From assembly GCA_009903795.1 (NCBI GenBank), contig WYER01000031.1, positions 40,080 through 104,079 on the forward strand: a stretch of DNA of 64,000 bases, read 5' to 3'. This DNA comes from Nitrososphaerota archaeon. GTDB lineage: Archaea > Thermoproteota > Nitrososphaeria > Conexivisphaerales > UBA164. The position numbers were made by a program, and so were the translations under genes. The notes beneath the pieces are model-generated. The model did not search any database. It had not been told where the DNA came from and saw nothing but the letters and a program-made list of their open reading frames with translations. This document shows positions 1 to 64,000 of this stretch, in pieces (position 1 is the stretch's first letter; each line of letters opens with the position of its first letter).

Positions 1-1
1 G

Positions 2-193
2 GACGCTCACGGTGGATGCACTGGGGTGGATGCTGAAACTTTGCAAGACCCTGTGCTTAACCGTTATAACATGCTTTACTTGTATTATTGCAAGAACGGG
101 GCTTTGGCTTTTGTTTGTTCTGTTTGCAGGCTTTGTTTTTCTTCTTTAGAAAGTGCAGTAGAACATTTCAAAAAAGCGCACGGTTTGAAGTGA
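2..193 (+). CDS. 3' end of an ORF open at the window edge; small C2H2 zinc-finger protein (could also start at ATG 71)
   Basis: My own translation ends ...YYCKNGALAFVCSVCRLCFSSLESAVEHFKKAHGLK, stop at 191-193. Spacing is C-x2-C-x12-H-x4-H. Not in the ORF track. Confidence 0.3.
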   Translation, partial: DAHGGCTGVDAETLQDPVLNRYNMLYLYYCKNGALAFVCSVCRLCFSSLESAVEHFKKAHGLK

Positions 194-199
194 ATTATT

Positions 200-660
200 T
201 CAGAACCTTATGGAAACGCCTGAGCTTCCTTCTCGCGGTATGAAGGGTTCAACGACTCTTGCGAGTTGTTGTGCGGTTGTCGTGTGCAAATAAACGCGTC
301 CTGGTCCCTCTATTTCAACGAAGAACCATCCTTCGTGAGCAAAAAGCATCGACTTTATTCCTCCGACTTTTGAAATTCCGTAATTCATGTTTCCATCAAA
401 TGCAAGCAGGTGTCCTGCTTCAACCTGTATCCTTTCGCCTGGCTTAAGATCTTTCACTATGAGCCCTCCGTAAGCATGGAGAAAGACCTTACCGTATCCT
501 GAAAATTTTGCGAGGAAAAGACCTTCTCCTGCTAGTATTCCTGCACCGAGTTTTGCCATTTGTGAATCGTACTTCACGCTAGACTCCATTGCGAGAAAAG
601 AATGCGACTCGGCAAGGAGCGAAGATGTTCCGTTTAGTTCGACAGGAAAGATCTTTCCTG
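200..660 (-). pseudogene. C-terminal fragment of an AIM24/DUF124 (TIGR00266-like) gene split by an IS
   Basis: AGKIFPVELNG...GEGLFLAKFSGYGKVFLHAYGGL...GERIQVEAGHLLAFD...GPGRVYL pattern. Abuts the IS right end at 661. Confidence 0.55.
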
Positions 661-880
661 CTGACATCCTCCCCGCCTTAAAGGGCTAGCGTTCCTTCAA
701 GGCGAATCATAGGTTTGTGGTTTACCGCCTTCATCTTCATTGCTTCATAGCTAGCAGGTGCGAATCGCACCCACCCCGCTCTGTTCGTCCAGCGGTAGAC
801 CACGGGCTGTGCCTTCAGCCACTTACCCCTATCCTTAACGGACTCGGGGATATGTAGAATGTTTATTGCTCCGTTCAGAT
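661..880 (-). ncRNA. predicted omega/reRNA scaffold of IS copy 1 (tnpB 3' end plus right end)
   Basis: Placement follows known TnpB biology. This same segment is the part retained in the tnpB-less mini-element at 53579-53873. The 5' boundary is a guess. Confidence 0.4.
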
Positions 881-1940
881 CAGCGTTTATTACCTTCCCT
901 GTGTGAGGACACTTAAACAAGCCTCTTTTAATCCTTCCTTTTTCGTGAATTTCCCCACACAGGGAACACGTCTTAGATGTATTTTCCTCATCCACAAGCT
1001 TAACCTTTATTTTGTATTCTTGTGCAACATACTTGATTCGCTTTATTATTGCAAGATAGCTCCAAAAGTTTGTATTTCTTTCGTTTCCTTTATTACGAGC
1101 TATTCCCTTTGGATAGCCGATGTATATTTCCCCTACACCTTTATCGTAGAGGGATTCTACGATTTCCCTTGCTAGTCCTTCTCTAGCGTTCTTCAGCAAA
1201 AGAGAACGCTTTTTGTATAACATTTCAAGCTTCCTGCTAGTTTTCAAGCCGTGCCTTGCAAGCCTCTTCTTTTCCTTAGCAATGCGCTTGCTCAACTTCT
1301 TGAATTCTGAAAGCACTGAACCTCCTTTGAAGATCATCCACGAGCCATCTTGAACGGCAACGGTTGCAAGGTTTACAACGCCTAGGTCTATGCCCACCTT
1401 CATTTTACCTTTTGGTTTATTATTTATTTTTACACTCACAGGAATCCTTGCGTACCACTTTTTCCTTGCATTATCGTAAAATATCTCAAGGGTCCCTTGC
1501 TTGCCTACCCACTTAAGCTTGCCATTGAACTTGAGCCTCAGGTTGAAATCCATGAGGAATATTTCGTTTCCTTCAATCTTGTACCTGTCGTTTCTAATCA
1601 AAAGAAACAAATCATCTTTCTTTTTATGTGGAGGCTTTGGCTTCATCCACTTAGGTAATTCACCTTCTTTCTTCTTTTTGCTTAGCTCGAAAAAAGATTT
1701 CCATGCAGAAGCGTTCTTTCGCGTTACTTGCGCTACGTTTGCCCCGTGCAATACAGCCTTATATTTTTCATAAACGACTTTTTCTGTTTTATTAAAATCT
1801 ACAGGCTTGTGCTTTTTGTATTGTTCAAGCCTTAACTTATTCACTTCGTTCCAGCAATCAACGAATGCCTTTCCGAGAGCCTTTAGTTTAGCTTTTGTTT
1901 CTTTTCCTGCAATGATGCGCACCGTGTTTGATCGACGCAA
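678..1940 (-). CDS. tnpB: TnpB (RNA-guided nuclease / IS605 OrfB family)
   Basis: 420 aa. [11 protein letters not shown] (RuvC-I), GEIYIGYP (candidate RuvC-II Glu), TSKTCSLCG...FKCPHTG zinc-ribbon region, [11 protein letters not shown] (RuvC-III). Confidence 0.9.
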   Translation of the reverse strand: MRRSNTVRIIAGKETKAKLKALGKAFVDCWNEVNKLRLEQYKKHKPVDFNKTEKVVYEKYKAVLHGANVAQVTRKNASAWKSFFELSKKKKEGELPKWMKPKPPHKKKDDLFLLIRNDRYKIEGNEIFLMDFNLRLKFNGKLKWVGKQGTLEIFYDNARKKWYARIPVSVKINNKPKGKMKVGIDLGVVNLATVAVQDGSWMIFKGGSVLSEFKKLSKRIAKEKKRLARHGLKTSRKLEMLYKKRSLLLKNAREGLAREIVESLYDKGVGEIYIGYPKGIARNKGNERNTNFWSYLAIIKRIKYVAQEYKIKVKLVDEENTSKTCSLCGEIHEKGRIKRGLFKCPHTGKVINADLNGAINILHIPESVKDRGKWLKAQPVVYRWTNRAGWVRFAPASYEAMKMKAVNHKPMIRLEGTLAL

Positions 1941-2060
1941 GCTTCTGTTATTTTATCCTAATTAAAGTATATAAATACTTTAGCCTTTTTCATGAGAAAC
2001 ACGTTAGCAAAGTATTTCAGCATCCCCGCCTCTAGAAGAGGCGAGGCTTTCGTTCGTTTT

Positions 2061-2230
2061 GTTAGCTCTGATACAAAGAACGTTGAACCTGTCAATGCTC
2101 TTTTCAATCCTGAAAGAAAGCCTCCCTGCAAGATTGTGTTGAACCCAACGTTTTTTTCCTTTGAAATGAGATGTCCTGAGTCAGCATAGATTTTTTCGCC
2201 TGAAGCAAGCGCGACTTTTAGGTATTGCAT
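2061..2230 (-). pseudogene. N-terminal fragment of the AIM24/DUF124 gene
   Basis: MQYLKVALASGEKIYADSGHLIS...GGFLSGLKRALTGSTFFVSEL, then reads into the IS left end ([15 protein letters not shown] is IS-encoded and is also seen at the trpB junction). Confidence 0.55.
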
Positions 2231-2390
2231 GTCTGCTCCTTCAATATTGAATGAAACCGTTTTTCTTCACCTCGCGTTTGTTATAGGAAAAGCATTAAAA
2301 AACGCGATTTGTGTTTGTTTTAGGTTTTTTTCAAAAAATAATTTATTTTATGGAACGCTTTCGGGAAAGTGCTTGAAAGTGTTAGTGGGT

Positions 2391-2828
2391 TTATACTCCG
2401 ATTACGGTTACGGATGTTGAAACTTGTCCTCCGCTATATGTTGCTGTCACGTAAACTGTAAAGGTTTGTCCTGGCTGATAAGTGTATCCTGAAGCGCTGA
2501 GTGAAATAGGAGATATTGCTACTGTTTGTCCTGGGTTTATGTTTCCTGAATAGCTTCCTGTCCCGACCGATTGCCCGTTGTAATATATTGTCACTGAAAT
2601 GCTTGTTAGAGTATATGTTCCTGTGTTCTTTACTGTTATAAATGCCTGATCATTCGCTATTGTCGAGTATTGTATAGAAATTCCAGCCGTGTATCCTATC
2701 GTGTTCATTCTAGTGAAGAGGACGTTGTAAACTACAATGCCTGCTATGATTGTGATGCCTATTATGATGAGTGCGGAAAGTAGTTCTCCAATCCCTCTTT
2801 TCTTTTTAGTCATAAACTTTGTTTGCAT
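2391..2828 (-). CDS. type IV pilin-like protein (archaeal class III signal peptide)
   Basis: MQTKFMTKKKRG-IGELLSALIIIGITIIAGIVVYNV. T/A box tttttaaa 20 nt upstream of the ATG. Confidence 0.7.
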   Translation of the reverse strand: MQTKFMTKKKRGIGELLSALIIIGITIIAGIVVYNVLFTRMNTIGYTAGISIQYSTIANDQAFITVKNTGTYTLTSISVTIYYNGQSVGTGSYSGNINPGQTVAISPISLSASGYTYQPGQTFTVYVTATYSGGQVSTSVTVIGV

Positions 2829-2944
2829 GATTTTTTATACCAAGGGAATTTAAAAACACACGACCAGCTGGCTTGTTCTTTGCAAAAACTATTCTGCGAA
2901 CGTGAGAAGTTTTCGGTTTATAAATGCTTTTTGAATTAAGATTC

Positions 2945-3172
2945 ATGAGCAAATTTTTTGATGTGTTAAAGGGGCTTGAGGGAAAAAGCGTTTTAATTAG
3001 ACTAAGGAACGGTCTTGAAGCGCGCGGGAAAGCTGTAATGATTGATCCTCCAACAATGAATGTTTTGCTGAACGATGCTGATTTAAAAAATGCTGATGGA
3101 TCTGACTCAGAGCATTTCGGTGTGTTAATCATTCGCGGGGATCAGGTAAGTCTTCTCGCGCCTTTGTCCTGA
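2945..3172 (+). CDS. Sm-like (LSm/SmAP) protein
   Basis: GKSVLIRLRNGLEARGKAVMIDPPTMNVLLNDA...GVLIIRGDQV. Start moved from 2924 to ATG 2945, which lies 20 nt after tttataaa (2917-2924). Confidence 0.6.
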   Translation: MSKFFDVLKGLEGKSVLIRLRNGLEARGKAVMIDPPTMNVLLNDADLKNADGSDSEHFGVLIIRGDQVSLLAPLS

Positions 3173-3252
3173 AATTTCTCGAAAGCTTTTTGAATTTTTT
3201 TGGATTTAGAACGTTGTTTTTGGTTTTTAAAGGGGTTTAGTATTTATTCACG

Positions 3253-3789
3253 ATGGCGCACGCAACTCTTGTTTCAAAAGGAACTCACGGGCATACTAGG
3301 AAAGCGATAAGCCCCATAATCGCGACAATAATTCTTATTGTAATTACTGTCGCGATTGGAGGTCTTCTGTACGCCTACGCTTCTGGGATGTTCGGTAGCA
3401 TGAGCACTTCCGAAGACGTGAACATTCAGACTACTCTTACAATACCTCCAGGATCTAGTTATGCGACGTGGACTGTTAGCGTAAAGGACACAGGAACTGT
3501 GGCAATAACTGGCATACAGGCTACTTTGTATAGTTCTTCAGGTAGTGCCATAGCTCAGATTTCAGGAGGTTCTGCAAGCTCTTCTTCATCTTCATCATCT
3601 TCAAGCGTTCCTACAGGTTCATTCCAGGCTCTCCCAGTTTCTCCAGGACAAACTGCTTCTGGTTCTGTAATGGGCATTTCCTCAAGTAATGTGATTGCAG
3701 GTTCTTCATACACTTATCAGATAATTATAACATTCGCTAACGGCGTACAGAAGACATACACAGGGGCTGTAACTGCTGAGTCCTACTAG
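3253..3789 (+). CDS. type IV pilin-like protein with a Ser10 tract
   Basis: ...HTRKAISPIIATIILIVITVAIGGLLYAY. tttttaaa at 3224-3231, 21 nt before the ATG. Ser10 run encoded at 3577-3606. Confidence 0.7.
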   Translation: MAHATLVSKGTHGHTRKAISPIIATIILIVITVAIGGLLYAYASGMFGSMSTSEDVNIQTTLTIPPGSSYATWTVSVKDTGTVAITGIQATLYSSSGSAIAQISGGSASSSSSSSSSSVPTGSFQALPVSPGQTASGSVMGISSSNVIAGSSYTYQIIITFANGVQKTYTGAVTAESY

Positions 3790-3892
3790 AACCGTCTCGA
3801 ATTGTCCCCAGCTTTGTGCTGGGGCTTTTTAAAGCGGGGATCCGTGAACCGCTCTATTTTTTTGTTTTTAAAGCGCTTTGTTATTTGAAAGC

Positions 3893-4312
3893 ATGAAACA
3901 AAAAGCGATTTCAGAAGTTTTAGCAGTTTTAATCTTAGTTGTTATTTCAATGGTTGTCGGAGCGTTGTTTTACGCCTACGTTTCTTCAATGTTCACTCAG
4001 CTCGCGCCTGTGGATGAAGCGTTTGTTTCGGTTGAAGGATTAACGCCTCCTCAGTCTACCCGAACGTTCTTCACTTTCACGGTAAAAGACGTCGGGACTG
4101 CTTCAATCGTTAAGGTGCATTTTGTCGTGAACACGCCTTCGCCTATTTCAACGAGCGCTTTTTCCTATCCTATTGCTCCAGGGCAGGAAGAAAATTTGGT
4201 TCTTAATGTTTCGTATATTTCGCCTGGTTTGTCTTTCACTTATACTGCGAGTGTTTTGTTCTCTAACGGCGTGAACAAAACTTATTCGGGAACGGTAACA
4301 ATTCAGTCTTGA
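3893..4312 (+). CDS. type IV pilin-like protein
   Basis: MKQKAISEVLAVLILVVISMVVGALFYAY. Start moved from TTG 3878 to ATG 3893, 20 nt after tttttaaa (3865-3872). Confidence 0.7.
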   Translation: MKQKAISEVLAVLILVVISMVVGALFYAYVSSMFTQLAPVDEAFVSVEGLTPPQSTRTFFTFTVKDVGTASIVKVHFVVNTPSPISTSAFSYPIAPGQEENLVLNVSYISPGLSFTYTASVLFSNGVNKTYSGTVTIQS

Positions 4313-4341
4313 GTTTTTAAAAGCTCTTTATATTTAAAAGC

Positions 4342-6255
4342 ATGAAACTTTCGCTTGGCTGGAGGATTTACTTTGCATTAGTGGGACCTTTAGTTGCGGT
4401 TGCATTTTTCGGTTTGATTGTGATACGAAACGGTTTAGCTCTTAATAATACTTTTGAAGGTCTTTTAGGCGCTTTCATTACGGGTTCTGCAATCGGGCTT
4501 CTGATAGGAGGCTTTGGTTACTACTATGAAGAAATGAAAGGACAAACGATAAGGCTTCCGAAAGTAAAGGTTAAGACAGTAAAGCCGAAAGCGAAGAACC
4601 CGCGCATAGAAAAGCTTTCAAGAAAGCTGTTTCACGGGAAAGAAACAGAACTTTTGAAAGCGGGAATAAGCGAAACGCCCGCGAATTTCTATTATAAGTG
4701 GACGCAATACTTCGTGTATTCTATTATTGCTTCGGTTCCTGCAAGCTTTTTGCTCGCTTTTATTATGAAATCTCCATTGCCTTTGTTAGTTATCGCTTTT
4801 CCCTTTCTGATACTATTTTTTGCACCTTCATTTCAGGTTAAGAACGCTTCTTCAGAAAGGAGGAGAGGGCTTGAGGACGAGCTTCCTTTCTTTGCAATTT
4901 ACGCGACCGTTCTTGCTGATGCTGGCATTTCTTTGTACGAAGCATTCAGGAGGCTCATAGGTCAAGGGGTATTCAAGTGGATTGAGAAGGACGCGATTTA
5001 TTTGGTTAGGGCAGTGAAGTTTTTAGGCTTAGATCCTCTTACTGCTTTGGATTCGCTCGCTCACGATCATCCTTCAAAAGAAGAACGTGAGCTTATTTTC
5101 GGTTACACTTCTGAATTGAGGTCAGGAGGAGATGTCGCGCGTTATCTTCAGGATAAGTCTGAAGAACTTTTGAGGTGGCTTGAGTTTAGGTTTGAAAAGT
5201 ACGGGGATAGCGTTTCGGACATTGGGGAAATGATGACGGCTTTGTTCTTCATTTTGCCCGCAATGATCCTTGCGACGGCTTTCATTTCTCCTAACACTTC
5301 GATGACTACTGTGTGGCTTATGAACGCTCTCGTGATACCTATGTTAGGGGTCGTGATGGTTTTTCAGATTCGTGGGATGCAACCTAGGACTGCTGATCTT
5401 TATACAGGAAACCTTACGCTCGGGATAATTGCTGGTGCTGTAACTGTCGTGGTTCTTTTTATTGCTCACGCTCCTTTGTGGGCTTTGTTATCTGCAGGTC
5501 TTGTTTCAGGGTCTTTAGCTTATTCTATTCAAGTCTTCGTTCAAAAGAGGCTTGCTGATGAAGAAGAACATTCGATAGCTCCTTTCTTGAGGGACATTAC
5601 TGAATACAGGAAATCTGGATATACTTTGCCTAGAGCGATAGAAAAGCTCGCGAACGAAGGTAACTACGCGGAGAGTTTCAAGTCAACTTTGAAGAGCATT
5701 CACGCAAAGCTTAGTTTGGGTTTCAGGCTTTCTGATTTCAAAGCTGGGAGGTCTTGGATCGGCAGGCAGATCTTTTTCTTGTTAGGGCAGATTGAGGACA
5801 CGGGTGGAGGCAATCCTCGAGAGTTTGAAGCTGTTTATCGTTTTGCTGAGCGTTATACTTTTGCGAAAAGAACTGTTAGGAGCAGGATGAGGATTTACGA
5901 AATGCTTACTTTGTTCACGCCTGTGGGTCTCGCGCTCTTGATCTTTATAATGTCAGCTATGTTCACGTTTCTTAAGTTTCCTTCTTTCTCGTTTTCGGGT
6001 TCGATGGTTTCTGTTTCAAGCACGAGTTTAGGGTCTTATACTACTTTGCCTCCTCAGTTGTTCACGGCTTCTTACGTGATGGTTGTTGAAGCAGGGTTCT
6101 TTATGGCTCTCTCTTCGACTGTGGCTGTGGACTTTACTGTAAAGAACGTGTGGAGAGTCGCGCTCACTCTTATTCTTGCGTCGGCAACTATCTTCGTTCT
6201 TACAACGTTTGCTCCAGCTTTAGTCCCACATATTTTCCACGTTCCTTTTAGTTGA
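4342..6255 (+). CDS. TadC/FlaJ/PilC-like polytopic platform protein (two T2SS-F-like domains)
   Basis: 637 aa and many TM segments. Two cytoplasmic helical modules: ELPFFAIYATVLADAGISLYEAFRRL and IAPFLRDITEYRKSGYTLPRAIEKLA. Confidence 0.65.
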   Translation: MKLSLGWRIYFALVGPLVAVAFFGLIVIRNGLALNNTFEGLLGAFITGSAIGLLIGGFGYYYEEMKGQTIRLPKVKVKTVKPKAKNPRIEKLSRKLFHGKETELLKAGISETPANFYYKWTQYFVYSIIASVPASFLLAFIMKSPLPLLVIAFPFLILFFAPSFQVKNASSERRRGLEDELPFFAIYATVLADAGISLYEAFRRLIGQGVFKWIEKDAIYLVRAVKFLGLDPLTALDSLAHDHPSKEERELIFGYTSELRSGGDVARYLQDKSEELLRWLEFRFEKYGDSVSDIGEMMTALFFILPAMILATAFISPNTSMTTVWLMNALVIPMLGVVMVFQIRGMQPRTADLYTGNLTLGIIAGAVTVVVLFIAHAPLWALLSAGLVSGSLAYSIQVFVQKRLADEEEHSIAPFLRDITEYRKSGYTLPRAIEKLANEGNYAESFKSTLKSIHAKLSLGFRLSDFKAGRSWIGRQIFFLLGQIEDTGGGNPREFEAVYRFAERYTFAKRTVRSRMRIYEMLTLFTPVGLALLIFIMSAMFTFLKFPSFSFSGSMVSVSSTSLGSYTTLPPQLFTASYVMVVEAGFFMALSSTVAVDFTVKNVWRVALTLILASATIFVLTTFAPALVPHIFHVPFS

Positions 6256-6335
6256 ACTACCCCCGGGTAGTAACTACCCCTGGGTAGTAACTTTTGCTTT
6301 TTTTGGGTTTTTAAATGGGATTTGTATAATTTGGC

Positions 6336-6725
6336 ATGAGTGCTCCAACTACTGGGGTAGTGATGGAAAGAATAAAGCACCATCTTACAATACTTATTAT
6401 TCTTTTGCTCGTTCCTCTTTTCGTGAGTTTCATTATTTGGATAGTAGGTAGCGCTTTTGCAATGGGTGGAGGTGTAGCGCCTGGTGTGTTCTACGGGATT
6501 AAGCCTATTACTTCAGCTCCTAATTATACTATTCCTCAAGGCGTTGCATACCTTTGGATTGCCTCTCCTTCAAACGGTGGAATCTCTTCAAGCCCTGCGT
6601 TTCCTTCTGTAGCAATAACGATAATAAACGGTCTGCTCTATGTGATCGCAATAGGAGGCGCTATCTTCGAAGGCTTTGAACTCATTGTCGCATTAGCTTC
6701 AGCACAAACAAGATACTCATACTAA
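6336..6725 (+). CDS. small membrane protein (N- and C-terminal hydrophobic helices)
   Basis: 129 aa. T/A box 21 nt upstream. No recognisable family. Confidence 0.4.
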   Translation: MSAPTTGVVMERIKHHLTILIILLLVPLFVSFIIWIVGSAFAMGGGVAPGVFYGIKPITSAPNYTIPQGVAYLWIASPSNGGISSSPAFPSVAITIINGLLYVIAIGGAIFEGFELIVALASAQTRYSY

Positions 6726-6764
6726 GCCTTTCAGAAACGCGTGAAGAAAAAGAGAAACCTTATT

Positions 6765-7241
6765 TTACGTTTTTGAACGTTTTTGCGCGATTAATAATTT
6801 GATTAAGGCATCAAGCTTGTGGTAAAGGTCTTCTACTGTCCCTTCGTTTTGCAAAAGAACGTCGTAAGGCAAATCGTCTTCGTTTGAGGGGTCGAGGCGC
6901 ACTACGAGAAACCCGAGCGATTTTACGGCGCCGTAATCATTACGCCACCGTAAATCATCTATCACAATGTCAGCATCTTTCGGAAGCATTTCAATTTTTC
7001 GCGTAACGTATTTTATCCAAACGTTGGGGTCTATTTCGCGCAATTTTTCGTGCAAGGCTTGAATAAGGTCTTGAGGCTTTTCTCCTTTTTCAAAGCGCTC
7101 GGGGAAGAATTCGTGCGCAAATTCAATTAGCTTTCCCGTGAAAGAAATTTTAACAAACCCGTAAGTTCTCAAGAGGTAGTTTGCCGAAGTTGTCTTTCCA
7201 GAACGCGATTTTCCTGCGAATGCGATCCGGAGCCCGTACAT
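6765..7241 (-). CDS. P-loop kinase, dNMP-kinase-like (paralog 1)
   Basis: MYGLRIAFAGKSRSGKTT (Walker A) ... IVIDDLRWRNDY. Start moved from TTG 7250 to ATG 7241, 21 nt after the T/A box. Paralogous to 7527-8030. Confidence 0.5.
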   Translation of the reverse strand: MYGLRIAFAGKSRSGKTTSANYLLRTYGFVKISFTGKLIEFAHEFFPERFEKGEKPQDLIQALHEKLREIDPNVWIKYVTRKIEMLPKDADIVIDDLRWRNDYGAVKSLGFLVVRLDPSNEDDLPYDVLLQNEGTVEDLYHKLDALIKLLIAQKRSKT

Positions 7242-7276
7242 GTTTTTCAATGTGAAAGCGCTTTAAAAACGTAAAG

Positions 7277-7534
7277 TCAGTCTTCGTCAAGGTTCAAAAA
7301 GTGCAACGCTTCGCTCAATAATTGCAGGTTCTTTGTTTGTAAGTATTCGTCCGTTGTGTCTAGCAAAATGTCGATTAAGAGGTCGAGTCCAAGGTCTGCA
7401 CCTGTTTCTGCAAAGTGCTGTAAGATAAGGATTGCTCCTTCAACGAATTTGCGAAACTGTTTGTTCTTTTCGTGTTCGGACGCTTCTTTCATGTACTGTA
7501 TCGCTTCTTCTAAAGAAAGTTCACTTTCAATCAT
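7277..7534 (-). CDS. hypothetical acidic helical protein
   Basis: 85 aa ORF. Its start overlaps the stop of the upstream paralog by 8 nt (operon-like). Confidence 0.35.
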   Translation of the reverse strand: MIESELSLEEAIQYMKEASEHEKNKQFRKFVEGAILILQHFAETGADLGLDLLIDILLDTTDEYLQTKNLQLLSEALHFLNLDED

Positions 7535-8030
7535 TTTTACTCAGCATCTCCACGATTTTGTCAAGTTCCGCGTAAAGGTTCTCAAAGGTGCTCGTGTTAT
7601 AAATTATCCAGTCGTAGGGCATTTTGTCTACTTCGAGTTCACTTTGATGATTTGAGAAAGGTGAAGGTGGAACGTTTCTTATAATGCGGACTACGAAAAA
7701 TCCTTCGTTCTTCAAAGCTTTGTATTCGTTTAAGAAGCGTAAGTCGTCTATTGTAATGTTTGTTTCTTTCGGGAGGCTTTTGATTTCTCGCAGAACGTAT
7801 TTTACCCAAACGTCTTCATCTATTTCTCGCATTTTGATGCCTAGGTCTTGAAGTAATTTTCGCGGTTTCTCTCCTGACTCAAATTGCTCGGGAAACAGAT
7901 CGCGTGCTATTTCTTTGAGTTTGTCCGCGAATGCGAGCTTAACAAAACCGTATTTGAGAACTAGGTAGGTTGCTGAGGTTGTTTTTCCAACCTGCATTTT
8001 TCCCGAGAACGCAATTCTAAGCCCTTGCAT
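7527..8030 (-). CDS. P-loop kinase, dNMP-kinase-like (paralog 2)
   Basis: MQGLRIAFSGKMQVGKTT ... ITIDDLRFLNEY. T/A box 20 nt upstream. Confidence 0.5.
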   Translation of the reverse strand: MQGLRIAFSGKMQVGKTTSATYLVLKYGFVKLAFADKLKEIARDLFPEQFESGEKPRKLLQDLGIKMREIDEDVWVKYVLREIKSLPKETNITIDDLRFLNEYKALKNEGFFVVRIIRNVPPSPFSNHQSELEVDKMPYDWIIYNTSTFENLYAELDKIVEMLSKND

Positions 8031-8087
8031 GTTTTTTGATGCAAAAGAAATTTAAAAGTCAAAGGCAAACCTTTCAGAACATAATAA

Positions 8088-8771
8088 TTACTTAGTGTTC
8101 AATTTTGTTTCGCATTTGTGTTTCCGTAAGCGTTCAAAAATGCTTTTTTTAATTGCGTCTTTTTGTGAATAAATCTTACCAGAAAAATGTTCATAATATT
8201 TTATAATCACGCTTGGAGAACTGGAGTCAATTGGAATATAACCGAGATATTTTACTGCCTCTTCTAGAGACGGGGTATCAACTTTATCAAAGTCAACATA
8301 AACTTTTCCTTGAAATTCTATAAAGTCGTACAACGGTTCGGGTAATTCAACACCTAATAAAACAAAGAGGTATGCAATCGAAACCTTTATTGCTTGTATG
8401 CCAGTGTCATGCGATATTGAAGAATGCCACAAATGTTTATACTTTTCATAAAGTTGGCAAATTTCTTTTCTTTGCTGTTTTTTGTCTTTTTTCAAAAACA
8501 CATAAACGTCTTCAAAAAACTTGAGTTGTATCTTATCTCTAATACTATCTGATTTTTCGCGCGCTACATTCATTAAACAGTCGGCATACTCACTTGATGA
8601 AAACAATGCGCTATGCAATGTTATTAAAAAGTATCCTTCATACGTGTCTACAAGTTCTTTATGTTCACAAAAAAGTTTGTAATGTTCTTCGTTTATTTTT
8701 TTGGAGAAATAAAAAGGTGTGTTTTGTTCTTTGTAATCTTCGCTCATGAACGTATTGTTAGCCTTTTGCAT
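8088..8771 (-). CDS. hypothetical protein
   Basis: 227 aa ORF with a T/A box upstream. No motif recognised. Confidence 0.4.
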   Translation of the reverse strand: MQKANNTFMSEDYKEQNTPFYFSKKINEEHYKLFCEHKELVDTYEGYFLITLHSALFSSSEYADCLMNVAREKSDSIRDKIQLKFFEDVYVFLKKDKKQQRKEICQLYEKYKHLWHSSISHDTGIQAIKVSIAYLFVLLGVELPEPLYDFIEFQGKVYVDFDKVDTPSLEEAVKYLGYIPIDSSSPSVIIKYYEHFSGKIYSQKDAIKKSIFERLRKHKCETKLNTK

Positions 8772-8866
8772 GTTTTTTGATGAAAAAATACTTTAAAAAG
8801 TAAAAAAGCGTGCAAAATGAAAGAAAATATCAGGGGTGCTACAAGGTATCAGGGGTAATACAGTCG

Positions 8867-9217
8867 TCACAAAATTTTAATTTGAGGATAAAGCGAAAGA
8901 GCGAGCAAAAATATTCCCAAAAGAGCAAAGCCTGTGTTCAAAAAAGGATTGTTGTATCGAAAGTGTGCGAGTGCGAAACGTTTCGTGAAGATAAAAATTC
9001 CTCCTTCTGTAATTGAATCTAAAAATAGGTGTGAAAGTGCTGAAATGAAACCTTGAAGCGCGAAAATAACGAAAGAGAAGGGCAAGTTCACGTATTGAAA
9101 CCCGAAAGCGAGCAAAATTCCTAGAACGATGCCTAAAGCAGAACCTGTAAAGATCGAATGCGTTACCCACGTTCTTCGTGTCCCGAACCCTTTTCTCTCA
9201 TGTCCCGCGTGATCCAT
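8867..9217 (-). CDS. YdjM/DUF457-like membrane-bound metal-dependent hydrolase (N-terminus unresolved)
   Basis: SHLFLDSIT motif and TM helices. The frame stays open upstream to about 9312 (..LITHYIFAIGLLAF..) with no ATG/GTG/TTG, so the true start is unclear or damaged. Confidence 0.45.
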   Translation of the reverse strand: MDHAGHERKGFGTRRTWVTHSIFTGSALGIVLGILLAFGFQYVNLPFSFVIFALQGFISALSHLFLDSITEGGIFIFTKRFALAHFRYNNPFLNTGFALLGIFLLALSLYPQIKIL

Positions 9218-9323
9218 TACGAACGAAACAAGAAAGCCTAAAACGAGTGCTGAAAAAAGATAAGTAGGGAATAGGAAAGCTAGAAGTCCTATCGCAAATA
9301 TGTAGTGTGTTATGAGTTTCGTT

Positions 9324-9632
9324 TCACTTCACGCTTTCAAACGTTTGCTTTCTTTCAATGTATTTCACGAGTTTTTTCAAGCTGTTCCCGTCGTATCCTA
9401 AGTTCAAATATTCACTGAGGTAGAAACAGAGCCTGCTTTCAACTTGCCCTGCATACGCTCCGTAAATGTCTGCAAGCGCTTTGCTTACTTTTTCGGGTTC
9501 TTCAAGAATGTCTTCAGGATCGATCCCGTAAGCGTTCTTTAAGTGAAATTCTATTACTTGCGCGACAGTCTCTCCCTCTTCTGCAAAAGCGTCGCGAAAC
9601 GCTTGGGCGACTTTTTTCTTATCTAATTGCAT
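9324..9632 (-). CDS. hypothetical protein
   Basis: 102 aa ORF, overlapping the stop of the upstream gene by 14 nt. Confidence 0.4.
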   Translation of the reverse strand: MQLDKKKVAQAFRDAFAEEGETVAQVIEFHLKNAYGIDPEDILEEPEKVSKALADIYGAYAGQVESRLCFYLSEYLNLGYDGNSLKKLVKYIERKQTFESVK

Positions 9633-9999
9633 TTATCTCAACCCTCCTTATGAAGCGTCCGTCTTTCGAGAGCGTGTATACATAGCGATCGTCCTTCCAG
9701 ATTCCGCCTGTGCTTTTTATTTTTTCAACAAGCTCTTTGAGTTCTTTTGAGTCAGCGAAAGCCCACTCGCCTCCTGATTTCAGAGGGTTCCAAAGTGAGA
9801 AGGGTTTAGGCGTTCTCTTTCCGAGAACGAAAGTTAGAAAATCATAGGTCGCGGTTTTGCCTCCTTCTAATTGTTCTGTTCTTGTCATTTTTTCGATTCT
9901 AATGATTCTAAAGCCCTGTTTCAAAAGCTCGTTCACTTTGTCGATTTCGCTCACGACAGCAATTTCATCCACTTTCAACGCTTTGAATTCCTCGCTCAT
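9619..9999 (-). CDS. hypothetical protein
   Basis: Start moved from 10071 to ATG 9999 (MSEEFKALKV...), 21 nt from the shared T/A box at 10021-10028. Confidence 0.4.
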   Translation of the reverse strand: MSEEFKALKVDEIAVVSEIDKVNELLKQGFRIIRIEKMTRTEQLEGGKTATYDFLTFVLGKRTPKPFSLWNPLKSGGEWAFADSKELKELVEKIKSTGGIWKDDRYVYTLSKDGRFIRRVEINAIR

Positions 10000-10020
10000 T
10001 GGAATAATATAATTGAAGGG

Positions 10021-10028
10021 TTTAAAAA
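10021..10028. promoter_or_regulatory. central T/A box (tttaaaaa) shared by divergent starts at 9999(-) and 10049(+)
   Basis: gggtttaaaaatc. It lies 21 nt from the minus-strand ATG and 20 nt from the plus-strand GTG. The same geometry recurs at 32145-32152. Confidence 0.5.
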
Positions 10029-10048
10029 TCAAAATCGCCTTATCTTTT

Positions 10049-12784
10049 GTGAGAAAAGCGGTTTCTAGCACTCTCGCGGGTTTGATTGTTATAGGTATTG
10101 CCTTAGCTTCGATTTTTACGATCTACGCTCTTTACCTAAACGGCTTGCTTTTTGTTTCGCGAACAAACCAGCAAACGCTTTTTCTCGAATATAAGGCTCA
10201 AGAACGCCTCGCGCTTGTCGTTTCGGGTTCTAATTTAACTGTAATTAACGAGTGGGCGCATCCTTCGAAGATTGTTGATTTGCTTGAAATAGACCCGTCG
10301 AACAATTTGCATACTGTTCCCGTGAGCGTTGAAATTTTACCTAGACAAAATTACACGTTTGTTAATCTTTTGCAATCAGGATGGAAGTATGCTGTTCTCA
10401 CGTTTTACGGGAACGAGTTCTGGGCGCCTTACGGAATGATAAATCCTGCGAGTGAAATGTATACGCTTACGATGTCCGTTTATCCTTCAGGCGCGGGTCA
10501 AACAACTCCTGCGGTAGGCACTTACGTTTTGCCTTATGGGACGGTCGTGCATATTAGCGAAACGCCTGTCGGGAATAATTTGTTCTTATACTGGGTCGGT
10601 TCGGGTTATCAGAGTTATTCGGGGACTTCGCAAAATGCAACGATCTACATTTGGGGCAATATTACTGAAACGGCTTACTATGGCTATAAGATCACGTTTA
10701 ATGCAACAGGCTTGGGTTCTGATGCTGAAGGAACGGTATTGGTCGTGAACGGAAACTCTTATTCTTATTCGCAATTGCCCGTTACAGTAGACGTTCCAGG
10801 AGGTCAATCCGTGAGTTATTCTTTCTATTCGCCTGTTTATTCAACAATAAACGGTAAAAGGTACGTTTGGGTTTCGACAACTGGCTTAGATAATAAGCAA
10901 TCAGACACATTCACGCCTACGCAGTCAGGAAGCATTATAGGGAATTACGAAACTCAATATGAACTTATTATGAGCGTGTATCCTTCGGGCGCGGGTTCTA
11001 CTACTCCGAGCGGTTCTTCGTGGTATAATGCTGGGTCAAACGTTAAGATTTCGGCAACCGCGAATTCGGGTTATCAGTTTGCTTCGTGGAGCGGTTCAGG
11101 GTCTAGCTCTTATTCAGGAACGAGCAATCCTGTGACAATTACAATGAATTCGCCTGTGAATGAAACTGCAATCTTTAATATTGAGGTAATTATTCAAAAC
11201 ACGTTCGGAGGATCAGCTTCGGCATCGTATAACGGGCAGACATATCAATCTAATACTTCATTTTACGTGGCTCCTAATTCGCAAGTTACATTCACTGCAT
11301 CTCCGAATCAAGGCTACTTTTTTGACAAATGGGTTGGAACGCAATCAAGCACGAACAATCCTTTGAATTTAACAATTACTCAACCCACGAATGAAACGGC
11401 AGAATTCGGTTTCTATATTACTTTCAGTACCACAGGTTTGGGTTCTAATGCAGAAGGAACAGTTCTTTCGGTTGACGGACAAGGCTATACTTACTCGCAA
11501 TTACCTGTAACTATTGCCGTGAATTACGGACAATCTGTTAGTTATTCATTTTATTCGCCTGTTTATGCTTCAACAAATGGAGTAAGGTACGTGTGGGTTT
11601 CAACTTCAGGTTTGGATAATAAACAAACGGATAATTTTATACCGCATCAATCTGGGGACGTTATAGGAAATTATGCGTCACAATATGAACTTATCATGAG
11701 TGTGTATCCATCAGGCGCAGGAACAACGAACCCAAGCGGAACAACATGGTATAACGCAGGAACGAATGTGCAAATTTCAGCAACGCCTAACGCGGGTTAT
11801 ATGTTTGCGTCATGGAGTGGGGTCGGAACAATTTCATACTCAGGAACGAATAATCCTGCTACTGTAACAATGAATAGTCCTATTAACGAAACGGCTAACT
11901 TTGGCATTCAGGTAACTATTCAAAATACGTTCGGAGGGATTGCAACAGCATCTTATAACGGGCAGACGTATTATTCAAACACATCGTTCTTTGTTACTTA
12001 CGGTTCTCAAGTAACCTTTACAGCGTCCGCGGATCAAGGCTATTTCTTTGATATGTGGACAGGGACAGTTCAAAGTTCAAGCGCGACTTTGACTGTTATA
12101 ATTACTTCGCCTACGAGCGAAACTGCAGAATTCGGGTATTACATTACGTTCGGGGTTTCGGGCATGAATTCAAGCGCTCAAGGGACAGTTCTCACGCTCG
12201 ACGGAAACACTTACACGTATTCACAATTACCCGTGACAATCGCAGTGAATTATGGGCAATCAGTAAGCTATTCGTTCTCTTCGCCTGTCTCAACCTCGCT
12301 TTCGGACTTGCAATTCGTTTGGGTTTCAACTTCGGGCTTAGACAATAAGCAGTCAGACACTTTCACGCCTCATCAAGCAGGAAGTGTTATTGGAAACTAT
12401 GAAAGCGAATACTTTTATTACTTCAATCAGACGGGCATTCCTTCGAACGGTCCCGATTGGACTTTGAACGTGAACGGGCAAACTTACACTCTTACCCCGA
12501 CGCAGACTTTGAAGATTGTTTCAACGTCTTCTTCGCTTTCATGGACTGCATACAATACGAGCACGAACGGGGTTGTATATTATCCGTCGCCTAGCTCAGG
12601 AACCGCGCATCCTGGAACTAACACGATACACTATAATTCCGAAGTTACAGCAACAGGCATTTCAAACGAGTTTGTCTTAGTTTTGAATCCAAAGTTTTGG
12701 TTCTTTTTATTGAAAGTTCAAGTAGAGTATGTAATGCTTATTGTCTCACTGCTTGATGCCGTTCCTGAGCTCGGGTTAGCGTAA
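10049..12784 (+). CDS. large surface protein with a class III pilin-like leader and B-repeat-like tandem modules
   Basis: A GTG start at 10049 gives MRKAVSSTLAGLIVIGIALASIF. It is followed by repeated YELIMSVYPSGAG..GY.FASWSG..SYSGT.NP.T.TMNSP.NETA modules. The ORF track start (TTG 10013) probably over-extends. Confidence 0.7.
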   Translation: MRKAVSSTLAGLIVIGIALASIFTIYALYLNGLLFVSRTNQQTLFLEYKAQERLALVVSGSNLTVINEWAHPSKIVDLLEIDPSNNLHTVPVSVEILPRQNYTFVNLLQSGWKYAVLTFYGNEFWAPYGMINPASEMYTLTMSVYPSGAGQTTPAVGTYVLPYGTVVHISETPVGNNLFLYWVGSGYQSYSGTSQNATIYIWGNITETAYYGYKITFNATGLGSDAEGTVLVVNGNSYSYSQLPVTVDVPGGQSVSYSFYSPVYSTINGKRYVWVSTTGLDNKQSDTFTPTQSGSIIGNYETQYELIMSVYPSGAGSTTPSGSSWYNAGSNVKISATANSGYQFASWSGSGSSSYSGTSNPVTITMNSPVNETAIFNIEVIIQNTFGGSASASYNGQTYQSNTSFYVAPNSQVTFTASPNQGYFFDKWVGTQSSTNNPLNLTITQPTNETAEFGFYITFSTTGLGSNAEGTVLSVDGQGYTYSQLPVTIAVNYGQSVSYSFYSPVYASTNGVRYVWVSTSGLDNKQTDNFIPHQSGDVIGNYASQYELIMSVYPSGAGTTNPSGTTWYNAGTNVQISATPNAGYMFASWSGVGTISYSGTNNPATVTMNSPINETANFGIQVTIQNTFGGIATASYNGQTYYSNTSFFVTYGSQVTFTASADQGYFFDMWTGTVQSSSATLTVIITSPTSETAEFGYYITFGVSGMNSSAQGTVLTLDGNTYTYSQLPVTIAVNYGQSVSYSFSSPVSTSLSDLQFVWVSTSGLDNKQSDTFTPHQAGSVIGNYESEYFYYFNQTGIPSNGPDWTLNVNGQTYTLTPTQTLKIVSTSSSLSWTAYNTSTNGVVYYPSPSSGTAHPGTNTIHYNSEVTATGISNEFVLVLNPKFWFFLLKVQVEYVMLIVSLLDAVPELGLA
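10685..12410 (+). repeat. in-frame tandem repeat, period 726-729 bp, about 2.4 copies
   Basis: Unit starts at 10685 (YKITFNATGLGSDAEG), 11414 (YITFSTTGLGSNAEG) and 12140 (YITFGVSGMNSSAQG). Long near-identical peptide stretches between units. Confidence 0.8.
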
Positions 12785-15700
12785 TACTTGTTGGAATAGT
12801 ATTTGTTCACGGGTACAGTTATCGGACTTTGAACGCTCCAGCTTACTGTTCCCGATAAGCCTGTGAACGTAATGCTTTGCCCTGCTTGAGCCGTTTGTGA
12901 TTGTCCGTTTACTGTTACTGTCCACGTTACTGGTTGTCCTGTAACTGGGTTTGTGGAAGGCAGACCTGATTCAGTGAAGGTTAATGAATACGTATTAGGT
13001 GGAGCTTGAACGGTTATTGTTATTGTTTGTGAATTAGCCGTGTTTCCTGTTTTCGCGTCTTGGATTTCAATATACGTGCTATACGTTCCTGCTTGCGAAA
13101 AAGTGTATTGAATGGTCGCGCTAGCGCTCGGTCCTACTGTATTTCCTACGGGATTACCGTCAACGTATAGTGTGAAATAATAGCTTCCTGAACCGCCAGA
13201 ACCTGAAGCCGAGTAGGTAACCGTAAGAGGTTGAGTGCCTGAAGTCGGGTTTGCAGAAGCCGTAACACTCAAACCTTTATAGAACGTTATTGTCTGAGAA
13301 CCCGTGTTTGAGAACGAGCCTGTCGAAGGTGTTCCCGAATAGCCCGAAGGATTAATCACGCCCCATGTGTATGTTTGTCCTGTCGCGAAAGTTTCGGTAA
13401 GGCTCGTGCCTGTTGTATAGTATGATTGCCCGTTTACTGTTACGCCCCATTTCGTTCCGCTAGGTAATCCGCTTTCATACCACGTGTACTGGAAGCTCGT
13501 TTGAGTAAACGTTATTGTCTGAGAACCAGGACCTGAGAAAGATCCTGAAGCAGGCGAACCTGAATAGTCTGTCGGATTAATCACGCTCCACGAATAAGTC
13601 TGTCCCGCGCTGAACGTTTCTGTCAAGCTCGAACTTGTAGTGTAATAGTTATTACCGTTTACCGAAACTCCCCACTGAGTCCCGCTCGGAAGCCCGCTTT
13701 CTGTCCACGTGTAGTTAAACGTCGAGCTTGAAGGAACGTAATTAATACTCACGGTCGCGTTTGTTGTCACTGAACCTGAAGAAGGTACAGCAACGTAAAC
13801 ATATTTAACGACGCGATTGTAAAACGTGACGCTCGTAGGTGAAATTTGCCAATTGTAAGTTCCTGGAGGCAAGTAGAACGTTACTGTCGGTTGAGTAAGA
13901 GTGTTTCCTGATTGAGATTGCCCGTTGCTTAACGTAATAGTAAAGCCGATAACAGAAAGAGCGTTTGTGCTTACTGTAAACTTCAAGTAGGTTGTGTATT
14001 TATAGTTAGCAGTAACAGAACCCGTGCCTCCTGTATCAACAATATCTATCGGGTTGTTGTTTGCAGAATACCCTCGTGCAGGCTGAACAAATCCCGTGAA
14101 GCTCCACGAAGTAAATGCATAGCCTGAATTCGGGTTGTCAGTCAGTTGAAGCTTCGTTCCCCACGTTACATACACGGTCTGATTTTGCCCCGCGCTTACT
14201 GTTCCCGAAGAACTACCGTAAACATACCCTGAAACTAAAGACCACGAAACAGACCCACCTTGCCCAGCGTTAATTGTTACGGCATAATAAGGCACGTAAT
14301 TGACGGTAATAATGTTTGTATTATTCTCAGTATTGCCCGTGATTTCAAAGGTTACCGAATTGCTCGTCTTTGAAAGCACGTCTATTGCGCTCGTGGAGAT
14401 TGAAGAAGGAACGTAATATATGCTCCCTGCTTGTATAACAGGGAAAGTAATGTTATAAATGTAATACGAGTTTGTCGTGTAATCAAAGCCTGGTTCTTTG
14501 ATCGAAACAGGAGAGCCGTAAACAATGTTCGTGCTTTGCTTTTGCCCGTTCTGATAAATCACAAAGCTCCACGATTGCCCGCTCGGTAACCCGCGTTCAC
14601 TAATGTAATCGATAAAGTTAAACCACGTGAGATAGACAGTAATATTTCCAGGCGCGTTCACTTGCGTAAGAACATTATAAACGTATGTGTTGCCCGATGT
14701 AGTCTTTGTGATTGAATTGTAATTGATTGAAATGCCCGACGGTGCAGTGATTGAAGAACTGTAAGGTTGAGCAATGTAATAATCTTCTTCAGGTGTAAGT
14801 TCGAATGTTTGATAACCCCCAGCTGGAACCCATACTGTCTGTGGGTTTGAAAAACCGTAATTAGGGATGAAAAACACGTTCACTTCGTAATATGTTGAAT
14901 ATGAAATTTGTTGGGTTACGTTTTGAGTACCGACTGAAATAGTACCGCTCGCTTGTGAAGTCTGATACTTTGTTCCACCTGACGTGTAAGACGGCATTAC
15001 AGAGTAGGATAAGGTCGTGTCTTGAGGAATTCCTGTGAATACTATCGGGTTAGGAGTAGTCGCCTGTTCTGTCACGCTTCCTAACTTTGCCCACCACGTA
15101 ATTCCATTTGGAAGCCCTGTTTCTGTAAAAGTCACAGTATACGTATGTCCTAAATAAGTAATGCCTTGCTCAAACGTCCCATTGTTGCCCGAAGATAACG
15201 TGAAGTAGCCTGAAGATGGGTTTGCCGATGCATTAGCAGTCCCGTAAAGCGAGGTATATGTTAGCACAGGAGTAATGTTCCATGAATAAGAACCAACAGG
15301 TATTCCTTTCCACTTGAACGTAGCAACAGCATAAGAAAATAGAATATTGGCAGACGTAAGAGTTTGAGTTTGCGTTTGCTTGGTACCATTCGGGAAAGTT
15401 AAAGTTAAAGAAACAGTCTCACCATCAGCCCATATAGGAGCCGAAACGTCAAACGTCACAGAAGTTTGCACGACAATCGGATAAAGCTTAAACCATGGAC
15501 CGTTATATGCTTGCGCAAAACTATTTGATGGCAAATTAAAAGTCCACGGGTTTGAAGACGAAGTATATTCCACATTCGAACGCACATTACTTATTTCTAG
15601 CATATACCATTCAGTAAACACGTAACCCGAGAGAGGGGTATCATAGAAAGACGGAGAACTTCCTGCGGGGAAGTAGACAGATGTTGAAGAAGGAGGCGAT

Positions 15701-16557
15701 TCAACAACACCTTGAAGCTGAAAGTTTAGGTTCTGAAAAGGTAATGTCCACGACACTTTTGATTCGCCTGGTTCGATAGTTACAGATATTCCCCAAGCCC
15801 AATCGTTCGCGCTCCAAATTGTTCCTGATTCGTAGAGCCATGGCTTCGGAGATTGCCACGTGATATACGCGTATTTCATTTCAAGCCCGTTAGGATCGTA
15901 AACTGTAAATAATTCTTTATTAGCATAATAAAGAACTGAACCCGAATATTTTAAAGAAACAGAACCGCTCACGACAGTAGAACTTCCTACGGGTTGTACT
16001 TCTACATTAAGCGTAAAACTATTTTGTGAAACGAGCGAAGGTGGGACTAGCGAGTTATTGTTTGCAAAAGCAACCCCTCCGACAAATGAAATGTAATATT
16101 CATGTGAAGTTGTGATATAATCCCAGATCGCAGGATCTATAATAGTCAATTTCACAGGGAAAAACGCAATCGCAGTAATAGAAGTAGTGACGTCGTTAAA
16201 GGTTAAAGTTTGCGAAGTTGAAAAAGTGAATTTTGTTGAAGACGTGATCATTGAATAAGGCTCAAACGTGTAATTCCACCCATAGAATCCGAAGCCGTTG
16301 TCAGGAATCGCGGTAAACGTGACAGACGCTCCTTCTGGTATCTTAATCGTTTCTATCGTAGACGTATTGAAAGGACCATACGTAACGCCCCCATAAGTGT
16401 ATGTGATTTCAACAATGCCTCCAGGGTCGTTCTTTGCTGTAACCGTAACGTATTTCGTAGCCAAAGGATGCGCGAAAGAAACATTTGAAACCGCGATAAT
16501 GCTAAGTAAGATAAAAGCTATTAGAACCAAAACTTTTAGTAAAGCGATTTTTTGCAT
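12718..16557 (-). CDS. giant secreted repeat protein (signal peptide, GLPxGxxW beta-modules, PKD-like domain)
   Basis: 1279 aa. N-terminus MQKIALLKVLVLIAFILLSIIAVSNVSFA. Repeated (F/Y)TESGLPSGT.W modules. PKD-like LSVTASANPTSGTQPLTVTYSASGSGG. Many N-x-S/T sequons. Confidence 0.75.
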   Translation of the reverse strand: MQKIALLKVLVLIAFILLSIIAVSNVSFAHPLATKYVTVTAKNDPGGIVEITYTYGGVTYGPFNTSTIETIKIPEGASVTFTAIPDNGFGFYGWNYTFEPYSMITSSTKFTFSTSQTLTFNDVTTSITAIAFFPVKLTIIDPAIWDYITTSHEYYISFVGGVAFANNNSLVPPSLVSQNSFTLNVEVQPVGSSTVVSGSVSLKYSGSVLYYANKELFTVYDPNGLEMKYAYITWQSPKPWLYESGTIWSANDWAWGISVTIEPGESKVSWTLPFQNLNFQLQGVVESPPSSTSVYFPAGSSPSFYDTPLSGYVFTEWYMLEISNVRSNVEYTSSSNPWTFNLPSNSFAQAYNGPWFKLYPIVVQTSVTFDVSAPIWADGETVSLTLTFPNGTKQTQTQTLTSANILFSYAVATFKWKGIPVGSYSWNITPVLTYTSLYGTANASANPSSGYFTLSSGNNGTFEQGITYLGHTYTVTFTETGLPNGITWWAKLGSVTEQATTPNPIVFTGIPQDTTLSYSVMPSYTSGGTKYQTSQASGTISVGTQNVTQQISYSTYYEVNVFFIPNYGFSNPQTVWVPAGGYQTFELTPEEDYYIAQPYSSSITAPSGISINYNSITKTTSGNTYVYNVLTQVNAPGNITVYLTWFNFIDYISERGLPSGQSWSFVIYQNGQKQSTNIVYGSPVSIKEPGFDYTTNSYYIYNITFPVIQAGSIYYVPSSISTSAIDVLSKTSNSVTFEITGNTENNTNIITVNYVPYYAVTINAGQGGSVSWSLVSGYVYGSSSGTVSAGQNQTVYVTWGTKLQLTDNPNSGYAFTSWSFTGFVQPARGYSANNNPIDIVDTGGTGSVTANYKYTTYLKFTVSTNALSVIGFTITLSNGQSQSGNTLTQPTVTFYLPPGTYNWQISPTSVTFYNRVVKYVYVAVPSSGSVTTNATVSINYVPSSSTFNYTWTESGLPSGTQWGVSVNGNNYYTTSSSLTETFSAGQTYSWSVINPTDYSGSPASGSFSGPGSQTITFTQTSFQYTWYESGLPSGTKWGVTVNGQSYYTTGTSLTETFATGQTYTWGVINPSGYSGTPSTGSFSNTGSQTITFYKGLSVTASANPTSGTQPLTVTYSASGSGGSGSYYFTLYVDGNPVGNTVGPSASATIQYTFSQAGTYSTYIEIQDAKTGNTANSQTITITVQAPPNTYSLTFTESGLPSTNPVTGQPVTWTVTVNGQSQTAQAGQSITFTGLSGTVSWSVQSPITVPVNKYYSNKYYANPSSGTASSSETISITYST
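13273..13719 (-). repeat. two adjacent 74-75 aa modules (about 225 bp each) inside the giant protein
   Basis: FNYTWTESGLPSGTQWGVSVNG... compared with FQYTWYESGLPSGTKWGVTVNG.... Coordinates derived by counting codons back from the stop. Confidence 0.75.
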
Positions 16558-16625
16558 TCAAACAAAAATAAAGTGTTTGATTTAAAAACCAAATTTGTTA
16601 TGCCAAACCGTTTTCTGGATTGTTC

Positions 16626-17150
16626 TTAAAACCATGCGATCATGAGTAATAAAGGTAATGCTAATAAGAACAAAAGTAGGATTAGTTTAAAAATTGTTTC
16701 ATCTCTCATATTTTGCAAGTCTTGTTCGTGTTGCGGGAAATTCTTTTTCACATATTTGTCAAGAACTAACGCGCCGTTCTTGACATAGAGAAACAGAGGC
16801 GCTTTCCTTTTCCTATCGTAACCCAAAGAAAAAATCGCGTGTGAAAATTCAGTAATCAAGCCTCCTTTTTCTCTAGCTTTGTCTTTATATTTCCTATAAA
16901 TTTGCCCAAAATACTGCTCTACGTAGCGTCCAAATTCGTTCATATCATACCAGAAATGTTCGTTCCATTGTTTTGTTTCAAACATGAAGTCTTTATACTC
17001 GGGCTTGAAAAGCACGCCTGAATAAACTACGATAAAACCATACGTTATCTTCGGCAATGTATAAACTTGATTCTGTACAAAACCTATGAGACCTGGAATT
17101 TGTTCTTTAGGAGGGATTATGTCGTAATAAGTTGTCAATGGTTTAATCAT
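16626..17150 (-). CDS. tail-anchored membrane protein, unknown function
   Basis: 174 aa with a C-terminal hydrophobic segment ILLLFLLALPLLLMIAWF. Confidence 0.4.
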   Translation of the reverse strand: MIKPLTTYYDIIPPKEQIPGLIGFVQNQVYTLPKITYGFIVVYSGVLFKPEYKDFMFETKQWNEHFWYDMNEFGRYVEQYFGQIYRKYKDKAREKGGLITEFSHAIFSLGYDRKRKAPLFLYVKNGALVLDKYVKKNFPQHEQDLQNMRDETIFKLILLLFLLALPLLLMIAWF

Positions 17151-17162
17151 TTTTTATTCGCC

Positions 17163-17816
17163 TTATAGGGGATAGTTCGGTGTCCAAGGAATTTGAGTTT
17201 CGTACGCGCTTCCATTTGAAAAATAAAACCAAATTGGAAGCCCCTGTCCTATTGTTGACGCGTTCCAAACAATAACCGTTGAATGTGGAGGTATATTAAC
17301 GTATGCTATTTCAAACGAAGTTGCGTTGCCTTGCCACGCCTGTGAATAATGCGTTTCATTGGTAGTCCAAGGAGCAGGTAAAGGCGCTGGAGTATCTCTT
17401 CCTTGAGGTAAATAAATTACGATCTTCACGATAGGCACGTTCGCATTATTAGTCACGTTAAGGGCATACAATTCTGTGAAAGCTTTGCATGAACCGTACC
17501 ACGTGAACACGCCTGAACCCATAGGTTGCGTCGCATTCCATCCCACGCCCAACGTTCCCCACGCACCAGTGTCATTTCCTGTAATATAGTGCGTGTTTCC
17601 GTTGAACAAAACTTCTTCTCCTACATTAAAGGAGACAGGCGGTTTGGGTGGAGGAGGCACGCCTACTAACCCTCCTGTCAGTTTGTATGCTTCTTGTCCT
17701 GCTTGAGTTTCAAGGGCTAAAAAGCTTGCTGGATTTGCTATGAAGGCTATGATGCCTGCTGAGAGTATTATTAGTGCGAGTATCCCGATGCCCGCTAACG
17801 CTAGACCTTTGTTCAT
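17163..17816 (-). CDS. secreted or anchored glycoprotein-like protein
   Basis: N-terminal anchor MNKGLALAGIGILALIILSAGIIAF, a PPPPKPP linker and many N-x-S/T sequons. Confidence 0.45.
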   Translation of the reverse strand: MNKGLALAGIGILALIILSAGIIAFIANPASFLALETQAGQEAYKLTGGLVGVPPPPKPPVSFNVGEEVLFNGNTHYITGNDTGAWGTLGVGWNATQPMGSGVFTWYGSCKAFTELYALNVTNNANVPIVKIVIYLPQGRDTPAPLPAPWTTNETHYSQAWQGNATSFEIAYVNIPPHSTVIVWNASTIGQGLPIWFYFSNGSAYETQIPWTPNYPL

Positions 17817-17919
17817 ACGAATAAATTATAGAACGCTTATATATAAGCACGACGTTCTCTCGCAAAAATCTTTTGCTCGCTCGCTTTCGGGCTTTTAAAG
17901 CTCTTTCACATGAAAAACC

Positions 17920-19167
17920 GTGAACGCTTTAGGAGGCGACACTTACCTTTTTGCTGAAATAGACGGGAAATATGGAGTCTTCACATTGAAAGAACTGTAT
18001 GAACTGCATAATCAAGTGCATAAAATTAGAGTGCCGACTCTTTTGAATGAAAGAGGAGAGAAAACTTGGGTCGAAGTCGAAGGCGTGGTAAGTTTCGGAA
18101 TGCAACCTTTGAAACGAATAACGCTTTCTAGATCGAGGCTTTATACAGAAGCTTCTGAAAATACAACAATTCCCGCATACAGCCCTAATCTTTTTTCAGG
18201 AATAGAAGAACAAATAAAAATGAGGTTAAAATCTGTGAACGAGTTGAACGTCACACAAGACCACAGATACAACGATACTTTCTTGCTTACAATGCGTTTT
18301 CCTTTAAATTTGCCTGAAGGGGATCAAACTGATTGGGAGTATGGTTTTACGCTTGGATTCTTTTTAAGTGAAGGAAATTTAGAATACAGAAAGCACAAAA
18401 ATACGAAACAATCTTTAGCAACTTTAAACGGTTTAGCAAGAAAAAAAGGAATGACACTCGAGGAATACTTGAATTACATGACAGATATACAACGGGTGTC
18501 TCTAGCAATCGGGCGGTCAGATTTTGAACGCGGGTATGTGGGTATACTAAAAAAGCATTTCAAGTTTACGACATTTCGCAAAGTTAGTGAAAACGGTTAC
18601 GAGATTTTCTCATCTGATTTGTCTTTAATTCATATGATTAAAAATTATACGGAAGGAGAAACTTCTCATAACAAACACGTAAAGAATGAAGTGTACAATC
18701 GATCGTGGAAATTTTTAGAAGGAATATTAGACGGCTTCTTAGCAGGCGATGGAAGTTTTCATAAGAATGCGGATTTATTTCAAGTCGGAATTACAACGAA
18801 CTACCGTCTTTATAATGATCTCATTTTTCTTTCAAAAACTTTAGGATATGATATTCATTTACATAATGGACGTTTTACAAAAAGTCCCGCTGGCAAGCTT
18901 TTTTATGAATTAAGTTTATCCATCTCAAAAAACTGGCACAGGCATTCAGCTTTGGGTTTAGTTCGTGAGCATATTAAAAAGATTGAGGATGTAGGCGAGA
19001 AGGAGGCTTTTAATTTAGTTTTGAAGCCTTTGTATCCTGAAAACGATAGGCGTGCAAAGTTTAATCATTTGTTTTTTACTGCTTTTGGAATTTTGGTTTC
19101 GGATGCTGTGAAGGTTTTGGATCGGAGTGTTTTGAATTTTTCTTTGCCTGTGCTTGTTTCGGAGTGA
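17920..19167 (+). CDS. free-standing intein-like protein: Hint blocks plus LAGLIDADG endonuclease, splicing residues replaced
   Basis: MN-ALGGDTYLF (block A, with Ala where Cys1 is expected). LAGLIDADG blocks LGFFLSEGN and LDGFLAGDGSF. C-terminal block FFTAFGILVSD-A (expected VHN followed by C/S/T). GTG start 20 nt after a T/A box. Confidence 0.65.
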   Translation: MNALGGDTYLFAEIDGKYGVFTLKELYELHNQVHKIRVPTLLNERGEKTWVEVEGVVSFGMQPLKRITLSRSRLYTEASENTTIPAYSPNLFSGIEEQIKMRLKSVNELNVTQDHRYNDTFLLTMRFPLNLPEGDQTDWEYGFTLGFFLSEGNLEYRKHKNTKQSLATLNGLARKKGMTLEEYLNYMTDIQRVSLAIGRSDFERGYVGILKKHFKFTTFRKVSENGYEIFSSDLSLIHMIKNYTEGETSHNKHVKNEVYNRSWKFLEGILDGFLAGDGSFHKNADLFQVGITTNYRLYNDLIFLSKTLGYDIHLHNGRFTKSPAGKLFYELSLSISKNWHRHSALGLVREHIKKIEDVGEKEAFNLVLKPLYPENDRRAKFNHLFFTAFGILVSDAVKVLDRSVLNFSLPVLVSE

Positions 19168-19180
19168 GTGGCGTCTATTT

Positions 19181-19245
19181 TTTGATTATTTTTCAAAATT
19201 TTGACATTATTTCAGATTTATGGCTCGATTCAAAGGCAAAATTCG
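19181..19245 (+). promoter_or_regulatory. 3 x 19 bp iteron array (copy A) upstream of gene 19270
   Basis: tgattatttttcaaaattt / tgacattatttcagattta / tggctcgattcaaaggcaa, directly followed by gtttttaaag and the ATG at 19270. Confidence 0.6.
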
Positions 19246-19269
19246 AGTTTTTAAAGAAACTTTGCATTA

Positions 19270-19725
19270 ATGGGTACAATGTTAGACAGAGCATTTCGAA
19301 TGTGGTTAGTAGTTGAAAATGAACAGGACAAAAAATGGATGGAAGACGTAAAGAAAAAAACGTTAGACATCCATCCGTACAAGTCTTTGAAAATAAAATT
19401 CAAACACCTTAAGCCGTTTTTAACATTTAATTATTTGCAAATAGGATATCTCGGGAACAATGAAGATGCAATGCTTTCTGGCTTCAAGTACATTAATGGA
19501 GATAAGTATCAGTTATGCAATTTCAAGCCTGAAACGACAATTAATATGATGTACTTTAAGCCTTTCTGGAAACAGTTAACAAAAAATTTCAAAATTCATT
19601 CTAAAACCGACATAACAATACATTATTATCAAAACGAGCCTGTCTGGTTTGAAGTTTCGCAATTCGATGAAAACGGGAATGAAGAAAAGCGCATCGGAAT
19701 TATTTTGCCGTCAACGTATTACTGA
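19270..19725 (+). CDS. hypothetical protein (paralog of 19858-20292)
   Basis: 151 aa. Shares W(L)(V/A)(V/I)E.E.DKK..E..K.KTLD..PYK and an EPVWFEV/QPVWVEV C-terminal motif with the neighbouring gene. Confidence 0.45.
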   Translation: MGTMLDRAFRMWLVVENEQDKKWMEDVKKKTLDIHPYKSLKIKFKHLKPFLTFNYLQIGYLGNNEDAMLSGFKYINGDKYQLCNFKPETTINMMYFKPFWKQLTKNFKIHSKTDITIHYYQNEPVWFEVSQFDENGNEEKRIGIILPSTYY

Positions 19726-19726
19726 A

Positions 19727-19792
19727 CGATTTTTCGCGATTTTTTATTTATTTTTTTGGTTTTTCAAAACGCTTAGTTTAGAGTATCGTTTC
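19727..19792 (+). terminator. shared terminator-like cassette T1
   Basis: cgatttttcgcgattttttatttatttttttggtttttcaaaacgcttagtttagag. Confidence 0.5.
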
Positions 19793-19857
19793 TTCGTTTT
19801 TTAAGAGATCTTTGTATTACAGGTTACAATGACTGAGACAAACGTAGGTGAGAAAAA

Positions 19858-20292
19858 ATGTTAGATCCAGCCCATATTTGGTTGGCAATTGAGACTGAAG
19901 AGGATAAGAAACGAGCAGAAGAGATTAAACAAAAAACCCTAGATGTGCTTCCATACAAAACAATAGAAAAAGAATACAATATGCTTAAACAATATCTAGT
20001 TCTTCATGAGCTTCAAATAGGACGCATAGAAGGAAAAAATTACGACATAATAGCAGGTGAGCTTGAAATCGACGGTTTAGTCTTTAAAGTAAACGGATTC
20101 ATTCCAACAGTTACATTAGGTGCAGATCATTTCAAAAGGTTATTAGAATATCTAACTAAAGACATTCATCCTAAGCGCTTTGTAAAAGTAAAAATAATGT
20201 ACTGTTGCAAAGATCAACCAGTATGGGTAGAAGTCAGAGGACGTTATGGAGAGACCGCCATAGGAGTGATTGCACCTAAAAGAAAAGACTGA
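19858..20292 (+). CDS. hypothetical protein (paralog of 19270-19725)
   Basis: 144 aa. ggtgag 7 nt upstream of the ATG (SD-like). Confidence 0.45.
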   Translation: MLDPAHIWLAIETEEDKKRAEEIKQKTLDVLPYKTIEKEYNMLKQYLVLHELQIGRIEGKNYDIIAGELEIDGLVFKVNGFIPTVTLGADHFKRLLEYLTKDIHPKRFVKVKIMYCCKDQPVWVEVRGRYGETAIGVIAPKRKD

Positions 20293-20324
20293 ACAGAAAG
20301 GTAATTAAAAAAGAAATTGCTTAG

Positions 20325-20396
20325 AATTTCGCGAATTTTTCCCTTATTTTTTTTTGGTTTTTATTTTATTCTTTCCTTAGCTTAGAGTATTGTTTT
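20325..20396 (+). terminator. shared terminator-like cassette T2
   Basis: gaatttcgcgaatttttcccttatttttttttggtttttattttattctttccttagcttagag. Confidence 0.5.
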
Positions 20397-20520
20397 TCAA
20401 GCATTGCATTATTGTGGTCGTTATAAAAGTGATGCTTGAATATTCTGTCTTTAAGGAATATGAATGTTATATTGCAAATGAAAGTATGCATTTGTTAGTT
20501 TTATGATAAAAAAGTGAATT

Positions 20521-20583
20521 CTCTTTTCTGACGATTTTTCACAAATTAGACGCAATTTCAGATTTTCGACCCGATTCAAAAAG
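20521..20583 (+). promoter_or_regulatory. 3 x 19 bp iteron array (copy B) upstream of gene 20657
   Basis: ctcttttc tgacgatttttcacaaatt / agacgcaatttcagatttt / cgacccgattcaaaaagaa. Confidence 0.6.
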
Positions 20584-20656
20584 AACAGGGCTTTGCTTAG
20601 GGTTTAGAAGGTTCAAAGCCTCTCGGGGTTTTTAAATAACTTTTACATCATCCAGC

Positions 20657-21040
20657 GTGAGGGCAACAAGCCTTGAACTCGATCTAAAAGCAAAATCAAG
20701 AGCCTTAGCTGTCCGACTTTATAGAGAAAAAGGCATTCCTTCTCATATAATTGCGCAAGCTTTTAGGGAAAACGGTATTCCTATTTCGACGAAGACTGTG
20801 TTGAAAGCAGTGAGGCTCGCGACTAATGGCTCAGGGGTTCGAGGCTTCGATCCTTTTCACGGAAGGCAGACTTATAAGTGGACAAAGTTTTTGGGAAAGT
20901 ATAGGAATTGGAAAATAATAGGAAAAATAACTGCTCCTCTGCAACGCATTATGGAAGCCTTCTGGAAGTGGTTCGCGTACTCGAGGCTCTACGGAATCTT
21001 CGATCTCGATGCTGTAATGAGAGGTGAGCGCCCGCCCTAG
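20657..21040 (+). CDS. hypothetical protein, possible HTH
   Basis: 127 aa. GTG start 20 nt after ggtttttaaat. GIPSHIIAQAF..GIPISTKTVLKAV resembles an HTH (weak). Confidence 0.35.
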   Translation: MRATSLELDLKAKSRALAVRLYREKGIPSHIIAQAFRENGIPISTKTVLKAVRLATNGSGVRGFDPFHGRQTYKWTKFLGKYRNWKIIGKITAPLQRIMEAFWKWFAYSRLYGIFDLDAVMRGERPP

Positions 21041-21065
21041 GGGGATCCTCTAAAGCCCCCGTCGA

Positions 21066-21125
21066 CCCGAAAAATTCTTTTTCTTTTTTCATCGGTTTTT
21101 TGATTTCTTTTCCTTAGTTTAAAGG
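21066..21125 (+). terminator. shared terminator-like cassette T3 (divergent)
   Basis: cccgaaaaattctttttcttttttcatcggttttttgatttcttttccttagtttaaag. Confidence 0.35.
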
Positions 21126-21260
21126 ATGGATGGATTTTTTCTTTGAATGTATGTTTTATTACATTCATGTCATTTTTTTAACAGTTCACAATTGTTAGGT
21201 AAGGTTTCTTATTTTTCCTATTTTATAAAAAATTCATAACTCAAGCTAGCGCGCGTGAAG

Positions 21261-21300
21261 ATCTAAAAAAATAAAAAATAAATAAAAAATTCGCGCATAT
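21261..21300 (-). terminator. shared terminator-like cassette T4
   Basis: On the gene strand: gcgcgaattttttatttattttttatttttttagat, immediately after the stop of 21307-21513. Confidence 0.45.
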
Positions 21301-21306
21301 TTTCGC

Positions 21307-21513
21307 CTAAGTGAATGGATCAGGTAGGTAAAACTTGCAGATTTTCGCGAGGTTTTCAGGTTTGAAGGGCTGAAACTTTTGTGCATTTTCGGGCAATGTG
21401 ACGATTTGCTGAACGGCTCTAAAATATTCACAGACAGGAAAATGAGAACATTTGAAACACGAAATTTCCCGCAGAACGTTCTGTGCTTCCTTTTCTTCCT
21501 CTATCTGAACCAT
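21307..21513 (-). CDS. small Cys-containing protein
   Basis: 68 aa, with CFKCSHFPVC. T/A box and iteron array C lie upstream. Confidence 0.4.
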   Translation of the reverse strand: MVQIEEEKEAQNVLREISCFKCSHFPVCEYFRAVQQIVTLPENAQKFQPFKPENLAKICKFYLPDPFT

Positions 21514-21576
21514 TGCAAAAGAACGTGCGCTTTTCCTTTAAAAACCTCGTGCGAAGCGTTTTTGAAAATTTTGTTT

Positions 21577-21636
21577 TTGAATTAGGTCAGAATTGTGAAA
21601 ATAAGTCAAAATTTTGAAAAATTGTCAAAAAAGAGA
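21577..21636 (-). promoter_or_regulatory. 3 x 19 bp iteron array (copy C) upstream of gene 21513(-)
   Basis: On the gene strand: ctcttttt tgacaatttttcaaaattt / tgacttattttcacaattc / tgacctaattcaaaaacaa. Confidence 0.6.
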
Positions 21637-21671
21637 ATCAACATTCCCTTTAGAAAAACGCAAAAGCGAAC

Positions 21672-21732
21672 CTCCAAGCTAAGTGAAAATAAAAAAATCA
21701 AAAAAATAATAAAGAAAAAATCGCGAAATTCA
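21672..21732 (-). terminator. shared terminator-like cassette T5
   Basis: On the gene strand: gaatttcgcgattttttctttattatttttttgatttttttattttcacttagcttggag. Confidence 0.45.
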
Positions 21733-22551
21733 AGAAGTTTGTGCTTCTTGTTCTCTTATGAATTCTTCGAAGATTTTAGTTGCTTTTAGTGACCAGTCAA
21801 ACCTCGTGCTTGTCTTGAGTTTCCTGTGTGATATTTGATAGGTTATGTCATTGTACGCTTCCCACAAATTCTTCGGGACAAAGTTTTGAACGACCTTCTT
21901 TTTTCCGAGAGCTACTACGTCCTTAATGATAGGCGCAGGGAATGTTCTTGCTAAGATCTCGGCTAATTGCTGGTTGACTTTGTATTGTTTGAATTGTCTG
22001 AAGAGCTCAAGCTTTTGTTCAAACGTGTCCTGTAAAAGTTTTGCTTTTTCTAAGAATGATTCTTTCATCATTTCAACAATGTAGGACTTTTCGACGGTTG
22101 CAATTTTACTGTCTTCTGCACGCATAAGCCCGTTTGAGCAAACTAAACGAAGCAGTGAAACGTCTATCCTAAAATTACCGAGAACATTGTGGCGGACTCC
22201 AATTCCCCACGCGACTAAGTCCCCGACTTCTACCTCTCCTTTTATTTGCGATGAGATAAGGGTTGCCATGTATTTTATTCCGTCGTTGCTTTCTTCCTTT
22301 ATCTCCATGTTTAATTCTTTCGCGGCCTCGTGCGTTATATTTTTTGCAACTTCAGTCGGGACGGGGATAAAAGACCAGCTTTTCACGACGTTTTGCACTC
22401 CTTTTGGGGTAGGCAAAGAAACGATTTGATACCGCTTCGGCTTTCCTTCAAAACTCCCGTAATATTGCATTATCCCGTATTTTTCCCAATTTCTTTCAAC
22501 CTCTGTCACTTCAAAATGCATACTGTTTGAAATTATTTCTGCCTGTGTCAT
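21730..22551 (-). CDS. DUF932-like protein (phage/plasmid-associated family)
   Basis: 273 aa. LRLVCSNGLM resembles the R.VC.NG signature as I remember it for DUF932. Confidence 0.5.
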   Translation of the reverse strand: MTQAEIISNSMHFEVTEVERNWEKYGIMQYYGSFEGKPKRYQIVSLPTPKGVQNVVKSWSFIPVPTEVAKNITHEAAKELNMEIKEESNDGIKYMATLISSQIKGEVEVGDLVAWGIGVRHNVLGNFRIDVSLLRLVCSNGLMRAEDSKIATVEKSYIVEMMKESFLEKAKLLQDTFEQKLELFRQFKQYKVNQQLAEILARTFPAPIIKDVVALGKKKVVQNFVPKNLWEAYNDITYQISHRKLKTSTRFDWSLKATKIFEEFIREQEAQTS

Positions 22552-22646
22552 TGTAACCTAAAATAAGAACACCCTTTAAAAACCAAAAATTGCTTTCCGA
22601 GAACGCGTGCTTTCCTGACTTTTAAAGCAATTTTTCATTTCGTTTC

Positions 22647-23594
22647 GTGTTAGAAAGCAGGGTTCGTGAAAGCATTAAAATTTTGAAGGACGCATCTCGT
22701 TCCTACTCTTTACCGTGGGCTTTAGGCTTTTCAGGTGGAAAGGATTCAACAACGGCTCTTTCTCTCACTCTGAAAGCAAAAGAAGAAGGCGCGGAAATTT
22801 CAAAGCTTTACGTTATTTATGCGGACACGATGCTCGAACACCCTTTTCTTAGAAAAAAGTCTTTAGAAGCGCTCGAAAGCTTGAAAGCGTTTGAATGGCT
22901 CAAGGCTGTTGTAGTGAAAGCGAGGGAAGGAGAGGACTTCATTTCAATGATGGTTGACAAAGGATATCCTGCGCCTTCGATCTTCAATAGGTGGTGCATG
23001 GCGCGTTTGAAAATTTATCCCGTTCGCAGGTTTCTTAGACAGATAGGAAAGCGCGTAATGGTTTTGGGCGTTCGTTCTGACGAAAGCGCGAGAAGGAAAG
23101 CAACAATAGGAACGGAGCCTTTGATAGTGAAAAGGAACGAAATAGACGTGCGACCTTTGATTAAGTGGACAAAATTCGACGTTTTTGAATACTTGCTAAA
23201 CACGAAAAGGTGGGATGGAGAAAGTTTCGATTACGTGTTCGAGCTTTACGTTGAAGAATGCGGTTTCAACCCTGACGTTCCTTGCGGGACTTCTGACGTG
23301 CGCTTCGGTTGTTGGGTTTGCACTTTGGTTAATCAGGAAAAGATGCCTGTAAGCGAAACATTGAAGAAGGTGCGAGTAGGTCTTAAGGAAATTTCTTCAA
23401 AGCGCGAGAATAGAATTATAGACGAGAACGGAAACCCGAGGCGCTTGAATTTAGAAGGACGTAAGAAGGTTGCGGAGCTTTTTTTAGAGGCTTTAGAAAA
23501 GGAGCCTGAAGCTTTCGGTTACGACGTCGGGGCTTTGAAGAACAAGCTTGAGACGTTTTTAAAAGACGCGCGGGAAAAGACCCTTTCTCTCTGA
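22647..23594 (+). CDS. PAPS reductase-family PP-loop protein, DndC/IbrA-like
   Basis: LGFSGGKDSTTAL (PP-loop). C-terminal CGTSDVRFGCWVCT cysteine motif. GTG start 20 nt after cttttaaag. Confidence 0.6.
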   Translation: MLESRVRESIKILKDASRSYSLPWALGFSGGKDSTTALSLTLKAKEEGAEISKLYVIYADTMLEHPFLRKKSLEALESLKAFEWLKAVVVKAREGEDFISMMVDKGYPAPSIFNRWCMARLKIYPVRRFLRQIGKRVMVLGVRSDESARRKATIGTEPLIVKRNEIDVRPLIKWTKFDVFEYLLNTKRWDGESFDYVFELYVEECGFNPDVPCGTSDVRFGCWVCTLVNQEKMPVSETLKKVRVGLKEISSKRENRIIDENGNPRRLNLEGRKKVAELFLEALEKEPEAFGYDVGALKNKLETFLKDAREKTLSL

Positions 23595-23656
23595 GCGTTT
23601 TTGAGCAAAAGAGTTAGATTCCTGACGCAAAAAAAGTGCTAGGAAAAATGTGTTTC
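23587..23656 (+). repeat. inverted repeat, left arm (IR-L)
   Basis: ctctctgagcgtttttgagcaaaagagttagattcctgacgcaaaaaaagtgctaggaaaaatgtgtttc. About 59 of 70 positions match the reverse complement of 26217-26282 by hand alignment. Confidence 0.75.
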
Positions 23657-23687
23657 TCTTTTTAAAAGTGCGCAAGCCTGTTGTATA

Positions 23688-23822
23688 GTTTCGGTGCGGA
23701 ACAATGTTTCAGTGCGGAACTACGTTCTTTTCAAACCCCCTTTCCCCGAGCGGTTCTCCTCCTTTCGCGAAAGGTTAGAATGTTTCAAAGTTCCACACCG
23801 AAACTTTGTTTCGCTCTGAAAC
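23688..23822. promoter_or_regulatory. symmetric array of four ORB-like 15-mers around a 14 bp palindrome
   Basis: gtttcggtgcggaac (23688), gtttcagtgcggaac (23706), gttccacaccgaaac (23790, inverted), gtttcgctctgaaac (23808). 18 bp spacing within each pair. cctttcgcgaaagg at 23761-23774. Confidence 0.45.
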
Positions 23823-23848
23823 TGAAAAGCGTTCTTTGAAGCATTCTA

Positions 23849-23885
23849 ACAAAACGAACGAAAGCCTCTTCAAAGGCGCGGCGAA
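23849..23885 (+). repeat. solo IS left-end-like sequence
   Basis: acaaaacgaacgaaagcctc is identical to the IS left-end leader (20 nt). It is followed by a shortened hairpin-like ttcaaaggcgcgg. Confidence 0.5.
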
Positions 23886-23935
23886 GATCGGCAAAGCAAA
23901 CTTTCGGTTTTTATTTCTCTTTTGCACTCTCTTTC

Positions 23936-25786
23936 ATGGCTTCGCTTGATGTTGAAAGTTTAAAGGGACATATTTTTGTGGTAGGGGCGACGGGTTCGGG
24001 AAAGTCCACACTCTTAGTCTTTCTCATGAAATACATTCACGAGAACATGAAAGATGCTTCTGTTATTTTCATAGACCCACACGGCGACGCTTCTATTCAA
24101 ATCGCTTCGCTCGTCGAAAACCCAACGCTCTACGATCCTATCTACTCACCTTTCGCTCTTAACCCGATGGATCTAGGCTCTTACAAAGACGAAAGCGAAA
24201 GAACGTACTTAGTTCAAAGGCGCGTTTCGGAGCTCGTTAATATGTTGAACGAGCTTTTCGGGGTAGAACAGAGCAGAGCACCTAGGCTTTTGTGGATCTT
24301 CAGGGGCTTGCTTTACTACTTATACTCGATTACGGACACTCCTACCTTTTTAGACCTTTACACGCTCCTTTCAGACCTTTTGAAAGACCCGAACGAAATC
24401 CGGACTTTAATGAAATCCTCGGGCTTGGACGATGAAATAATTAAAAACACGATCGAAGCGATTTCATCTTTGCCTCCTGAGGCTTTCACGGCTGTGCTTA
24501 ACAGGATCTCAGGCTTTGTAATGCCCGCAGGCTCTCTAACTTCGAAAACTTTCAACACGAGGAAAACGAGCGTGGAGTGGAATAAAATGCTGGAGCCTAC
24601 ACAAGTAACGATCTTTCGCATCCCTCGTTACGCGCTCCCCGATGACTTTCGTAAGATCTTAACTTCGACAATCGTGATGGACTTGTTTTTTGCAATCGAG
24701 AAGAGGAAGAACGACGGGAAACCTATCACGCCTGTATACTTAGTAATCGATGAATTTCAGAACGTTGCTGACTTAGACATTTTAGACGTTATTTTTTCAG
24801 AAGCAAGGAAATTCGGTTTGTTTCTAGTAATAGCGCATCAGCACCTCCTTCAAGTTAACGATACGCTTTTGCATTCTATTCTAAGCAATTCAAGGCTCAT
24901 TATCGCTTTTCGTTTAGGACCCGAAGACGCGGAAAAGCTCGCGAAGGCTATGGGTAATTTGAATTTGAAAGAAACGCTCACGAACCTTCCGAACTACACG
25001 GCTTTAGTTAAATACATCGACAAGCACTACATAATGAAAACAAAGGACGTTCCTCAAGGTAACCCTGAAATCTTGAAAAAGCTATCGAAAAAAGTAGAAC
25101 TCAACGAAGACAGGATCCCCGTGTATTACGTTACAAAATCAAAATACCCTGCGCCTCCTTTTACGCCTTTGAGGTGGACTGTACTTTCGTTTATTTATAC
25201 TAACGGTCCTCAGGTTTCTTACGAGCGCGTGAAGAACGAAATGTTCCGCAAGTACGCGTGGGACGAAAGCCTAACTCTCTCTGCTTTGAATTATTTACAA
25301 GACAAAGGGCTGATAAAAGCCGTAAGAACAGCGGACGGGGTATTTTACGAAGTCACGCCTCACGGTCTTACGTATTTCAAGCCTCGCGACGTGTTTTCGA
25401 AAAGAGCGGGAGGGGCATTGCATAACGCGATGGTCGGCGAAATTTACAGAAGGTCTATCGAGAATGGCTACTGGGTTGAAGTTGACGACGGGAATAGCTT
25501 TGAAGAAAAGCCTGACCTTCTGGTTTTCATGCCTATGGAAAACACGAGTGTAGAACGCGGAGGTCTCGTGAAGAACATTCGCAGTTTGGAAGAGTGGGGA
25601 ATACCTGTCGCTTATGAGATAGAAACGCTTTCGAACTCTTCAGAACAAATAAAGAAGAACCTATACAAAAACTTGAGCAAAGGTTATCGCGTTGTATTTG
25701 TCGTGGAGAACGAAGAGAACGCAAAGAGAATTCGCGAAATTTTAGGCGAGGGAAACTATGAAGTGATAGTGCTTTCGACGTCGTGA
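23936..25786 (+). CDS. T4SS coupling-protein/HerA-like ATPase fused to a wHTH and a PD-(D/E)xK-like C-terminal domain
   Basis: Walker A VVGATGSGKST, IFIDPHGD, Walker B VYLVIDEFQ, ARKFGLFLVIAHQ. wHTH-like LNYLQDKGLIKAVRTADGVFYEVTPHG. C-terminus has EKPDLLVF...AYEIET. Confidence 0.6.
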   Translation: MASLDVESLKGHIFVVGATGSGKSTLLVFLMKYIHENMKDASVIFIDPHGDASIQIASLVENPTLYDPIYSPFALNPMDLGSYKDESERTYLVQRRVSELVNMLNELFGVEQSRAPRLLWIFRGLLYYLYSITDTPTFLDLYTLLSDLLKDPNEIRTLMKSSGLDDEIIKNTIEAISSLPPEAFTAVLNRISGFVMPAGSLTSKTFNTRKTSVEWNKMLEPTQVTIFRIPRYALPDDFRKILTSTIVMDLFFAIEKRKNDGKPITPVYLVIDEFQNVADLDILDVIFSEARKFGLFLVIAHQHLLQVNDTLLHSILSNSRLIIAFRLGPEDAEKLAKAMGNLNLKETLTNLPNYTALVKYIDKHYIMKTKDVPQGNPEILKKLSKKVELNEDRIPVYYVTKSKYPAPPFTPLRWTVLSFIYTNGPQVSYERVKNEMFRKYAWDESLTLSALNYLQDKGLIKAVRTADGVFYEVTPHGLTYFKPRDVFSKRAGGALHNAMVGEIYRRSIENGYWVEVDDGNSFEEKPDLLVFMPMENTSVERGGLVKNIRSLEEWGIPVAYEIETLSNSSEQIKKNLYKNLSKGYRVVFVVENEENAKRIREILGEGNYEVIVLSTS

Positions 25787-25798
25787 GAGGCGAGGCGC

Positions 25799-26218
25799 TT
25801 GAAATTAGACAAGTGGGACGCGTTCATCGGAGTTCTCATCGCTTTCGTCGAATCAGGAGCAAAAGTTCTCACGGGTTTTGCGCTTTCGGTCGGGTTTCGT
25901 GAAGCGAACCCTTTCATGCAAAGCCCTAAAAACGCGCTTTCAGGTCTCGCTCTTATAACTCTTATTATTTTCGCGCTTTTCTTTCTGCTCGACCCTTATC
26001 GTAAATTAGGACTTTCGATTCTGTTAGGAGTTGTGAATGCGGACTTTGCGCACGATCTTTTGCTTTTGCTTCACTTCGGCGAATACACGACGTTCGGGTT
26101 TTCAGTAGTTTCAGCGATTCTTCCCATCTTTCTCACGGCGTTCGTTCTGCTCTACGAAAGAGACCCACGGAAAGAGGAACTGAAAAAAAGAAGGAACTGG
26201 AAAATGTTCAACGTTTGA
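25799..26218 (+). CDS. small 4-TM membrane protein (DUF5658-like?)
   Basis: 139 aa, TTG start 13 nt after the ATPase stop. Contains a REANPF motif. Confidence 0.4.
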   Translation: MKLDKWDAFIGVLIAFVESGAKVLTGFALSVGFREANPFMQSPKNALSGLALITLIIFALFFLLDPYRKLGLSILLGVVNADFAHDLLLLLHFGEYTTFGFSVVSAILPIFLTAFVLLYERDPRKEELKKRRNWKMFNV

Positions 26219-26282
26219 AACCCTTTTTCCTAGCACTTTTTTACCTCAGGGATCTATCTTTTCCTCAAAAATGCTTAGAGAG
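26217..26282 (-). repeat. inverted repeat, right arm (IR-R)
   Basis: The reverse complement reads ctctctaagcatttttgaggaaaagatagatccctgaggtaaaaaagtgctaggaaaaagggtttc. Confidence 0.75.
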
Positions 26283-26344
26283 AAGAACCCCTCTTTCCAT
26301 GTCGGTTCTCTCTCCTTTCACCGAAAAAAGCATGCTCTAATTTA

Positions 26345-26397
26345 AGCGAAACGAAAAACCAAAAAAATAAAGAAAAAATTTTACGAAGTTTGCGAAC
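26345..26397 (-). terminator. shared terminator-like cassette T6
   Basis: On the gene strand: cgttcgcaaacttcgtaaaattttttctttatttttttggtttttcgtttcgctt. Confidence 0.4.
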
Positions 26398-26399
26398 GC

Positions 26400-26798
26400 T
26401 TACTGCGGTGTTTTTTTCTTTAATTTTATTATTACGGGGGTTTTGCTGTCTTTCTTTACAAAGAACGTATTATCTTTTATTTGGAATTCTCGCGGTAGTT
26501 TTTGCGCGATCTCTGGGTCAATTGTAGCAAATTCACTCTTCCCGTTCTTCGCAAGTTTGAATGAAAGAGTGTTCAAAAGGCTTTCGATGTTAACGGGGTT
26601 CGCGTTATTCGTGTTTTGTTTTTCCGTTCTAAAATGATTTTCTTTCTCACGGCAAAATTCTAGGAATACAGTAATTCTTTCTTCTTTTTCTGCGTTCGGC
26701 ATTTCTTTCTGGATAAGTTTCATGATTTCAATTAGTTCCTTCAATTTCGGATCGATTTCTTCACTGTGCTCCTTTTCCTTTACATCTTTTTCTATCAT
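26400..26798 (-). CDS. hypothetical K/E-rich protein
   Basis: 132 aa. ggtttttaaag 21 nt upstream of the ATG. Confidence 0.4.
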   Translation of the reverse strand: MIEKDVKEKEHSEEIDPKLKELIEIMKLIQKEMPNAEKEERITVFLEFCREKENHFRTEKQNTNNANPVNIESLLNTLSFKLAKNGKSEFATIDPEIAQKLPREFQIKDNTFFVKKDSKTPVIIKLKKKTPQ

Positions 26799-27129
26799 TG
26801 CACTAGAAGATAGGAATTTGCTTTAAAAACCAAAAATCATCAATTATATCTCTAATTGCTAAGAATATCATTACCTGCGGGAGTACTGGTACAATATTAA
26901 TATGACCGTCCGTGGTGGAGCTTAACAGGGTTTTCAAAATGTTCATGATCATTAATACGTCATTATCTGTCTTAGGGCTGTAAGCGGCTGGCCCGTTTTA
27001 AAAGCAGTTTAGCAAAGCGCTTTATAATCTGCCACAAGATCATTGAGGCTCACTAAGTTTCGTCAATACATCATCAACCGGAAACACATTTTATATACAA
27101 AACAAATGCTTACAGTTACGCGTTGCATT

Positions 27130-28461
27130 TTATGCCAGTCCTTCATCGAATATATTTACATCCTTTGTTTCAGGACCTAAAAACATGCCTGTTCCAAATA
27201 ATACAGCACCTATAAGAATTACAATCGAAACCGAAAGCCATACATTATTCCCTTCAAAAGGAACCATAAACTCATGCAGAAGATCAACATAATATGTAAA
27301 AAATCCAGCTATAAACAGACCAAATAGCTGTCCAAATGCGTAGCCAGAAGACCTGTGAGACGTCTTGAACCTTTCTGAAAAGTACGCGTGTATAAAGCCG
27401 AACTGCATTATTGTGAAGCTTGCGATATAAACTCCGATAAGCGTTCCAAGGAACAGGTTAATTTTAGATATATACGCAAAGCCATACATAGCTGGAATTA
27501 TTGTTAAAACAGTCATGAAGGCTAAAATTAGTCCCCACCTTCTCCTGCCAACAAGCTGAGAAATTATACCAGATACTAGGTCAAACAATGCGGAAACAAG
27601 GGTGACCAGAGTCACTATGGACAGAGCCACACTGTATTTCAAAAGTGCAGGAGGGCTAACTAGAATTGTGGTTTCAAGACTGGCAAAAGGGTAATACATC
27701 AAAAACATCCCTACACTCACCAAGAACACCTGTAAGGTTGTGTAAACTGTTGGCCTTTTAAAAAGTGAAAAGAAAGGCGTTTTTTCCACTTTGCCCTTCT
27801 TTTTTACATCTGTATATGCAGGAGATTCTTTTAGCAGATACAGGGCAAGGAATCCTATTATAAACGGCACAAGCGCTGTCAGGAAAACGTATCTCCATGC
27901 CCACGATTTCATTGCAACTAGCCCAAAATATTTATCAAACGCCAAGGTGGTAGCAGTTACAGTCACCATTCCAAATGCAAACGCGCTGTCCAGCATCCCA
28001 CTAACAATTCCCCTCCATTTTGCAGGAGTCCATTCTATAGCAAATGGATCACCTGATGCATACTCCCCTCCTATAAAAAAACCAGTAAGCATCCTCACTA
28101 TTAAAAATACATAAAATGAAATTAGACCTACTTGCGAATAAGATGGCAGAAAAGCCGGCAGTAATGAAAGTGCAGCAAGAGAAATTATTGAAACGATCAT
28201 CATCCTCTTCCTACCAACTTTATCAGCAAAATGCCCCAAAACCATTCCACCAACAGGCCTAAATACGAGGGTCACTGTGAGAGCAACAAGCATTGAAAGC
28301 GATGCAATCAGCGGTGGAATTTTTGACGGTAGAAAAACTACTGATAAAATGGGAAGCATAACGCCAATTATTGAGATATCATAAGATTCCAGTATTCTTA
28401 TTATGAACTGAAAGACTATTGCTAATACTGTATATTTTCTGGAAACGACTATTGATTCCAT
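27130..28461 (-). CDS. MFS transporter (metabolite:H+ symporter-like)
   Basis: 443 aa, about 12 TM. GHFADKVGRKR loop motif. Confidence 0.7.
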   Translation of the reverse strand: MESIVVSRKYTVLAIVFQFIIRILESYDISIIGVMLPILSVVFLPSKIPPLIASLSMLVALTVTLVFRPVGGMVLGHFADKVGRKRMMIVSIISLAALSLLPAFLPSYSQVGLISFYVFLIVRMLTGFFIGGEYASGDPFAIEWTPAKWRGIVSGMLDSAFAFGMVTVTATTLAFDKYFGLVAMKSWAWRYVFLTALVPFIIGFLALYLLKESPAYTDVKKKGKVEKTPFFSLFKRPTVYTTLQVFLVSVGMFLMYYPFASLETTILVSPPALLKYSVALSIVTLVTLVSALFDLVSGIISQLVGRRRWGLILAFMTVLTIIPAMYGFAYISKINLFLGTLIGVYIASFTIMQFGFIHAYFSERFKTSHRSSGYAFGQLFGLFIAGFFTYYVDLLHEFMVPFEGNNVWLSVSIVILIGAVLFGTGMFLGPETKDVNIFDEGLA

Positions 28462-29321
28462 TATCTCCTAATCACCTCAACAATCTCAAGGCTCATGTCG
28501 AGAGCTCTAGCTGATAAGGTTATGTATCCACAGCTAATGACATCTATATCAAGCTTTGCATACTCAGCTATATTCTCAGCTGTTATGCCTCCAGAGACCT
28601 CTATAACTACCCTATCCCTTAAGCCTCTTTTCTTAAGCTCCTCAACAACCTTAGCAACCTCTTGAGGTGGCATATTATCGGGCATTACTATGTCTGCACC
28701 AGCTTCAGCAGCCTTGATAGCATCTTCAATTGTTGATACTTCGACCTCCACCTTATGAGTAAAGCTTGCCCTTTCCTTAGCCAGCTTAACAGCTTCTTCA
28801 ACACTTCCAACAATCATTACATGGTTATCCTTAATAAGGATAGCATCTGAGAGCGAAAGCCTGTGAGTGTCTCCACCACCTACAGCAACAGCTTTCTTCT
28901 CAAAGTATCTAATACCAGGTAACGTCTTTCTTGTTGCCGCTACCTTAACCCTTGGGTTAACCTTCTTAACAATATCAACAAGTTTCCTAACCTCCGTAGC
29001 AACACCACTGCAATACATTAATATGTTAAGGATTGTTCTCTCAATAACTAACACGGTCCTAGCATCACCAACTATTTCAAGCACTTGTACGCCCCTATTT
29101 ACTGTGTCTCCATCTTTAACAAGCTCCTTAACCTCTAGGCCAAGCCTCTTAAGGAAGTAGGCAACATCCTCTACACAAGCAACAACACCGCTCTGTTTAG
29201 CTATTATCTGAGCTCTTATAGTAATGTTTTTAGGTATTACAGCATCTGTTGTTGTGTCCCAGAATGGTATGTCCTCCTCTAGAAACTTTAAGAACTTTCT
29301 AAAGATTATCTCCTCAACCAT
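28461..29321 (-). CDS. nadC: nicotinate-nucleotide pyrophosphorylase (quinolinate phosphoribosyltransferase)
   Basis: 286 aa. ATRKTLPG...EKKAVAVGGGDTHRLSLSDAILIKDNH...VEVEV...IVMPDNM...IEVSGGI. Confidence 0.8.
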   Translation of the reverse strand: MVEEIIFRKFLKFLEEDIPFWDTTTDAVIPKNITIRAQIIAKQSGVVACVEDVAYFLKRLGLEVKELVKDGDTVNRGVQVLEIVGDARTVLVIERTILNILMYCSGVATEVRKLVDIVKKVNPRVKVAATRKTLPGIRYFEKKAVAVGGGDTHRLSLSDAILIKDNHVMIVGSVEEAVKLAKERASFTHKVEVEVSTIEDAIKAAEAGADIVMPDNMPPQEVAKVVEELKKRGLRDRVVIEVSGGITAENIAEYAKLDIDVISCGYITLSARALDMSLEIVEVIRR

Positions 29322-29700
29322 AGAGGCTCCCTCCCGAGAACCCTAAACGTGTTCTCTATAGCTCTCTTCACCTTCTCGATTATCTCCCTAGGCACCATGT
29401 CCTGAATCTCGGGAGACTGGTAGTTATATACAAGAATAATGGCTCCATACTCTCTTTTCAACTTAAGTATTTCATTAATTAGGCTCCCTGTCTGCAAACC
29501 TCATCATCCTCATATTTTTTAAGGAAAGGATCTACTGGAAGATGAGAGTCGTTAACATATACTACGGGTAGGCCTGATCTTCTAAACTCCTCGATAAGCC
29601 TTTTGAGGTTTGGAATTATCTTTAGAGCTTTTTTATATTTTAATTTTCTATAGGCAAAATCTTTGAGAGGAGGTCTCATTAAATAAATTACCGAACACAT
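29306..29700 (-). pseudogene. isochorismatase/nicotinamidase-like gene, broken into two short ORFs
   Basis: GLPVVYVNDSH fragment, then a stop, then a second short ORF. Combined length is well below family size. Confidence 0.4.
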
Positions 29701-29759
29701 GTTCGGTCAACTATATCTACCAGGAATAGTACATATAAGTATTTCTTTTTTTCTGCTGT

Positions 29760-30560
29760 GTTGCATGATTTTTTGATGTGCACTCCCATGGCTAGTACTA
29801 GGTATTTTTCTGGCACTAGCTTGAGGTCAACACCACAAAAATATTGTACAAATACGCCTTCATAAGCACCTCCTTTACCATATTAACAAATTTCCTCGCC
29901 AAACTCACCAAACACATGCTTAACAACAGAGAAAACGCCTTCAACAACCACTAAAACCAAAACGATGCACCTTGCTCCAAGCCCTAGGCCCAAGCGCCCT
30001 CTGCTCCAACACAGCATCCCTTCTATACGGACACCCCATACTCCTCGCAACAGAATTAATCCTCACCCTAATCACAGGCTTTATACCACTCTGAGACAAG
30101 AAGTTAAAATTCTCCCTCGAATCATAAGCACCATCCGCAAGCACCCTTCTCACATTCACGCTCTTCATCGCACCTCTAACAAGCCTTCTCAACACCTTAC
30201 CATCATGAACTTTCTAAGATGTTCCATGCATGGATACGATCTGCTTTGTCTTGGAGTTGACGGCGAGGTGTATTTTTAGATAGCCCTTCTTCACCTTCCA
30301 CACCTTTCTTATCCAATCCCCACCTTTGTGAGCCTGCCTATGACCACGCGGTTCAAAACTCGCGTTCTTTCAGCCACTCAGTATTTCCTTGACCTTCCTC
30401 AGCTCCTTTTCGACCTTGGGAGCTGGGCTCCGCGGAGCAGTGGGCCTTGCGCGCAAGCTCGTGCACCCTCTTGAAAAGTTCAGCAATAATCACATGGTTG
30501 GGATTCTCTGGCTCGAACCACGGGATCTTGGCATACTTGAGGATGTACGTCTTCGCATCA
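29760..30560 (-). pseudogene. DDE transposase remnant (IS4/IS5-like), fragmented
   Basis: VLADGAYDSRENFNFL..GIKPVIRVR (84 aa ORF), plus out-of-frame VVEGVFSVVKHVFGE-type and N-terminal fragments read on the minus strand. Confidence 0.55.
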
Positions 30561-30710
30561 AATTATAGGTGTACGAAGCGATGCTGACCTCCCTCCTACC
30601 TTAAATGTCGAGGTTTGTTGTTCACCTTATCACGTTTTGAGTTTGTAAATTACTTCGCCCTTATGGATGTGTCCTGTTATGAAAAAGGTGAAATTTAAAA
30701 AAGAACATTT

Positions 30711-31358
30711 TTAGGGGAAGTTTCCGTAGCCTGGAGTTCTTATTGCCGAAATTGTAGTGGGACCGTCTATCTGTTGAATTATTAAATATTTCCCGACTCC
30801 CCAATCGCTCCCGTTCACGTACCACCTCGCGCTCTTAGAAGCATAAACAATCCAAGGACCCGAGCCTGCTGGAACGTAATAAACGCCTCCAGGTTTCGAG
30901 AGTTCTACGCCTAACCCGATAGTGCTTACGGGAACCAATTGCGTCGATACGTTAGCCATGAAAAGACTCCCGTAGTTCGTAAGAACGCCTGAATCAGAAG
31001 TCCCCGTCGGAAAAGTAACATACTGCCCCGTCCCTAACGTAATGCCTACGTGCTGAAAACTCAAAGACCCGTTCTGCTCTATAACGACGTCTTCAATGAT
31101 TACAGGGATCCCGTAGTTGAAAACAATAATCCCGCTCTTGCCAGAAGGAGGCAAAGCTTCAACGTAACTCACTGAAATGTTTTGTTTATTAAACTGACTT
31201 TCGTATTCTAACGCTTCGTGATAAGCGAAAGAGTTTGCGAAATAAGAACCCGTCGCGAGCAGTATCGAAAACGCGGAGAGAAAGACAATTATTATGAAGA
31301 AGAGCGCTCCTACAACGTCCGCCACGCCCTTTTCTTTCTCGCGCTTAAGAAACAACAA
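30711..31358 (-). CDS. type IV pilin-like protein
   Basis: MLFLKREKEKG-VADVVGALFFIIIVFLSAFSILLA. Confidence 0.65.
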   Translation of the reverse strand: MLFLKREKEKGVADVVGALFFIIIVFLSAFSILLATGSYFANSFAYHEALEYESQFNKQNISVSYVEALPPSGKSGIIVFNYGIPVIIEDVVIEQNGSLSFQHVGITLGTGQYVTFPTGTSDSGVLTNYGSLFMANVSTQLVPVSTIGLGVELSKPGGVYYVPAGSGPWIVYASKSARWYVNGSDWGVGKYLIIQQIDGPTTISAIRTPGYGNFP

Positions 31359-31713
31359 CCGTCTTCACCCCTTCGCTCGTTTCAATCGAAACCACGCTTC
31401 CGTGCTCTAAGTATTTGCCTAAGAAAATAGGGATTGTTTGACCTTGAGGAATAGAAGCTTGAAACGTTGAAACGTAAGCATTGCCGTCTGGTTCTCTTAT
31501 GAAAATGTTCTGCACGTGAATTATAGAGCCTCCTACGTTCGTTATGTTGAAGTAACCCGTCGTAACGTTGTAAGAAACTTTCAAAGCGAGAGGAGGTTGT
31601 GTTTGCGGGATCGACGGGTATTGCATTAAATAAAGGAGAGAGAATAAAGTCCCGAAAGTAAGGATCACGAGGAACAAAGCAATAAAGACCGAAGAGACAG
31701 CTTTCATCTTCAC
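31345..31713 (-). CDS. type IV pilin-like protein (short leader)
   Basis: MKMKAVSSVFIALFLVILTFGTLFSLLYL. Start and stop overlap the flanking pilin genes. Confidence 0.55.
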   Translation of the reverse strand: MKMKAVSSVFIALFLVILTFGTLFSLLYLMQYPSIPQTQPPLALKVSYNVTTGYFNITNVGGSIIHVQNIFIREPDGNAYVSTFQASIPQGQTIPIFLGKYLEHGSVVSIETSEGVKTVVVS

Positions 31714-32123
31714 GTAACAACCACCTCTAAAGACGAAGACGCAGAACCCGAAGGCGTTGTAATTACTGCGACGACCGTAATTTGTTGTCCTGCAGTGAGA
31801 GTAACAGGCATCGTGTAAGAGAGCGTAATCGATTGTCCCGTGTTAAGAAAAACAGGGTTAGAAGCTCCTGAAAACACTTGAGAACCTCCCGAATAAACGC
31901 TTATCGAAACGTAACCAGGAGAGCCTGTGTTCACGAGCGAAACTGTTAGATAAGTTTGCCCGTTCGCGAGAGGTGTAGCTTGAGCCGAAGTAATCGAAAT
32001 TGAAGCCCCGTTTTCAACTTGAGAACCGCGCAAAAAAAGGTAACCTGCAACGACACCGCTCGCTATTATCACTATAAGTATTAGAATCAAAGCCCCCAGC
32101 ATGTTTCCTTCTGCTAGCTTCAT
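31710..32123 (-). CDS. type IV pilin-like protein
   Basis: Start moved to ATG 32123: MKLAEGNMLGALILILIVIIASGVVAGYLF. 21 nt from the shared T/A box. Confidence 0.65.
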   Translation of the reverse strand: MKLAEGNMLGALILILIVIIASGVVAGYLFLRGSQVENGASISITSAQATPLANGQTYLTVSLVNTGSPGYVSISVYSGGSQVFSGASNPVFLNTGQSITLSYTMPVTLTAGQQITVVAVITTPSGSASSSLEVVVT

Positions 32124-32144
32124 GTCTTTTGAATGAGTTTTTGC

Positions 32145-32152
32145 TTTAAAAA
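32145..32152. promoter_or_regulatory. central T/A box (tttaaaaa) shared by divergent starts at 32123(-) and 32173(+)
   Basis: gctttaaaaatcagg, with 21 nt and 20 nt spacers. The starts are 50 bp apart, as at 9999/10049. Confidence 0.5.
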
Positions 32153-32172
32153 TCAGGTTTGCATTAAAGAGC

Positions 32173-32679
32173 ATGGACGCTCAGGAAATTTTGTGGTGGA
32201 GGGTTGAAAGCACGTGGGAAACAAAATCTATACCCATAGGCGACTTCCTTTTTTCAGTTAGAGAACTTACTTTCATTCTTACTTTCGTTCTGATAGGGTC
32301 TTTGATTGCGATCTTCGTTCCTTTAATGCCTTTCAAACTTCTAATTTTCTTCATATTTTTTGCAGTAGGTTTCATGCTTTCAAGAACGCCTGCAAATACC
32401 GTCCCGTGGGAACTTACTCTAGTTTATCGCTTCTTCTTTTTAGGAAAAGAACGAAAGCCTGTCCCTGTTCAAACTCCGAAAGTTGCAAAACAGGAAGAAA
32501 TGCTCGCGACAATACCTAGCGTCCCGATTGCCTTCACTGGAGAAGTTAGCGTGGAAAAGCAAGAACAAATTACTCTTTTCGTGGACGGTCGCGAAAGGGG
32601 GAGCGTTTTCGTTTCGCCTTCAAACCAGAAATACCGCATCTATTACATTCCCGAAAAGAACGAAGGAGGCGTTCACTAA
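32173..32679 (+). CDS. membrane protein with a TM hairpin and a soluble C-terminal domain
   Basis: 168 aa. LTFILTFVLIGSLIAIFVPLMPFKLLIFFIFFAVGFML. Confidence 0.4.
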   Translation: MDAQEILWWRVESTWETKSIPIGDFLFSVRELTFILTFVLIGSLIAIFVPLMPFKLLIFFIFFAVGFMLSRTPANTVPWELTLVYRFFFLGKERKPVPVQTPKVAKQEEMLATIPSVPIAFTGEVSVEKQEQITLFVDGRERGSVFVSPSNQKYRIYYIPEKNEGGVH

Positions 32680-32738
32680 ATCGAAATACGGCTCGGGAAT
32701 GAAACGATTACTAGAACAAAAGTAGAGGTGAAGCGCGC

Positions 32739-33203
32739 ATGAAGAAGGCAATAAGCGACGTGTTAGGCGCGATAATTCTGATTGTAATTGTCATTGCAGG
32801 ATTCTCTTTCTTAGTTTATCCTCTTCTCGTTCGTGAATACTCAGCATCTCAAGGTGCATTAAAACAGAACCAGCAAGCGCAAATAAGCGCTTCAACAATG
32901 ATTCAGCTGGTTTATTACACTGTTTCGCAGAACTCACGAGGCACTCAAATCACTCTATATCTATACAATTACGGGCAGTATCCTTTCACGCCTAACACTA
33001 TTGTAGTGAACATGCCTACTGCGGGAAGTTGGACTATTACGAGCTTCACGATGCAAGACGTGAGCACAGGCGCTTCAGTTTCGCAAATAAGCCCTGGTGA
33101 AAACGTTGAATTAAGTTTTACCGTGCCTTACACGGGTTCAATTCCTTCTCTTTTCAATGTAAGCGTAATCGGGAATAATCAAGTGTTCACGTGGGAGATT
33201 TAA
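32739..33203 (+). CDS. type IV pilin-like protein
   Basis: MKKAISDVLGAIILIVIVIAGFSFLVYPL. gaggtga SD-like 6 nt upstream of the ATG. Confidence 0.7.
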   Translation: MKKAISDVLGAIILIVIVIAGFSFLVYPLLVREYSASQGALKQNQQAQISASTMIQLVYYTVSQNSRGTQITLYLYNYGQYPFTPNTIVVNMPTAGSWTITSFTMQDVSTGASVSQISPGENVELSFTVPYTGSIPSLFNVSVIGNNQVFTWEI

Positions 33204-33208
33204 AAACT

Positions 33209-33535
33209 TCAGGGTCTGTGTGCTAGTTTCTTTTCCAATTCTTTTAATTCTTTTATAGGCTCAAGCTCGTTCGTAACTTTTTCTTTTTCGTTATAATAAA
33301 CATGTTCTGCGTTTATCCATACACGATAATAGTCTACGCGAACCCTCCATTGCTTTGTCCCCTCTTTTTTGTATATCAACCCTGCTTTTTCAAGCGACAC
33401 AAGTAAGTATTGAACGTGCCGTTTAGACAAATTAGTATATCGCGAAATGTAGTTTAAAGTGTCATGCCCTTCTAAAATGGCTAACACAATTTTTATTGCG
33501 TCTATTTCGGTTTTAGAGAGGTTTTTCGCGTGCAT
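33209..33535 (-). CDS. winged-helix DNA-binding protein
   Basis: 108 aa. LNYISRYTNLSKRHVQYLLVSLEKAGLIYKKEG. Confidence 0.5.
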   Translation of the reverse strand: MHAKNLSKTEIDAIKIVLAILEGHDTLNYISRYTNLSKRHVQYLLVSLEKAGLIYKKEGTKQWRVRVDYYRVWINAEHVYYNEKEKVTNELEPIKELKELEKKLAHRP

Positions 33536-33541
33536 TTTTTC

Positions 33542-34669
33542 TCATACGAACTTTATTCTTACCTTTTTTCCTTCTAGTTGTAGTTCTTCTCCATCTTCTA
33601 CGATAATTGGTTGAATGCCACTCACTTTTTTCACAAACATGTATTTTTTTCCATTTATGATTTCGTATTCCACGTCATGTTGCATGAGTATAATTGTTTC
33701 TTCTTCGCTAATTTCAGAAGGAACTTCTTCTTTTGTTTCAAAAGACATTTCTTCTCTTTCAAGCTTTTCAACTTCTTCTGGCTTTTCTTCTGTTTTTTCT
33801 ATTTCAAGTGGTTGTTCTTCTGCGCCTTCAGATAAGAGAGTTTCTTCTGTTTTTTCAAGCTTTTCTTCAGGTTCTTCTTTCTTTTCTTCAAACTCTTCTT
33901 TGATTATTTCGACATGATAAGGTGGCGCTTGATACATGGCAATAATTTTTTCTACGTCCTCCTTGCTAAGTCCCGCGATCTCAAGGTCTCGAGGCTTGAG
34001 TATAGACACGTTTTTTATCGCAAACTCTTTAAAGCTTTCTGCTGTAACGCGTTTCACATTAATGCGGTAGACTAAGAAGAAAATTGCGAAGAATTTCCGT
34101 TCTTCTAAAGATTGCAGGTCTCTGAAAAGAAATATAAGTTCCTCAAGCGAAAGATGGTTATTAAATCCTTGTGCTTTTGCCCTTTGTTCTTCTTCAGCAA
34201 GTTCTTTGAGATCATTTTCAACACTTTCACTAAGACTCCTAATAACAGATCTGATAAGATGAACGTCACGCGCAGGCAATAATTTATCAGCAAACGGAAA
34301 CTTCAGTATTATGTGAAATTTATCAAGCGCTGTTAAGTCTGAACGCTTTACGTTTTCCTCGCGAATCAGTTCATAAAAGTTTTTAGGCTTTTTCTCGAAA
34401 ACAAAAGCTTTGAATGTTCTCGGCTTTCCTTCTTTTTCATAAAGCTCTTTCACTGCACGAAGCCTTCTTATGCCTACAAAAACTTTGTATTTATTCCCGT
34501 CCTTGTAAGCGTAACCGGGCATTAACTGTCCTACTTCGCGAATGCTTTCAACCAAGTCAGAAACGTCGTAATAAACTCTGATTTGCGCTTCTTCGTCTTC
34601 TTCTACGCTTTCAATCGGGAGCTCTTTATATTCAAAAGGCTCTAAGTTTTCGTTCATGCCATCTTCCAC
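33542..34669 (-). CDS. ParB/Srx-like nuclease-domain protein with an E/K-rich C-terminal half
   Basis: VESIREVGQLMPGYAY...VFVGIRRLRAVKEL (GxRRxRA-type box). Low-complexity EEKKEEPEEKLEKTEE region. Confidence 0.55.
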   Translation of the reverse strand: MEDGMNENLEPFEYKELPIESVEEDEEAQIRVYYDVSDLVESIREVGQLMPGYAYKDGNKYKVFVGIRRLRAVKELYEKEGKPRTFKAFVFEKKPKNFYELIREENVKRSDLTALDKFHIILKFPFADKLLPARDVHLIRSVIRSLSESVENDLKELAEEEQRAKAQGFNNHLSLEELIFLFRDLQSLEERKFFAIFFLVYRINVKRVTAESFKEFAIKNVSILKPRDLEIAGLSKEDVEKIIAMYQAPPYHVEIIKEEFEEKKEEPEEKLEKTEETLLSEGAEEQPLEIEKTEEKPEEVEKLEREEMSFETKEEVPSEISEEETIILMQHDVEYEIINGKKYMFVKKVSGIQPIIVEDGEELQLEGKKVRIKFV

Positions 34670-35301
34670 CTCCTTAATACTTTTTTCATAACCAACCGAG
34701 CGATCGTAAGGCTTTTCTTTCCCATAAAAGAAGGATCTTGAAGCGCTTTCGCATATTCTTGATAATACTCTTTTTTCAACGCGTCCTGTATATCTTTTGA
34801 GCTTTCGAGAAGGTCATCTGGCAAAACTTTTTCAAAGGGAACGATCTTTGAGCGCCTAGCTTTTCTTAAACCGTTTTGATAACATAAGGAATAAAGCTTG
34901 TGAGCCGTCATTTCAATTCCTTTTTGTCTTAAATATTGCAAGACCTTCTCGACAGGATATCCGTGAGCGTAAAGAGAAACTGCTAACTTCAAAGGAAGCG
35001 CCCCGTAAACTTTCTTCGCGTCCCTCACAATTACTTCCTTTTCTACCTCAGAAATGTCCGTGAAGAAAGAATTAAGCTCCCTCCAAAGCTCTCCGTCGTT
35101 CCCGCTCGATAAAATGTTAGGATTGTAATAAGGTCTTCTCTTGTGTATAAGCTCGTACTCTCGGTAATTTAGCACGGGAGGTGATGGGGAATGATCTTCG
35201 TACGACATGCTTAATAATGCAAAAGGGCTTTTTAAACCCCCGTCAAGGTAATAATCGCATGCCAAAGAAATATTATAAATATTATATTGCATATAAATCA
35301 T
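34654..35301 (-). CDS. hypothetical protein
   Basis: 215 aa ORF, translationally coupled to the ParB-like gene (16 nt overlap). Confidence 0.4.
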   Translation of the reverse strand: MIYMQYNIYNISLACDYYLDGGLKSPFALLSMSYEDHSPSPPVLNYREYELIHKRRPYYNPNILSSGNDGELWRELNSFFTDISEVEKEVIVRDAKKVYGALPLKLAVSLYAHGYPVEKVLQYLRQKGIEMTAHKLYSLCYQNGLRKARRSKIVPFEKVLPDDLLESSKDIQDALKKEYYQEYAKALQDPSFMGKKSLTIARLVMKKVLRRWKMA

Positions 35302-35401
35302 ATATTATTCACTTTATATAACATTTTCGCTATAGCATTTTTTGACTTTTTGTATATTTTTTATAATAAAGTTTATAAAGTGCAATATTTAATAGAATAC
35401 A

Positions 35402-35794
35402 ATGGCAAGAGGTTATACATCAATTGTTATTTCAAATGAGAATAAAAAGAGGATTGAAGAGTATCTCAAATCAAAATACCCAGAATTCCCGCCTCCGATT
35501 TCAACATTCATTTCGAAAGTTGTAATCGATTACATTGAAAAGGACGAAGTGATGCGACAATACGGTCCATACATGTCCTTTGTCAGCAACAATGAGAACA
35601 CAATATTCATCAAGGACGCAAAGAACGACAGGGTAGTTCCAGTAAGGGTCGTGATTAAAGAGAACGGGCAGTTTGATTTGTTCTGCGAATTTGACGAGCG
35701 AAACGACTGCATGCACGTGGGCTTTGTTTTTGCGCTTCCTGAGTTCTATAAAATCCTGAAAGAGAAAGGAGTAAAGCCGAGATCTTTAAAATAA
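35402..35794 (+). CDS. hypothetical protein, possible RHH-like N-terminus
   Basis: 130 aa. tttataaa about 27 nt upstream. MARGYTSIVISNENKKRIEEYL. Confidence 0.35.
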   Translation: MARGYTSIVISNENKKRIEEYLKSKYPEFPPPISTFISKVVIDYIEKDEVMRQYGPYMSFVSNNENTIFIKDAKNDRVVPVRVVIKENGQFDLFCEFDERNDCMHVGFVFALPEFYKILKEKGVKPRSLK

Positions 35795-35876
35795 AAGCGA
35801 AATAATATTTTTTTGGTTTAGATTTTGAAAGCTACTACGCAATCTTTCATAAAGCTTTTTATTTTGCTTTGTGCGA

Positions 35877-36125
35877 TTAAAGAACAATGAGAGGGAAAAG
35901 GTACTTGAAAGATAATATCCCGTCATGAGAAACTATTTTCGATGAAAGCTCTGCGCTGTTTAGTGCAACCGTTATTGCAAGTATTGCGGTTAACAAAAAA
36001 GATAAAACTGCTCCTGGACCTGCTTGATTTATCACTGTCCCAGCTAGTACAAATATTCCGGCTCCTATTATGTTACCAAGTCCTATAGCAGTCGCTTGCC
36101 AGAGGCTTATTTGTTTTTTATTCAA
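35877..36125 (-). pseudogene. N-terminal stub of an APC-family amino-acid permease
   Basis: LWQATAIGLGNIIGAGIFVLAGTVINQAGPGAVLSFLLTAILAITVALNSAELSS, then terminates after about 80 codons. Family members typically exceed 400 aa. Confidence 0.6.
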
Positions 36126-36172
36126 TAAATTAATATTTTATAAGGGAAGAATAAAAACCTAGCACTCAAAAT

Positions 36173-36247
36173 GGGGCCGGTGGGATTTGAACCCACGACC
36201 GCCAGCGCCCCAGGCTGGCATCCTAGACCAGGCTAGACGACGGCCCC
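36173..36247 (-). tRNA. tRNA-Pro, anticodon GGG
   Basis: Hand fold of the reverse complement: GGGGCCG/CGGCCCC acceptor stem, CCAGC-CTGGGGC-GCTGG anticodon arm, GTGGG-TTCAAAT-CCCAC T arm. No encoded CCA. Confidence 0.9.
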
Positions 36248-37375
36248 TCACGCTCATTTGTTTTATTTAAGTTTAAATCCTTAACTAATATAGCGGTTAA
36301 TGTTTAACATTAAACCGTTAAAAATTAACTTCGTTAAAACAAACCTGAATACGATTTTGAATAAATACGAAAAACCTTTAATTTATTATTATATTTATTA
36401 TTATGTAAATATAAAGATAAAGATATTTTACTGTACCATTGACTTAATCATATAACTTGTTCGCTTCACTCATGCAATCAACAAAATTGGCTTCATTCTA
36501 AAAGCTGATCATTGGAGATTGGAACTGAACCAAATTCCTAAAAAACATAATTATATAAGAACCTGACGCTTTGAACCAGTTCTTTAGGTGCTCAAATTTT
36601 GGCTTTCTGCGCGTTCTTAAAAGCTTCTATCCTGTACTTTATATGTTCATTAATCTTTTTAAGGTTCTTCAGGCTCTGTTCATATACCACATTGATTTAC
36701 CCTTGCAAACATCATACCAAAGGCTCCTTCTGTGTAAAAAAGTCTTCTTACCATACACACTTTCTTATGAAAAAGCATGATGAAGTTATGATGCTAATTT
36801 AAATGTAATTTAGTAACGCTTTTAGTTGAGATTCATATGCTAACATTAGCCAAGCTTATCTAACTTTTTATTTCAGTTTTATTAATAAAGATAGATTCAA
36901 CATGGTGCTTATCAACATGAAAGTAATCTAATACAAAAGTATACTTCTGAATTCATTTCTATATCTCTAAACGGCTTCTCTTGATTATGAACCCAATGAC
37001 GTAAGATGCCCGCAAGCTTAAACTAAATAAATGAGATAAAGTTCTGTTGGGGTCCTTTTTCCAGTTTTCAAATAATTTGCTTTGCTAGAAAAAGGGCGCC
37101 GCTAAAAATAAATTTTAAGTTAACGGCACTTTTTATAAAGACTATAACAACACTATACGTTTTATCGACGTTTACAACATAGTTGATACTTAATGATTCA
37201 GCAAGCTCATTGTAAAAAATAGAGATAGTTAGATACGCTGTACAGCAAAAAGAGAATAAAACCGTGTATTGTACAACAAAGCAGTTTTATCTCTTTAATT
37301 TTATTTATATTGAAATAAAATTTCTGTATAAAACCCAGATAAATTAAAAAAACACAAATAAAAACCAACATTAAT

Positions 37376-38131
37376 ATGAAATTTAAAGCTATTTTTAAAA
37401 TTCCTCAAGAAAAAAGCTCTGCAGAAATTCTAACTTTTTCTTTTTTGCTAGCTATTGTATCTTCTTTAAATTTTAAATTGATGAATTTTTTTATAGCGTT
37501 ATTTTCATACTTTATGTTCTTATTAACATTTGACTACCTTTTTAAAAATTCATCAAACCCATTTAAGACCAATTACATGTTCGTGCTTTTTTTAGATGCC
37601 TTACCAGTGTTTTTAGCTTTTTTGTTAATTGGTATAAAAGTCATTTTAGGCCTTTTGCCATCTCTGGTGTGTATCGGCTTATACTTCAATTATGCTTTTA
37701 AAAGAGAAGGCAGGTCTATAAAAGCTATTGTCGTAGGTTCATCTATAATTTCAGGATTATATTATTATTTTTCTTCGATCTTTGGAACGCTTACTTTAGA
37801 AAGAATTCTAATAGGCTTTATATTTTTTATTTATAATGCTGCGCAAGTCCTTTATGTAGAAAGCAAGTTGAACTTTAGACATGTGAATCCTGTGTACCCG
37901 TTAATCATTTTTTTGACCAGCTTTCTAGCTATTATTTTTCTTCCTTTTTATTTTATAGTGCCACTATTTGAACCCTTAATAAAGCTATCAGCAAACGTCT
38001 TTAAAAACACTAAAATCAGCAAATACGAAGATATAAACTTGTTGGGAGTAAAAGAGTTTGCCAGATACATTTTATTTATTTTTATTTTATCTTTTCTGGT
38101 GCTTTATTCAAATTTTTTATTATATAAATAG
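37376..38131 (+). CDS. polytopic membrane protein, unknown function
   Basis: 251 aa, very hydrophobic and A+T-rich. Confidence 0.45.
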   Translation: MKFKAIFKIPQEKSSAEILTFSFLLAIVSSLNFKLMNFFIALFSYFMFLLTFDYLFKNSSNPFKTNYMFVLFLDALPVFLAFLLIGIKVILGLLPSLVCIGLYFNYAFKREGRSIKAIVVGSSIISGLYYYFSSIFGTLTLERILIGFIFFIYNAAQVLYVESKLNFRHVNPVYPLIIFLTSFLAIIFLPFYFIVPLFEPLIKLSANVFKNTKISKYEDINLLGVKEFARYILFIFILSFLVLYSNFLLYK

Positions 38132-38866
38132 CTTTATCTGTTCTGGATCTTTCATAAGAGCTGTACCTATCAAAAACGCATCAGCTCCGCTTTCACGAAG
38201 CCTTATTATTTGAGATCTTTCTTGTATGCCACTTTCAGCAACCTTTATAGATTTAACGGGAGCAATTTTCAAAAGCTCAGCAACTCTGTCAACATTAACA
38301 GTCAAAGAATTAAGATCTCTTGCGTTTATTCCTATCATTTCAGCGCAACACTCGTTTGCAACATTTAGATCTTTCTCATTCTCCACTTCTACAAGCGGCA
38401 CCATACCGTAACTTTTTATATAATCATAAAGAAAGCAAAGCTCATCATATTCCAATATCTTGACTATCAGCAGGACGGCATCAGCACCTATGCGGTAAGC
38501 AGTATCTACCTGAGCCTCTGTAACTACAAAATCTTTGAAAAGCAAAGGCAATTTTACATTTCTTGAAATAGCTTCAAAAGTCTCATAGCTTCCTGAAAAG
38601 TAAAGAGGTTCTGTCAGTATGCTAAGAGCTGCAGCTCCAAATCTTTCCATTAATTTTGCATACTCTAAAGGATCTCTGTCTTGTCTAAATCCTGAAGGGG
38701 AACTTCTTTTAAACTCTGCTATTATAGGGTTAAGTTTTTCCTCTTTCTTTTTTAGTATGCTGCGCTTAATATCGTAAAGGTTCCTTTCTCTGTCTTTTAT
38801 TACAGCTTTCCTTTTTTTAGCGGCTTTAACTACTTCAGCAAGCCAACCATTAAGCTCTTTTGGCAT
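38120..38866 (-). CDS. trpC: indole-3-glycerol-phosphate synthase
   Basis: IIAEFKRSSPSG...LSILTEP.YF.GS...LPLLFKDF. Confidence 0.85.
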   Translation of the reverse strand: MPKELNGWLAEVVKAAKKRKAVIKDRERNLYDIKRSILKKKEEKLNPIIAEFKRSSPSGFRQDRDPLEYAKLMERFGAAALSILTEPLYFSGSYETFEAISRNVKLPLLFKDFVVTEAQVDTAYRIGADAVLLIVKILEYDELCFLYDYIKSYGMVPLVEVENEKDLNVANECCAEMIGINARDLNSLTVNVDRVAELLKIAPVKSIKVAESGIQERSQIIRLRESGADAFLIGTALMKDPEQIKLFI

Positions 38867-38870
38867 TTCT

Positions 38871-39455
38871 TTACACCTTATTGAAAAAGTTATAGAGGAT
38901 TTTCTTTCCTACTGGGGTTCCTATGCTTTCAGGATGAAACTGGGTTCCGTAAATCCTGTATTCTTGATGATGAATGCCCATCACTTCACCATCTTCCAAG
39001 CTTACAGCATCTACTTCTAGAGGCTGTTTTACATTTTCAACAACAAGGCTGTGGTATCTTGTTGCAAGAAACTCTGAATTTATTCCATAATATAGAGGGG
39101 AATTAGAAAAATGCCTTATCCTGCTTATCTTTCCATGCATTATTTTATTTGCTTTTCTTATGTTTGCCCCATAAGCTATTCCTATGGCTTGATGACCAAA
39201 ACAAACCCCAAGCAATGGAATTCTTCTTCCAACAACTTTTATAAGATCTATAACTATTCCAGCGTCTTCTTTTTTGTCCGGCGAACCCGGTCCAGGGGAT
39301 ATTATAATTCTGTCAGGGTTGATTCTATCAACGGCTTTAACTGATATTTCATCATTTCTGACCACTATTGGAACGCTTCCAAGTTCTCCTACATACTGCG
39401 CTATATTATAAACAAAGCTGTCGTAATTATCGATTATAAGAGTTATGTCGCTCAT
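38871..39455 (-). CDS. trpG: anthranilate synthase component II (glutamine amidotransferase)
   Basis: [10 protein letters not shown]...[10 protein letters not shown]...FHPES. Confidence 0.85.
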
Positions 39456-40767
39456 TCGTTATCACCTGCTGCAATTCTTAAAGCTTTCATTTTGAATTCC
39501 GTCTCCCAGTATTCGTTCTCAGGAACCGAATCGTAAACTATACCAGCTCCTGCTTGAATCCTCATCACGTCTTTGTTAAAGAAGGCGCTCCTGATCGAAA
39601 TAGCAAATTCTGCATCTCCATTAGATGAAAAGAAGCCAACAGCCCCAGCATATGGTCCACGTTTATAAGGTTCTACATCTTCTATAACGTTCATGGCGTA
39701 TGGCTTTGGAGCGCCACTAACTGTTCCAGCCGGAAAAGTGGCTTTTAAAACATCAGGCGCGTTTATGTTTTTTCTTATCGTACCGATTACTCTGCTTACC
39801 ATATGCTGCACATGGCTGTACTTTTCTACGTACATAAGGTCTGGCACTTTTACAGATCCATAATAAGAAACCTTACCCACATCGTTTCTTGCAAGGTCTA
39901 CTAGCATTAAATGTTCCGCCCTTTCTTTTTCTGATTTTACCAGCTCTTTTTCAAACCTAAAATCTTCTTCTAAATTTTTTCCACGAGGTCTTGAACCAGC
40001 TATAGGATAGACTTCAATGACTCCATCCTGAAGGCTGAAAAGCGTTTCTGGACTGGCTCCTGCTAGCTTTCTTTCTCCAAACTTAAGGTAGTACATATAA
40101 GGAGAAGGATTTATAGCCCTTAACTTCTTATAAAACACAAAAGGATCCCACTAAAAGTATAAGAATAGAATCTAGAAATAACTGCCTGGAAAACATAACC
40201 AGAAACAATTTTTTCGTGAACATACTTTACAGTTTTTTCGAATTCACTCTTTTTAATCGATTCCAGTTCTAGCTTTGCCTTAAAATCTTCATCTTCTTCG
40301 CTTTTAGCGTTTGGCTCTTCACCATAAATGTAAACGTTTTCTTGATAATTATCATATATTATTATATTCTTAGGAATAAAGAACTCAAAATCAGGCCACG
40401 GCTCTGCTTCAGGCTTATCGTCCCTTAAACTTTCCCAATATCTTACAGCATCGTAACTCACGTAACCTATAGGTCCCCCTTTGTACCTGCCCGGAAAAGG
40501 TATTTCCTGAGATCTAGCAATGAGTTCATTAAAAACTTCTACAGGATCATAAAAATCCATTGAAAAAGTTCCGAAGGTCTTTCCTTTTTTCCCACTTATT
40601 CTTTCTTTTGCACCCCAAGCTATTATTGAATACCTGGTAAGGTGTTCAGGCCCTTTAACGCTTTCTAGAAGCGCTGCAGTTTCATTCTCTTTTTCTATGT
40701 ATGAAAAAAGTTTGTAAGGTTCAGGCATTTGAGAGATCTTCTTTTCAATTAGACTCATGTTTAACAA
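39452..40767 (-). pseudogene. trpE: anthranilate synthase component I, split by a -1 frameshift
   Basis: ORFs 40120-40767 and 39452-40138. Adding one G to the coding-strand GGG run (plus-strand ccc at 40147-40149) restores ...[24 protein letters not shown]. Confidence 0.75.
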
Positions 40768-41335
40768 CCTCTATTATTCGTTTCATTTTTTGTTCATCTT
40801 TTTTTCCTGGTGTAGATTCAATCCCGCTTGAAACGTCTATCCAGGCTGGATTTAACTTAAGATAATCTTGAACGTTATCCGGCGTAATGCCGCCTCCAAG
40901 TCCTGCATCAGGCCTAATATTAAGTAGCTCTTTTGCTATTTCAAGATCAACCTTAGTGCCCTTTTTTGCTGAATCTATAAGTGGAACCGCGTTATGAACT
41001 TTATCGATCAGCCTGATATAGTTTAGCCCTTCTTTTGATGAGGGGACATAGAGTATAAATTTTGCTGAATAAGAATTTAACTCTTCAAGCTCATTATTTT
41101 CAAGAACTTTGTGGATCTGTATATAATCAGCAATGTCAAGAACGTCAATAAAATTCATTTCAAGCTTAACAGCCACAACGGGAACTTTCACCACGCTCTT
41201 AGCTTTAGCAATAATATATGGCGCAACATACCGTATTTGTCCTGGTTGAGCTATAAAGCCAAGCATGTCTGCACCAAGAGTCTCCGCTTTTATTGCATCT
41301 TCTAAGTTAGTGATGCCGCAGAACTTCACTTTCAT
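40745..41335 (-). CDS. trpF: phosphoribosylanthranilate isomerase
   Basis: MKVKFCGITNLEDA... Confidence 0.8.
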   Translation of the reverse strand: MKVKFCGITNLEDAIKAETLGADMLGFIAQPGQIRYVAPYIIAKAKSVVKVPVVAVKLEMNFIDVLDIADYIQIHKVLENNELEELNSYSAKFILYVPSSKEGLNYIRLIDKVHNAVPLIDSAKKGTKVDLEIAKELLNIRPDAGLGGGITPDNVQDYLKLNPAWIDVSSGIESTPGKKDEQKMKRIIEVVKHESN

Positions 41336-42375
41336 TACACCATCTCCTCAAACTTTTGAAGTTTGTCGGTTATGCCATGTGAAGATATGACGCCTTTTAG
41401 CGTTTCTAAGCCGTTTTCCATGAGTTGATCTGCAAGGTCCAGACCATCTGAAACGCTCTTAACTCTTTCTGAAGCTAAAAGGGCTATCGCAGCGTTTACA
41501 GATACAAACTTTCTTATTGCGATATCTTTTCCTTTTAACGCTTTAACAAATCTTAACGCAGATTCTTCAGGGCTATTAACTTTTAACATATCAAGTCTTA
41601 TAGGCTCCCTGAGCCTTAAATCTTCAATCGTAATGTTAAAACTTTCATAGCCTTTTCTTTTGACTTTTATTACTGATGTTTTACCTGATACTGATACCTC
41701 ATCAATACCAGGATGACCGTGAACAAGGTATATGTTTTCAGCTCCAAGTTTCACTAAAGCTTCTGCAATAGGCACCATAAATTTGGTTGAAAATACTCCC
41801 ACTACCTGTCTTTTGACTCCTGCAGGGTTAGTTAGCGGTCCTAGCATGTTAAAAATCGTCCTTATGCCTAGAGCTTTTCTAACTGGCGCAACGTTTTTCA
41901 TAGAAGGATGATAAAGCTGGGCAAAAAGAAAGACAAAACCGGAATTCCGCAAAAGATTTTCGGCTTCTTCTGGTCTTACTATTATGTTGTAACCAAGTGC
42001 TTCAAGAAAATCAGCCGAACCGCTCCTGCTACTTACTCCTCTATTACCGTGTTTTGCAACGTTGATAACTTTGCTTATTATTATTGCTGAAGCGGTGCTC
42101 GCGTTAAATGTTCCGAAGCCGTCTCCTCCTGTGCCAGCGGTATCAACGGCATCATACCACGGGCCTACCCTTATAGAAGAATTTCTCATAGAAATAGCGA
42201 AGCCAGCTATTTCGTCAGGTGATTCTCCTTTTGCTCTTAAAGCTACCAGTATGGCTGAGGTTTGGGCTTCTGTTAGTTCTCCCTTAATTATGGCTGAAGC
42301 TATTTCTGAAGATTCTGTTATGCTCAAGTCCTTCCCTTTAAGAAGCATTTCAAGCATTTCACTCAAATTCATCAA
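41335..42375 (-). CDS. trpD: anthranilate phosphoribosyltransferase
   Basis: VDTAGTGGDG.GTFN.ST...KHGNR. motifs. Confidence 0.85.
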   Translation of the reverse strand: MMNLSEMLEMLLKGKDLSITESSEIASAIIKGELTEAQTSAILVALRAKGESPDEIAGFAISMRNSSIRVGPWYDAVDTAGTGGDGFGTFNASTASAIIISKVINVAKHGNRGVSSRSGSADFLEALGYNIIVRPEEAENLLRNSGFVFLFAQLYHPSMKNVAPVRKALGIRTIFNMLGPLTNPAGVKRQVVGVFSTKFMVPIAEALVKLGAENIYLVHGHPGIDEVSVSGKTSVIKVKRKGYESFNITIEDLRLREPIRLDMLKVNSPEESALRFVKALKGKDIAIRKFVSVNAAIALLASERVKSVSDGLDLADQLMENGLETLKGVISSHGITDKLQKFEEMV

Positions 42376-43096
42376 GTATATTTCTCACCTTTTTCACGAC
42401 GTCAAGAGCACCTTTTAGGCCTACAGCTTCAAAAGCTTCAATATAAGCTGTCCCCACGGCAACACCATCAGCACCGGCACTCAGCGCTTCTTTTATATCA
42501 TCATCACCTTTTAGCCCGAACCCAACGATTAACCTGTTATCTATAAGATTTCTAACTCTCTTTACAAGAGGTCCGACACCAACGGGGGTAACAATTCCGG
42601 TAGTAGGTCTTATCCCATAGTAAAGAAAAGGTCTTGAAAGAGCTGACACTTGAGATATAACTCTGTCTGGAACAAAAGGAGATACAAAAATTACAGGTTC
42701 GAGCCTTTTTTCATAAATTTGTTTAATGTAGCCAGAATAACCTTCAGGAAAGTCTATAAGAAGATCAGGAAACAAAACACCATCAGCCCCATACGACCTG
42801 ACATTTTCAAGAAATTCGTCAAGGCTATTCTGAACGCTTTCAAGGTAAGTAAGCACAATTATTTTCTTTTCTGTAACTTTTCTTGATTTTGATATTAGCT
42901 CTAAGAAATTTTTAAAAGTTGATTTTACCTTTAAGTATGACTTCCTTATTAGAGGCCCATCATACTTTGCAAAATCAGGTGGATAACCAAGTTCAAAAAC
43001 ATCGGTTCCCAATTCGTCTGCCTTCTTTATAAAATTTAGATAGTCTTCTTCGTTTGGATATCCAATCGTCATGTAACTAACCAAAAGCTTTTTCAT
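42359..43096 (-). CDS. trpA: tryptophan synthase alpha chain
   Basis: YMTIGYP...ELGYPP...DGPLIRKS...GFGL. Confidence 0.75.
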   Translation of the reverse strand: MKKLLVSYMTIGYPNEEDYLNFIKKADELGTDVFELGYPPDFAKYDGPLIRKSYLKVKSTFKNFLELISKSRKVTEKKIIVLTYLESVQNSLDEFLENVRSYGADGVLFPDLLIDFPEGYSGYIKQIYEKRLEPVIFVSPFVPDRVISQVSALSRPFLYYGIRPTTGIVTPVGVGPLVKRVRNLIDNRLIVGFGLKGDDDIKEALSAGADGVAVGTAYIEAFEAVGLKGALDVVKKVRNILDEFE

Positions 43097-43099
43097 GTT

Positions 43100-43555
43100 T
43101 TATTTAGCCTCCATCTTCTGATAATAAGAAAGATCAAGAAGCCCATGCCCGCTTAGGTTAAAAGCTATAACGAGCTTTTCCCTTTTTTCTTTGGCTTCTT
43201 GAGCTACCTTTATAGCTGCCATTATTGCATGTGCGCTTTCAGGGGCTGGTACTATACCCTGTGTTCTTGCAAACAGCTTTGCAGCTTCATAAACCTCAGT
43301 TTCACTGAATTCCATCCATTCAACAGTCTTATCCCGAACCAAAAGGCTTAATGTAGGAGCAAGTCCATGGTATCTAAGGCCTCCAGAATATATAGGAGGA
43401 GGTACGTAGTCTTTTCCTAGTGTTATCATCTTAAGCATTGGTAGTAGACCTGCAGAATCCGGGAAGTCGTATTCATAAACGCCTTTGCTGAACTTTTTAA
43501 TTTCAGAAGAACTAACGGCAATGTACCTCGAACCTCTTTTAGATCCTATAAATGG
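43100..43555 (-). pseudogene. trpB: tryptophan synthase beta (TrpB2-type), C-terminal fragment
   Basis: The frame is open from the IS right end: [15 protein letters not shown]...GGLRYHG...APESAHAI...NLSGHG. Confidence 0.75.
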
Positions 43556-44953
43556 CTGGCATCCTCCCCGCCTTAAAAGGCGATGGTTCCTTCAAGGCGG
43601 ATCACAGGTTCGTGGTTTACCGCCTTCATCTTCATCGCTTCATAGCTAGTGGTTACCCACCCCGCTCCGTTCGTCCAGCGATAGACCAAGGGCTGTTCCT
43701 TCAGCCACTTACCCCTATCCTCAACGGACTCGGGGATATGTAGAATGTTAATTGCCCCGTTCAAATCAGCGTTTATTACCTTCCCTGTGCGAGGACACTT
43801 AAACAAGCCTCTTTTAATCCTTCCGTTTTCGTGAATTTCCCCACACAGAGAACACGTCTTAGATGTATTTTCTTCATCCACAAGCTTAACCTTTATCCCG
43901 TATTCCTCTGCTACTTCCTTGATTCGCTTTATTATTGCAGAATAGCTCCAAAAGTTTGTATTTCTTTCGTTTCCTTTATCCTGAGCTATTCCCTTTGGGT
44001 AGCCGACGTATATTTCTCCTACTCCTTTATCGTAAAGAGATTCTACGATTTCCCTTGCTAGTCCTTCTCTTGCATTCTTGAGCAAAAGAGAACGCTTTTT
44101 GTATAACATTTCAAGCTTCCTGCTAGTTTTCAAGCCATGCCTTGAAAGCCTCTTTTCTTCTATTAAGATGCGCTTTGTTATCTTCTTAAATTCTGAAAGC
44201 ACTGAACCACCTTTAAAGATCATCCACGAGCCGTCTTCAACAGCTACGGTTGCAAGGTTTACAACGCCTAGGTCGATGCCCGCTTTCATTTTGCCTTTTG
44301 GTTTATTATTTACTTTTACAACCATAGGAATCCTTGCGTACCACTTCTTCCTTGCATTATCGAAGAATATTTCAAGGGTTCCCTGTTTGCCAACCCACTT
44401 GAGCTTTCCAATGAACTTTAGTCTCAGGTTGAAATCCATGAGGAATATTTCGTTTCCTTCAATCTTGTACCTGTCGTGTCTAATTAGCAAAAACAGGTTA
44501 TCTTTCTTTTTGTGAGGAGGCTTAGGCTTCATCCACTTAGGCAATTCACCTTCTTTCTTCTTTTTGCTTAGCTCGAAAAAAGATTTCCATGCTCCCATGT
44601 TCTTTCGCGTTACTTGCTGAACGTTTGCCCCGTGTAATATAGCTTTGAACTTTTCATAAACGACTTTTTCTGTTTTATTAAAATCTACAGGCTCGTGATT
44701 TTTGTACTGCTCAAGCCTCAACTTATTAACTTCGTTCCAGCAATTAACGAATGCCTTTCCGAGAACCGTTAGTTTAGCTTTTGTTTCTTTCCCAGCAATG
44801 ATGCGTACTGTGTTCGATCGGCGCATGCTTTCGTTATTTTATCCTAATTAAAGAATATAAATACTTTAGCCTTTTTTATAAGAAAACACGTTAGCAAGGA
44901 CGGAATAGTTCAGCATCCCCGCCTCTTCTAAAGGCGAGGCTTTCGTTCGTTTT
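43556..44953 (-). mobile_element. IS200/IS605-family element, tnpB-only, copy 2, inside trpB
   Basis: Same ends as copy 1. The left-end hairpin loop is tagaa instead of ttcta. The 5' flank on the IS strand is TTAC. Confidence 0.85.
43573..44826 (-). CDS. tnpB: TnpB
   Basis: 417 aa, collinear with 678-1940. Many substitutions, so it is not a recent identical copy. Confidence 0.9.
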
Positions 44954-45639
44954 GTAACAAAACTACTTCCATAACGCTTCCAACTAGGTACTTGTAACCT
45001 TTTTTTTATGGCGTATTCTATAGCCTCGCTCATAGCTATCCCTAAAGATCCAGGGTTAGAAGGATTCTTTTCTAGCTCTTTTCTGCCGTACTCAGTAACT
45101 TCAGAAGGGCTAGCATACACTTCAGCGCCATAAAGGTTCATCATAGTTCTCCTGCCAGGTTTCTGTTCATAGCTAACCCTAACCATAAAAACTGTGGACT
45201 TGATTTTCATTAAAGAGGCTGCAAGCGCGACAGCTGTACCCCACTGCCCTGCACCGGTTTCTGTTACAACTCCTTCAACCCCTTCTTCTTTGGCAAAATA
45301 CGCCTGAGGTATAGCTGTGTTTATCTTATGAGAACCAGAATGAGTTGCGCCTTCATATTTAAAGTAAATCTTTGCAGGCGTATCAAGGACTTCTTCAAAG
45401 TTTTTAGCCCTCATAAGGGGCGTGGGTCTACCCGCAAGCGAATACAGTTCTATTACATCATCAGGGATCTTAACATACCTTTCAGCGGTAAACTGCTGTC
45501 TGAGAACTTCTTTAGGAATTATGCTGTTTAAAAGTTCAATTCTTGAGAAGTTAGAATCTTCAGGATCACGAGGAGGAGGAAGAGGCCTTGGAAGGTCTGG
45601 TACTATATTATACCAATAACGCGGGATAAATTCTATCAT
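44954..45639 (-). pseudogene. trpB: tryptophan synthase beta (TrpB2-type), N-terminal fragment with an extra frameshift
   Basis: [10 protein letters not shown] (PLP Lys), ETGAGQWG. The A8 run (plus-strand T8 at 45000-45007) shifts the frame. The alternative frame reads [17 protein letters not shown] up to the IS. Confidence 0.75.
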
Positions 45640-45737
45640 CGCAAAAAAATTAACCTTAAGGTATAAAAATGTTACTCTATGTATTTTTTATTGCATTAAT
45701 GTACTACATATTTTTAGTTTATTAATACGTTAGAGTT

Positions 45738-47066
45738 TTAAGATTGCCAATTAACCGAATTGTGCTGAACAAGCTCTTCCTGTATTCTTTCGAGCGATTT
45801 ATTTTTCGTTTCAATGCCTATTGTAGCTAGAATCGCAGCTATGATGATTACAAGCAATCCCGAGAACCACATAAATTTTTTTAGCAATTCTGAAACAAGG
45901 AGGATTGGAATCAAACTTCCAAAAACGAAGTTAGTGATTCTGTTTATGGAAAACGTTAGGCCGTCGGCAAAACCTTTTAATTCCGTAGGAAATACTTCAG
46001 TCTGGATGGTATAAGCGCCGCTTACATTTATAAAAGAAAAGAACATGGCGAGTGAAAGAAAAAGCTCAAGAACGTAAGCATTTTTCGATAACGAAGCACC
46101 AAGAAGTACGTAAAAAACTCCCAAGAGCGCAACAGAAATAACAACAAGCCTTTTTCTGCCTGCATAATCGTGCAACAGTGCCGCAACGACGGCTCCAGAA
46201 AGAGCGAACAACCAAACTATAAGCGTTAAATCTATCATCTGCACGTAACTCTTTGTTGCAAATTTTTCAAGTATAAGCGGGGTAAATATGGTAAGCATAG
46301 ACGTAGTGCCAGCAGTGAACCAGGCTAAAGACGAATACACAAACCCTCGTTTATACTTACTAAAAAGTTCAGAATAGCTTTCTTTAGCGCTGCTCTGCAC
46401 TTTTATACTAAATATACTGAACTCTTTAGCATGTTTTTTAGGATCTCCAAACATTGCGAGCCATCTGGGAGATTCGGTAAGCCAACTTCTGAGCAATATT
46501 ACAAGCAAGGCGGGAACAGCACCAAAAGCAAAGATTAACCTCCATATTATAAAAGCAGAAACTCCAGAAGCATAAAGAGCATAAGCTACAAGCACGCTTA
46601 CAAGCCCACCGAAGGGCATCATAAGAAGGGATATACCTAGCATTTCCCCTCTTTTACTCTTTGGAAGCATCTCAGATAAAAGAGCTGGTCCCGAAACTAT
46701 GTCCGCGCCTATTCCAAACCCAATAGCAAATCTAAGAACTAGCAACTGAAAAGGGGTATGTATAAAGGCTGATAGAATAGAGGCTATAAAAAAGAAAAAC
46801 AGATCAACTATTAGAGCGCTCCTTCTTCCTCTAAGATCGCTGAATATTCCGAAAAGAAAAGCGCCAAAAACTCCACCCAAATATGTGGCCGTGCCGAGCA
46901 ATCCCTGAACAGGAGCAGTCATATTCATGGTTTTTATCAAAAAAGGCAATGCTATGCTTACGTTAAGAAGGTCGTATCCATCCAAAAAAGATCCTAATCC
47001 TACAAGGAGCGTCATAAATATCAAGAAACTGTTCAGAGGCATGTCATCAAGTTCTTTAAACTCCAT
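45738..47066 (-). CDS. MFS transporter (sugar-porter-like)
   Basis: 442 aa. SDLRGRR and PESPRWL motifs. Confidence 0.7.
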   Translation of the reverse strand: MEFKELDDMPLNSFLIFMTLLVGLGSFLDGYDLLNVSIALPFLIKTMNMTAPVQGLLGTATYLGGVFGAFLFGIFSDLRGRRSALIVDLFFFFIASILSAFIHTPFQLLVLRFAIGFGIGADIVSGPALLSEMLPKSKRGEMLGISLLMMPFGGLVSVLVAYALYASGVSAFIIWRLIFAFGAVPALLVILLRSWLTESPRWLAMFGDPKKHAKEFSIFSIKVQSSAKESYSELFSKYKRGFVYSSLAWFTAGTTSMLTIFTPLILEKFATKSYVQMIDLTLIVWLFALSGAVVAALLHDYAGRKRLVVISVALLGVFYVLLGASLSKNAYVLELFLSLAMFFSFINVSGAYTIQTEVFPTELKGFADGLTFSINRITNFVFGSLIPILLVSELLKKFMWFSGLLVIIIAAILATIGIETKNKSLERIQEELVQHNSVNWQS

Positions 47067-47559
47067 GCTTTTTGTTTATAATCTATAGTTTTTAAATTTT
47101 GTTTTTATTAAACAAACATGTTTATACAATAACGTTTAAAATGGTATAAAAAATTTTGTAATACAAGTTTTAACAAATAATGGTGGTTAAGTCCTCATCC
47201 GTAAGGTGGGATGCCCGTCCGTAAAAGTAGATCAAAACTTTTGTTAATTTTTATGATGTTTTTGCTATTATACCAGATTTTAAATGCGATCTTTGCCCTA
47301 AAACTTTAGGCAAGGCTAAACAAGCTATCGTGCTGATTAACCTTATTATGCTATAAAAATAGTGCTTTAAGCCAAAATAAAGCATGGTTTAAGCTAGTGA
47401 AGTTATTTCATTGTGTTTAAAGTAAAAGCTATCTGAAGATCGTAATGTATATGTTAGAGATTAAAGCTTCAATCATTAATAGAGAAAAAACATTTTATAA
47501 GCACTTCGATTTCTGTTTTTTATTGGTTGGTTGATCAAATTATAGCTGGTGGGGTGCCT

Positions 47560-48014
47560 GAGCCGACTTCTCAGGCTATACCGGTTCGCGCCGAAAAAGC
47601 TGTTAGTATAAAACCGAGCAACAGAAGGACTATCAAGATAAGGCTTCTGCCAAAAGGAAGCGCTTAAAGAAAGCTAAGCTACGAGTTGATGAGTGCCATA
47701 GGGCTTGAAGCCCAGGAATACGGAATGAAAGCGTATGAAGCGATTTAATACAACACATCAAGGCTGTGCGCTTATCATGGTGTAAAAGCAACACACAGTC
47801 TGAGAGGAGTGATAAATTGCCCTTTAGGTCATAAGATTCATTCAGACCTCAAACGGGGCTCTAAACATATCGAAAAAAGCAACCGGAATGCTGATTCTGG
47901 GCGCTGCAAAGCTGCTTTCATATCTTGTGTTTCACAGCGGAGTAGCACCCGTTAAAGGGGTTTAACCATCAAGACCTCGGGAACCTTCGCCTTTTAAGGC
48001 GGTTAGGAGGTCAG
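47560..48014 (+). pseudogene. decayed, divergent tnpB 3' part plus IS right end
   Basis: My translation gives ..LEAQEYGMKAYEAI*YNTSRLCAYHG...VINCPLGHKIHSDL.. with stops. It ends cgccttttaaggcggttaggaggtcag, similar to the right end of the full copies. The 5' limit is uncertain. Confidence 0.5.
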
Positions 48015-48078
48015 ATTTTATAAAAACTCGAAGTGTCAGTAAAAGCTTTATATAAAGTGCGAATCATAATAAGTTAGA

Positions 48079-48495
48079 TTGTCGTCATTAGTTGAAAAAA
48101 AGTATATTGAGGAGCTTTCGTCAATTGTTGGTAAAAGGGTTAGAGTTGATACTGAAGAAGGAGAGGTAGAGGGAACCCTTATAGCTGTAGACCCTTTACT
48201 GAATTTAATAATTGAAATAAAGGCAGAAACAACAATAAGGATTGTTTATTCTTCTAAAGTTGTCAAGAAAATAACATTACTTGAAGAGCTTTTTGATCTT
48301 AAAGGGCTTGCCGACAGGCTTAACAAGGTTTTTCCCAACATGGTAAAGCTAAGGGAAGACATAGGGGCCATAATAGTTATGGATAAAATAAAGGTTACCA
48401 AAAGCGGAGTTGTTGAGGGTACGGGACCTTCAGCAGAAAAAGTAAAACAAGTATACGACGCTTATCTTCAAGAGTTAAAGTCAAAAAAAGAATAG
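48079..48495 (+). CDS. protein with an Sm-fold-like N-terminal domain
   Basis: GKRVRVDTEEGEVEGTLIAVDPLLNLII pattern (weak call). Confidence 0.35.
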   Translation: MSSLVEKKYIEELSSIVGKRVRVDTEEGEVEGTLIAVDPLLNLIIEIKAETTIRIVYSSKVVKKITLLEELFDLKGLADRLNKVFPNMVKLREDIGAIIVMDKIKVTKSGVVEGTGPSAEKVKQVYDAYLQELKSKKE

Positions 48496-48503
48496 GTAAA
48501 ATC

Positions 48504-49694
48504 TTAGAATAATATATCCTCTATCTCCCATGGTACTTTAAACTGTAAAATCGTCTTCTTTTCTCCTTTTATGCTGGCTACTTTTTCAAGATCTTTACCC
48601 TGAGAGTTAAGGTATGCTTTCATCATAAAAAACCAAGGGGAAGGTGGCAGTTCTTGTGAATCTTCTAGCTCAACAGTAATCATCTTTGTTGTTTCATCAT
48701 ATTTGATTTCTCCATTCTTTATGTCAGTTTTAATAAGCTCTACAAAAGCAGGCAGGGCTGATCTTGCTTCTGCTTCAAAAATGTTTGTTTTGCCCTTGTA
48801 GATTTCTAACATTTTGTAAGAAATTTTCTTGAGTTCATCCTCTTTCAGCGTCTTAAGAGCGCTGTAAAAAAAGATTCTGTAAGCGTCGCTTTCTACTTTT
48901 AAGTTTATAATGTCCTCCGATAGGCCAGTATGCAGGAACTTTATGTATTCTTTAAGCGCAAGGGAGCTATCAAAGCTTTTTTTAAGCGAGTTTTCTATTA
49001 TGAGTTTAACTATATATGGTTGAATTATTACTGTAGAAGCTCCAGTCTCGGGGTTGTGGATCAGAAAAACTTCTTCATCAACGGCCACCATACCCTTTTG
49101 GTCAAAAAGCTTGCCAACCCTCACTGGGAGATCCAGTGAAACCGCTTCGTTTATCATGTCCTCATCGGTGTATGGTATTAAGATGTTTAGGTTAACTTCT
49201 GAAAGCATGAGTGACATAAGCTGTTTTTCACGCTTTTTTAAAAGTTGAAATATTTGCTGATCAGATACTATATAAAGGCTGTACCTAACACGTTTAAGAA
49301 AATCATTAAATACATTATCTAGAGCGTCCTCTCCAAGAATTTGAAGGTTTCCTTTAAGCTGTGTTATGCCGTTCTTCTGGCTTAGATCCTTTACTTCGTT
49401 TATCAGGCTTTTAACCTCCTTATACTTTCTTTCTTCTTCTGCCAGAATCATTTCAAACGGTTCTGGGTTAGCCGTTGCTGAGAACTTTTTTGGGCTGCCA
49501 TACGCTTCAACTAACTGTTTTTTTATTAACCCCTTGATGGCTTCATATATCTTTGTCCTTGGGACGCCAGAATAAAGAGCGAGCTCGCTAGCGTAGAGAG
49601 GCCCTTTTGTAAGGAGCGTTAAGTAAACCTTAGACTCATATTCGGTAAAACCAAGCTCCATAAGCTTAAGAATAAGCTTAAAGTATTCAGACAT
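48504..49694 (-). CDS. TrmB-family transcriptional regulator-like protein
   Basis: N-terminal wHTH LGFTEYESKVYLTLLTKGPLYASELALYSGVPRTKIYEAIKGL. Confidence 0.65.
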   Translation of the reverse strand: MSEYFKLILKLMELGFTEYESKVYLTLLTKGPLYASELALYSGVPRTKIYEAIKGLIKKQLVEAYGSPKKFSATANPEPFEMILAEEERKYKEVKSLINEVKDLSQKNGITQLKGNLQILGEDALDNVFNDFLKRVRYSLYIVSDQQIFQLLKKREKQLMSLMLSEVNLNILIPYTDEDMINEAVSLDLPVRVGKLFDQKGMVAVDEEVFLIHNPETGASTVIIQPYIVKLIIENSLKKSFDSSLALKEYIKFLHTGLSEDIINLKVESDAYRIFFYSALKTLKEDELKKISYKMLEIYKGKTNIFEAEARSALPAFVELIKTDIKNGEIKYDETTKMITVELEDSQELPPSPWFFMMKAYLNSQGKDLEKVASIKGEKKTILQFKVPWEIEDILF

Positions 49695-49849
49695 ATAGAA
49701 GCATTCTAAGGATAAAGTTTTATTATAAAATGATAAAACCTTTTTACAAAATCCTCAAATTTTTGTCACTAGTAAAGCATGTACCTTAAGTGACAGTAAA
49801 GTTCGGTTACATCAACCTCATATTTCCTTTCCTTTAATTAAAGGATACA

Positions 49850-50491
49850 ATGAGCGAATTTGTAAAAAAATGGAATCAACCTGAAGGAGAAAGTCTAGGC
49901 GACAGAATAAAAGGAGCCGTAAGGCCCGAGGGACCATTAAAGCCAAGGATAGAACAGGCCATTAGGCAGCTCCAGATACAGATAACAAAGCTCGATAACG
50001 CCGCAAACAGGCTTAAGGAAAAGGACTCACAGCTATTCCAGAAAATCGTAAACTACCTCCAGAAACACGACTCTGACCACGCAACTGTATACGCTAATGA
50101 ACTGGCCGAGATCAGAAAAATGTACAAGATGATAAACCAGGCAAAGCTAGCTCTCGAGCAGATCGTAACAAGGCTAACTACGGTAACAGACCTAGGAGAT
50201 GTAGTGGTAACTCTTGCTCCAGCAATGGCCGTAATAAAGAGCGTAAGGGCAGGGCTGATGCAGGTAATGCCATCAGCAGAACAAGAAATATCAGAGATAT
50301 CTTCGTTGCTCAGCAGCATACTCGTGGATGCTGGACAGCTTACAGGATCCACGCTTAACTTCGAAGCTGCAAACGAAGATGCAGAGAGGATACTTGCAGA
50401 AGCAAGCACTCTAGCAGAAGCGAAGATGAAAGAAAAACTACCAGACCTCGGGTCAATCGGCCTACCCGAAGGAGAAAAGCACCAAATTTAA
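49850..50491 (+). CDS. ESCRT-III/Snf7-family protein (CdvB-like)
   Basis: 213 aa helical protein with a Snf7-like heptad pattern and an acidic C-terminus. Located upstream of Vps4. Confidence 0.6.
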   Translation: MSEFVKKWNQPEGESLGDRIKGAVRPEGPLKPRIEQAIRQLQIQITKLDNAANRLKEKDSQLFQKIVNYLQKHDSDHATVYANELAEIRKMYKMINQAKLALEQIVTRLTTVTDLGDVVVTLAPAMAVIKSVRAGLMQVMPSAEQEISEISSLLSSILVDAGQLTGSTLNFEAANEDAERILAEASTLAEAKMKEKLPDLGSIGLPEGEKHQI

Positions 50492-50583
50492 GCATAACTT
50501 GAATAATTCTATTTTTTCTTTTTGTTAATTTTTTATGACCTTTTCTGATAAATTGATCTTTTATTAAAAACTGGTGTATTATT

Positions 50584-51159
50584 ATGAAGTTTAGTATAAA
50601 TCCTTTTAAGAAAAAGGAGCCAGCTTTTAGGGATGCTTACCTTGAGCTATCAAAGTACAGGAACAACCTCCTTACCGTCAAGTGGAGGATTAAAGTTAAA
50701 ATCGACGCATTTAGCATAAGAGCTGAAAAGAGTATGAGCCAGGAAGAAAGAGAAATATATGCTAGAGAAGCCAAGATTCTTAGTCAAATATATGAAGTGG
50801 TGGACAAGCTGGACGCCTTACTCTTGAAGGTTATGCTAAGGCTTGATAGCTACAGCGATTTAAATTCTGTAATAGAATCTTTTAAGGAAACTAACCAGGC
50901 TATTTCTAAGCTTAAGCCGGATCTTGAGGCACTTTCTGAAGCTTATTCTGTTCTTTTTGAACAACTAAGCGAAGCAGCTCAGTACTTTGGTACAATAACT
51001 ATACAGGGGCAATCTTTACAGCTGTTTTCAGGTATGGGCGCAGAAAATATACTTGAAGAAGCCATAGAAAGGTCTTTGGAGATCAACAATGAGCAGGAAG
51101 AATTAAGAAGCTTCCTTATTAAAGCAGCAAAAGAAGGAGAGTACGCAGAGATGATATAA
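50584..51159 (+). CDS. second ESCRT-III-like helical protein
   Basis: 191 aa. Stop lies 1 nt before the Vps4 start. The call rests on context and helical pattern only. Confidence 0.45.
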   Translation: MKFSINPFKKKEPAFRDAYLELSKYRNNLLTVKWRIKVKIDAFSIRAEKSMSQEEREIYAREAKILSQIYEVVDKLDALLLKVMLRLDSYSDLNSVIESFKETNQAISKLKPDLEALSEAYSVLFEQLSEAAQYFGTITIQGQSLQLFSGMGAENILEEAIERSLEINNEQEELRSFLIKAAKEGEYAEMI

Positions 51160-51160
51160 A

Positions 51161-52333
51161 ATGAGCTACCAAGCTGCTCAAGAACTAGAAAGTCTTGCGG
51201 CTAAGTACGCAAGCGAAGCCATAAAGCTTGATTCCCAAGGTAGCTATCCACAGGCTATTTTGATGTACCAGAAGGCTATCGAAATGCTGATGAAACTGAT
51301 AAACCTTTACCCCAACTATCAACTAAACCAGATATATATGGAAAGAGCGCAGGCATACAAACGCAGGATAGCCGAGATTCAAAGGATAAGGGGTCTTAAC
51401 GATGGAGAAGCAGAAGGAACGCTATCCACAAGCGGAGGGCGTGTTGAAACGCTCAGGGCAAACTTTGATGACCTTGTAATAAAAGAAAAGCCAGAAGTTA
51501 AGTTCGACCAGGTTATAGGTCTTGATGAAGCGAAGAGGGCACTTCAGGACGCCATAATATATCCAAACAAAAGACCAGACCTATTTCCTTTGGGATGGCC
51601 CAGAGGGATACTCTTGTATGGTCCCCCGGGATGTGGTAAAACTATGCTGGCCGCAGCTACTGCAGCTGAAATAGACGCTGTTTTTCTTTCAGTAGATGCA
51701 GCAAGCATAATGAGCAAGTGGCTTGGTGAAGCCGAAAAGAACGTTGCAAGGCTTTTCCAGCAAGCAAGAGAAATATCGCAACAGGAGGGAAAACCTGTAA
51801 TAATATTCATAGATGAAGTTGATTCGCTATTCGGCACGAGATCTCAAGAAGTAGGAGGAGAGATAAGAGTTAGAAACCAGTTCCTTAAAGAAACGGACGG
51901 AATAAGTGAAAAAGGAAAGAAAACGCCGGTTTACATACTTGCAGCAACAAACAAGCCCTGGTCGCTTGATCCTCCGTTTTTAAGAAGGTTTGAAAAGAGA
52001 ATATACGTAGGTTTGCCTACTATGGCTGCAAGGAAGAAAATGTTTGAGCTTTACACCCAGCCGCTTTCTTTAGCGCCTGATGTAAAGCTTGACGAACTTG
52101 CAAAGCTTACTGAAGGTTATACTGGCAGCGACATAAAGGATATAGTGCAGGCGGTTCAGCTTAACGTCGTGAGGGAGCTTTTTGAATCAGGTGAAGCCTT
52201 AAAGCCCAACAGCAAGCCAAGACCGATAAACATGAACGACTTCAAAATGGTGATAAAACAAAGAAAACCAAGCGTAAGTTCAGAAATGATCATGGCTTAC
52301 TTGAAGTGGAGCGAAAGCTTTAAGGCTCTATAG
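51161..52333 (+). CDS. vps4: Vps4/CdvC AAA+ ATPase with an N-terminal MIT-like domain
   Basis: GILLYGPPGCGKTMLA, IIFIDEVDS, and an N-terminal three-helix AIKLDSQGSYPQAILMYQKAIEMLMKL. Confidence 0.85.
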   Translation: MSYQAAQELESLAAKYASEAIKLDSQGSYPQAILMYQKAIEMLMKLINLYPNYQLNQIYMERAQAYKRRIAEIQRIRGLNDGEAEGTLSTSGGRVETLRANFDDLVIKEKPEVKFDQVIGLDEAKRALQDAIIYPNKRPDLFPLGWPRGILLYGPPGCGKTMLAAATAAEIDAVFLSVDAASIMSKWLGEAEKNVARLFQQAREISQQEGKPVIIFIDEVDSLFGTRSQEVGGEIRVRNQFLKETDGISEKGKKTPVYILAATNKPWSLDPPFLRRFEKRIYVGLPTMAARKKMFELYTQPLSLAPDVKLDELAKLTEGYTGSDIKDIVQAVQLNVVRELFESGEALKPNSKPRPINMNDFKMVIKQRKPSVSSEMIMAYLKWSESFKAL

Positions 52334-52348
52334 GTTTCAGATAGATGT

Positions 52349-52588
52349 ATGGAAAAAGCGTTGCAAGTAGAGGTCAAAAAGGCTACAAAATCACTTAAAG
52401 TTCCTGAGGAAAAGTTAAACGAACTAAGAGGAATAGGGAACAGACTTATATCGTCAATGAAAAAAGAGTATGTTGATTGCCCAGTAGTAAAACAACAGGT
52501 CCCTTTTATAGTATGTTACCTCTGTCCTTCTTTTATAAGAAGGTATAAGGGTGTTGTTTACTGCAAAGGAGAAAAAGGACCATACTGA
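52349..52588 (+). CDS. small Cys-rich protein
   Basis: 79 aa, with five Cys including CYLC. Confidence 0.35.
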   Translation: MEKALQVEVKKATKSLKVPEEKLNELRGIGNRLISSMKKEYVDCPVVKQQVPFIVCYLCPSFIRRYKGVVYCKGEKGPY

Positions 52589-52592
52589 GCTT

Positions 52593-53531
52593 TTATCTTT
52601 TACAGAAAAGGTAAGCGTTTTCAACCAAAAAGACCTTTTTCTTTTCTTTTCTTATCTTTTCATAAGCTTCGGTAAGGCTGTTGTACCCTTCTATTCCTAG
52701 CTTTCTTAAATAAGCAAAAGGAAGAGAAGTCACCATATGAACCTTGGCTTTACTTTGCAACTCTTTTAAAACCTTTAACGCCTGACTTTCACCGTTAATC
52801 CCTAGAATAGCAGACCTTAGCCCCTCATCACCCAACCCATTATTACATTTTGCAAGAAGCAAAACGTCTGAACCTTCTTCTAGGACGCCAAAAATGCCAT
52901 AAAAAGAAAGCAAAGACTCTTTTAGGTTAATATCGTAAGGGAAGCCTCCAGCAGAAGCTATGACAAAATCCTTTTGTCTGTGCTTTTGTACGTGGTTTGT
53001 AAAAAATTCTTTTAACCTTTCATAGACAGTTACGCCATCTCCCATGATAAAATTCCCTTTGTTACCAAAATAACAAAAAGCTTTTGCGCCGCTGGTTTCC
53101 AAAAGCCTTTTAGAAAACCAAACGGCTTCGTCCTCTTCGCATGCTCCTTGTTTCTCTTTTCTTTTGATAACCTCTTCCCTTGCTCCAAAAGCCTCAGCGA
53201 TAACGCTGTGAGGACCTTTAAACCAGTAAACAGGATCCAGCCTGACGGAACAGACTACAAGAGTTTCTTTAAGAGCTTCGGGATAACTGAAAAGATAACC
53301 ATCTACTATTTCCTCTTTTTTAAAGTTTGTTACCTCCAAAGGCTTAAGCTCTGGCATCCTTTCTTTTATTAAATTTTCAGAAAATTCAGACCCATCAGTA
53401 ATGTAATATTTAACTTCTGTTTTTTCAGAAATGCTTTCAGGAGGCTTGATAGAAACAACTTCATCAATATCCTCCCTTTTAAGCTTTAATGATACTTCTT
53501 GCTCCCCGTATGGTAACCATATTTCAGGCAT
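52593..53531 (-). CDS. LarA/DUF2088-like protein (tentative)
   Basis: IWLPYGEQEV N-terminus and ASAGGFPYDINL...LLLAKCNNGLGDEG pattern. Confidence 0.35.
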   Translation of the reverse strand: MPEIWLPYGEQEVSLKLKREDIDEVVSIKPPESISEKTEVKYYITDGSEFSENLIKERMPELKPLEVTNFKKEEIVDGYLFSYPEALKETLVVCSVRLDPVYWFKGPHSVIAEAFGAREEVIKRKEKQGACEEDEAVWFSKRLLETSGAKAFCYFGNKGNFIMGDGVTVYERLKEFFTNHVQKHRQKDFVIASAGGFPYDINLKESLLSFYGIFGVLEEGSDVLLLAKCNNGLGDEGLRSAILGINGESQALKVLKELQSKAKVHMVTSLPFAYLRKLGIEGYNSLTEAYEKIRKEKKKVFLVENAYLFCKR

Positions 53532-53578
53532 CTCAAATATATTTATGAATGCTGTTTATAGGCTATTCTAAAGTTTAC

Positions 53579-53873
53579 AAAACGAACGAAAGCCTCGCCT
53601 CTTCTAGAGGCGGGGTAAAATTTAAATTACTAAAACGTTGTAAAGCGTATTAAAGCGTGTCCCGTAAGGGAATACTTCAAGAAGGCTCTACATATTCTGG
53701 AGTCCAATGAGGATAGGGTAAGTGGCTGAAGGAACAGCCGGTGGTCTACCGCTGGATAAACGGAGCGGGGTAGGTAACCATTAGCTATGAAGTCATGAGA
53801 ATGATCGCGGTAAACCACAAACCTATGATCCGCCTTGAATGAACTATCGCCTTATAAGGCGGGAAGATGTCAG
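53579..53873 (+). mobile_element. tnpB-less mini-element (left-end hairpin fused to the last ~215 bp of the IS)
   Basis: 5' flank TTAC (53575-53578). Left end identical to copy 1 through the hairpin. From about 53690 it is collinear with the tnpB 3' end and right end, ending gggaagatgtcag. Confidence 0.8.
53655..53873 (+). ncRNA. predicted omega/reRNA scaffold carried by the mini-element
   Basis: Homologous to the 3' region of copies 1 and 2. The 5' boundary is a guess. Confidence 0.4.
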
Positions 53874-53916
53874 AGTAACGTTTAAATTCTTTAGGGCGCC
53901 AATTTAATTTTCTAAA

Positions 53917-55077
53917 ATGAACTTTTTAAAACCCGATTATAATGGAGGAAGCATTTCCAACATTTATGGAAGCATACTGAAAAACTTTGACTTGAACAGC
54001 GAGAGGAAACCTCTAAGGAAAAGCTTTGAAAAAAGCCAAAAATTTGTTCTCGTTATTTTCGACGCTTTTGGAGAAAAAACGCTTGAGAAAGGGATAGAAA
54101 AAGGTTTTATTGATAAACAATTGATTGAAAATTTTGAACATGAAACGATTACAAGCATATTTCCATCAACAACAGCATGCGCAATGCTCAGCTTTTATAC
54201 AGGATTGACGCCAGGGGAACACGGCGTAATGGGATTTACAACATACGTAAAAGAACTCGGCACTATAGTCAACATGTTAAACCTTTCTCACCCTTCTCAG
54301 GAAGTTCCGTTACCGCTTATATATCAGAACTTTACTAAATACATTTCAGAAAAAGCAGTTCCAATAGGGGACAGGCTTGCAGAAAAAGGAATAAAAGGAT
54401 ATTCTGTAATTCCAGCTAACATATATGACACGCCAACTAATCAATTCTATCACAGGGGCCTTGAAAGGATAAAGTACTACTATTCATGGGACGCTTTTCA
54501 AGCAATGAGAAAGATACTCCAGGAAAACGAAAGCGTTTTCCTGAACCTTTACATACCTACTGTTGATACTCTATCGCACCATTACGGTCCATTCTCTCCT
54601 GAAACTTTATCTTCAGCATCAGACCTTCTAAAAATGCTTTTAAAATCGTTAGAAGGCATCAAAGGTTTAACGCTTTTGCTTACCGCAGATCACGGGCAGA
54701 CAGATAATCTAGTAAGCCATGTAGTGGATGATTCCCTAATGGAGATGCTCGAAATGCCACCGTGGGGAGACTCAAGAGCTGCATTTATGAAGGTAAAGAA
54801 TGAAGAAAAAGTAAGGGAATATTTTGAAAAAAACCTGAAAGGTTTTGAACTATTTACGAGGGAAGAATACCTTAAGGAAGAATTACTCGGCGAGTACGTT
54901 GACCCAAGGTTTCAGGACAGACTTGGAGACATTTTGGCCGTACCAAAGGTTCCTGAATCGCTAATATATTCCTACAGAGGACCTGAAGGGGACAAAGATT
55001 ATATAGCTTTTAAAGGTCATCATGGAGGATTAACAGAAGAAGAACAGCTTGTACCACTGCTTATTTACAGAAGCTAA
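53917..55077 (+). CDS. alkaline-phosphatase-superfamily phosphodiesterase/nucleotide pyrophosphatase-like
   Basis: FPSTTACAM..GLTPGEHG, DTLSHHYGP, LTADHGQ. Confidence 0.55.
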   Translation: MNFLKPDYNGGSISNIYGSILKNFDLNSERKPLRKSFEKSQKFVLVIFDAFGEKTLEKGIEKGFIDKQLIENFEHETITSIFPSTTACAMLSFYTGLTPGEHGVMGFTTYVKELGTIVNMLNLSHPSQEVPLPLIYQNFTKYISEKAVPIGDRLAEKGIKGYSVIPANIYDTPTNQFYHRGLERIKYYYSWDAFQAMRKILQENESVFLNLYIPTVDTLSHHYGPFSPETLSSASDLLKMLLKSLEGIKGLTLLLTADHGQTDNLVSHVVDDSLMEMLEMPPWGDSRAAFMKVKNEEKVREYFEKNLKGFELFTREEYLKEELLGEYVDPRFQDRLGDILAVPKVPESLIYSYRGPEGDKDYIAFKGHHGGLTEEEQLVPLLIYRS

Positions 55078-55079
55078 AA

Positions 55080-55706
55080 CTAAAAGTTTATTCTTCTTGC
55101 GTACCTTCCCCTTTTTTCTATTTCTTCTACCTTGTTCAGAAATTTATCCTTTGTTATCTTACTGGTTGAAAAATAACCTTCAGAAAAAGCGTTGAGCGCC
55201 TGATCATAAACCTCGACATGCTGTACGTTTAGGATCTCTTTGAAAAGATGAAAGTCAACAGCATAATCTTCTATTCTTTCTGTATAGTATGAAAGTCCAA
55301 AATCTATCATTAACCACGTGTTGTTTTTTATGTCAAACAATATGTTAGAAGTGTTAGGGTCGCCATGGGCTATACCGTTGTTATGAAGCTTTGCCAAGTA
55401 CTGCCCAGCAACATAAGAAAGTTCAGGTTTGTTTTTTATTATGTCCTTCATTGCTTGCCCTTCGATAAACTGCATTACTATAGTGTAAGTCTTTAATCCG
55501 ACGTAAAAAACGTAAGGAGTTGGAATAAAGCTTCTTGCAGCCCTTAACATCTTTGCTTCCCTTATGGTCCTGCTTTTTCTAAGGAAAGCATCAAGGTCTT
55601 CGACCATATATGGTTTTTTAACTCTCACCTTGTAAACAGCGTCCAAAAACCCCCATTTTCCGAGATATATATCTGCTTCAGCTCCCCGACTTATCAGTTT
55701 CTCCAA
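55080..55706 (-). CDS. bud32: Bud32/PRPK-type KEOPS kinase
   Basis: RGAEADIYL...HGDPNTSNI...IDFGLS. Confidence 0.8.
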   Translation of the reverse strand: MEKLISRGAEADIYLGKWGFLDAVYKVRVKKPYMVEDLDAFLRKSRTIREAKMLRAARSFIPTPYVFYVGLKTYTIVMQFIEGQAMKDIIKNKPELSYVAGQYLAKLHNNGIAHGDPNTSNILFDIKNNTWLMIDFGLSYYTERIEDYAVDFHLFKEILNVQHVEVYDQALNAFSEGYFSTSKITKDKFLNKVEEIEKRGRYARRINF

Positions 55707-56689
55707 GGCACTTCTACCTCATCGATCCTCCATGACTGATCTATAGTTGCATTTTCGGGTTCAACGCTGTAGCCTAGCTTATGATAAAGCAAGCCGGGCC
55801 AAGCTATTTGAGCGCCGTTGTCACCTGCATACTCTGGAGGAACTATCAAAAGCCTGCTTTTGTGTCTTTCGGCTACGTTCTCAAAAACCTCCTTTAACCT
55901 TTTGTTAGCGGCTACACCACCCACAATCATTATTTCAGATTTTTTTGTTAGAGCCAGCGCTCTTTCTGCTGTTTCTGCGAGCATAGAAAAAGCGACTTCC
56001 TGCAAAGAATACGCAACGTCTTCAACGCTAACGCTTTTTAAAGCTTTTTTGGCTGCGCTCAAGATTCCTGAAAACGAAAGGTCGTTACCCTTTACGACAT
56101 ACGGAAGATGAACAAATTTTTTCCCCTTTAAGGCAAGCGCCTCTACCTGTGGCCCTGAGGGAGAGGCAAGGCCTATGCTTCTTCCGAACTGATCTATAAG
56201 TTGTCCTAAAGTTATGTCCAGAGTTTCTCCGAAAACTCTCCACTTTTTCCTTTGAGCTGAAAGTATCATCGTATGACCTCCAGAAAGCAATAACACAAGC
56301 GGGTCTTTTGCGCCTGTAAGAAGGGCCCCAAGCTCTATATGGCCTACGCCGTGATGCACAGGGATAAGAGGCTTATTATAGTAGGCGGAAATGAACCTTG
56401 CAAGGGTTGCTCCTACCCTCAAGCAAGGTCCAAGTCCAGGTCCAGCTGAATACGCTATAAAATCAAGGTCTTGGTAAGTTACTTTTGCCTGTTTGAGCGC
56501 GCCCTTAAGGATCTTGGGGGCAACGTCAGAGTGATGACGCGATGCTTCACGAGGATGAATCCCAGAACCCTGAGGAGGTTTGTAAACGTCTTTTAAGTTT
56601 GAAAGTATATTTCCTTCACTGTTGACTACGGAAGCTCCAAAAGTATGCGCAGTGCTTTCTATTCCTAGCCCTATCATTCCTCTAACCAC
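55694..56689 (-). CDS. kae1: Kae1 (tRNA t6A threonylcarbamoyltransferase)
   Basis: GIESTAHTFG...HH.GH...SGGHT...GDNGAQIAW. Confidence 0.85.
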   Translation of the reverse strand: MVRGMIGLGIESTAHTFGASVVNSEGNILSNLKDVYKPPQGSGIHPREASRHHSDVAPKILKGALKQAKVTYQDLDFIAYSAGPGLGPCLRVGATLARFISAYYNKPLIPVHHGVGHIELGALLTGAKDPLVLLLSGGHTMILSAQRKKWRVFGETLDITLGQLIDQFGRSIGLASPSGPQVEALALKGKKFVHLPYVVKGNDLSFSGILSAAKKALKSVSVEDVAYSLQEVAFSMLAETAERALALTKKSEIMIVGGVAANKRLKEVFENVAERHKSRLLIVPPEYAGDNGAQIAWPGLLYHKLGYSVEPENATIDQSWRIDEVEVPWRN

Positions 56690-57117
56690 TTTGTCGTCCC
56701 GTCTTCATAAATTTCCTTTTTCCATATAGTTGGTTCTTTCTTATACCTTTCTATAACATAAGGAAGAGCAGAAAGCCCCTGCGATCTATCTCTACTCCAT
56801 ATTATAGCAAGCACAAGCGGTTCTCCAGGCAAAAAATAACCAGTAAAGTGATAGATCCTACATTCATTAACCAAAAACTTATTTACTGTATCATAGCATA
56901 TTTCTTTTAGCTTTTTATTAGCAAGCTCTTCGTAAGCCTCTATGTAAAGCTGCTTGACTTTCTTCCCATCTTTGCTTAGATCTTTCACAGTTCCTACATA
57001 ATAAAGTATTATACCATCCTTCCCCGGATCTCTTTTTAAAGCTTCAGATAGAACATTGATTAAATCTAGCTTACCTTTTTCATAGATGCCACTTTCAGGG
57101 ATATTTGCCATAAACAA
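56674..57117 (-). CDS. moaE: molybdopterin synthase catalytic subunit-like
   Basis: YIEAYEELA...IYHFTGYFLPGEPLVLAI...PTIWKKE. Confidence 0.6.
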   Translation of the reverse strand: MFMANIPESGIYEKGKLDLINVLSEALKRDPGKDGIILYYVGTVKDLSKDGKKVKQLYIEAYEELANKKLKEICYDTVNKFLVNECRIYHFTGYFLPGEPLVLAIIWSRDRSQGLSALPYVIERYKKEPTIWKKEIYEDGTTKWLEE

Positions 57118-58231
57118 GATCCTCCATGATAGTTTTTACCCTTTCTGAAGTATTTATAGATCTGGCAAACTTAGAAAGTTTTTCTACTTTTTTCTTAAAT
57201 TGATCATCGTTCAAAAGAAGTGTTAAACTATATTGAAGATCGCCGGGTTTTGTTTTGTACTGATCCATATAAAGACCAATCCCTAGCTCTTGGACCCTGC
57301 GTGCGTTTTGTTCTTGTTCCCCATGGAGGGCTATGGGAAAAACCACCATAGGTTTTCCGTAAATTATGCCTTCTCCTATAGTGGTCAGACCCCCTCTAAC
57401 GATCAAGGCATCAGAGCACGTCATGTTTATCTCTCTGTTTTCATCCCAGCCGATTATGCTTAGCTTTCCGTCATCAAATCTATAGCCTTTTTTGCTTAAA
57501 TCTCCCATGCTTATAGTTACCTGATAATTTTCCGGAAGCAACCTTGCGGTTTTTATTAAAAGGTCTACAATAAGCTTCTTTGTAGGTGCTGGCCCACTTA
57601 TTGGGGCATATATCTTGTATTTTCCGTCATTTTTACACTCAACTTTTTTGTTTGGTATGTCTGCAAAGAACCCGGTGTAGACAACTTTTTTTTCTATTGT
57701 TTTAAGTTCCATGCTGAACTTAGATATGTTATATGGTGGTGGTAGATCTGGGGAAATTATTACATCTGCAAGATCCCACAGGACGCCAAGCGTTTCTCCA
57801 AATAGCCTTTCTAGGAAAATGTAAACGTTTTTTCTAAGAGGAAAGAGAATTTTTGCTTGATTTATTATAAGAACGCTCTTTTTTCTAGATAGCTTAGAAG
57901 CTATTAGCGGGGAAAGCCTTGAATCTGATATAACCAAAGAAGGGTTGATCCAGTTTATTCGTTTTTTTTCTTCTCTTATCTGTAACGCAAAAGTACTGAA
58001 AGGTTTGTAGAAACCCTTTAACGTTTTCTTAAAAGACATCCTTCCTTCCTCTGTCCAGACAACGTCAAGAGGAGTAGCCTCAAAAGACGTATAGCTTAAA
58101 GAGGCTATTTTTAACGCCTCTCCCCAGCTAGAGAAGTATTTATCGCCATTAAGGTGTCTAGCAAGCCAGAGGCTTCTTGCTATGTGCCCAAGCCCCGTCC
58201 CGTAAACTGAAAAGTACCATTTATAACTCAA
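57095..58231 (-). CDS. GT-B glycosyltransferase (MGT/UDP-glycosyltransferase-like)
   Basis: YGTGLGHIAR N-terminus, and C-terminal RGGLTTIGE...P..GEQ..NA. Confidence 0.5.
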   Translation of the reverse strand: MSYKWYFSVYGTGLGHIARSLWLARHLNGDKYFSSWGEALKIASLSYTSFEATPLDVVWTEEGRMSFKKTLKGFYKPFSTFALQIREEKKRINWINPSLVISDSRLSPLIASKLSRKKSVLIINQAKILFPLRKNVYIFLERLFGETLGVLWDLADVIISPDLPPPYNISKFSMELKTIEKKVVYTGFFADIPNKKVECKNDGKYKIYAPISGPAPTKKLIVDLLIKTARLLPENYQVTISMGDLSKKGYRFDDGKLSIIGWDENREINMTCSDALIVRGGLTTIGEGIIYGKPMVVFPIALHGEQEQNARRVQELGIGLYMDQYKTKPGDLQYSLTLLLNDDQFKKKVEKLSKFARSINTSERVKTIMEDLVYGKYP

Positions 58232-58829
58232 GGTTAACTTGTTCTACTTCTCCTTTTGGCTCCTTTTCTCCAAAAACGTAAGCCCTGAACCTGTAAAGCC
58301 TTATCCCTCCTCTTCTCCACAAGTTTCTATCAGCTCCAGCTTTTAGACAGCCGTAAGATAGGAACTCTTCAACGTCCCACCCTTCTTCAACAGGAACTTG
58401 AGGAAGAAGAAGGCCGCTTCCTAAAGCCCACTCTACTATTATCCCGTCCCTTCCAACTTTTATTTCCTTTAGGTAATCTTCAGGTCTTTTCACAACTACT
58501 TCTTCGGGCGTTGTAAGAATGCTTATTTCTATAAGCACGTTATCAGCTTCTTTTGGATCAAGAGGAGGAAACCTCGGATCAAAGTAAGCAGCGTCTACTG
58601 CGGATTCTATGACATTGTTTATCAGAGTTCCCGAAGGATAAGGCCTACCTATACATCCCAAGAGCTCTTTTTGTCTGTTCTTTATAGTTACAAAAGCCCC
58701 GGCTTTGACCATGTACTTTTCAGGAGGGTTAATCACTTGAAGATACTTTTTTGTTCTTCCATAGTATTTTATTGCTTCTCTTGCAACATCAATGAGGTAT
58801 TTACCATCCTCAACGGTCCATCCAGACAT
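58221..58829 (-). CDS. AMMECR1-domain protein
   Basis: Start moved to the internal Met (MSGWTVEDG). GAFVTIKN...LLGCIGRPYP. The extra 91 codons of the ORF track reach into the moeA start region. Confidence 0.65.
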   Translation of the reverse strand: MSGWTVEDGKYLIDVAREAIKYYGRTKKYLQVINPPEKYMVKAGAFVTIKNRQKELLGCIGRPYPSGTLINNVIESAVDAAYFDPRFPPLDPKEADNVLIEISILTTPEEVVVKRPEDYLKEIKVGRDGIIVEWALGSGLLLPQVPVEEGWDVEEFLSYGCLKAGADRNLWRRGGIRLYRFRAYVFGEKEPKGEVEQVNLEL

Positions 58830-58938
58830 ATGCCTTATTTTACAGCTCCAGATAATAACTTTTACCGGGGAAACATATTTTGCTAAATGTATTAAAAATA
58901 CGAAAAGCATTTCATACATATGTATACAAGAATAAATC

Positions 58939-60093
58939 GTGGGCAAAGAAGCGCTTACTCTTATTGAAGCTAAGAGGATTATAGGTTCAGAGCTTAAAGA
59001 AAGCCCTAAAATAAAACAAATGTCGCCTCTTAAAGGTATAAACCATATAATAGCTGAGGATGTACTCTGCACGAAGAATTTTCCGGTTCTGCCCAAGAGC
59101 ACGATGGATGGTTTTGTAGTTTCTTCAAAAAGAGAAAAGTACGTTATAAAGGGGGAAATACCATTAAAGGTTAGACCTCCCCATTATTTAAAAGCGGAAG
59201 ATACTTATCAAGTTTATACTGGATCTTTTTTACCTGTTAATTCTTTGTATGTTATAAAAAAAGAGATGGCTTCTATAAATCAAGGAATGTTGCTTCCGAT
59301 CAGCGAGGCAGCTTTTGAAAAAAACTTTATAGACGCTGGCGAAGACTGCAAAAGCGGAGAGGTAATAGTAAAAAAAGACGAAATCTTGAGCGTAAAAGCT
59401 GCAATATTTCTAAGCATGGCGGGCATAAAAAAAGTTAAAGTGTATGAAATGCCTAAGGTTGGCATCCTGCCTATAGGGTCAGAACTTGTCCACCGAAGAG
59501 GTCCCGATTTAACTGGTTTCCTAGTACAGGAATTTGTAAGATCAATGTTGGCTAAAGTTGATTTGATGAAACCTCTGCCAGATTCTGTGAATGAAATATC
59601 AACGTCCTTATTAAACTCTATAGGAAAATACGATGTTTTGATAACAATAGGAGGAACCGGCATAAGCGATAGGGATTTAACTACAGAAGCTGCGCTAAAT
59701 GCTAATGCAAAGTTAATTTTTAAAAATTTAAAGCTTCAACCTGGTAAAACTGCTGGGTTTTTTACCTTACATGAAACCCCTTTAATAACTTTACCAGGAA
59801 ACGCGCAAGCTGCTGTAGCTGCCCTTTTTGCGCTTTTGCCTATAACGCTTCAAAGTATGGGGTTCGCGCCATATCTAAGAAAAAGGAGAGCCGTTTTGAA
59901 CGATAATTTAGATTTAGACGACACTTGGACAAAAGTGCTATTTGTAAAGGCCTTAAACGTTAATGGTTGTGAAACTGCTGAGATTTTAAACGTAAAACCT
60001 CACACATTGAGGTTTATTTTAGAAGCAGACGCATTACTATTTGCTTCTGGAAAAATCCCCAAAGGTTCTTTAGTTGATATAACGTTGATTTAA
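58939..60093 (+). CDS. moeA: molybdopterin molybdenumtransferase-like
   Basis: KSTMDGFVV...ITIGGTGISDRD...KPGK. Confidence 0.7.
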   Translation: MGKEALTLIEAKRIIGSELKESPKIKQMSPLKGINHIIAEDVLCTKNFPVLPKSTMDGFVVSSKREKYVIKGEIPLKVRPPHYLKAEDTYQVYTGSFLPVNSLYVIKKEMASINQGMLLPISEAAFEKNFIDAGEDCKSGEVIVKKDEILSVKAAIFLSMAGIKKVKVYEMPKVGILPIGSELVHRRGPDLTGFLVQEFVRSMLAKVDLMKPLPDSVNEISTSLLNSIGKYDVLITIGGTGISDRDLTTEAALNANAKLIFKNLKLQPGKTAGFFTLHETPLITLPGNAQAAVAALFALLPITLQSMGFAPYLRKRRAVLNDNLDLDDTWTKVLFVKALNVNGCETAEILNVKPHTLRFILEADALLFASGKIPKGSLVDITLI

Positions 60094-60139
60094 GCAAAAG
60101 CGTTATAATATGTGCATCTAATTAAATGAGGGGAAGTCT

Positions 60140-60451
60140 ATGGGAAAGCGAAAGGTGCTAAGCGAGGCTGAACTTAAAGATTTAGTCCTTCCAGAACAAG
60201 GAGAACTGCTTGGGGTAGTTGAGAAACTGCTAGGCAGCGATCACGCTATGATAAGGTGTACTGACGAAAAGGTTAGGCTTGGAAGGATTAGGGGGAAATT
60301 AAAGAGAAAAATATGGATAAGGGAAGGGGATGTAGTCCTCGTAGCACCTTGGCCTTTTGACGACACAAAATGCGATATTTTGTGGCGTTATACAGTGGCG
60401 CACGTCGACTGGCTAAAACAGAATAACTATTTGCCACAAGGTTTCATCTAA
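60140..60451 (+). CDS. eif1a: translation initiation factor aIF-1A
   Basis: RLGRIRGKLKRKIWIREGDVVLVAPW. Confidence 0.85.
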   Translation: MGKRKVLSEAELKDLVLPEQGELLGVVEKLLGSDHAMIRCTDEKVRLGRIRGKLKRKIWIREGDVVLVAPWPFDDTKCDILWRYTVAHVDWLKQNNYLPQGFI

Positions 60452-60529
60452 TTTTAAAAACTTATCAAAATGCTTTTTTGAATAATTTACTATCTTAACC
60501 AATAGGCTTTAATTGATCATGTCATCAGC

Positions 60530-61150
60530 ATTGCGTTCTTAGCATAATTGATCATTGCATCATATGCCCAAACTTTTTGCATAGCTTCCGCTAGCAAACC
60601 AATTACGCTTCTTGCACTAAGGTCTTCTCTGAACTTTCTCTTTATAGATGAGAATATCCCTTCTATAGCCCACCTAAGGCCATACTTAACTTTCTTTGCC
60701 CATGTCTTGTACCCGAGCTTTATGTACTCCCTAACCTCTTGTTTTCTCCTCCTTCTTCTACAACGATAAGTTGTAGCGTTCTTATCTTTATAGCTTATTC
60801 TACATTAACAATTATGTTAAAAATTTCGTTTGTGGGATATGTACATATCCATAAAACTTCCGTCAGAGCCTGCTTCAAGATCGTACGTTTGTAGCTTTAT
60901 TTAAGGTATCATATCTTGCACTCAAATATGATTGTGTAATCATCATGGTAAGGTATCAAGCATCTTTCAAGTCCCCTTTAACCAACACTGATGCCATAAA
61001 GCCTGAATTTTAATGAATGATTCAGGGAATTCATAAGGCCTACCTTTCTTGCCCTCATTCATCTTATCCAATTCTTCATACCAGTTTTCAAACATATCTA
61101 TCGGCAGCAAAAACTCTTACCAGCTCTTCATTGTAACTTTTCCAGTTCTT
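60530..61150 (-). pseudogene. DDE transposase remnant with stops and frameshifts
   Basis: Minus-strand reads YKTWAKKVKYGLRWAIEGIFSSIKRKF and NWKSYNEELV...GQERSA fragments. Confidence 0.5.
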
Positions 61151-61392
61151 TTTGTCGATAAACTTATTACCCATCATTTTATTATTGCGACTATCTTTTG
61201 GGTTCATAAGCAAGGAATTGACAGCCACGCTATTAATAATTATTCAACACAGCATTATCAAACAATAAATTTAAATCTGGATTAATATATATAATTTTTG
61301 TAAAAATAATTATTTTTTTATAGATTACTTATATTTTATTTTATAAATAGATTAAATTTAAATTTAATATAATTAAATACAAAAAAAAATAA

Positions 61393-62793
61393 ATGAGCAT
61401 AAATACGTTGAACCATTTCGATTCACTAAAACTTTCTTTAAAACACATTAAAGTTTCTCTTATAGCAGGTATGGGATTCTTCACAGATGCCTATGATCTT
61501 TTCAGCATAACAATAGTGCTTTACATTCTTAGCGTTTATCCTGAACATTCGTTTCCTCTTAACTTAAAAATTCTATCTCTTCCCCTCTCTGCATATCTTG
61601 CAACTTCAGCCATATTATTTGCAATAGTTGGTCAGCTGCTTTTCGGGATAATATCTGACAAACTAGGTAGGAAAAAAGTTTACGGGCTTGAGGCCGCATT
61701 GCTAGCGCTGGGTGCTATACTTTCAGCTTTTTCTCCAAATATATACTGGTTAATAGCTAGCAGAGCCTTGCTTGGAGTTGGTATAGGAGGCGACTATCCA
61801 GTGTCATCGGTCATAGCATCAGAATACGGAAATGCTAAGGACAGAGGAAAAATGGTTGCTCTAGTATTTTCAAACCAAGGGTTAGGAATCATAGCGGCGG
61901 TGCTTGTTGGAATACTTTCAGCACTTTTTATACCTCCTTCAATAGCATGGAGAACAGTTCTAGGAGTAGCCGCAATACCTGCTCTGGCAGTAATATACTT
62001 TAGAAGAAAGATGCCAGAGACTCCTAGATATTCATACCATGTAAAAAAAGATCTTAACGAACTTAAAAAAGCAGCTGAGTACTTTGGAATACAATCAAAC
62101 TATGAGATATCCCAGAAAGGCATCGATATGGCTCAGAAAAAAACGTCCAGTTTTTCAAGATTCATAAAAAATTACTGGAAACCCCTTTTGATAACAACAT
62201 CTACTTGGTTCATCATGGACATAGCTCTTTATGGAACTGGCGTTTATTCTTCATTTATAACGAGCACTATTGTGCCTAAGCTTATGGAAGGAACTCTTAG
62301 CAAAGCTATATTAATTAGCGGTCTGCCTTACATAGTCGGATTGCCAGGTTATTTTTCGGCTGTTGCGCTTATAGATAGAGTAGGCAGAAAGGCGCTTCAG
62401 ATCGCAGGATTCGTTTTTATGGCAGTTATATACTTTTTAACGAGCTTTACGCTTCAGAAACTTTCAGATCCCCTAATAGCGTTCTCTCTTTTTGCAATGA
62501 GTTTCTACGCAATAAACTTGGGGCCTAACACAACAACTTTTATAATACCTTCGGAAATCTATCCTACAAACAAAAGGTCAACCGGGCACGGAATTTCAGC
62601 AGCAGCTGGCAAGCTTGGAGCCGCAATTTCTACGCTTTATATGCCGGTATGGAGAATAACTTACGGGCTTCCTCTGATATTTCTAGGCCTTGGGTTGTTG
62701 AGCCTTGCAGGTGTAGTTATTACCACTTACCTTCAAGAACCAAAAGGAGTACCTCTTGAAATAATTTCTAACGAAATGCAAGTATTAGCTTAA
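61393..62793 (+). CDS. MFS inorganic phosphate:H+ symporter (PHS/Pho84-like)
   Basis: GFFTDAYDLFSI...GDYPVSSVIASEY. Confidence 0.75.
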   Translation: MSINTLNHFDSLKLSLKHIKVSLIAGMGFFTDAYDLFSITIVLYILSVYPEHSFPLNLKILSLPLSAYLATSAILFAIVGQLLFGIISDKLGRKKVYGLEAALLALGAILSAFSPNIYWLIASRALLGVGIGGDYPVSSVIASEYGNAKDRGKMVALVFSNQGLGIIAAVLVGILSALFIPPSIAWRTVLGVAAIPALAVIYFRRKMPETPRYSYHVKKDLNELKKAAEYFGIQSNYEISQKGIDMAQKKTSSFSRFIKNYWKPLLITTSTWFIMDIALYGTGVYSSFITSTIVPKLMEGTLSKAILISGLPYIVGLPGYFSAVALIDRVGRKALQIAGFVFMAVIYFLTSFTLQKLSDPLIAFSLFAMSFYAINLGPNTTTFIIPSEIYPTNKRSTGHGISAAAGKLGAAISTLYMPVWRITYGLPLIFLGLGLLSLAGVVITTYLQEPKGVPLEIISNEMQVLA

Positions 62794-62808
62794 ACTGCCA
62801 AAAATTTT

Positions 62809-63798
62809 TTAGTATTTTAATATCTCGTTACTTACAGAATAATCGATTATGTTTTCCGCTATGTCTGAAGTATACTCCGCTATTCTCTCAAAGTGCTCAA
62901 TGATATTTTGAGGAATTGAGGCATAGTTTTCCATTTCTTTTCTGATTTCCTGTACATAATCTATTATCTCGTTAGCTTTAAATTTGTCTTGAGAAACAAG
63001 GGCTTCATAGGACTTTTCAAAAACGCTCAAAACCTTTTCATAAAGATTTTGAAGTTTTTTCCTATCGCTTTCAGAAATGCTAAAACCTCTGATAGATGCT
63101 ATGCTTACAGCGTGATCTGCAATTCTTTCTATATTTTTAAGCAAACTTTTAGATATTAATATATGAACGTCTTTGGTTAATCCAAAACTTTGAAGCATAT
63201 CTTTGTTGTATACAACCTCATTAAGAACTCTAATGCCGTAGAAATAAAATTTATCAACTTCTGTGTCTGAACTTATGACTGATTCTCTTATATCTTCGTC
63301 ATCATTTATTAAAGCAGAATATGAGTCCTTAACCATGTTCAGGGCTATGGTATGCATTCTCCTTATCAACCCAAACAAATTCATAGATGGCCATGAAACG
63401 AGCTCTTGGAAAGTTATACTCTCTAAGGATTCTTCGACAACTTCAATTCCTATCATGATATCTTTCGCATACTTTTTCAGCTCATCTTTAAGTGTAGCTG
63501 GAAGCTTTTTTTCTTTAGCTTCAACCTTTATTGATCTCGCACCAAGAAGATAAGCTGAAATGAACATTCGAATAATTAGAGATACACTTTCATCTTCTGA
63601 AACTTTTATAGTATACTCAAGTTCTTCTTTTTCAGAAACTTTTTGTGAAGGATAAATAGACAGCTTTGAACCCTCTAGTTCAACAGTCAAAGGGTCTGAT
63701 TTCTCTAACTTCAGATCTTTAATCCAGTTTTTTGGAAGAACTATAGCGTAGGAAGAATTTCCTGTCTTTTGAAGCCGTCTTAATATCTTTTTTGCCAT
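62809..63798 (-). CDS. phoU: phosphate uptake regulator: AbrB/SpoVT-like N-terminus plus PhoU-like repeats
   Basis: LQKTGNSSYAIVLPKNWIK N-terminus. Two helical PhoU-like halves (..ERIADHA.., ..ERIAEYTSDIAE..). Confidence 0.7.
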   Translation of the reverse strand: MAKKILRRLQKTGNSSYAIVLPKNWIKDLKLEKSDPLTVELEGSKLSIYPSQKVSEKEELEYTIKVSEDESVSLIIRMFISAYLLGARSIKVEAKEKKLPATLKDELKKYAKDIMIGIEVVEESLESITFQELVSWPSMNLFGLIRRMHTIALNMVKDSYSALINDDEDIRESVISSDTEVDKFYFYGIRVLNEVVYNKDMLQSFGLTKDVHILISKSLLKNIERIADHAVSIASIRGFSISESDRKKLQNLYEKVLSVFEKSYEALVSQDKFKANEIIDYVQEIRKEMENYASIPQNIIEHFERIAEYTSDIAENIIDYSVSNEILKY

Positions 63799-64000
63799 AA
63801 ATAATTATTTTTTGCATAAATAAATATTTATTCAGGCATTTTTATTTTTAACTTTACCAAATTAAGGTAGCAAAAAGTCTTTTGTAAAGCAGATCAAAAC
63901 TTTTATCTGATTTTATAATGAGCTTAACAATTTTATGAACAGCTTTCCTTTGGTAAAGGAGCTGAGTCAAACGTGCTGACTTTCAAAATTTACTTAAGTT

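What the first reader, a model, noticed from the sequence alone, without database searches (positions are those of the whole stretch)
17920..19167. Free-standing, splicing-dead intein-like LAGLIDADG endonuclease (HO-like domestication?)
The ORF begins MN-ALGGDTYLF, an intein block A with Ala in place of the nucleophilic Cys/Ser. It has TEAS where block B TxxH is expected. It carries two LAGLIDADG blocks (LGFFLSEGN, LDGFLAGDGSF). It ends its Hint domain with GILVSD-A instead of VHN followed by C/S/T. There is no extein: only two residues precede the Hint domain, about 20 follow it, and the gene has its own T/A box 20 nt upstream. So this is a Hint plus homing-endonuclease protein that cannot splice and is expressed on its own. 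That is reminiscent of yeast HO, which derives from an intein. I do not know of a described archaeal counterpart, and I cannot check that here.
Basis: partly seen in the sequence, partly recalled or inferred. Interest (0 to 1): 0.6.

Follow-up and report, generated by a model that had tools for sequence, protein, structure and literature searches.

The report
Free-standing splicing-dead intein endonuclease gene
This archaeal gene encodes a complete intein (protein-splicing fold plus DNA-cutting domain) that has no host protein and has lost every splicing residue; it sits as an optional cassette in a mobile genomic island, a prokaryotic parallel to the yeast HO/WHO genes.

Summary
Window 17920-19167 (+) is a 415-aa ORF with a GTG start, an in-frame TGA two codons upstream and a TTTTAAA box 21-27 nt upstream.

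It aligns end to end (residues 3-396, E down to 1e-54) with true inteins inside N6/N4 DNA-methyltransferases. A confident AlphaFold model (pLDDT 90) matches whole endonuclease-containing inteins such as TliVMA, PI-PfuI and PI-SceI.

Every splicing residue is replaced across more than 100 homologues:
- Cys1 to Ala
- block-B His to Ala/Thr
- block-F Asp to Asn
- terminal His-Asn to Ser-Asp
- +1 Ser/Cys to Ala

Both LAGLIDADG acidic residues (E151, D277) are invariant. Both Hint halves are under purifying selection (dN/dS 0.11-0.21). The 19-aa tail evolves almost neutrally. No extein remnants flank the gene.

The "HO-like domestication" reading is not supported. Among syntenic islands the gene is intact in 16 loci, absent in 15 and decayed in 3. 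Other cassettes can fill the same hot spot, and the gene also occurs at a second site and in two copies. Its first two codons (Met-Asn) and its promoter duplicate those of the downstream gene.

The best reading is a mobile, accessory, extein-less intein homing endonuclease, closer to yeast WHO elements than to HO. I found no described prokaryotic counterpart. Cleavage activity and the target site are untested.

The parts
17893..17899 (+). TATA-like box (TTTTAAA) 21-27 nt upstream of the GTG. This implies a leaderless or near-leaderless transcript. The motif CGGG(T/C)TTTTAAAG is conserved upstream of the gene in related loci.
17920..19167 (+). Whole ORF for the extein-less intein-derived LAGLIDADG endonuclease (415 aa, GTG start, TGA stop). 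An in-frame TGA lies at 17911-17913.
17920..17925 (+). Codons 1-2 (GTG AAC, Met-Asn). These are the same two codons that start the downstream gene fam6 in islands lacking the endonuclease. They are part of a ~40-nt promoter-plus-start duplication that brackets the cassette in related loci.
17926..18294 (+). N-terminal Hint half (aa 3-125). Ala3 stands at intein position 1, where true relatives have Cys. Block B SENT (18154-18165) stands where relatives have T-x-x-H. dN/dS 0.21.
18295..18969 (+). LAGLIDADG endonuclease domain (aa 126-350). Motif 1 is at 18343-18378 with E151. Motif 2 is at 18721-18759 with D277. Both acids are invariant in 72 aligned sequences. dN/dS 0.21.
18970..19107 (+). C-terminal Hint half (aa 351-396). 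Block F has FNLVL with N365, where relatives have Asp. Block G is FGILVSD|A, where relatives have GNGIWTHN|S/C. dN/dS 0.11.
19108..19164 (+). Tail of 19 residues after the Hint fold. It varies in length and sequence between homologues, has dN/dS 0.68 and is disordered in the model (pLDDT below 50). It is not a functional extein.
19167..19267 (+). Spacer (19167-19234) plus promoter (19247-19267) that follows the endonuclease gene. The unit is repeated at 20513-20580 and 20628-20648 in front of fam6. The same spacer is what remains in the 'long empty' sites of islands without the gene.
17163..17816 (-). fam3, a 217-aa pilin-like gene (MNKG|LALAG...) transcribed divergently. It is the left boundary of the variable hot spot and was used to recover 56 syntenic loci.
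19270..20292 (+). Two paralogous accessory cassette genes of unknown function (fam5; 19270-19725 and 19858-20292). They lie between the endonuclease gene and fam6.
20657..21040 (+). fam6 (127 aa), the conserved right boundary of the hot spot. In islands without the endonuclease it sits 105 or 230 bp from fam3.

Best explanation
The gene encodes a complete two-domain intein (Hint fold plus nested LAGLIDADG endonuclease) that has escaped from a host protein. It is now made as a stand-alone protein from its own TATA-box promoter.

Its ancestors were inteins in N6/N4 DNA-methyltransferase genes. Splicing is impossible and irrelevant. The N-terminal nucleophile, block-B His, block-F Asp, terminal His-Asn and the +1 nucleophile are all replaced, and there is nothing to ligate.

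The protein most likely still acts as a site-specific, metal-dependent DNA endonuclease. That is inferred from the two invariant LAGLIDADG acids and the purifying selection. The Hint domain is probably kept as a structural and DNA-binding platform, as in PI-SceI and HO; this too is inferred.

At the DNA level the gene behaves as an optional, movable cassette. It lies in a variable hot spot of an integrated pilus/conjugation-type island of hot-spring archaea. It sits directly upstream of a resident gene, and the resident gene's promoter, start codon and Asn codon are duplicated on either side of it, so the resident gene stays expressed.

The most likely mode of persistence is that of a free-standing homing-endonuclease gene. 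It would cut related islands that lack it and be copied in during repair. This resembles yeast WHO elements and phage 'intronless homing'. Cleavage, the target site and actual gain events are not shown.
For: Shown:
- End-to-end homology (profile positions 3-396) to inteins embedded in PF01555 methylases, E 1.5e-54 and weaker.
- True relatives read W-x-K|C-L...T-x-x-H...Y-D-I-E...G-N-G-I-W-T-H-N|S/C. The family reads M-N|A-L...S-E-D-A...F-N-L-V...A-F-G-F-L-V-S-D|A.
- AlphaFold model with pLDDT 89.9. It matches the TliVMA intein (E 7e-17, TM 0.63/0.71), PI-PfuI and PI-SceI. The central domain matches I-DmoI and the Hint part matches the PolII mini-intein.
- E151 and D277 are invariant in 72 sequences.
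- dN/dS is 0.21 (Hint-N), 0.21 (LAGLIDADG), 0.11 (Hint-C) and 0.68 (tail).
- No extein remnants in the window.

Optional-cassette behaviour:
- In 56 loci recovered through the neighbouring gene fam3, the endonuclease gene is intact in 16, decayed in 3 and absent in 15, with fam6 then directly adjacent. Other cassettes replace it in 5.
- At least 11 presence/absence changes are needed on the fam3 tree of 39 loci.
- Endonuclease and fam3 distances are only weakly coupled (Mantel r 0.29).
- There is a second insertion site upstream of fam7, and contigs with two copies or a remnant.
- Copies at the other sites form one clade nested within site-A copies.
- Promoter, start codon and Asn codon are duplicated around the cassette.

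The closest precedent, extein-less intein-like homing genes transcribed on their own, is described in PMC7282813.
Against: - No cleavage data and no identified target site.
- Both kinds of empty site can be explained by deletion alone. The 'short' form could arise by recombination between the duplicated promoters. The 'long' form could be a precise ORF deletion that leaves an orphan TATA box. Gains by homing are therefore not demonstrated.
- All endonuclease alleles differ by at least 22% in protein sequence. There is no sign of very recent spread.
- The promoter-plus-start copy next to fam6 in occupied loci is nearly identical to the naive site. It is not an obviously cleavage-resistant duplicate of the WHO kind.
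- Strong purifying selection and the constant position beside the adhesin/pilin module would also fit a useful, domesticated function.
- Most data come from short metagenomic contigs.
Confidence: 0.6

Rival explanations
1. Domesticated nuclease in the HO sense. The island uses the extein-less intein for its own life cycle. It might make a site-specific break that starts DNA transfer, excision or integration, or gene conversion of the adjacent pilin and giant-adhesin cassette. It would no longer propagate itself.
For: - Purifying selection acts on all three structural parts.
- More than 100 intact homologues have uniform length and start.
- The gene always lies next to a pilin-like gene plus giant PKD/Flg_new_2 protein module, at both site types.
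- The island carries TraG/VirD4-like and TrbL-like genes, but I saw no relaxase.
Against: - The gene is absent from 15 of about 39 informative syntenic loci, with the neighbours intact.
- It is decayed in 3 loci and replaced by unrelated cassettes in 5.
- Its distribution on the neighbour-gene tree is sporadic.
- Some contigs hold two copies.
- There is no added domain comparable to HO's zinc finger.
Confidence: 0.22
2. A non-cutting DNA-binding protein, such as a regulator of the downstream operon. This would be a LAGLIDADG scaffold that has lost catalysis, as in WhiA.
For: The gene sits at the head of gene cassettes and shares their promoter architecture. WhiA (3hyi) appeared among weak fold matches of the first, poor model.
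Against: Both metal-binding acids at the ends of the LAGLIDADG helices are invariant in 72 sequences across two lineages. With the good model the best structural matches are active intein endonucleases and I-DmoI, not WhiA.
Confidence: 0.08
3. Still a processing intein. This would be an Ala1 (class 2/3-like) intein that splices or self-cleaves a tiny host peptide (MN ... AVKVLDRS...).
For: Inteins that start with Ala are known to splice (Mja KlbA class; my own knowledge). A few inteins end in Asp or Gln. One member of the second lineage ends ...VQ|C.
Against: - Block-B His, the penultimate His, the terminal Asn and the +1 nucleophile are all absent in nearly every member; the +1 residue is Ala in 60 of 67.
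- The tail is near-neutral (dN/dS 0.68), variable in length and disordered.
- The N-side 'extein' is only two residues.
Confidence: 0.03
4. An inert remnant: a fragment of a disrupted intein-containing methylase gene, or a pseudogene on its way out.
For: Decayed copies do exist (L051/L009, L061, L062). One copy of the second lineage is split into 121 + 255 aa.
Against: - tblastn with twelve intein-bearing methylases finds only the intein part in the window, with no extein on either side.
- An in-frame stop lies two codons upstream.
- The start and promoter are conserved.
- Overall dN/dS is 0.20 across 17 coding sequences.
Confidence: 0.03

Closest known systems
Yeast WHO elements and HO endonuclease (Coughlan et al. 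2020, PMC7282813)
   Same: - Intein-like Hint plus LAGLIDADG proteins with no exteins and no splicing, expressed from their own genes.
- WHO genes lie beside a host gene rather than inside it. They are polymorphic, form clusters and leave pseudogenes.
- Integration keeps the host gene working by duplicating part of it.
- Here the cassette lies beside fam6 (or fam7). It is polymorphic and leaves remnants. It is bracketed by a duplicate of that gene's promoter, start codon and second codon.
   Different: - There is no C-terminal zinc finger.
- The motif-G region is kept in sequence but with its catalytic residues replaced, whereas WHO and HO lack motif G.
- The duplicated piece is the 5' end (about 40 nt), not about 400 bp of the 3' end.
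- The duplicate shows no sign of being cleavage-resistant.
- The origin is independent: methylase inteins rather than the VMA1 intein.
- The host is an archaeal mobile island.
- Unlike HO, the gene is not fixed.
True LAGLIDADG-containing inteins in N6/N4 DNA-methyltransferases (P0109, P0113, P0117, P0118 and others) and solved archaeal inteins (TliVMA 7qsu, PI-PfuI 1dq3, PI-SceI)
   Same: Same two-domain architecture along the whole length. Sequence identity to the methylase inteins is 25-32%. Blocks A, B, F and G and both LAGLIDADG motifs are recognisable. The fold match has TM about 0.6-0.7.
   Different: - Not inserted in any protein.
- Cys1, block-B His, block-F Asp, the terminal His-Asn and the +1 Ser/Cys are all replaced.
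- Has its own promoter and start codon.
Free-standing homing endonuclease genes of phages (T4 seg/mob genes, F-CphI), which spread by 'intronless homing'
   Same: A stand-alone endonuclease gene wedged between conserved genes. It shows presence/absence polymorphism among relatives, and flanking markers are shuffled.
   Different: Those enzymes are GIY-YIG, HNH or similar and carry no Hint domain. This one is a full intein body. The host is an integrated archaeal island, not a phage.
A second extein-less lineage found here (P0258, P0259, P0257). One member is annotated by NCBI as 'LAGLIDADG family homing endonuclease' in a Candidatus Heimdallarchaeaceae MAG.
   Same: - About 393-aa stand-alone proteins.
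- Gly at intein position 1.
- They end ...GNGLVIQ-TKE* or ...GNGIIVQ-C*.
- Both LAGLIDADG acids are kept.
- An Asn precedes position 1, as here.
   Different: - Only about 26% identical.
- Nine extra N-terminal residues and almost no C-terminal tail.
- Chromosomal context next to a D12-class methylase.
- Few members, and one copy is split.

Membership tests
Intein (functional protein-splicing element) | In-frame insertion in a host protein whose homologues lack the insert | tested here: not met
   An in-frame stop lies two codons upstream. Two residues precede and 19 near-neutral residues follow the Hint fold. No extein similarity is found in the flanks.
Intein (functional protein-splicing element) | Hint fold with blocks A, B, F and G | tested here: met
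   End-to-end profile alignment to true inteins. AlphaFold model with pLDDT 89.9 matches the TliVMA, PI-PfuI and PI-SceI inteins and the PolII mini-intein.
Intein (functional protein-splicing element) | Catalytic residues: Cys/Ser/Thr at position 1, block-B Thr-x-x-His, C-terminal His-Asn, Cys/Ser/Thr at +1 | tested here: not met
   - Position 1 is Ala in 59 of 66 members.
- Block-B His is replaced by Ala or Thr.
- The terminal pair is Ser394-Asp395 (67/67 and 66/67).
- The +1 residue is Ala in 60 of 67.
- True relatives have Cys, His, His-Asn and Ser/Cys at these positions.
LAGLIDADG homing endonuclease (single-chain, two-motif type) | Two LAGLIDADG helices, each ending in a conserved acidic residue followed by Gly | tested here: met
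   GFTLGFFLSE151G and LDGFLAGD277G. E151 and D277 are invariant in 72 sequences.
LAGLIDADG homing endonuclease (single-chain, two-motif type) | Pseudo-dimeric alpha-beta-beta-alpha-beta-beta-alpha fold | tested here: met
   The central domain of the model aligns with I-DmoI (TM 0.61-0.65 of the target) and with the endonuclease domains of PI-PfuI and PI-SceI.
LAGLIDADG homing endonuclease (single-chain, two-motif type) | Site-specific DNA cleavage of a long target | not testable with these tools
   This needs the purified protein and candidate substrates.
LAGLIDADG homing endonuclease (single-chain, two-motif type) | Mobility of its own gene (homing): sporadic presence at a fixed site | tested here: inconclusive
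   Presence/absence at a fixed intergenic site is clear: 16 intact, 3 decayed and 15 empty, with at least 11 changes on the neighbour tree. But loss alone could produce both kinds of empty site.
HO-type domesticated intein endonuclease | Fixed cellular gene that no longer propagates itself and serves a host function | tested here: not met
   The gene is optional among syntenic islands, replaced by other cassettes, multi-copy in some contigs and leaves decayed remnants.
HO/WHO family | C-terminal zinc-finger domain fused to the intein-like region | tested here: not met
   The protein ends 19 residues after the Hint fold. The tail is disordered and variable and has no Cys-x-x-Cys motifs.
WHO-type homing element | Element lies beside the host gene and carries a replacement copy of part of that gene, so that the host gene stays functional | tested here: inconclusive
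   A ~40-nt duplicate of the promoter plus GTG-AAC of fam6 brackets the cassette. The second site shows ATG-AAC shared with fam7. The duplicate is nearly identical to naive sites, so resistance to cleavage is not evident.
WHO-type homing element | Allele-specific cleavage of the host gene by the encoded protein | not testable with these tools
   This needs a cleavage assay.

The most novel reading that the evidence does not exclude
Archaea have independently evolved a 'third class' of homing element like the yeast WHO elements. It is an intein body that has left its host protein. It homes as a stand-alone gene into the 5' end of a target gene and brings a replacement promoter and start codon with it. 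On this reading the Hint domain has been exapted purely for DNA recognition. The many divergent alleles in a single hot-spring community would reflect an arms race between endonuclease and target, among competing conjugative islands.
Probability: 0.3. Interest if true: 0.78.

Novelty: new variant of a known kind. Interest (0 to 1): 0.62.

Why it matters
- Extein-less intein endonucleases have so far been described only in a few yeasts (HO and WHO). Those cases are used as the textbook example of how a selfish intein can be repurposed.
- A large archaeal family, plus a second lineage in Asgard MAGs, shows that this escape route is not a yeast oddity. The family has more than 100 clusters at 90% identity. 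Its members are 58-75% identical to the window protein.
- It gives an independent natural experiment on what a Hint fold is kept for once splicing is gone.
- It points to a way for homing genes to sit beside a gene rather than inside it in prokaryotic mobile elements.
- Practically, these proteins are annotated 'hypothetical' and fall below Pfam and NCBIfam thresholds.
- They are a ready-made panel of presumably thermostable single-chain meganuclease variants.

Tried and rejected
- Single-sequence Pfam, NCBIfam and PDB sequence searches gave only sub-threshold hints: LAGLIDADG_3 E 0.085, intein_Nterm E 0.06, PolII intein E 0.1.
- The first AlphaFold run, on the shallow family alignment, was poor (pLDDT 59). 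Adding the second lineage and one true intein fixed it.
- GTDB representative genomes gave no hit. IMG/VR gave only distant relatives. PLSDB plasmids and INPHARED phages gave no hit.
- The third homologue search, seeded with true-intein segments, returned only one true intein, P0118.
- The afdb50 fold library was unavailable.
- I tested whether the move to the fam6 start could be ectopic homing driven by similarity to the methylase insertion site. I saw no similarity between ...TGGATAAAA|CATAACGCG (L007 methylase) and ...GCGTGAAC|TCAAGCC. The resident L007 methylase has His at +1, so it could not host a splicing intein there.
- I tested for a WHO-like cleavage-resistant duplicate. The duplicated promoter and start are almost identical to naive sites.
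- I looked for a consistent link to a methylase gene. One is present in L007 and next to the second lineage. None was found in the window by tblastn with twelve intein-bearing PF01555 methylases. The idea of an R-M-like pairing was dropped.
- Presence/absence at the second (fam7) site could not be assessed. All fam7 loci in hand had been recruited through the endonuclease itself.
Full report
**1. The observation**

Window 17920-19167 (+) is a 415-aa ORF that starts at GTG. An in-frame TGA lies at 17911-17913, so nothing can be translated upstream of Met-Asn. A TTTTAAA box lies at 17893-17899, 21-27 nt before the GTG. That is the spacing expected for an archaeal leaderless or near-leaderless transcript.

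- MN|ALGGDTYLF at the N-terminus.
- GFTLGFFLSEGN at 18343-18378.
- GILDGFLAGDGSF at 18721-18759.
- GILVSD|A at 19087-19107, followed by 19 residues and the stop.

The only error is the register of block B. Alignment to true inteins places T-x-x-H opposite S79-E-N-T82, not T76-E-A-S79. The His is missing either way.

**2. Is it an intein body?**

Single-sequence searches were weak. The protein has 107 homologues in a 5.8-billion-protein collection. The full-length ones are 393-436 aa apart from one 527-aa fusion (P0003); shorter hits cover only part of the query. All are 58-75% identical to the window protein, and the full-length ones examined begin M/V-N-A-L-S-G-D-T. One is identical to the window protein and comes from an NCBI MAG labelled Thaumarchaeota.

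A profile of 67 of them was scored against 1.84 billion cluster representatives. At 50% identity the family collapses to one full-length representative. The next hits (E 1.5e-54 to about 1e-38) are internal segments of 650-1090-aa proteins that align to profile positions 3/4 through 393-396. All ten hosts examined are PF01555 N6/N4 DNA methyltransferases, and seven of the ten also hit Pfam Intein_splicing.

The junctions of these true inteins are canonical. They read ...W-x-K|C-L-x-x-x-T... at the start, with T/S/N-x-x-H in block B and Y-D-I-E in block F. They end ...Y-N-N-L-Y-F-L-G-N-G-I-W-T-H-N|S/C. The window family reads M-N|A-L-S-G-D-T..., S-E-D-A, F-N-L-V and ...F-N-H-L-Y-F-T-A-F-G-F-L-V-S-D|A.

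The homology is therefore end to end, and each splicing residue is replaced:
- Cys1 to Ala (59/66; the rest are Ile, Gly, Thr or Ser).
- Block-B His to Ala/Thr.
- Block-F Asp to Asn365 (67/67).
- Penultimate His to Ser394 (67/67).
- Terminal Asn to Asp395 (66/67).
- +1 Ser/Cys to Ala (60/67).

An AlphaFold model built on a shallow alignment was poor. With a broader alignment it reached pLDDT 89.9 and pTM 0.88, and only residues 398-415 were disordered.

Foldseek against the PDB gives whole endonuclease-bearing inteins first: TliVMA (E 7e-17, TM 0.63/0.71), PI-PfuI, PI-SceI and PhoVMA. The central domain matches I-DmoI and the Hint part matches the PolII mini-intein. In the viral structure library the top 50 matches are all inteins embedded in 537-1391-aa hosts, and none is free-standing.

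**3. Is it a broken host gene?**

No. tblastn with twelve intein-bearing methylases hits only 17926-19107 in the window, with no extein on either side. Across 17 distinct coding sequences the median dN/dS values are:
- 0.21 for Hint-N.
- 0.21 for the endonuclease domain.
- 0.11 for Hint-C.
- 0.68 for the tail.

The tail also varies in length through shifting stop codons. The Hint fold is thus maintained by selection although it cannot splice. The 'C-extein' is read-through into spacer.

**4. Is the nuclease likely active?**

E151 and D277 close the two LAGLIDADG helices. They are invariant in 72 sequences, including a second lineage and a true intein. That argues for retained metal-dependent catalysis and against a WhiA-like non-cutting derivative. 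It is an inference, not a measurement.

**5. Genomic setting**

Window positions of about 2-26 kb look like an integrated pilus/conjugation-type island. The features are:
- A T2SSF/TadC-like protein.
- Giant Flg_new_2 proteins.
- A pilin-like 217-aa gene (fam3) transcribed divergently from the endonuclease gene.
- DUF932.
- A PAPS-reductase-like gene.
- A TraG/VirD4-like ATPase.

Ordinary chromosomal genes (nadC, an MFS transporter, trp genes) start at about 27 kb. Related metagenomic contigs add TrbL-like, DUF1286, TFB and methylase genes. No hit was found in GTDB representative genomes, IMG/VR, PLSDB or INPHARED.

**6. Core gene or optional cassette?**

Using fam3 as an unbiased anchor I recovered 56 syntenic loci. 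The state of the site beside fam3 was as follows:
- Endonuclease gene intact in 16 loci, besides the window and L005.
- 5'-truncated or reduced to a remnant in 3 (L061, L062, L051).
- Absent in 15, with fam6 directly adjacent.
- Replaced by unrelated cassettes in 5, including a restriction-modification pair plus a tyrosine recombinase in L048.
- The remaining loci were too short to score.

On a fam3 tree of 39 loci, presence/absence needs at least 11 changes. Endonuclease and fam3 distances are only weakly correlated (Mantel r 0.29). Some pairs are 12% apart in fam3 but 33% apart in the endonuclease, although the genes lie only about 100 bp apart.

The gene also occurs at other sites, upstream of fam7 and divergent from a TrbL-like gene. 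One contig has two intact copies. Another has an intact copy plus a decayed one at the fam3 site. Copies at these other sites form one clade nested within the fam3-site copies. This is the behaviour of an accessory, movable gene, not of an HO-like fixed gene.

**7. Anatomy of the insertion**

In 'short empty' loci, a promoter (CGGGTTTTTAAA...GC) drives fam6, which starts GTG-AAC-TCA (Met-Asn-Ser). In occupied loci a diverged copy of this promoter plus GTG-AAC drives the endonuclease (GTG-AAC-GCx-TTA, Met-Asn-Ala-Leu). After its stop comes a ~120-nt spacer, then a second copy of the promoter plus GTG-AAC, then the rest of fam6.

So the 'MN' in front of the Hint fold is the first two codons of the downstream gene. 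At the fam7 site the same holds: ATG-AAC|GCA-TTA versus ATG-AAC|AAG. There the cassette is also flanked by a 13-nt inverted repeat.

'Long empty' loci keep an orphan TATA box followed directly by the spacer. They look like precise deletions of the ORF. In the window the same spacer-plus-promoter unit is repeated before fam5 and before fam6.

Both empty forms could arise by deletion. The data therefore prove polymorphism and loss but not gain.

**8. Comparison with what is known**

The only extein-less intein-like endonucleases I could find in the literature are yeast HO and the WHO elements. WHO genes are independently transcribed and lie beside their host gene FBA1. They replace part of FBA1 on integration, are polymorphic and leave pseudogenes (PMC7282813).

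The archaeal family shares the protein logic and much of the element logic. It differs in these ways:
- It has no zinc finger.
- It keeps a degenerate motif G.
- It duplicates a short 5' piece rather than a long 3' piece.
- It shows no evidence of a resistant duplicate.
- It arose from methylase inteins.

Phage free-standing homing genes behave similarly at the DNA level but have no Hint domain.

I also found a second extein-less lineage (P0258, P0259, P0257). It is about 26% identical and about 393 aa long. It has Gly at position 1 and ends ...GNGLVIQ-TKE*. It occurs in Heimdallarchaeaceae MAGs next to a D12 methylase, and one copy is split. NCBI calls one member simply a 'LAGLIDADG family homing endonuclease'.

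**9. Verdict**

The best explanation (confidence about 0.6) is a mobile or accessory extein-less intein homing endonuclease. Its Hint domain would be retained for structure and DNA binding. The main rival (about 0.2) is a nuclease that the island uses for its own transfer or cassette exchange.

It is a new variant of a known kind. The decisive experiments are cleavage assays on empty and occupied sites, and complete-island phylogenies.

Noticed in passing
window 2000-26300: This stretch looks like an integrated pilus/conjugation-type genomic island. Its features are:
- T2SSF/TadC-like gene (4342-6255)
- DUF1286-like gene (8867-9217)
- two giant Flg_new_2 proteins (10013-12784 + and 12718-16557 -, convergent with a 67-nt overlap)
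- pilin-like gene (17163-17816)
- DUF932 (21730-22551)
- PAPS-reductase-like gene (22647-23594)
- TraG/VirD4-like ATPase (23936-25786)

I saw no relaxase or integrase. Chromosomal genes (MFS, nadC, trp genes) follow from about 27 kb.
   Followed up: partly
window 678-1940 (-): An IS605 OrfB / TnpB (Cas12f-like TNB domain) gene lies at the left edge of the island. Homologues also lie near the endonuclease in L004 and L007.
   Followed up: no
window 19270-19725 and 19858-20292 (+): Two paralogous small genes (fam5, 151 and 144 aa) have no family match. They are themselves optional cassettes in related loci. They are bracketed by a repeated 68-nt spacer (19167-19234 / 20513-20580, 75% identical) plus a repeated promoter (19247-19267 / 20628-20648).
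   Followed up: partly
window 6765-7250 and 7527-8030 (-): Two neighbouring ORFs have weak to moderate similarity to deoxynucleotide monophosphate kinase (PF21448). That is an unusual cargo for an archaeal island.
   Followed up: no
window 36172-36247 (-): The single tRNA gene in the window lies about 10 kb beyond the apparent island edge. I did not check it as an attachment site.
   Followed up: no
L069 7577-8768 and L070 3499-4690 (GCA_018238545.1 / GCA_018238645.1): A second lineage of extein-less intein endonucleases is split here into 121-aa and 255-aa ORFs. It sits divergently next to a D12-class adenine methylase in an otherwise housekeeping neighbourhood. Full-length members (P0258, P0259) start MVSHILRTSN|GLGG... 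and end ...GNGLVIQ-TKE* or ...GNGIIVQ-C*.
   Followed up: partly
L048 200-4274: At the same hot spot beside fam3, this contig carries a tyrosine recombinase, a 354-aa putative restriction enzyme and a 298-aa N6/N4 methylase instead of the endonuclease. The site is a general landing pad for accessory or defence genes.
   Followed up: no
L007 10311-11924 (-): An island-borne N6/N4 methylase lies about 1.6 kb downstream of the endonuclease gene. It is homologous (45% in the N-extein) to the hosts of the closest true inteins. Its intein site is empty (...ILWIK|HNAIPT) and has His, not Ser/Cys, at +1.
   Followed up: partly
protein P0003 (ENA contig, 527 aa): One family member is fused in frame, through loss of its stop codon, to a C-terminal ribbon-helix-helix domain (PF16777/PF07878).
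   Followed up: no
L001 6050-7300 (+) and 16718-17300 (-); L009 325-1545 and 4510-4694: One 20-kb contig has two intact, convergently oriented copies that are 67% identical over the 191 aa of overlap. Together they enclose a DUF1286-TFB-giant adhesin block. Another contig has an intact copy plus a frameshifted remnant (aa 57-118) at the fam3 site.
   Followed up: partly
L004 8565-8700 and 9921-10000; L009 and L001 equivalents: At the second insertion site the cassette is flanked by a 13-nt inverted repeat (ATTAGGTAAACAC ... GTGTTTACCTAAT) just upstream of the two ATG-AAC starts. It could be a protein-binding or recombination site.
   Followed up: no

Follow-up and report, generated by a model that had tools for sequence, protein, structure and literature searches.

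The gap of 341 bp between two plus-strand genes, one DndC-like and one encoding a TraG/VirD4-like ATPase, carries four short boxes arranged in two tandem pairs, and the tandem pair is a real, lineage-specific and conserved cis-element, most likely a regulator-binding site in a thaumarchaeal conjugative element. The comparison of the window (the whole stretch of 64,000 nucleotides that was analysed) with related loci points to an operator or upstream activating site for a putative dimeric regulator of the transfer-gene control region, a reading to which we give a probability of roughly 0.47. The initial annotation had mentioned such an operator as a fallback to a replication origin, and the conservation of the tandem pair in the comparative sequence data favours this fallback.

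A search of the window for the pattern GTTYC-N5-GRAAC returned five matches, compared with 0.27 expected (none of 100 shuffled sequences reached five), and four of the five are located within 135 bp. The pattern search and the mismatch counts bore out the four 15-mers of the initial annotation, at the coordinates listed here, as well as the spacing of 18 bp, start to start, that it had given for each pair. The boxes and the features closest to them are the following.

22647-23594, plus strand: DndC-like gene with a PAPS-reductase fold (Pfam PAPS_reduct, 3.9e-15; PADLOC DndC, 8.6e-39)
23688-23702, plus strand: box L1, GTTTCGGTGCGGAAC, identical to the consensus of the pair in 21 related loci
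23706-23720, plus strand: box L2, GTTTCAGTGCGGAAC, 18 bp after L1
23774-23790 and 23834-23850, no strand assigned: inverted repeat around the right pair, 17 nt, 94% complementary
23790-23804, minus strand: box R, GTTTCGGTGTGGAAC on the reverse strand, second box of the inverted pair
23808-23822, minus strand: box R', GTTTCAGAGCGAAAC on the reverse strand, first box of the inverted pair
23936-25786, plus strand: TraG/VirD4/HerA-like ATPase of 616 aa (Pfam TrwB_AAD_bind, DUF87, TraG-D_C)

Relative to GTTTCGGTGCGGAAC, no mismatch is present in L1, one in L2, one in R and three in R' (the last two on the reverse strand), and the weight-matrix score of R', 24.3, falls inside the range of the family boxes. 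The two pairs form inverted arms of 35 nt (23687-23721 and 23789-23823, 83% complementary) with 67 nt between them, and the perfect palindrome CCTTTCGCGAAAGG at 23761-23774, previously reported to lie between the pairs, was found there in the sequence. Additionally, the right pair is situated in the loop of the 17-nt inverted repeat listed above, which is absent from the initial annotation. The G+C content is 46% in the spacer of 67-69 nt between the pairs, 42.5% in the intergenic region and 39.5% in the window, in agreement with the earlier remark that the spacer is not rich in A+T. Two small ORFs in this region, 23681-23839 and 23775-23927, gained no support for coding potential; in one related locus, L022, an ORF without a canonical start crosses the boxes.

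The window carries an integrative-conjugative element of Nitrososphaeria, an assignment based on the agreement of its gene set with the integrative-conjugative elements of Thaumarchaeota (PMC6563490). In Nitrososphaeria, homologues of the ATPase bear annotations as type IV secretion or conjugative DNA transfer proteins, and the protein is 26% identical, over 97% of its length, to TraG of the Sulfolobus conjugative plasmids. TadC/T2SSF-like and pilin-like genes, a gene with a weak ParB_N match, a small winged-helix gene (33209-33535, 108 aa; the only such gene found in the window) and a tRNA-Pro gene (36172-36247) followed by trp genes are also present. For thaumarchaeal integrative-conjugative elements, a TFIIB homologue of their own has been reported, with its gene located upstream of ParB (PMC6563490); the ORF that precedes the ParB_N-like gene in the window (34654-35301) gave no match in Pfam or the PDB.

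Several further characteristics of the element were recorded. The solitary DndC-like gene adjoins a DUF932 gene (21730-22551), and no other dnd genes were seen nearby. The segment 26837-30707, which contains an MFS transporter gene and the quinolinate phosphoribosyltransferase gene nadC, is missing in L001, L004 and L008, where position 26836 is joined directly to about 30708-30712; host-type genes therefore lie inside the element in the window. A gene for a 923-aa InlB B-repeat protein contains internal tandem duplications of approximately 730 bp (10706-12404), and the gene of 1279 aa beside it has an internal repeat of 225 bp (13283-13713). Moreover, a 74-nt inverted repeat (20314-20387 and 21672-21740, 80% identical) can be observed in T-rich intergenic DNA of the element.

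The related loci, 46 from metagenomes and three from genomes, were obtained from scans with the ATPase alignment. Of these 49 loci, 38 form a lineage that shares 85-97% identity with the window, most of them originating in hot-spring metagenomes, and 36 of the 38 cover the region upstream of the ATPase gene. At least one box was found in 26 of these 36 close loci and the pair in 25, L007 having a single box; the remaining 10 are box-less within the 4-8 kb examined, their contigs being partial. Neither boxes nor analogous repeats were detected in the 11 more distant loci, analogous repeats having been looked for upstream of ATPases with about 55% identity.

The conserved unit is thus a 33-bp tandem pair of 15-bp boxes, GTTTC-RGNRY-GGAAC, usually with an AAA linker, which can be written as the search pattern GTTYCNNNNNGGAAC-N3-GTTYCNNNNNGGAAC. 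We know of no named motif that matches GTTTC-N5-GGAAC. Every pair keeps the spacing of 18 bp (28 pair units including those of the window, representing 19 distinct sequences). The arms hardly change across these 19 sequences, in contrast to the 5-nt centre, which varies and reads R-G-N-R-Y. In 12 aligned loci of the type that carries the divergent gene c3, described below, the arms are invariant and the upstream flank is variable at many columns. The pair was found in at least four unrelated upstream and at least five unrelated downstream flank contexts, and its retention across unrelated flanks points to selection on the unit itself. In all 21 loci that have the tandem (left-type) pair, it is located upstream of the ATPase gene in the same orientation, at a distance of 63 to about 3400 bp. 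When a weight matrix built from the boxes was run over 320 kb (the window and the 49 loci, both strands), no other position reached the score of a real box except one extra single box in L034.

No match to the box region was obtained among viral contigs, plasmids and phages. A MITE or PATE was considered and rejected, because no dispersed copies were found in the 64 kb or the 320 kb outside the one intergenic position, and because either half, left or right, can occur without the other. The initial annotation had tied its reading to conservation in homologous cassettes; there, the tandem pair is conserved but the symmetric array is not.

By blastn and direct reading, the region upstream of the ATPase gene was resolved into a mosaic of four short modules, M1 to M4. 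M1 comprises the start of c3, which encodes an acidic, helical protein of about 205 aa with no Pfam domain, together with the c3 TATA box; M2, of about 70 nt, carries the box pair; and M4 is the ATPase promoter. M3 and the TATA box of M4 are positioned in the window as follows.

23735-23775, plus strand: module M3, aaccccctttccccgagcggttctcctcctttcgcgaaagg, about 45 nt, including the palindrome at 23761-23774 and conserved after the boxes in many loci
23908-23916, plus strand: TATA box of the ATPase gene, TTTTTATTT, starting at -28 from the ATG

M3 also forms the direct repeats that flank a HEPN cassette in L015, L028 and L031, and an M3-like copy is present at about 26285-26330. From about 23891-23902 onward, all close loci share the ATPase promoter segment. 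Among the element genes, TATA motifs starting between -31 and -26 gave 29 hits in that bin, compared with no more than seven in any other bin, which implies leaderless mRNAs; a stereotyped promoter, (G)GTTTTTAAA, can be observed starting 31-26 nt before the start codon between 2 and 36 kb of the window.

The simplest arrangement is seen in L029 and L045, in which the c3 ATG is followed by 20 nt, a TATA box, 21 nt, the 33-bp pair, 20 nt, a TATA box, 19 nt and the ATPase ATG, so that the pair is centred between two divergent core promoters, assigned here by the stereotyped TATA position. The second box ends 20 nt before the ATPase TATA box not only in these two loci but also in L002, L024 and L030, and in every c3-type locus a distance of 20-21 nt separates the c3 TATA box from the start of the first box. 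In the window, only a relic of the c3 TATA box retains the 20-nt spacing to a box. In L018, L035 and L040, c3 is followed by an AAA_10/P-loop_TraG/DUF87 (VirB4-like) ATPase gene, which places the boxes between the two conjugation-ATPase operons. In loci with a second c3 variant, M1, M3 and M4 are present and M2 is absent. The ATPase promoter is intact in loci with no box, one box or two boxes, which agrees better with an accessory role in regulation than with an essential site acting in cis.

An operator or upstream activating site is therefore suggested by the dyad, the conservation of the arms, the changing flanks, the fixed distance to the TATA boxes and the variable number of boxes. The centres of the GTTYC and GRAAC arms are 10 bp apart, which corresponds to one helical turn and is the usual geometry for a dimeric helix-turn-helix or winged-helix protein. 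The presumed contact positions are more conserved than the flanks and the spacer, and the pair keeps 20-21 bp from two TATA boxes. The promoter of c14 in L030 has the same architecture with another sequence, which was counted in favour of the operator reading: two tandem 17-nt palindromic boxes (ATTACGCCGCCGTAATA, L030:4825-4860) lie between the TATA box and the c14 start codon, and would be a second, unrelated operator-like pair in the same element family.

From the conservation, the geometry and the core-promoter positions we infer protein binding, in which the pair would accommodate two dimers of a putative sequence-specific DNA-binding protein. The ancestral and simplest layout would have the pair midway between two divergent leaderless promoters, the leftward one serving c3 and the VirB4-like ATPase and the rightward one the TraG/VirD4-like ATPase. 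A bound regulator could then control both transfer operons at once, presumably by activation or by repression. In the window itself, the pairs span -248 to -216 and -146 to -114 relative to the ATPase ATG, far upstream of the TATA box, and the present regulatory effect may for this reason be weak.

Three winged-helix candidates for binding the boxes were found: the C-terminus of the ATPase, the 108-aa protein encoded at 33209-33535, and c14. No link between the gene 33209-33535 and the boxes was established, and the winged helix of the ATPase shows no co-variation with box presence or type, being identical in box-bearing and box-less loci. The c3 protein was rejected as the regulator, being an acidic, helical protein in which no DNA-binding domain is found and whose gene the window lacks; the c3 variant and the presence of boxes are perfectly linked (boxes in 10 of 10 loci with one variant and in 0 of 6 with the other), which is explicable by physical linkage. 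No boxes were found at other promoters in the 320 kb, so a regulon signature was not obtained there, and a regulon scan of the window gave 10 weak single hits against 5.4 expected, of which those placed lie inside ORFs and below the score of a real box.

The compact four-box form is unique to the window, and facing inverted pairs were otherwise found only in L001, at a distance of 1.4 kb. Read against the related sequences, the symmetric array is evidently a juxtaposition of box modules brought about by deletion, inversion and recombination, and not a designed structure. Two features of the window mark these events.

23659-23667, minus strand: relic c3 TATA box, TTTTTAAAA, 20 nt from L1, aligned to the c3 promoter of L008, L035, L045 and others
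23847-23890, plus strand: TAAC target and left-end remnant of an IS200/IS605-family element, about 25 nt past the end of the right pair

Neither c3 nor a VirB4-like gene nor a homologue of the D5-like primase of L008 is present in the window, and the c3 deletion junction is located at 23644-23648; the left pair is the c3-side module that remained after the deletion. The right pair and its flanks (23786-23868) are the reverse complement of a second box context, which is found in forward orientation in L002, L024 and L030. The inverted right pair is present in seven sequences, namely the window, L001, L005, L015, L021, L028 and L031; in L005 the inverted module occurs without any left pair, and in L001 the left and the inverted right pairs are separated by a three-gene HEPN cassette. 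The IS remnant retains a perfect 23-nt terminal sequence, GAGGCTTTCGTTCGTTTTGTTAG, with a local alignment score of 53 compared with a maximum of 23 in 500 shuffles, and intact copies of the same IS200/IS605-family element are located at 660-2062 and 43555-44955.

These two copies, of 1.4 kb and 89% identical, encode TnpB only (OrfB_IS605 with a Cas12f-like TNB domain), and a miniature derivative of about 300 bp with both ends retained is present at 53575-53873. The left end of the element contains a hairpin, CGCCTCT..AGAGGCG, and abuts a TTAC/TAAC target. The flank of the first copy (2063-2090, gctctgatacaaagaacgtt) resembles the sequence by the remnant at the right pair (aatgcttcaaagaacgctt), a likeness that reflects either homologous insertion sites or a flank carried along by the IS. 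Additionally, a 72-nt inverted repeat (23585-23656 and 26217-26284, 85% identical) brackets the boxes, the ATPase gene and a DUF5658 gene, each copy being followed by an M3-like C-rich element; it may serve as a terminator in both directions or as a substrate for recombination.

One observation is not predicted by a plain operator: cargo insertions start or stop exactly at a box edge in L001, L018, L022 and L034. The boxes could instead be preferred recombination junctions, site-specific or based on microhomology, at which cargo enters, leaves and inverts, and the inverted pairs of the window would then be the footprint of such an event; we consider this unlikely. Unrelated sequence begins 0-3 nt from the box edges in several contexts. 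Segments bounded exactly by boxes are the 1,030-bp one-gene insert of L034, between the box pair and the single direct-orientation box, and the three-gene HEPN cassette of L001, bounded by the left and inverted right pairs; those of L015, L028 and L031 are partly so. The interval between the DndC-like gene and the ATPase gene is, moreover, a cargo hotspot (HEPN cassette, type IIG methylase, archaeal ATPase). However, many breakpoints are located elsewhere: some fall 14, 19-22 or roughly 60 nt beyond the boxes, others at M3, the 72-nt repeat or positions 23891-23902, and the four HEPN cassettes are all in one orientation. Among the neighbouring genes of the window and the loci, none showed an integrase, invertase or resolvase domain, only TnpB of the IS605 family being present; arms of 5 bp would be short for the core site of a recombinase; and the IS-end remnant by the right pair offers an ordinary route to inversion.

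The contents of the hotspot differ between loci. The three-gene HEPN cassette occupies it in L001, L015, L028 and L031; an Eco57I/MmeI-type methylase of 1028 aa in L038; a PF01637 archaeal ATPase with a winged helix (c14), which matches PADLOC candidate systems, in L030 and L022; a VirB4-like ATPase in L018 and L040; and a homologue of the window gene 17920-19167 in L034-L036 and L042. An OLD-family nuclease gene is located downstream in L005. The box-bounded insert of L034 (L034:2360-3187) encodes an unannotated protein, also found in L008 (L008:1909-2868), of 275-319 aa, whose repeated segments resemble AbrB/SpoVT-type DNA-binding motifs by eye and gave no Pfam match.

It is also conceivable, though quite unlikely, that the ATPase recognises the boxes through its own winged helix and that its adjacent nuclease-like domain might process DNA there, making the boxes an archaeal counterpart of oriT. 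In the more specific form of this proposal, the 33-bp pair would be the site at which the winged helix docks and the nuclease-like domain opens the DNA, which we regard as more doubtful still. The C-terminal 212 residues of the ATPase are modelled confidently (pLDDT 91.5); residues 411-473, approximately, form a predicted winged helix that matches STIV F93, MarR, BlaI and AspA, and the final domain, predicted to be alpha/beta, has invariant D517, D527, E561, E563 and K578, including an E-x-E motif, and may be PD-(D/E)xK-like and hence nuclease-like. The constant orientation of the tandem pair upstream of the ATPase in 21 loci speaks for this proposal, as does its position beside coupling-protein genes, upstream of the TraG/VirD4-like ATPase and, in relatives, also by the VirB4-like operon. 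Three independent IS605-family insertions (L006; the window and L030; L001 and L015) lie within about 100 bp of the boxes, and elements of this family target single-stranded DNA. Archaeal integrative-conjugative elements and plasmids have no recognisable relaxase and no known oriT (PMC6563490, PMC9905601), and TraG is essential for transfer in Sulfolobus (PMC9899855). Against it stand the ten close loci without boxes. If the proposal were true, the boxes would be the first oriT equivalent to be identified in an archaeal conjugative element, the ability of such elements to do without a relaxase would be explained, and the clustering of cargo and IS605-family elements at the boxes would reflect frequent single-stranded or broken DNA.

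The inverted repeat of the window could act as an RNA or single-strand hairpin, that is, as a terminator, attenuator, small RNA or cruciform, since a folding energy of -61.1 kcal/mol was obtained for the 176-nt region (z = -6.6 on the plus strand and -4.2 on the minus strand). However, a hairpin needs both arms, which are close together only in the window, are 1.4 kb apart in L001 and are represented by a single pair in most loci, so that this function is in effect refuted for the family as a whole; no Rfam match was obtained even at E = 1, and conservation is seen in the arms of the boxes and not as compensatory changes linking the left pair with the right. We therefore find a hairpin function very improbable.

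A replication origin, in which inverted ORB-like boxes flank an unwinding region, was the proposal of the initial annotation and is hardly tenable. Like ORB and mini-ORB elements, the boxes combine TTCC and GAA(A)C cores into a short dyad and occur in inverted copies, and in some relatives the archaeal ATPase c14 lies beside them; however, on the reverse strand (TTCC-GCACC-GAAAC) the cores are 5 nt apart compared with 4 in the published mini-ORB TTCCAGTGGAACT (PMC1904270), and c14 is variable cargo whose copies in L022, L023 and L037 have no canonical start codon. Origins are characterised by an A+T-rich unwinding region and an adjacent initiator gene (Orc1/Cdc6, WhiP or Rep; PMC4010727), and here the spacer has 46% G+C and a domain scan of the ORFs at 16.6-35.8 kb and of others revealed no Orc1/Cdc6, MCM, Rep, WhiP or primase, as the initial annotation had already noted for the first three. 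The inverted layout is, moreover, absent from almost all homologous loci, 10 of 36 having no box at all.

The literature contains, as far as we could find, no description of a cis-acting operator or an oriT-like site in archaeal conjugative elements; for Sulfolobus plasmids, only putative replication origins with repeats have been reported (PMC4390865). The 33-bp site is a short probe with which the protein responsible for controlling, or for starting, transfer in Nitrososphaeria elements could be fished out. Should it be only a local operator, the result would be an ordinary one, still useful for the annotation of the element and for dismissing a false origin call.

In the bacterial plasmids RP4 and R388, repeats between divergent transfer operons bind proteins that regulate transcription and build the relaxosome. 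The present region is similar to such control and oriT regions in that divergent VirB4-like and VirD4-like operons flank repeated dyads, and differs from them in that no relaxase or nic site is known in archaea (PMC6563490, PMC9905601) and in that the boxes are missing from 10 of 36 close relatives. The archaeal operators and upstream activating sites with two palindromes near the BRE/TATA are alike in having two short dyads at about 20 bp from the TATA box of leaderless genes. Examples are the Ptr2/Lrp-type sites of Methanocaldococcus and the tandem operators of Sulfolobus virus and plasmid regulators. In contrast to these, the site described here is shared by two divergent transfer promoters and persists while the flanks around it are exchanged.

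Follow-up and report, generated by a model that had tools for sequence, protein, structure and literature searches.

Protein-less derivatives of IS605/IS1341-type elements (PATEs), some of them expanded as families, have been described in Haloquadratum walsbyi (Dyall-Smith et al. 2011, PMC3119063), and in Halobacterium salinarum sotRNAs have been linked to HgcC and a PATE-derived RNA, VNG_R0052, has been seen to be transcribed and, upon overexpression, to change growth (Gomes-Filho et al. 2015, PMC4615843). More recently, PATEs have been reported as frequent carriers of omega RNAs whose use depends on TnpB supplied in trans by other elements (Meers et al. 2023, 10.1101/2023.03.14.532601), and, as this trans-guide concept is already published, the mini-element dealt with here (the mini) is a further example of a known design, from a new host lineage.

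The window, i.e., the whole stretch of 64,000 nucleotides of Nitrososphaerota DNA that was analysed, holds one copy of the mini, a 295-bp insertion (53579-53873, forward strand) directly 3′ of TTAC, and in addition a tnpB-only insertion sequence that is present in two full copies. The mini is probably a PATE-type non-autonomous derivative of IS200/IS605, IS1341-type elements, which would make its own omega RNA and borrow both TnpB and TnpA in trans. The parts on which this reading draws are as follows:

53575 to 53578, forward strand: TTAC target tetranucleotide and predicted TnpB TAM, in the flank outside the element
53579 to 53615, forward strand: left end (LE), made up of a leader of 18 nt with AAAG as its last bases and of a subterminal hairpin behind it; identical to the LE of copy 1
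53616 to 53649, forward strand: segment resembling a promoter, whose TATA-like box TTTAAATT spans 53621 to 53628; putative promoter function
53650 to 53686, forward strand: 5′ leader predicted for the RNA, containing a pair of small hairpins; transcription start predicted at about 53648 to 53652 from the TATA spacing
53687 to 53873, forward strand: right-end module (3′ end of tnpB plus right end, RE), homologous to both full copies by blastn and remotely to the omega/sotRNA scaffold of Rfam RF02656
53874 to 53889, forward strand: predicted guide segment AGTAACGTTTAAATTC in the flanking DNA, its boundary given by an empty site and its use as a guide presumed
661 to 2060, reverse strand: full copy 1, tnpB-only insertion sequence; TnpB coding sequence 678 to 1940 with a TTG start; candidate TnpB donor
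43556 to 44953, reverse strand: full copy 2, tnpB-only insertion sequence; TnpB coding sequence 43573 to 44826; candidate TnpB donor

According to blastn searches within the window, 53577-53615 is identical to the left end of copy 1 at 39 of 39 positions (2062-2024 on the minus strand, E=6e-15) and agrees with copy 2 at 37 of 41, and 53687-53873 matches both copy 2 (43744-43556; 189 nt aligned, 85.7% identical, E=3e-57) and copy 1 (858-661; 198 nt aligned, 79.8% identical, E=3e-44). Between these two parts of the mini, 53616-53686 gave no significant match to the full copies, either by blastn or by local alignment. An earlier note on this DNA had proposed that the mini is collinear with the last ~215 bp of the insertion sequence, of which 187 nt stand as significant by BLAST; a weak resemblance (GTGTCC..AGGGAA) might push the collinearity to about 216 nt and is non-significant.

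The hairpin of the left end comprises 10 bp (arms 53593-53602 and 53606-53615) and, as single-stranded DNA, has a predicted folding energy of -9.8 kcal/mol (z = -3.9); judged by its sequence, the arrangement is the LE layout of IS200/IS605 elements. A rule for pairing between AAAG and TTAC is known from work on IS608. Among the copies aligned, TTAC precedes nearly all full and mini copies whose left end is intact, the exceptions being TAAC at copy 1 and at a solo remnant, and TTAT at one further copy (L037); the empty site described below has TTGC in this position.

Fetching orthologues of the phosphodiesterase gene downstream of the mini yielded an orthologous locus that is empty (L063), with an intergenic region of 90 nt; that of the window measures 385 nt, which is 90 + 295. 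Once joined, the window flanks align with L063 gaplessly (68 of 93 positions identical), the junction reading AAAGTTTAC/AGTAACG in the window vs GGAGTTTGC/AGAAATG in the empty locus. A copy sitting in a methyltransferase-like ORF of a related metagenome-assembled genome (MAG; copy L019) concurs, since the reading frame is regained (..DLIFMANVY/HDLV..) only if everything from directly after TTAC up to and including ...GTCAG is removed, and all copies share an end of the form ...GA(T/C)G(T/C)CAG, after which their sequences diverge. Because L063 joins without a gap, the element is exactly 53579-53873 and the predicted guide begins at 53874. The extent and the copy 1-like left end claimed for the mini by the earlier note are, consequently, both borne out, and of the guide start that it had put at about 53872-53874 only the last position holds. 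An alternative placement, starting one base earlier or ending one base later as the reading frame around copy 1 would have it, is ruled out by L019 and L063; the argument from copy 1 is void, as some 13 positions of the AIM24 profile are missing at that junction.

As to the class of the element, the mini is too short for a transposase, and the ORFs overlapping it (one of 34 aa running in from the flank and one of 62 aa in antisense) are not conserved in the family. It has subterminal palindromes at both ends, the right one with arms at 53830-53836 and 53856-53862, which are predicted to fold as hairpins in single-stranded DNA, is related to resident IS605/IS1341-type elements, has a fixed short target (TTAC), and occurs at multiple loci. 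Its ends (AAAACGAACG... vs ...GATGTCAG) form no inverted repeats, and its junctions lack a target duplication. The mini had previously been called a PATE or MITE, and only the first of these labels fits: it resembles MITEs in being short, non-coding, multi-copy and presumably mobilised in trans, yet it lacks both the terminal inverted repeats and the target-site duplications by which MITEs are defined and is not one of them. With the Haloquadratum PATEs (PMC3119063), on the other hand, the family shares the near-terminal palindromes, the absence of inverted repeats and target duplication, and the short target oligonucleotide, and one of those elements, HqIRS71, retains part of the C-terminal region of tnpB much as the mini keeps the 3′ part of the gene. 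The differences concern the host (haloarchaea there, thermophilic Nitrososphaeria here) and the interior, which in the mini is not explained by a simple repeat-mediated core deletion and includes a 70-nt segment that could not be traced to the full element and holds a TATA-like box.

The right-end module lies on the same strand as tnpB, overlaps its 3′ end and reaches the right end; its collinearity with the full copies takes in their final 187-198 nt and, within these, the last ~170 nt of the tnpB coding sequence. The Rfam model sot0042 (RF02656) stands for the sense-overlapping transcript of IS1341-type tnpB genes in Halobacterium, an RNA that now goes by the name of omega RNA. It matched the mini at 53690-53865 over the whole of the model (positions 1-174 of 174) with 20.8 bits and E=0.002 in a 451-nt search, and full copy 2, likewise over positions 1-174, with 32.9 bits and E=5e-7. 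As the gathering score of the model is 88 bits, this relation is to be read as remote homology and not as Rfam membership; at the gathering threshold the Rfam scan returned tRNA only, and the matches to sot0042 and HgcC surfaced in E-value mode. The HgcC model (RF00062) runs on copy 2 about 21 nt beyond ..GCCAG, into the flank at the position of the guide. Since the sot0042 match begins at 53690, 3 bases from the homology breakpoint, the mini retains approximately the extent of the curated tnpB-associated RNA and no further part of tnpB; the breakpoint, common to the minis, reads GGCTCTACATAT in them vs CATTCTACATAT in the full copies. The anatomy attributed to the mini beforehand, a left-end hairpin plus an omega-RNA region without tnpB, is supported by this homology of the shared 3′ part. 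The mini thus resembles the Halobacterium sotRNAs and HgcC in an RNA that overlaps both the 3′ end of tnpB and the right end, in matching the whole sot0042 model, and in sharing the 3′ motif GAGGAxGUCAG with HgcC, as a distant relative scoring well below the gathering thresholds; what sets it apart is the TATA-like box conserved throughout the mini family, as the Halobacterium sotRNAs had yielded no BRE/TATA in their upstream regions.

Applied to 55 copies, RNAalifold arrived at a consensus that was unstable and was replaced by an Rfam-guided structure. The family consensus fold matches the Rfam architecture: P1 (CCCC/GGGG plus GUCC/GGAU), P2 (GGCUG/CAGCC), a long-range P3 (UGGUCUAUCGC/GCGGUAAACCA) and two hairpins, one internal with a GNRA cap and one terminal. 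For the latter, the short palindrome CGCCTTTTAAGGCG (P5 of Rfam) was rejected in favour of the long hairpin CCGCCUUGAAGG/CCUUUUAAGGCGG: of the two, the palindrome is more frequently broken, and the only compensatory changes in the family fall in the long hairpin. Across the family 94.7% of cells are paired, with double changes in 3 pairs (6 cells), all in the terminal hairpin, a number matched by 0 of 500 shuffles; the covariation is weak because the copies are too alike. Indel variants of the internal hairpin preserve it, which lends qualitative support. Folding the mini RNA as a single sequence did no better than shuffles (z = -1.4, with -2.8 for the antisense) and was uninformative.

Measured against this consensus, the window mini is the most worn of the copies, and it is here that the reading of it as a dead relic has to be weighed, according to which the family is or was active and this copy is a fossil without a usable omega RNA. 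Five of its 47 consensus pairs are broken, as compared to 0-2 in each of 20 other copies examined; P1a is damaged, and so, uniquely, is the internal hairpin (GUAG-GUAA-CCAU vs the consensus GUGG-GUAA-CCAC). It also carries 13 private changes in 190 nt, a density (6.8%) that fits neutral drift, given that the adjoining 43 nt of intergenic DNA show 21% divergence from the MAG, and its Rfam score lies toward the low end of the 17.6-36.7 bits spanned by the other minis. Against a fossil speak the preserved P1b, P2, P3 and 9 of the 10 basal pairs of the terminal hairpin, a sot0042 score above those of two other minis and of the intact full copy L019 (19.0), a left end that matches an intact copy exactly, and a promoter-like module differing from that of a MAG mini at only 3 of 62 nt. 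The earlier note had held that a scaffold disrupted relative to the full copies would tell against its proposal, and what is seen is a partial disruption, accompanied by an Rfam score that stays within the range of the minis. A dead relic is, on this balance, a somewhat unlikely explanation, to be kept in mind nonetheless: the activity of the window copy may have been weakened or lost, and the copy is perhaps decaying. At the level of the family, the design would be that of a guide-RNA donor, judging from the sequences compared, and the activity of this particular copy is uncertain.

The 70-nt module between the left end and the scaffold is specific to the minis. Its promoter-like segment, GGGGTAAAATTTAAAT(T)ACTAAAAC, is kept in nearly all minis of the MAG and the metagenomes and is missing from the full copies. 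Many genes of the host genome have TTT(T)TAAA 26-30 nt upstream of their ATG, a spacing that implies, as far as sequence goes, leaderless or short-leader mRNAs; applying it to the TTTAAA of the mini at 53621 places the predicted transcription start near 53650. In the ensuing leader, the first hairpin (UCCC-GUAA-GGGA, 53660-53671) is conserved by ascertainment, as the 21-mer with which the metagenomes were scanned contained it, and the second (53675-53685) has a stem of 3-4 bp that survives indels and substitutions among the minis (GCCC-GUGA-GGGC and GCCAC-ACGA-GGGC, with CUU-CAAGA-AGG in the window mini and in L030). A source for the 70-nt module was sought in the full copies, in a second tnpB remnant and in the other sequences compared, with no significant similarity found; the best local alignment sets its TATA-like box against the TATA of the tnpB promoter, with a score that 581 of 1000 shuffles equal.

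These 5′ hairpins, conserved in the minis and devoid of a counterpart in the full copies, are also what might be expected of a regulatory non-coding RNA in its own right, acting independently of TnpB, the more so as PATE-derived and sot RNAs are transcribed and phenotypically active (PMC4615843). No target for such an RNA is evident, however, its conserved part is exactly the TnpB-associated scaffold, whose variants track those of the tnpB copies, and RNAs of this kind have been understood since 2021 as TnpB guides (10.1101/2023.03.14.532601), all of which makes a TnpB-independent role improbable.

That the mini is no one-off deletion follows from the recurrence of its architecture at no fewer than 22 sites across a related MAG and metagenomes. 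When 23 nt of the RNA region common to both kinds of copy served as a search pattern, a single species representative, the Nitrososphaeria MAG F8S.bin.2, gave 22 matches. About 15 of these belong to copies of the full tnpB type, 7 of which have both ends while the others are truncated by the ends of contigs, and a further 7-8 to minis that agree with the window mini in their breakpoint and their internal 70-nt segment. A mini-specific 21-mer was then found in 38 stretches of hot-spring-type metagenomes, in all of which the RE end lies 214-232 nt downstream of it and in none of which it falls inside tnpB. Right flanks could be read in 37 copies from the MAG and metagenomes taken together, and these represent 22 distinct insertion sites. 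The census of similar minis called for by the earlier note has, in other words, uncovered a large conserved family that the note itself had missed. Insertion sequences of the DDE_Tnp_1 type, in either orientation, split the left-end hairpin of about 19 of 44 minis; at the three loci checked, the remaining half of the LE was located 0.8-1.1 kb upstream, and intact alleles exist elsewhere at sites whose LE is so interrupted. The palindromes of the Haloquadratum PATEs are invaded as well, in their case by 110-bp SMR-A repeats.

At its own site, the window mini occupies a divergent promoter region of 90 nt, with the phosphodiesterase gene, toward which it reads, on one side and a LarA_C-like gene on the other; the predicted guide overlaps a TATA-like box (53881-53886) of the former. 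The locus was also found, identical, on a JGI metagenome contig. Such a position invites the thought that the insertion might act in cis, with an outward promoter or the mere displacement by 295 bp altering expression of either neighbour. Yet TTTAAA at -36, the TATA-like box that belongs to the phosphodiesterase gene itself, is equally present in the orthologue with the empty site, the family members occupy many unrelated contexts, and nothing suggests selection for such a role; a promoter donor or cis-regulatory insertion is a very unlikely explanation.

The predicted guide itself has no other near match beyond chance within the window. While the mini is in place, the DNA matching the guide is no target, because ..GTCAG precedes it and not TTAC; the guide can only address the vacated site (TTAC followed by 53874 onwards), which amounts to ordinary homing that would benefit the mini. 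The suggestion that a tnpB-less copy could supply a distinct guide in trans is, for this reason, plausible as far as it coincides with the published expectation for PATEs, and brings no new targeting.

Both candidate partners for such an RNA seem to be intact. Copies 1 and 2, inserted in an AIM24-family gene and in a PALP (TrpB-like) gene, respectively, are 89% identical over 1.4 kb. Their TnpB products, 420 and 417 aa long, each have the Pfam domains OrfB_IS605 and Cas12f1-like_TNB, RuvC motifs (in copy 2 including GIDLG and VDEENTS) that align with solved TnpB/Cas12f proteins, and the D/E/D catalytic motifs. Their nuclease activity is only putative, since the zinc finger, CP(H/R)T, misses its fourth Cys. 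A TldR-type domesticated guide system was ruled out, the RuvC residues being present and the guide matching its own flank only. Y1 TnpA was found neither by a Pfam scan among ten window ORFs of 127-154 aa nor by a crude HUH...Y regular expression in the window or any fetched locus, owing to which present-day mobility of the mini is only presumed.

In the preferred reading, a PATE-type guide-RNA donor, the TATA-like box beside the LE hairpin would set transcription going at about 53650, and the transcript would pass the two 5′ hairpins, the omega-RNA scaffold and the right end, gaining ~16 nt of flank (53874-53889) as its guide. TnpB from a full copy (there are two in the window) would bind this RNA in trans, a Y1 TnpA encoded elsewhere would excise the mini, TnpB would cut the vacated site at TTAC/AGTAACGTTTAAATTC, and the mini would be restored by recombination from a chromosome copy still holding it. 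The mini would, in this manner, parasitise TnpA for mobility and TnpB for retention. The system of Geobacillus stearothermophilus (Meers et al. 2023) offers a close parallel in having tnpB-only and gene-less elements that share LE and RE, a guide taken from the flank beyond the RE, and a TAM that equals the TnpA target motif; it is bacterial, though, and only its full elements have been tested experimentally, whereas the system of the window is known from sequence alone.

The site of the window mini exists in three states: empty in L063, occupied by a full tnpB copy in a sister lineage (L007 of the MAG, and L061 and L062 of two other assemblies; the downstream gene of the latter two is 94% identical to that of the window at the nucleotide level), and occupied by the mini in the window. 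At a second site both forms occur as well, a full copy in the MAG (L012) and a mini in L038, with flanks that are each 93% identical and a left-end variant in common; no empty sites for other copies were encountered among the fetched loci. Where mini sites are common to several metagenomes, the flanks are 97-100% identical and the elements merely 85-96%, and complex right-end variants are common to full and mini copies, which means that the RNA module of the minis is kept in step with the tnpB copies. Taken at face value, these patterns suggest that copies often undergo ectopic gene conversion or replace one another, with the caveat of assembly chimeras within repeats. One might go further and regard the minis as self-contained, guide-RNA-only selfish elements, equipped with a promoter of their own, 5′ hairpins and an omega scaffold, that compete with their tnpB parents for chromosomal sites, the alleles recording in-situ replacement; breaks induced by TnpB or TnpA would then be repaired on an ectopic, shorter template, and the replacement would take place repeatedly. 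We consider this extension tentative and rather unlikely; if true, it would be a natural case, from the archaea, in which homing drives the conversion between IS605 elements that are autonomous and others that are not. Among DNA transposons of the P element and Ac/Ds kind, non-autonomous forms with internal deletions arise by interrupted gap repair, and the likeness (a long autonomous element and a short derivative at the same site, with only the ends in common, as expected where the repair of a break at a vacated site finishes on a shorter template) would be a mechanistic analogy only.

Current concepts are left unchanged by the mini, and the conserved TATA-like box is, from what the sequences suggest, a modest new feature of its family. 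Nevertheless, the family is a clean natural example of the modularity of TnpB systems in thermophilic Nitrososphaeria, in which the ends and the scaffold have been kept and an apparent promoter has been added. The locus may help to show how short an archaeal omega RNA can be at its 5′ end, which would be useful for the engineering of compact guides, and the series of empty, full and mini alleles, together with dozens of copies, makes a test bed for the loading of TnpB with PATE omega RNAs in trans. It also suits the study of IS605 families as products of homing and ectopic recombination.

At one TTAC junction, located upstream of a phosphodiesterase gene, three states of the same insertion site were seen among the window and loci fetched from related genomes and metagenomes (L-numbers): an empty one in a single lineage, one occupied by a full tnpB copy, seen in a sister lineage (the related Nitrososphaeria MAG F8S.bin.2 plus two other assemblies), and one occupied by the 295-bp tnpB-less mini-element (hereafter, mini), seen in the window:

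L063:1802-1891, empty site
L007:510-1394 (MAG F8S.bin.2), full tnpB copy
L061:1-262, full tnpB copy
L062:1-406, full tnpB copy
Window 53579-53873 (+), mini

A second site was found in two states, full in L012 versus mini in L038, with 93% identity in both flanks.

The predicted guide of the mini RNA (53874-53889) overlaps the TATA-like box TTTAAA of the phosphodiesterase gene (53881-53886, at -36), which is also present in the empty-site orthologue. The TATA-to-start distance was calibrated on a uniform promoter box, (G)GTTTTTAAA(G), found 26-30 nt before the start codon of approximately 15 window genes between 2.4 and 27 kb, a spacing that implies that their mRNAs would be leaderless or have very short leaders; examples are:

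2391-2828, gene with upstream box
4342-6255, gene with upstream box
7527-8030, gene with upstream box

An ORF at 10013-12784 (+), encoding 923 aa, contains three tandem repeat units of 726 nt (67-78% identical), which encode Flg_new_2 (InlB B-repeat-like) domains.

Both full tnpB copies of the window interrupt genes (200-2230 and 43100-45639 (-)): copy 1, flanked by TAAC, not TTAC, lies within an AIM24-family gene that lacks about 13 profile positions at the junction, and copy 2 sits inside a PALP (TrpB-like) gene showing, in addition, an apparent frameshift near the insertion. The TnpB of copy 1 (678-1940) starts with TTG, and both TnpBs (CDS 43573-44826 and 678-1940) carry CP(R/H)T in the latter half of their zinc finger, at the position occupied by CxxC in solved relatives, so that the fourth Zn ligand is, judging from the sequence, missing or replaced.

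One remnant and one probable relic were also observed in the window:

23851-23880 (+), solo left-end remnant (TAAC, then AAAACGAACGAAAGCCTC, then a shortened hairpin-like TTCAAAGGCGCGG), directly upstream of ORF 23936-25786 and with no right end nearby
47933-48027 (+), match to the Rfam family HgcC (26.8 bits, E=0.006), carrying ..GGAGGTCAG|ATTTTATAAAAAC

The latter ends a 1-kb non-coding gap (47067-48078) and is preceded by an apparent decayed TnpB C-terminus (..HSDLKRGSKHIEK..); the gap is probably a relic of a second tnpB/omega family.

The left-end hairpin is itself split by insertion sequences in about 19 of 44 minis (L011:1-1000, L015, L022, L024, L026, L032, L034, L036, L042, L051, and others), with the remaining left-end half lying 0.8-1.1 kb upstream in L024, L026, and L042. 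These insertion sequences occur in both orientations, have ends ..AATTATTCAACAC(A/G)GCA, and encode a DDE_Tnp_1 transposase, a situation analogous to that in Haloquadratum, where SMR-A repeats target PATE palindromes.

Minis occupying a common chromosomal site across metagenomes (sets L026/L042/L047/L049, L034/L036/L057, L037/L044/L046, and L009/L046) are only 85-96% identical, whereas their flanks are 97-100% identical; repeat-induced assembly chimeras may be behind such differences. Since same-site elements diverge more than their flanks, and complex right-end variants, e.g., the GGGTGCGATTCGCACCTGC hairpin, are common to full and mini copies, these comparisons suggest ectopic gene conversion among the element copies.
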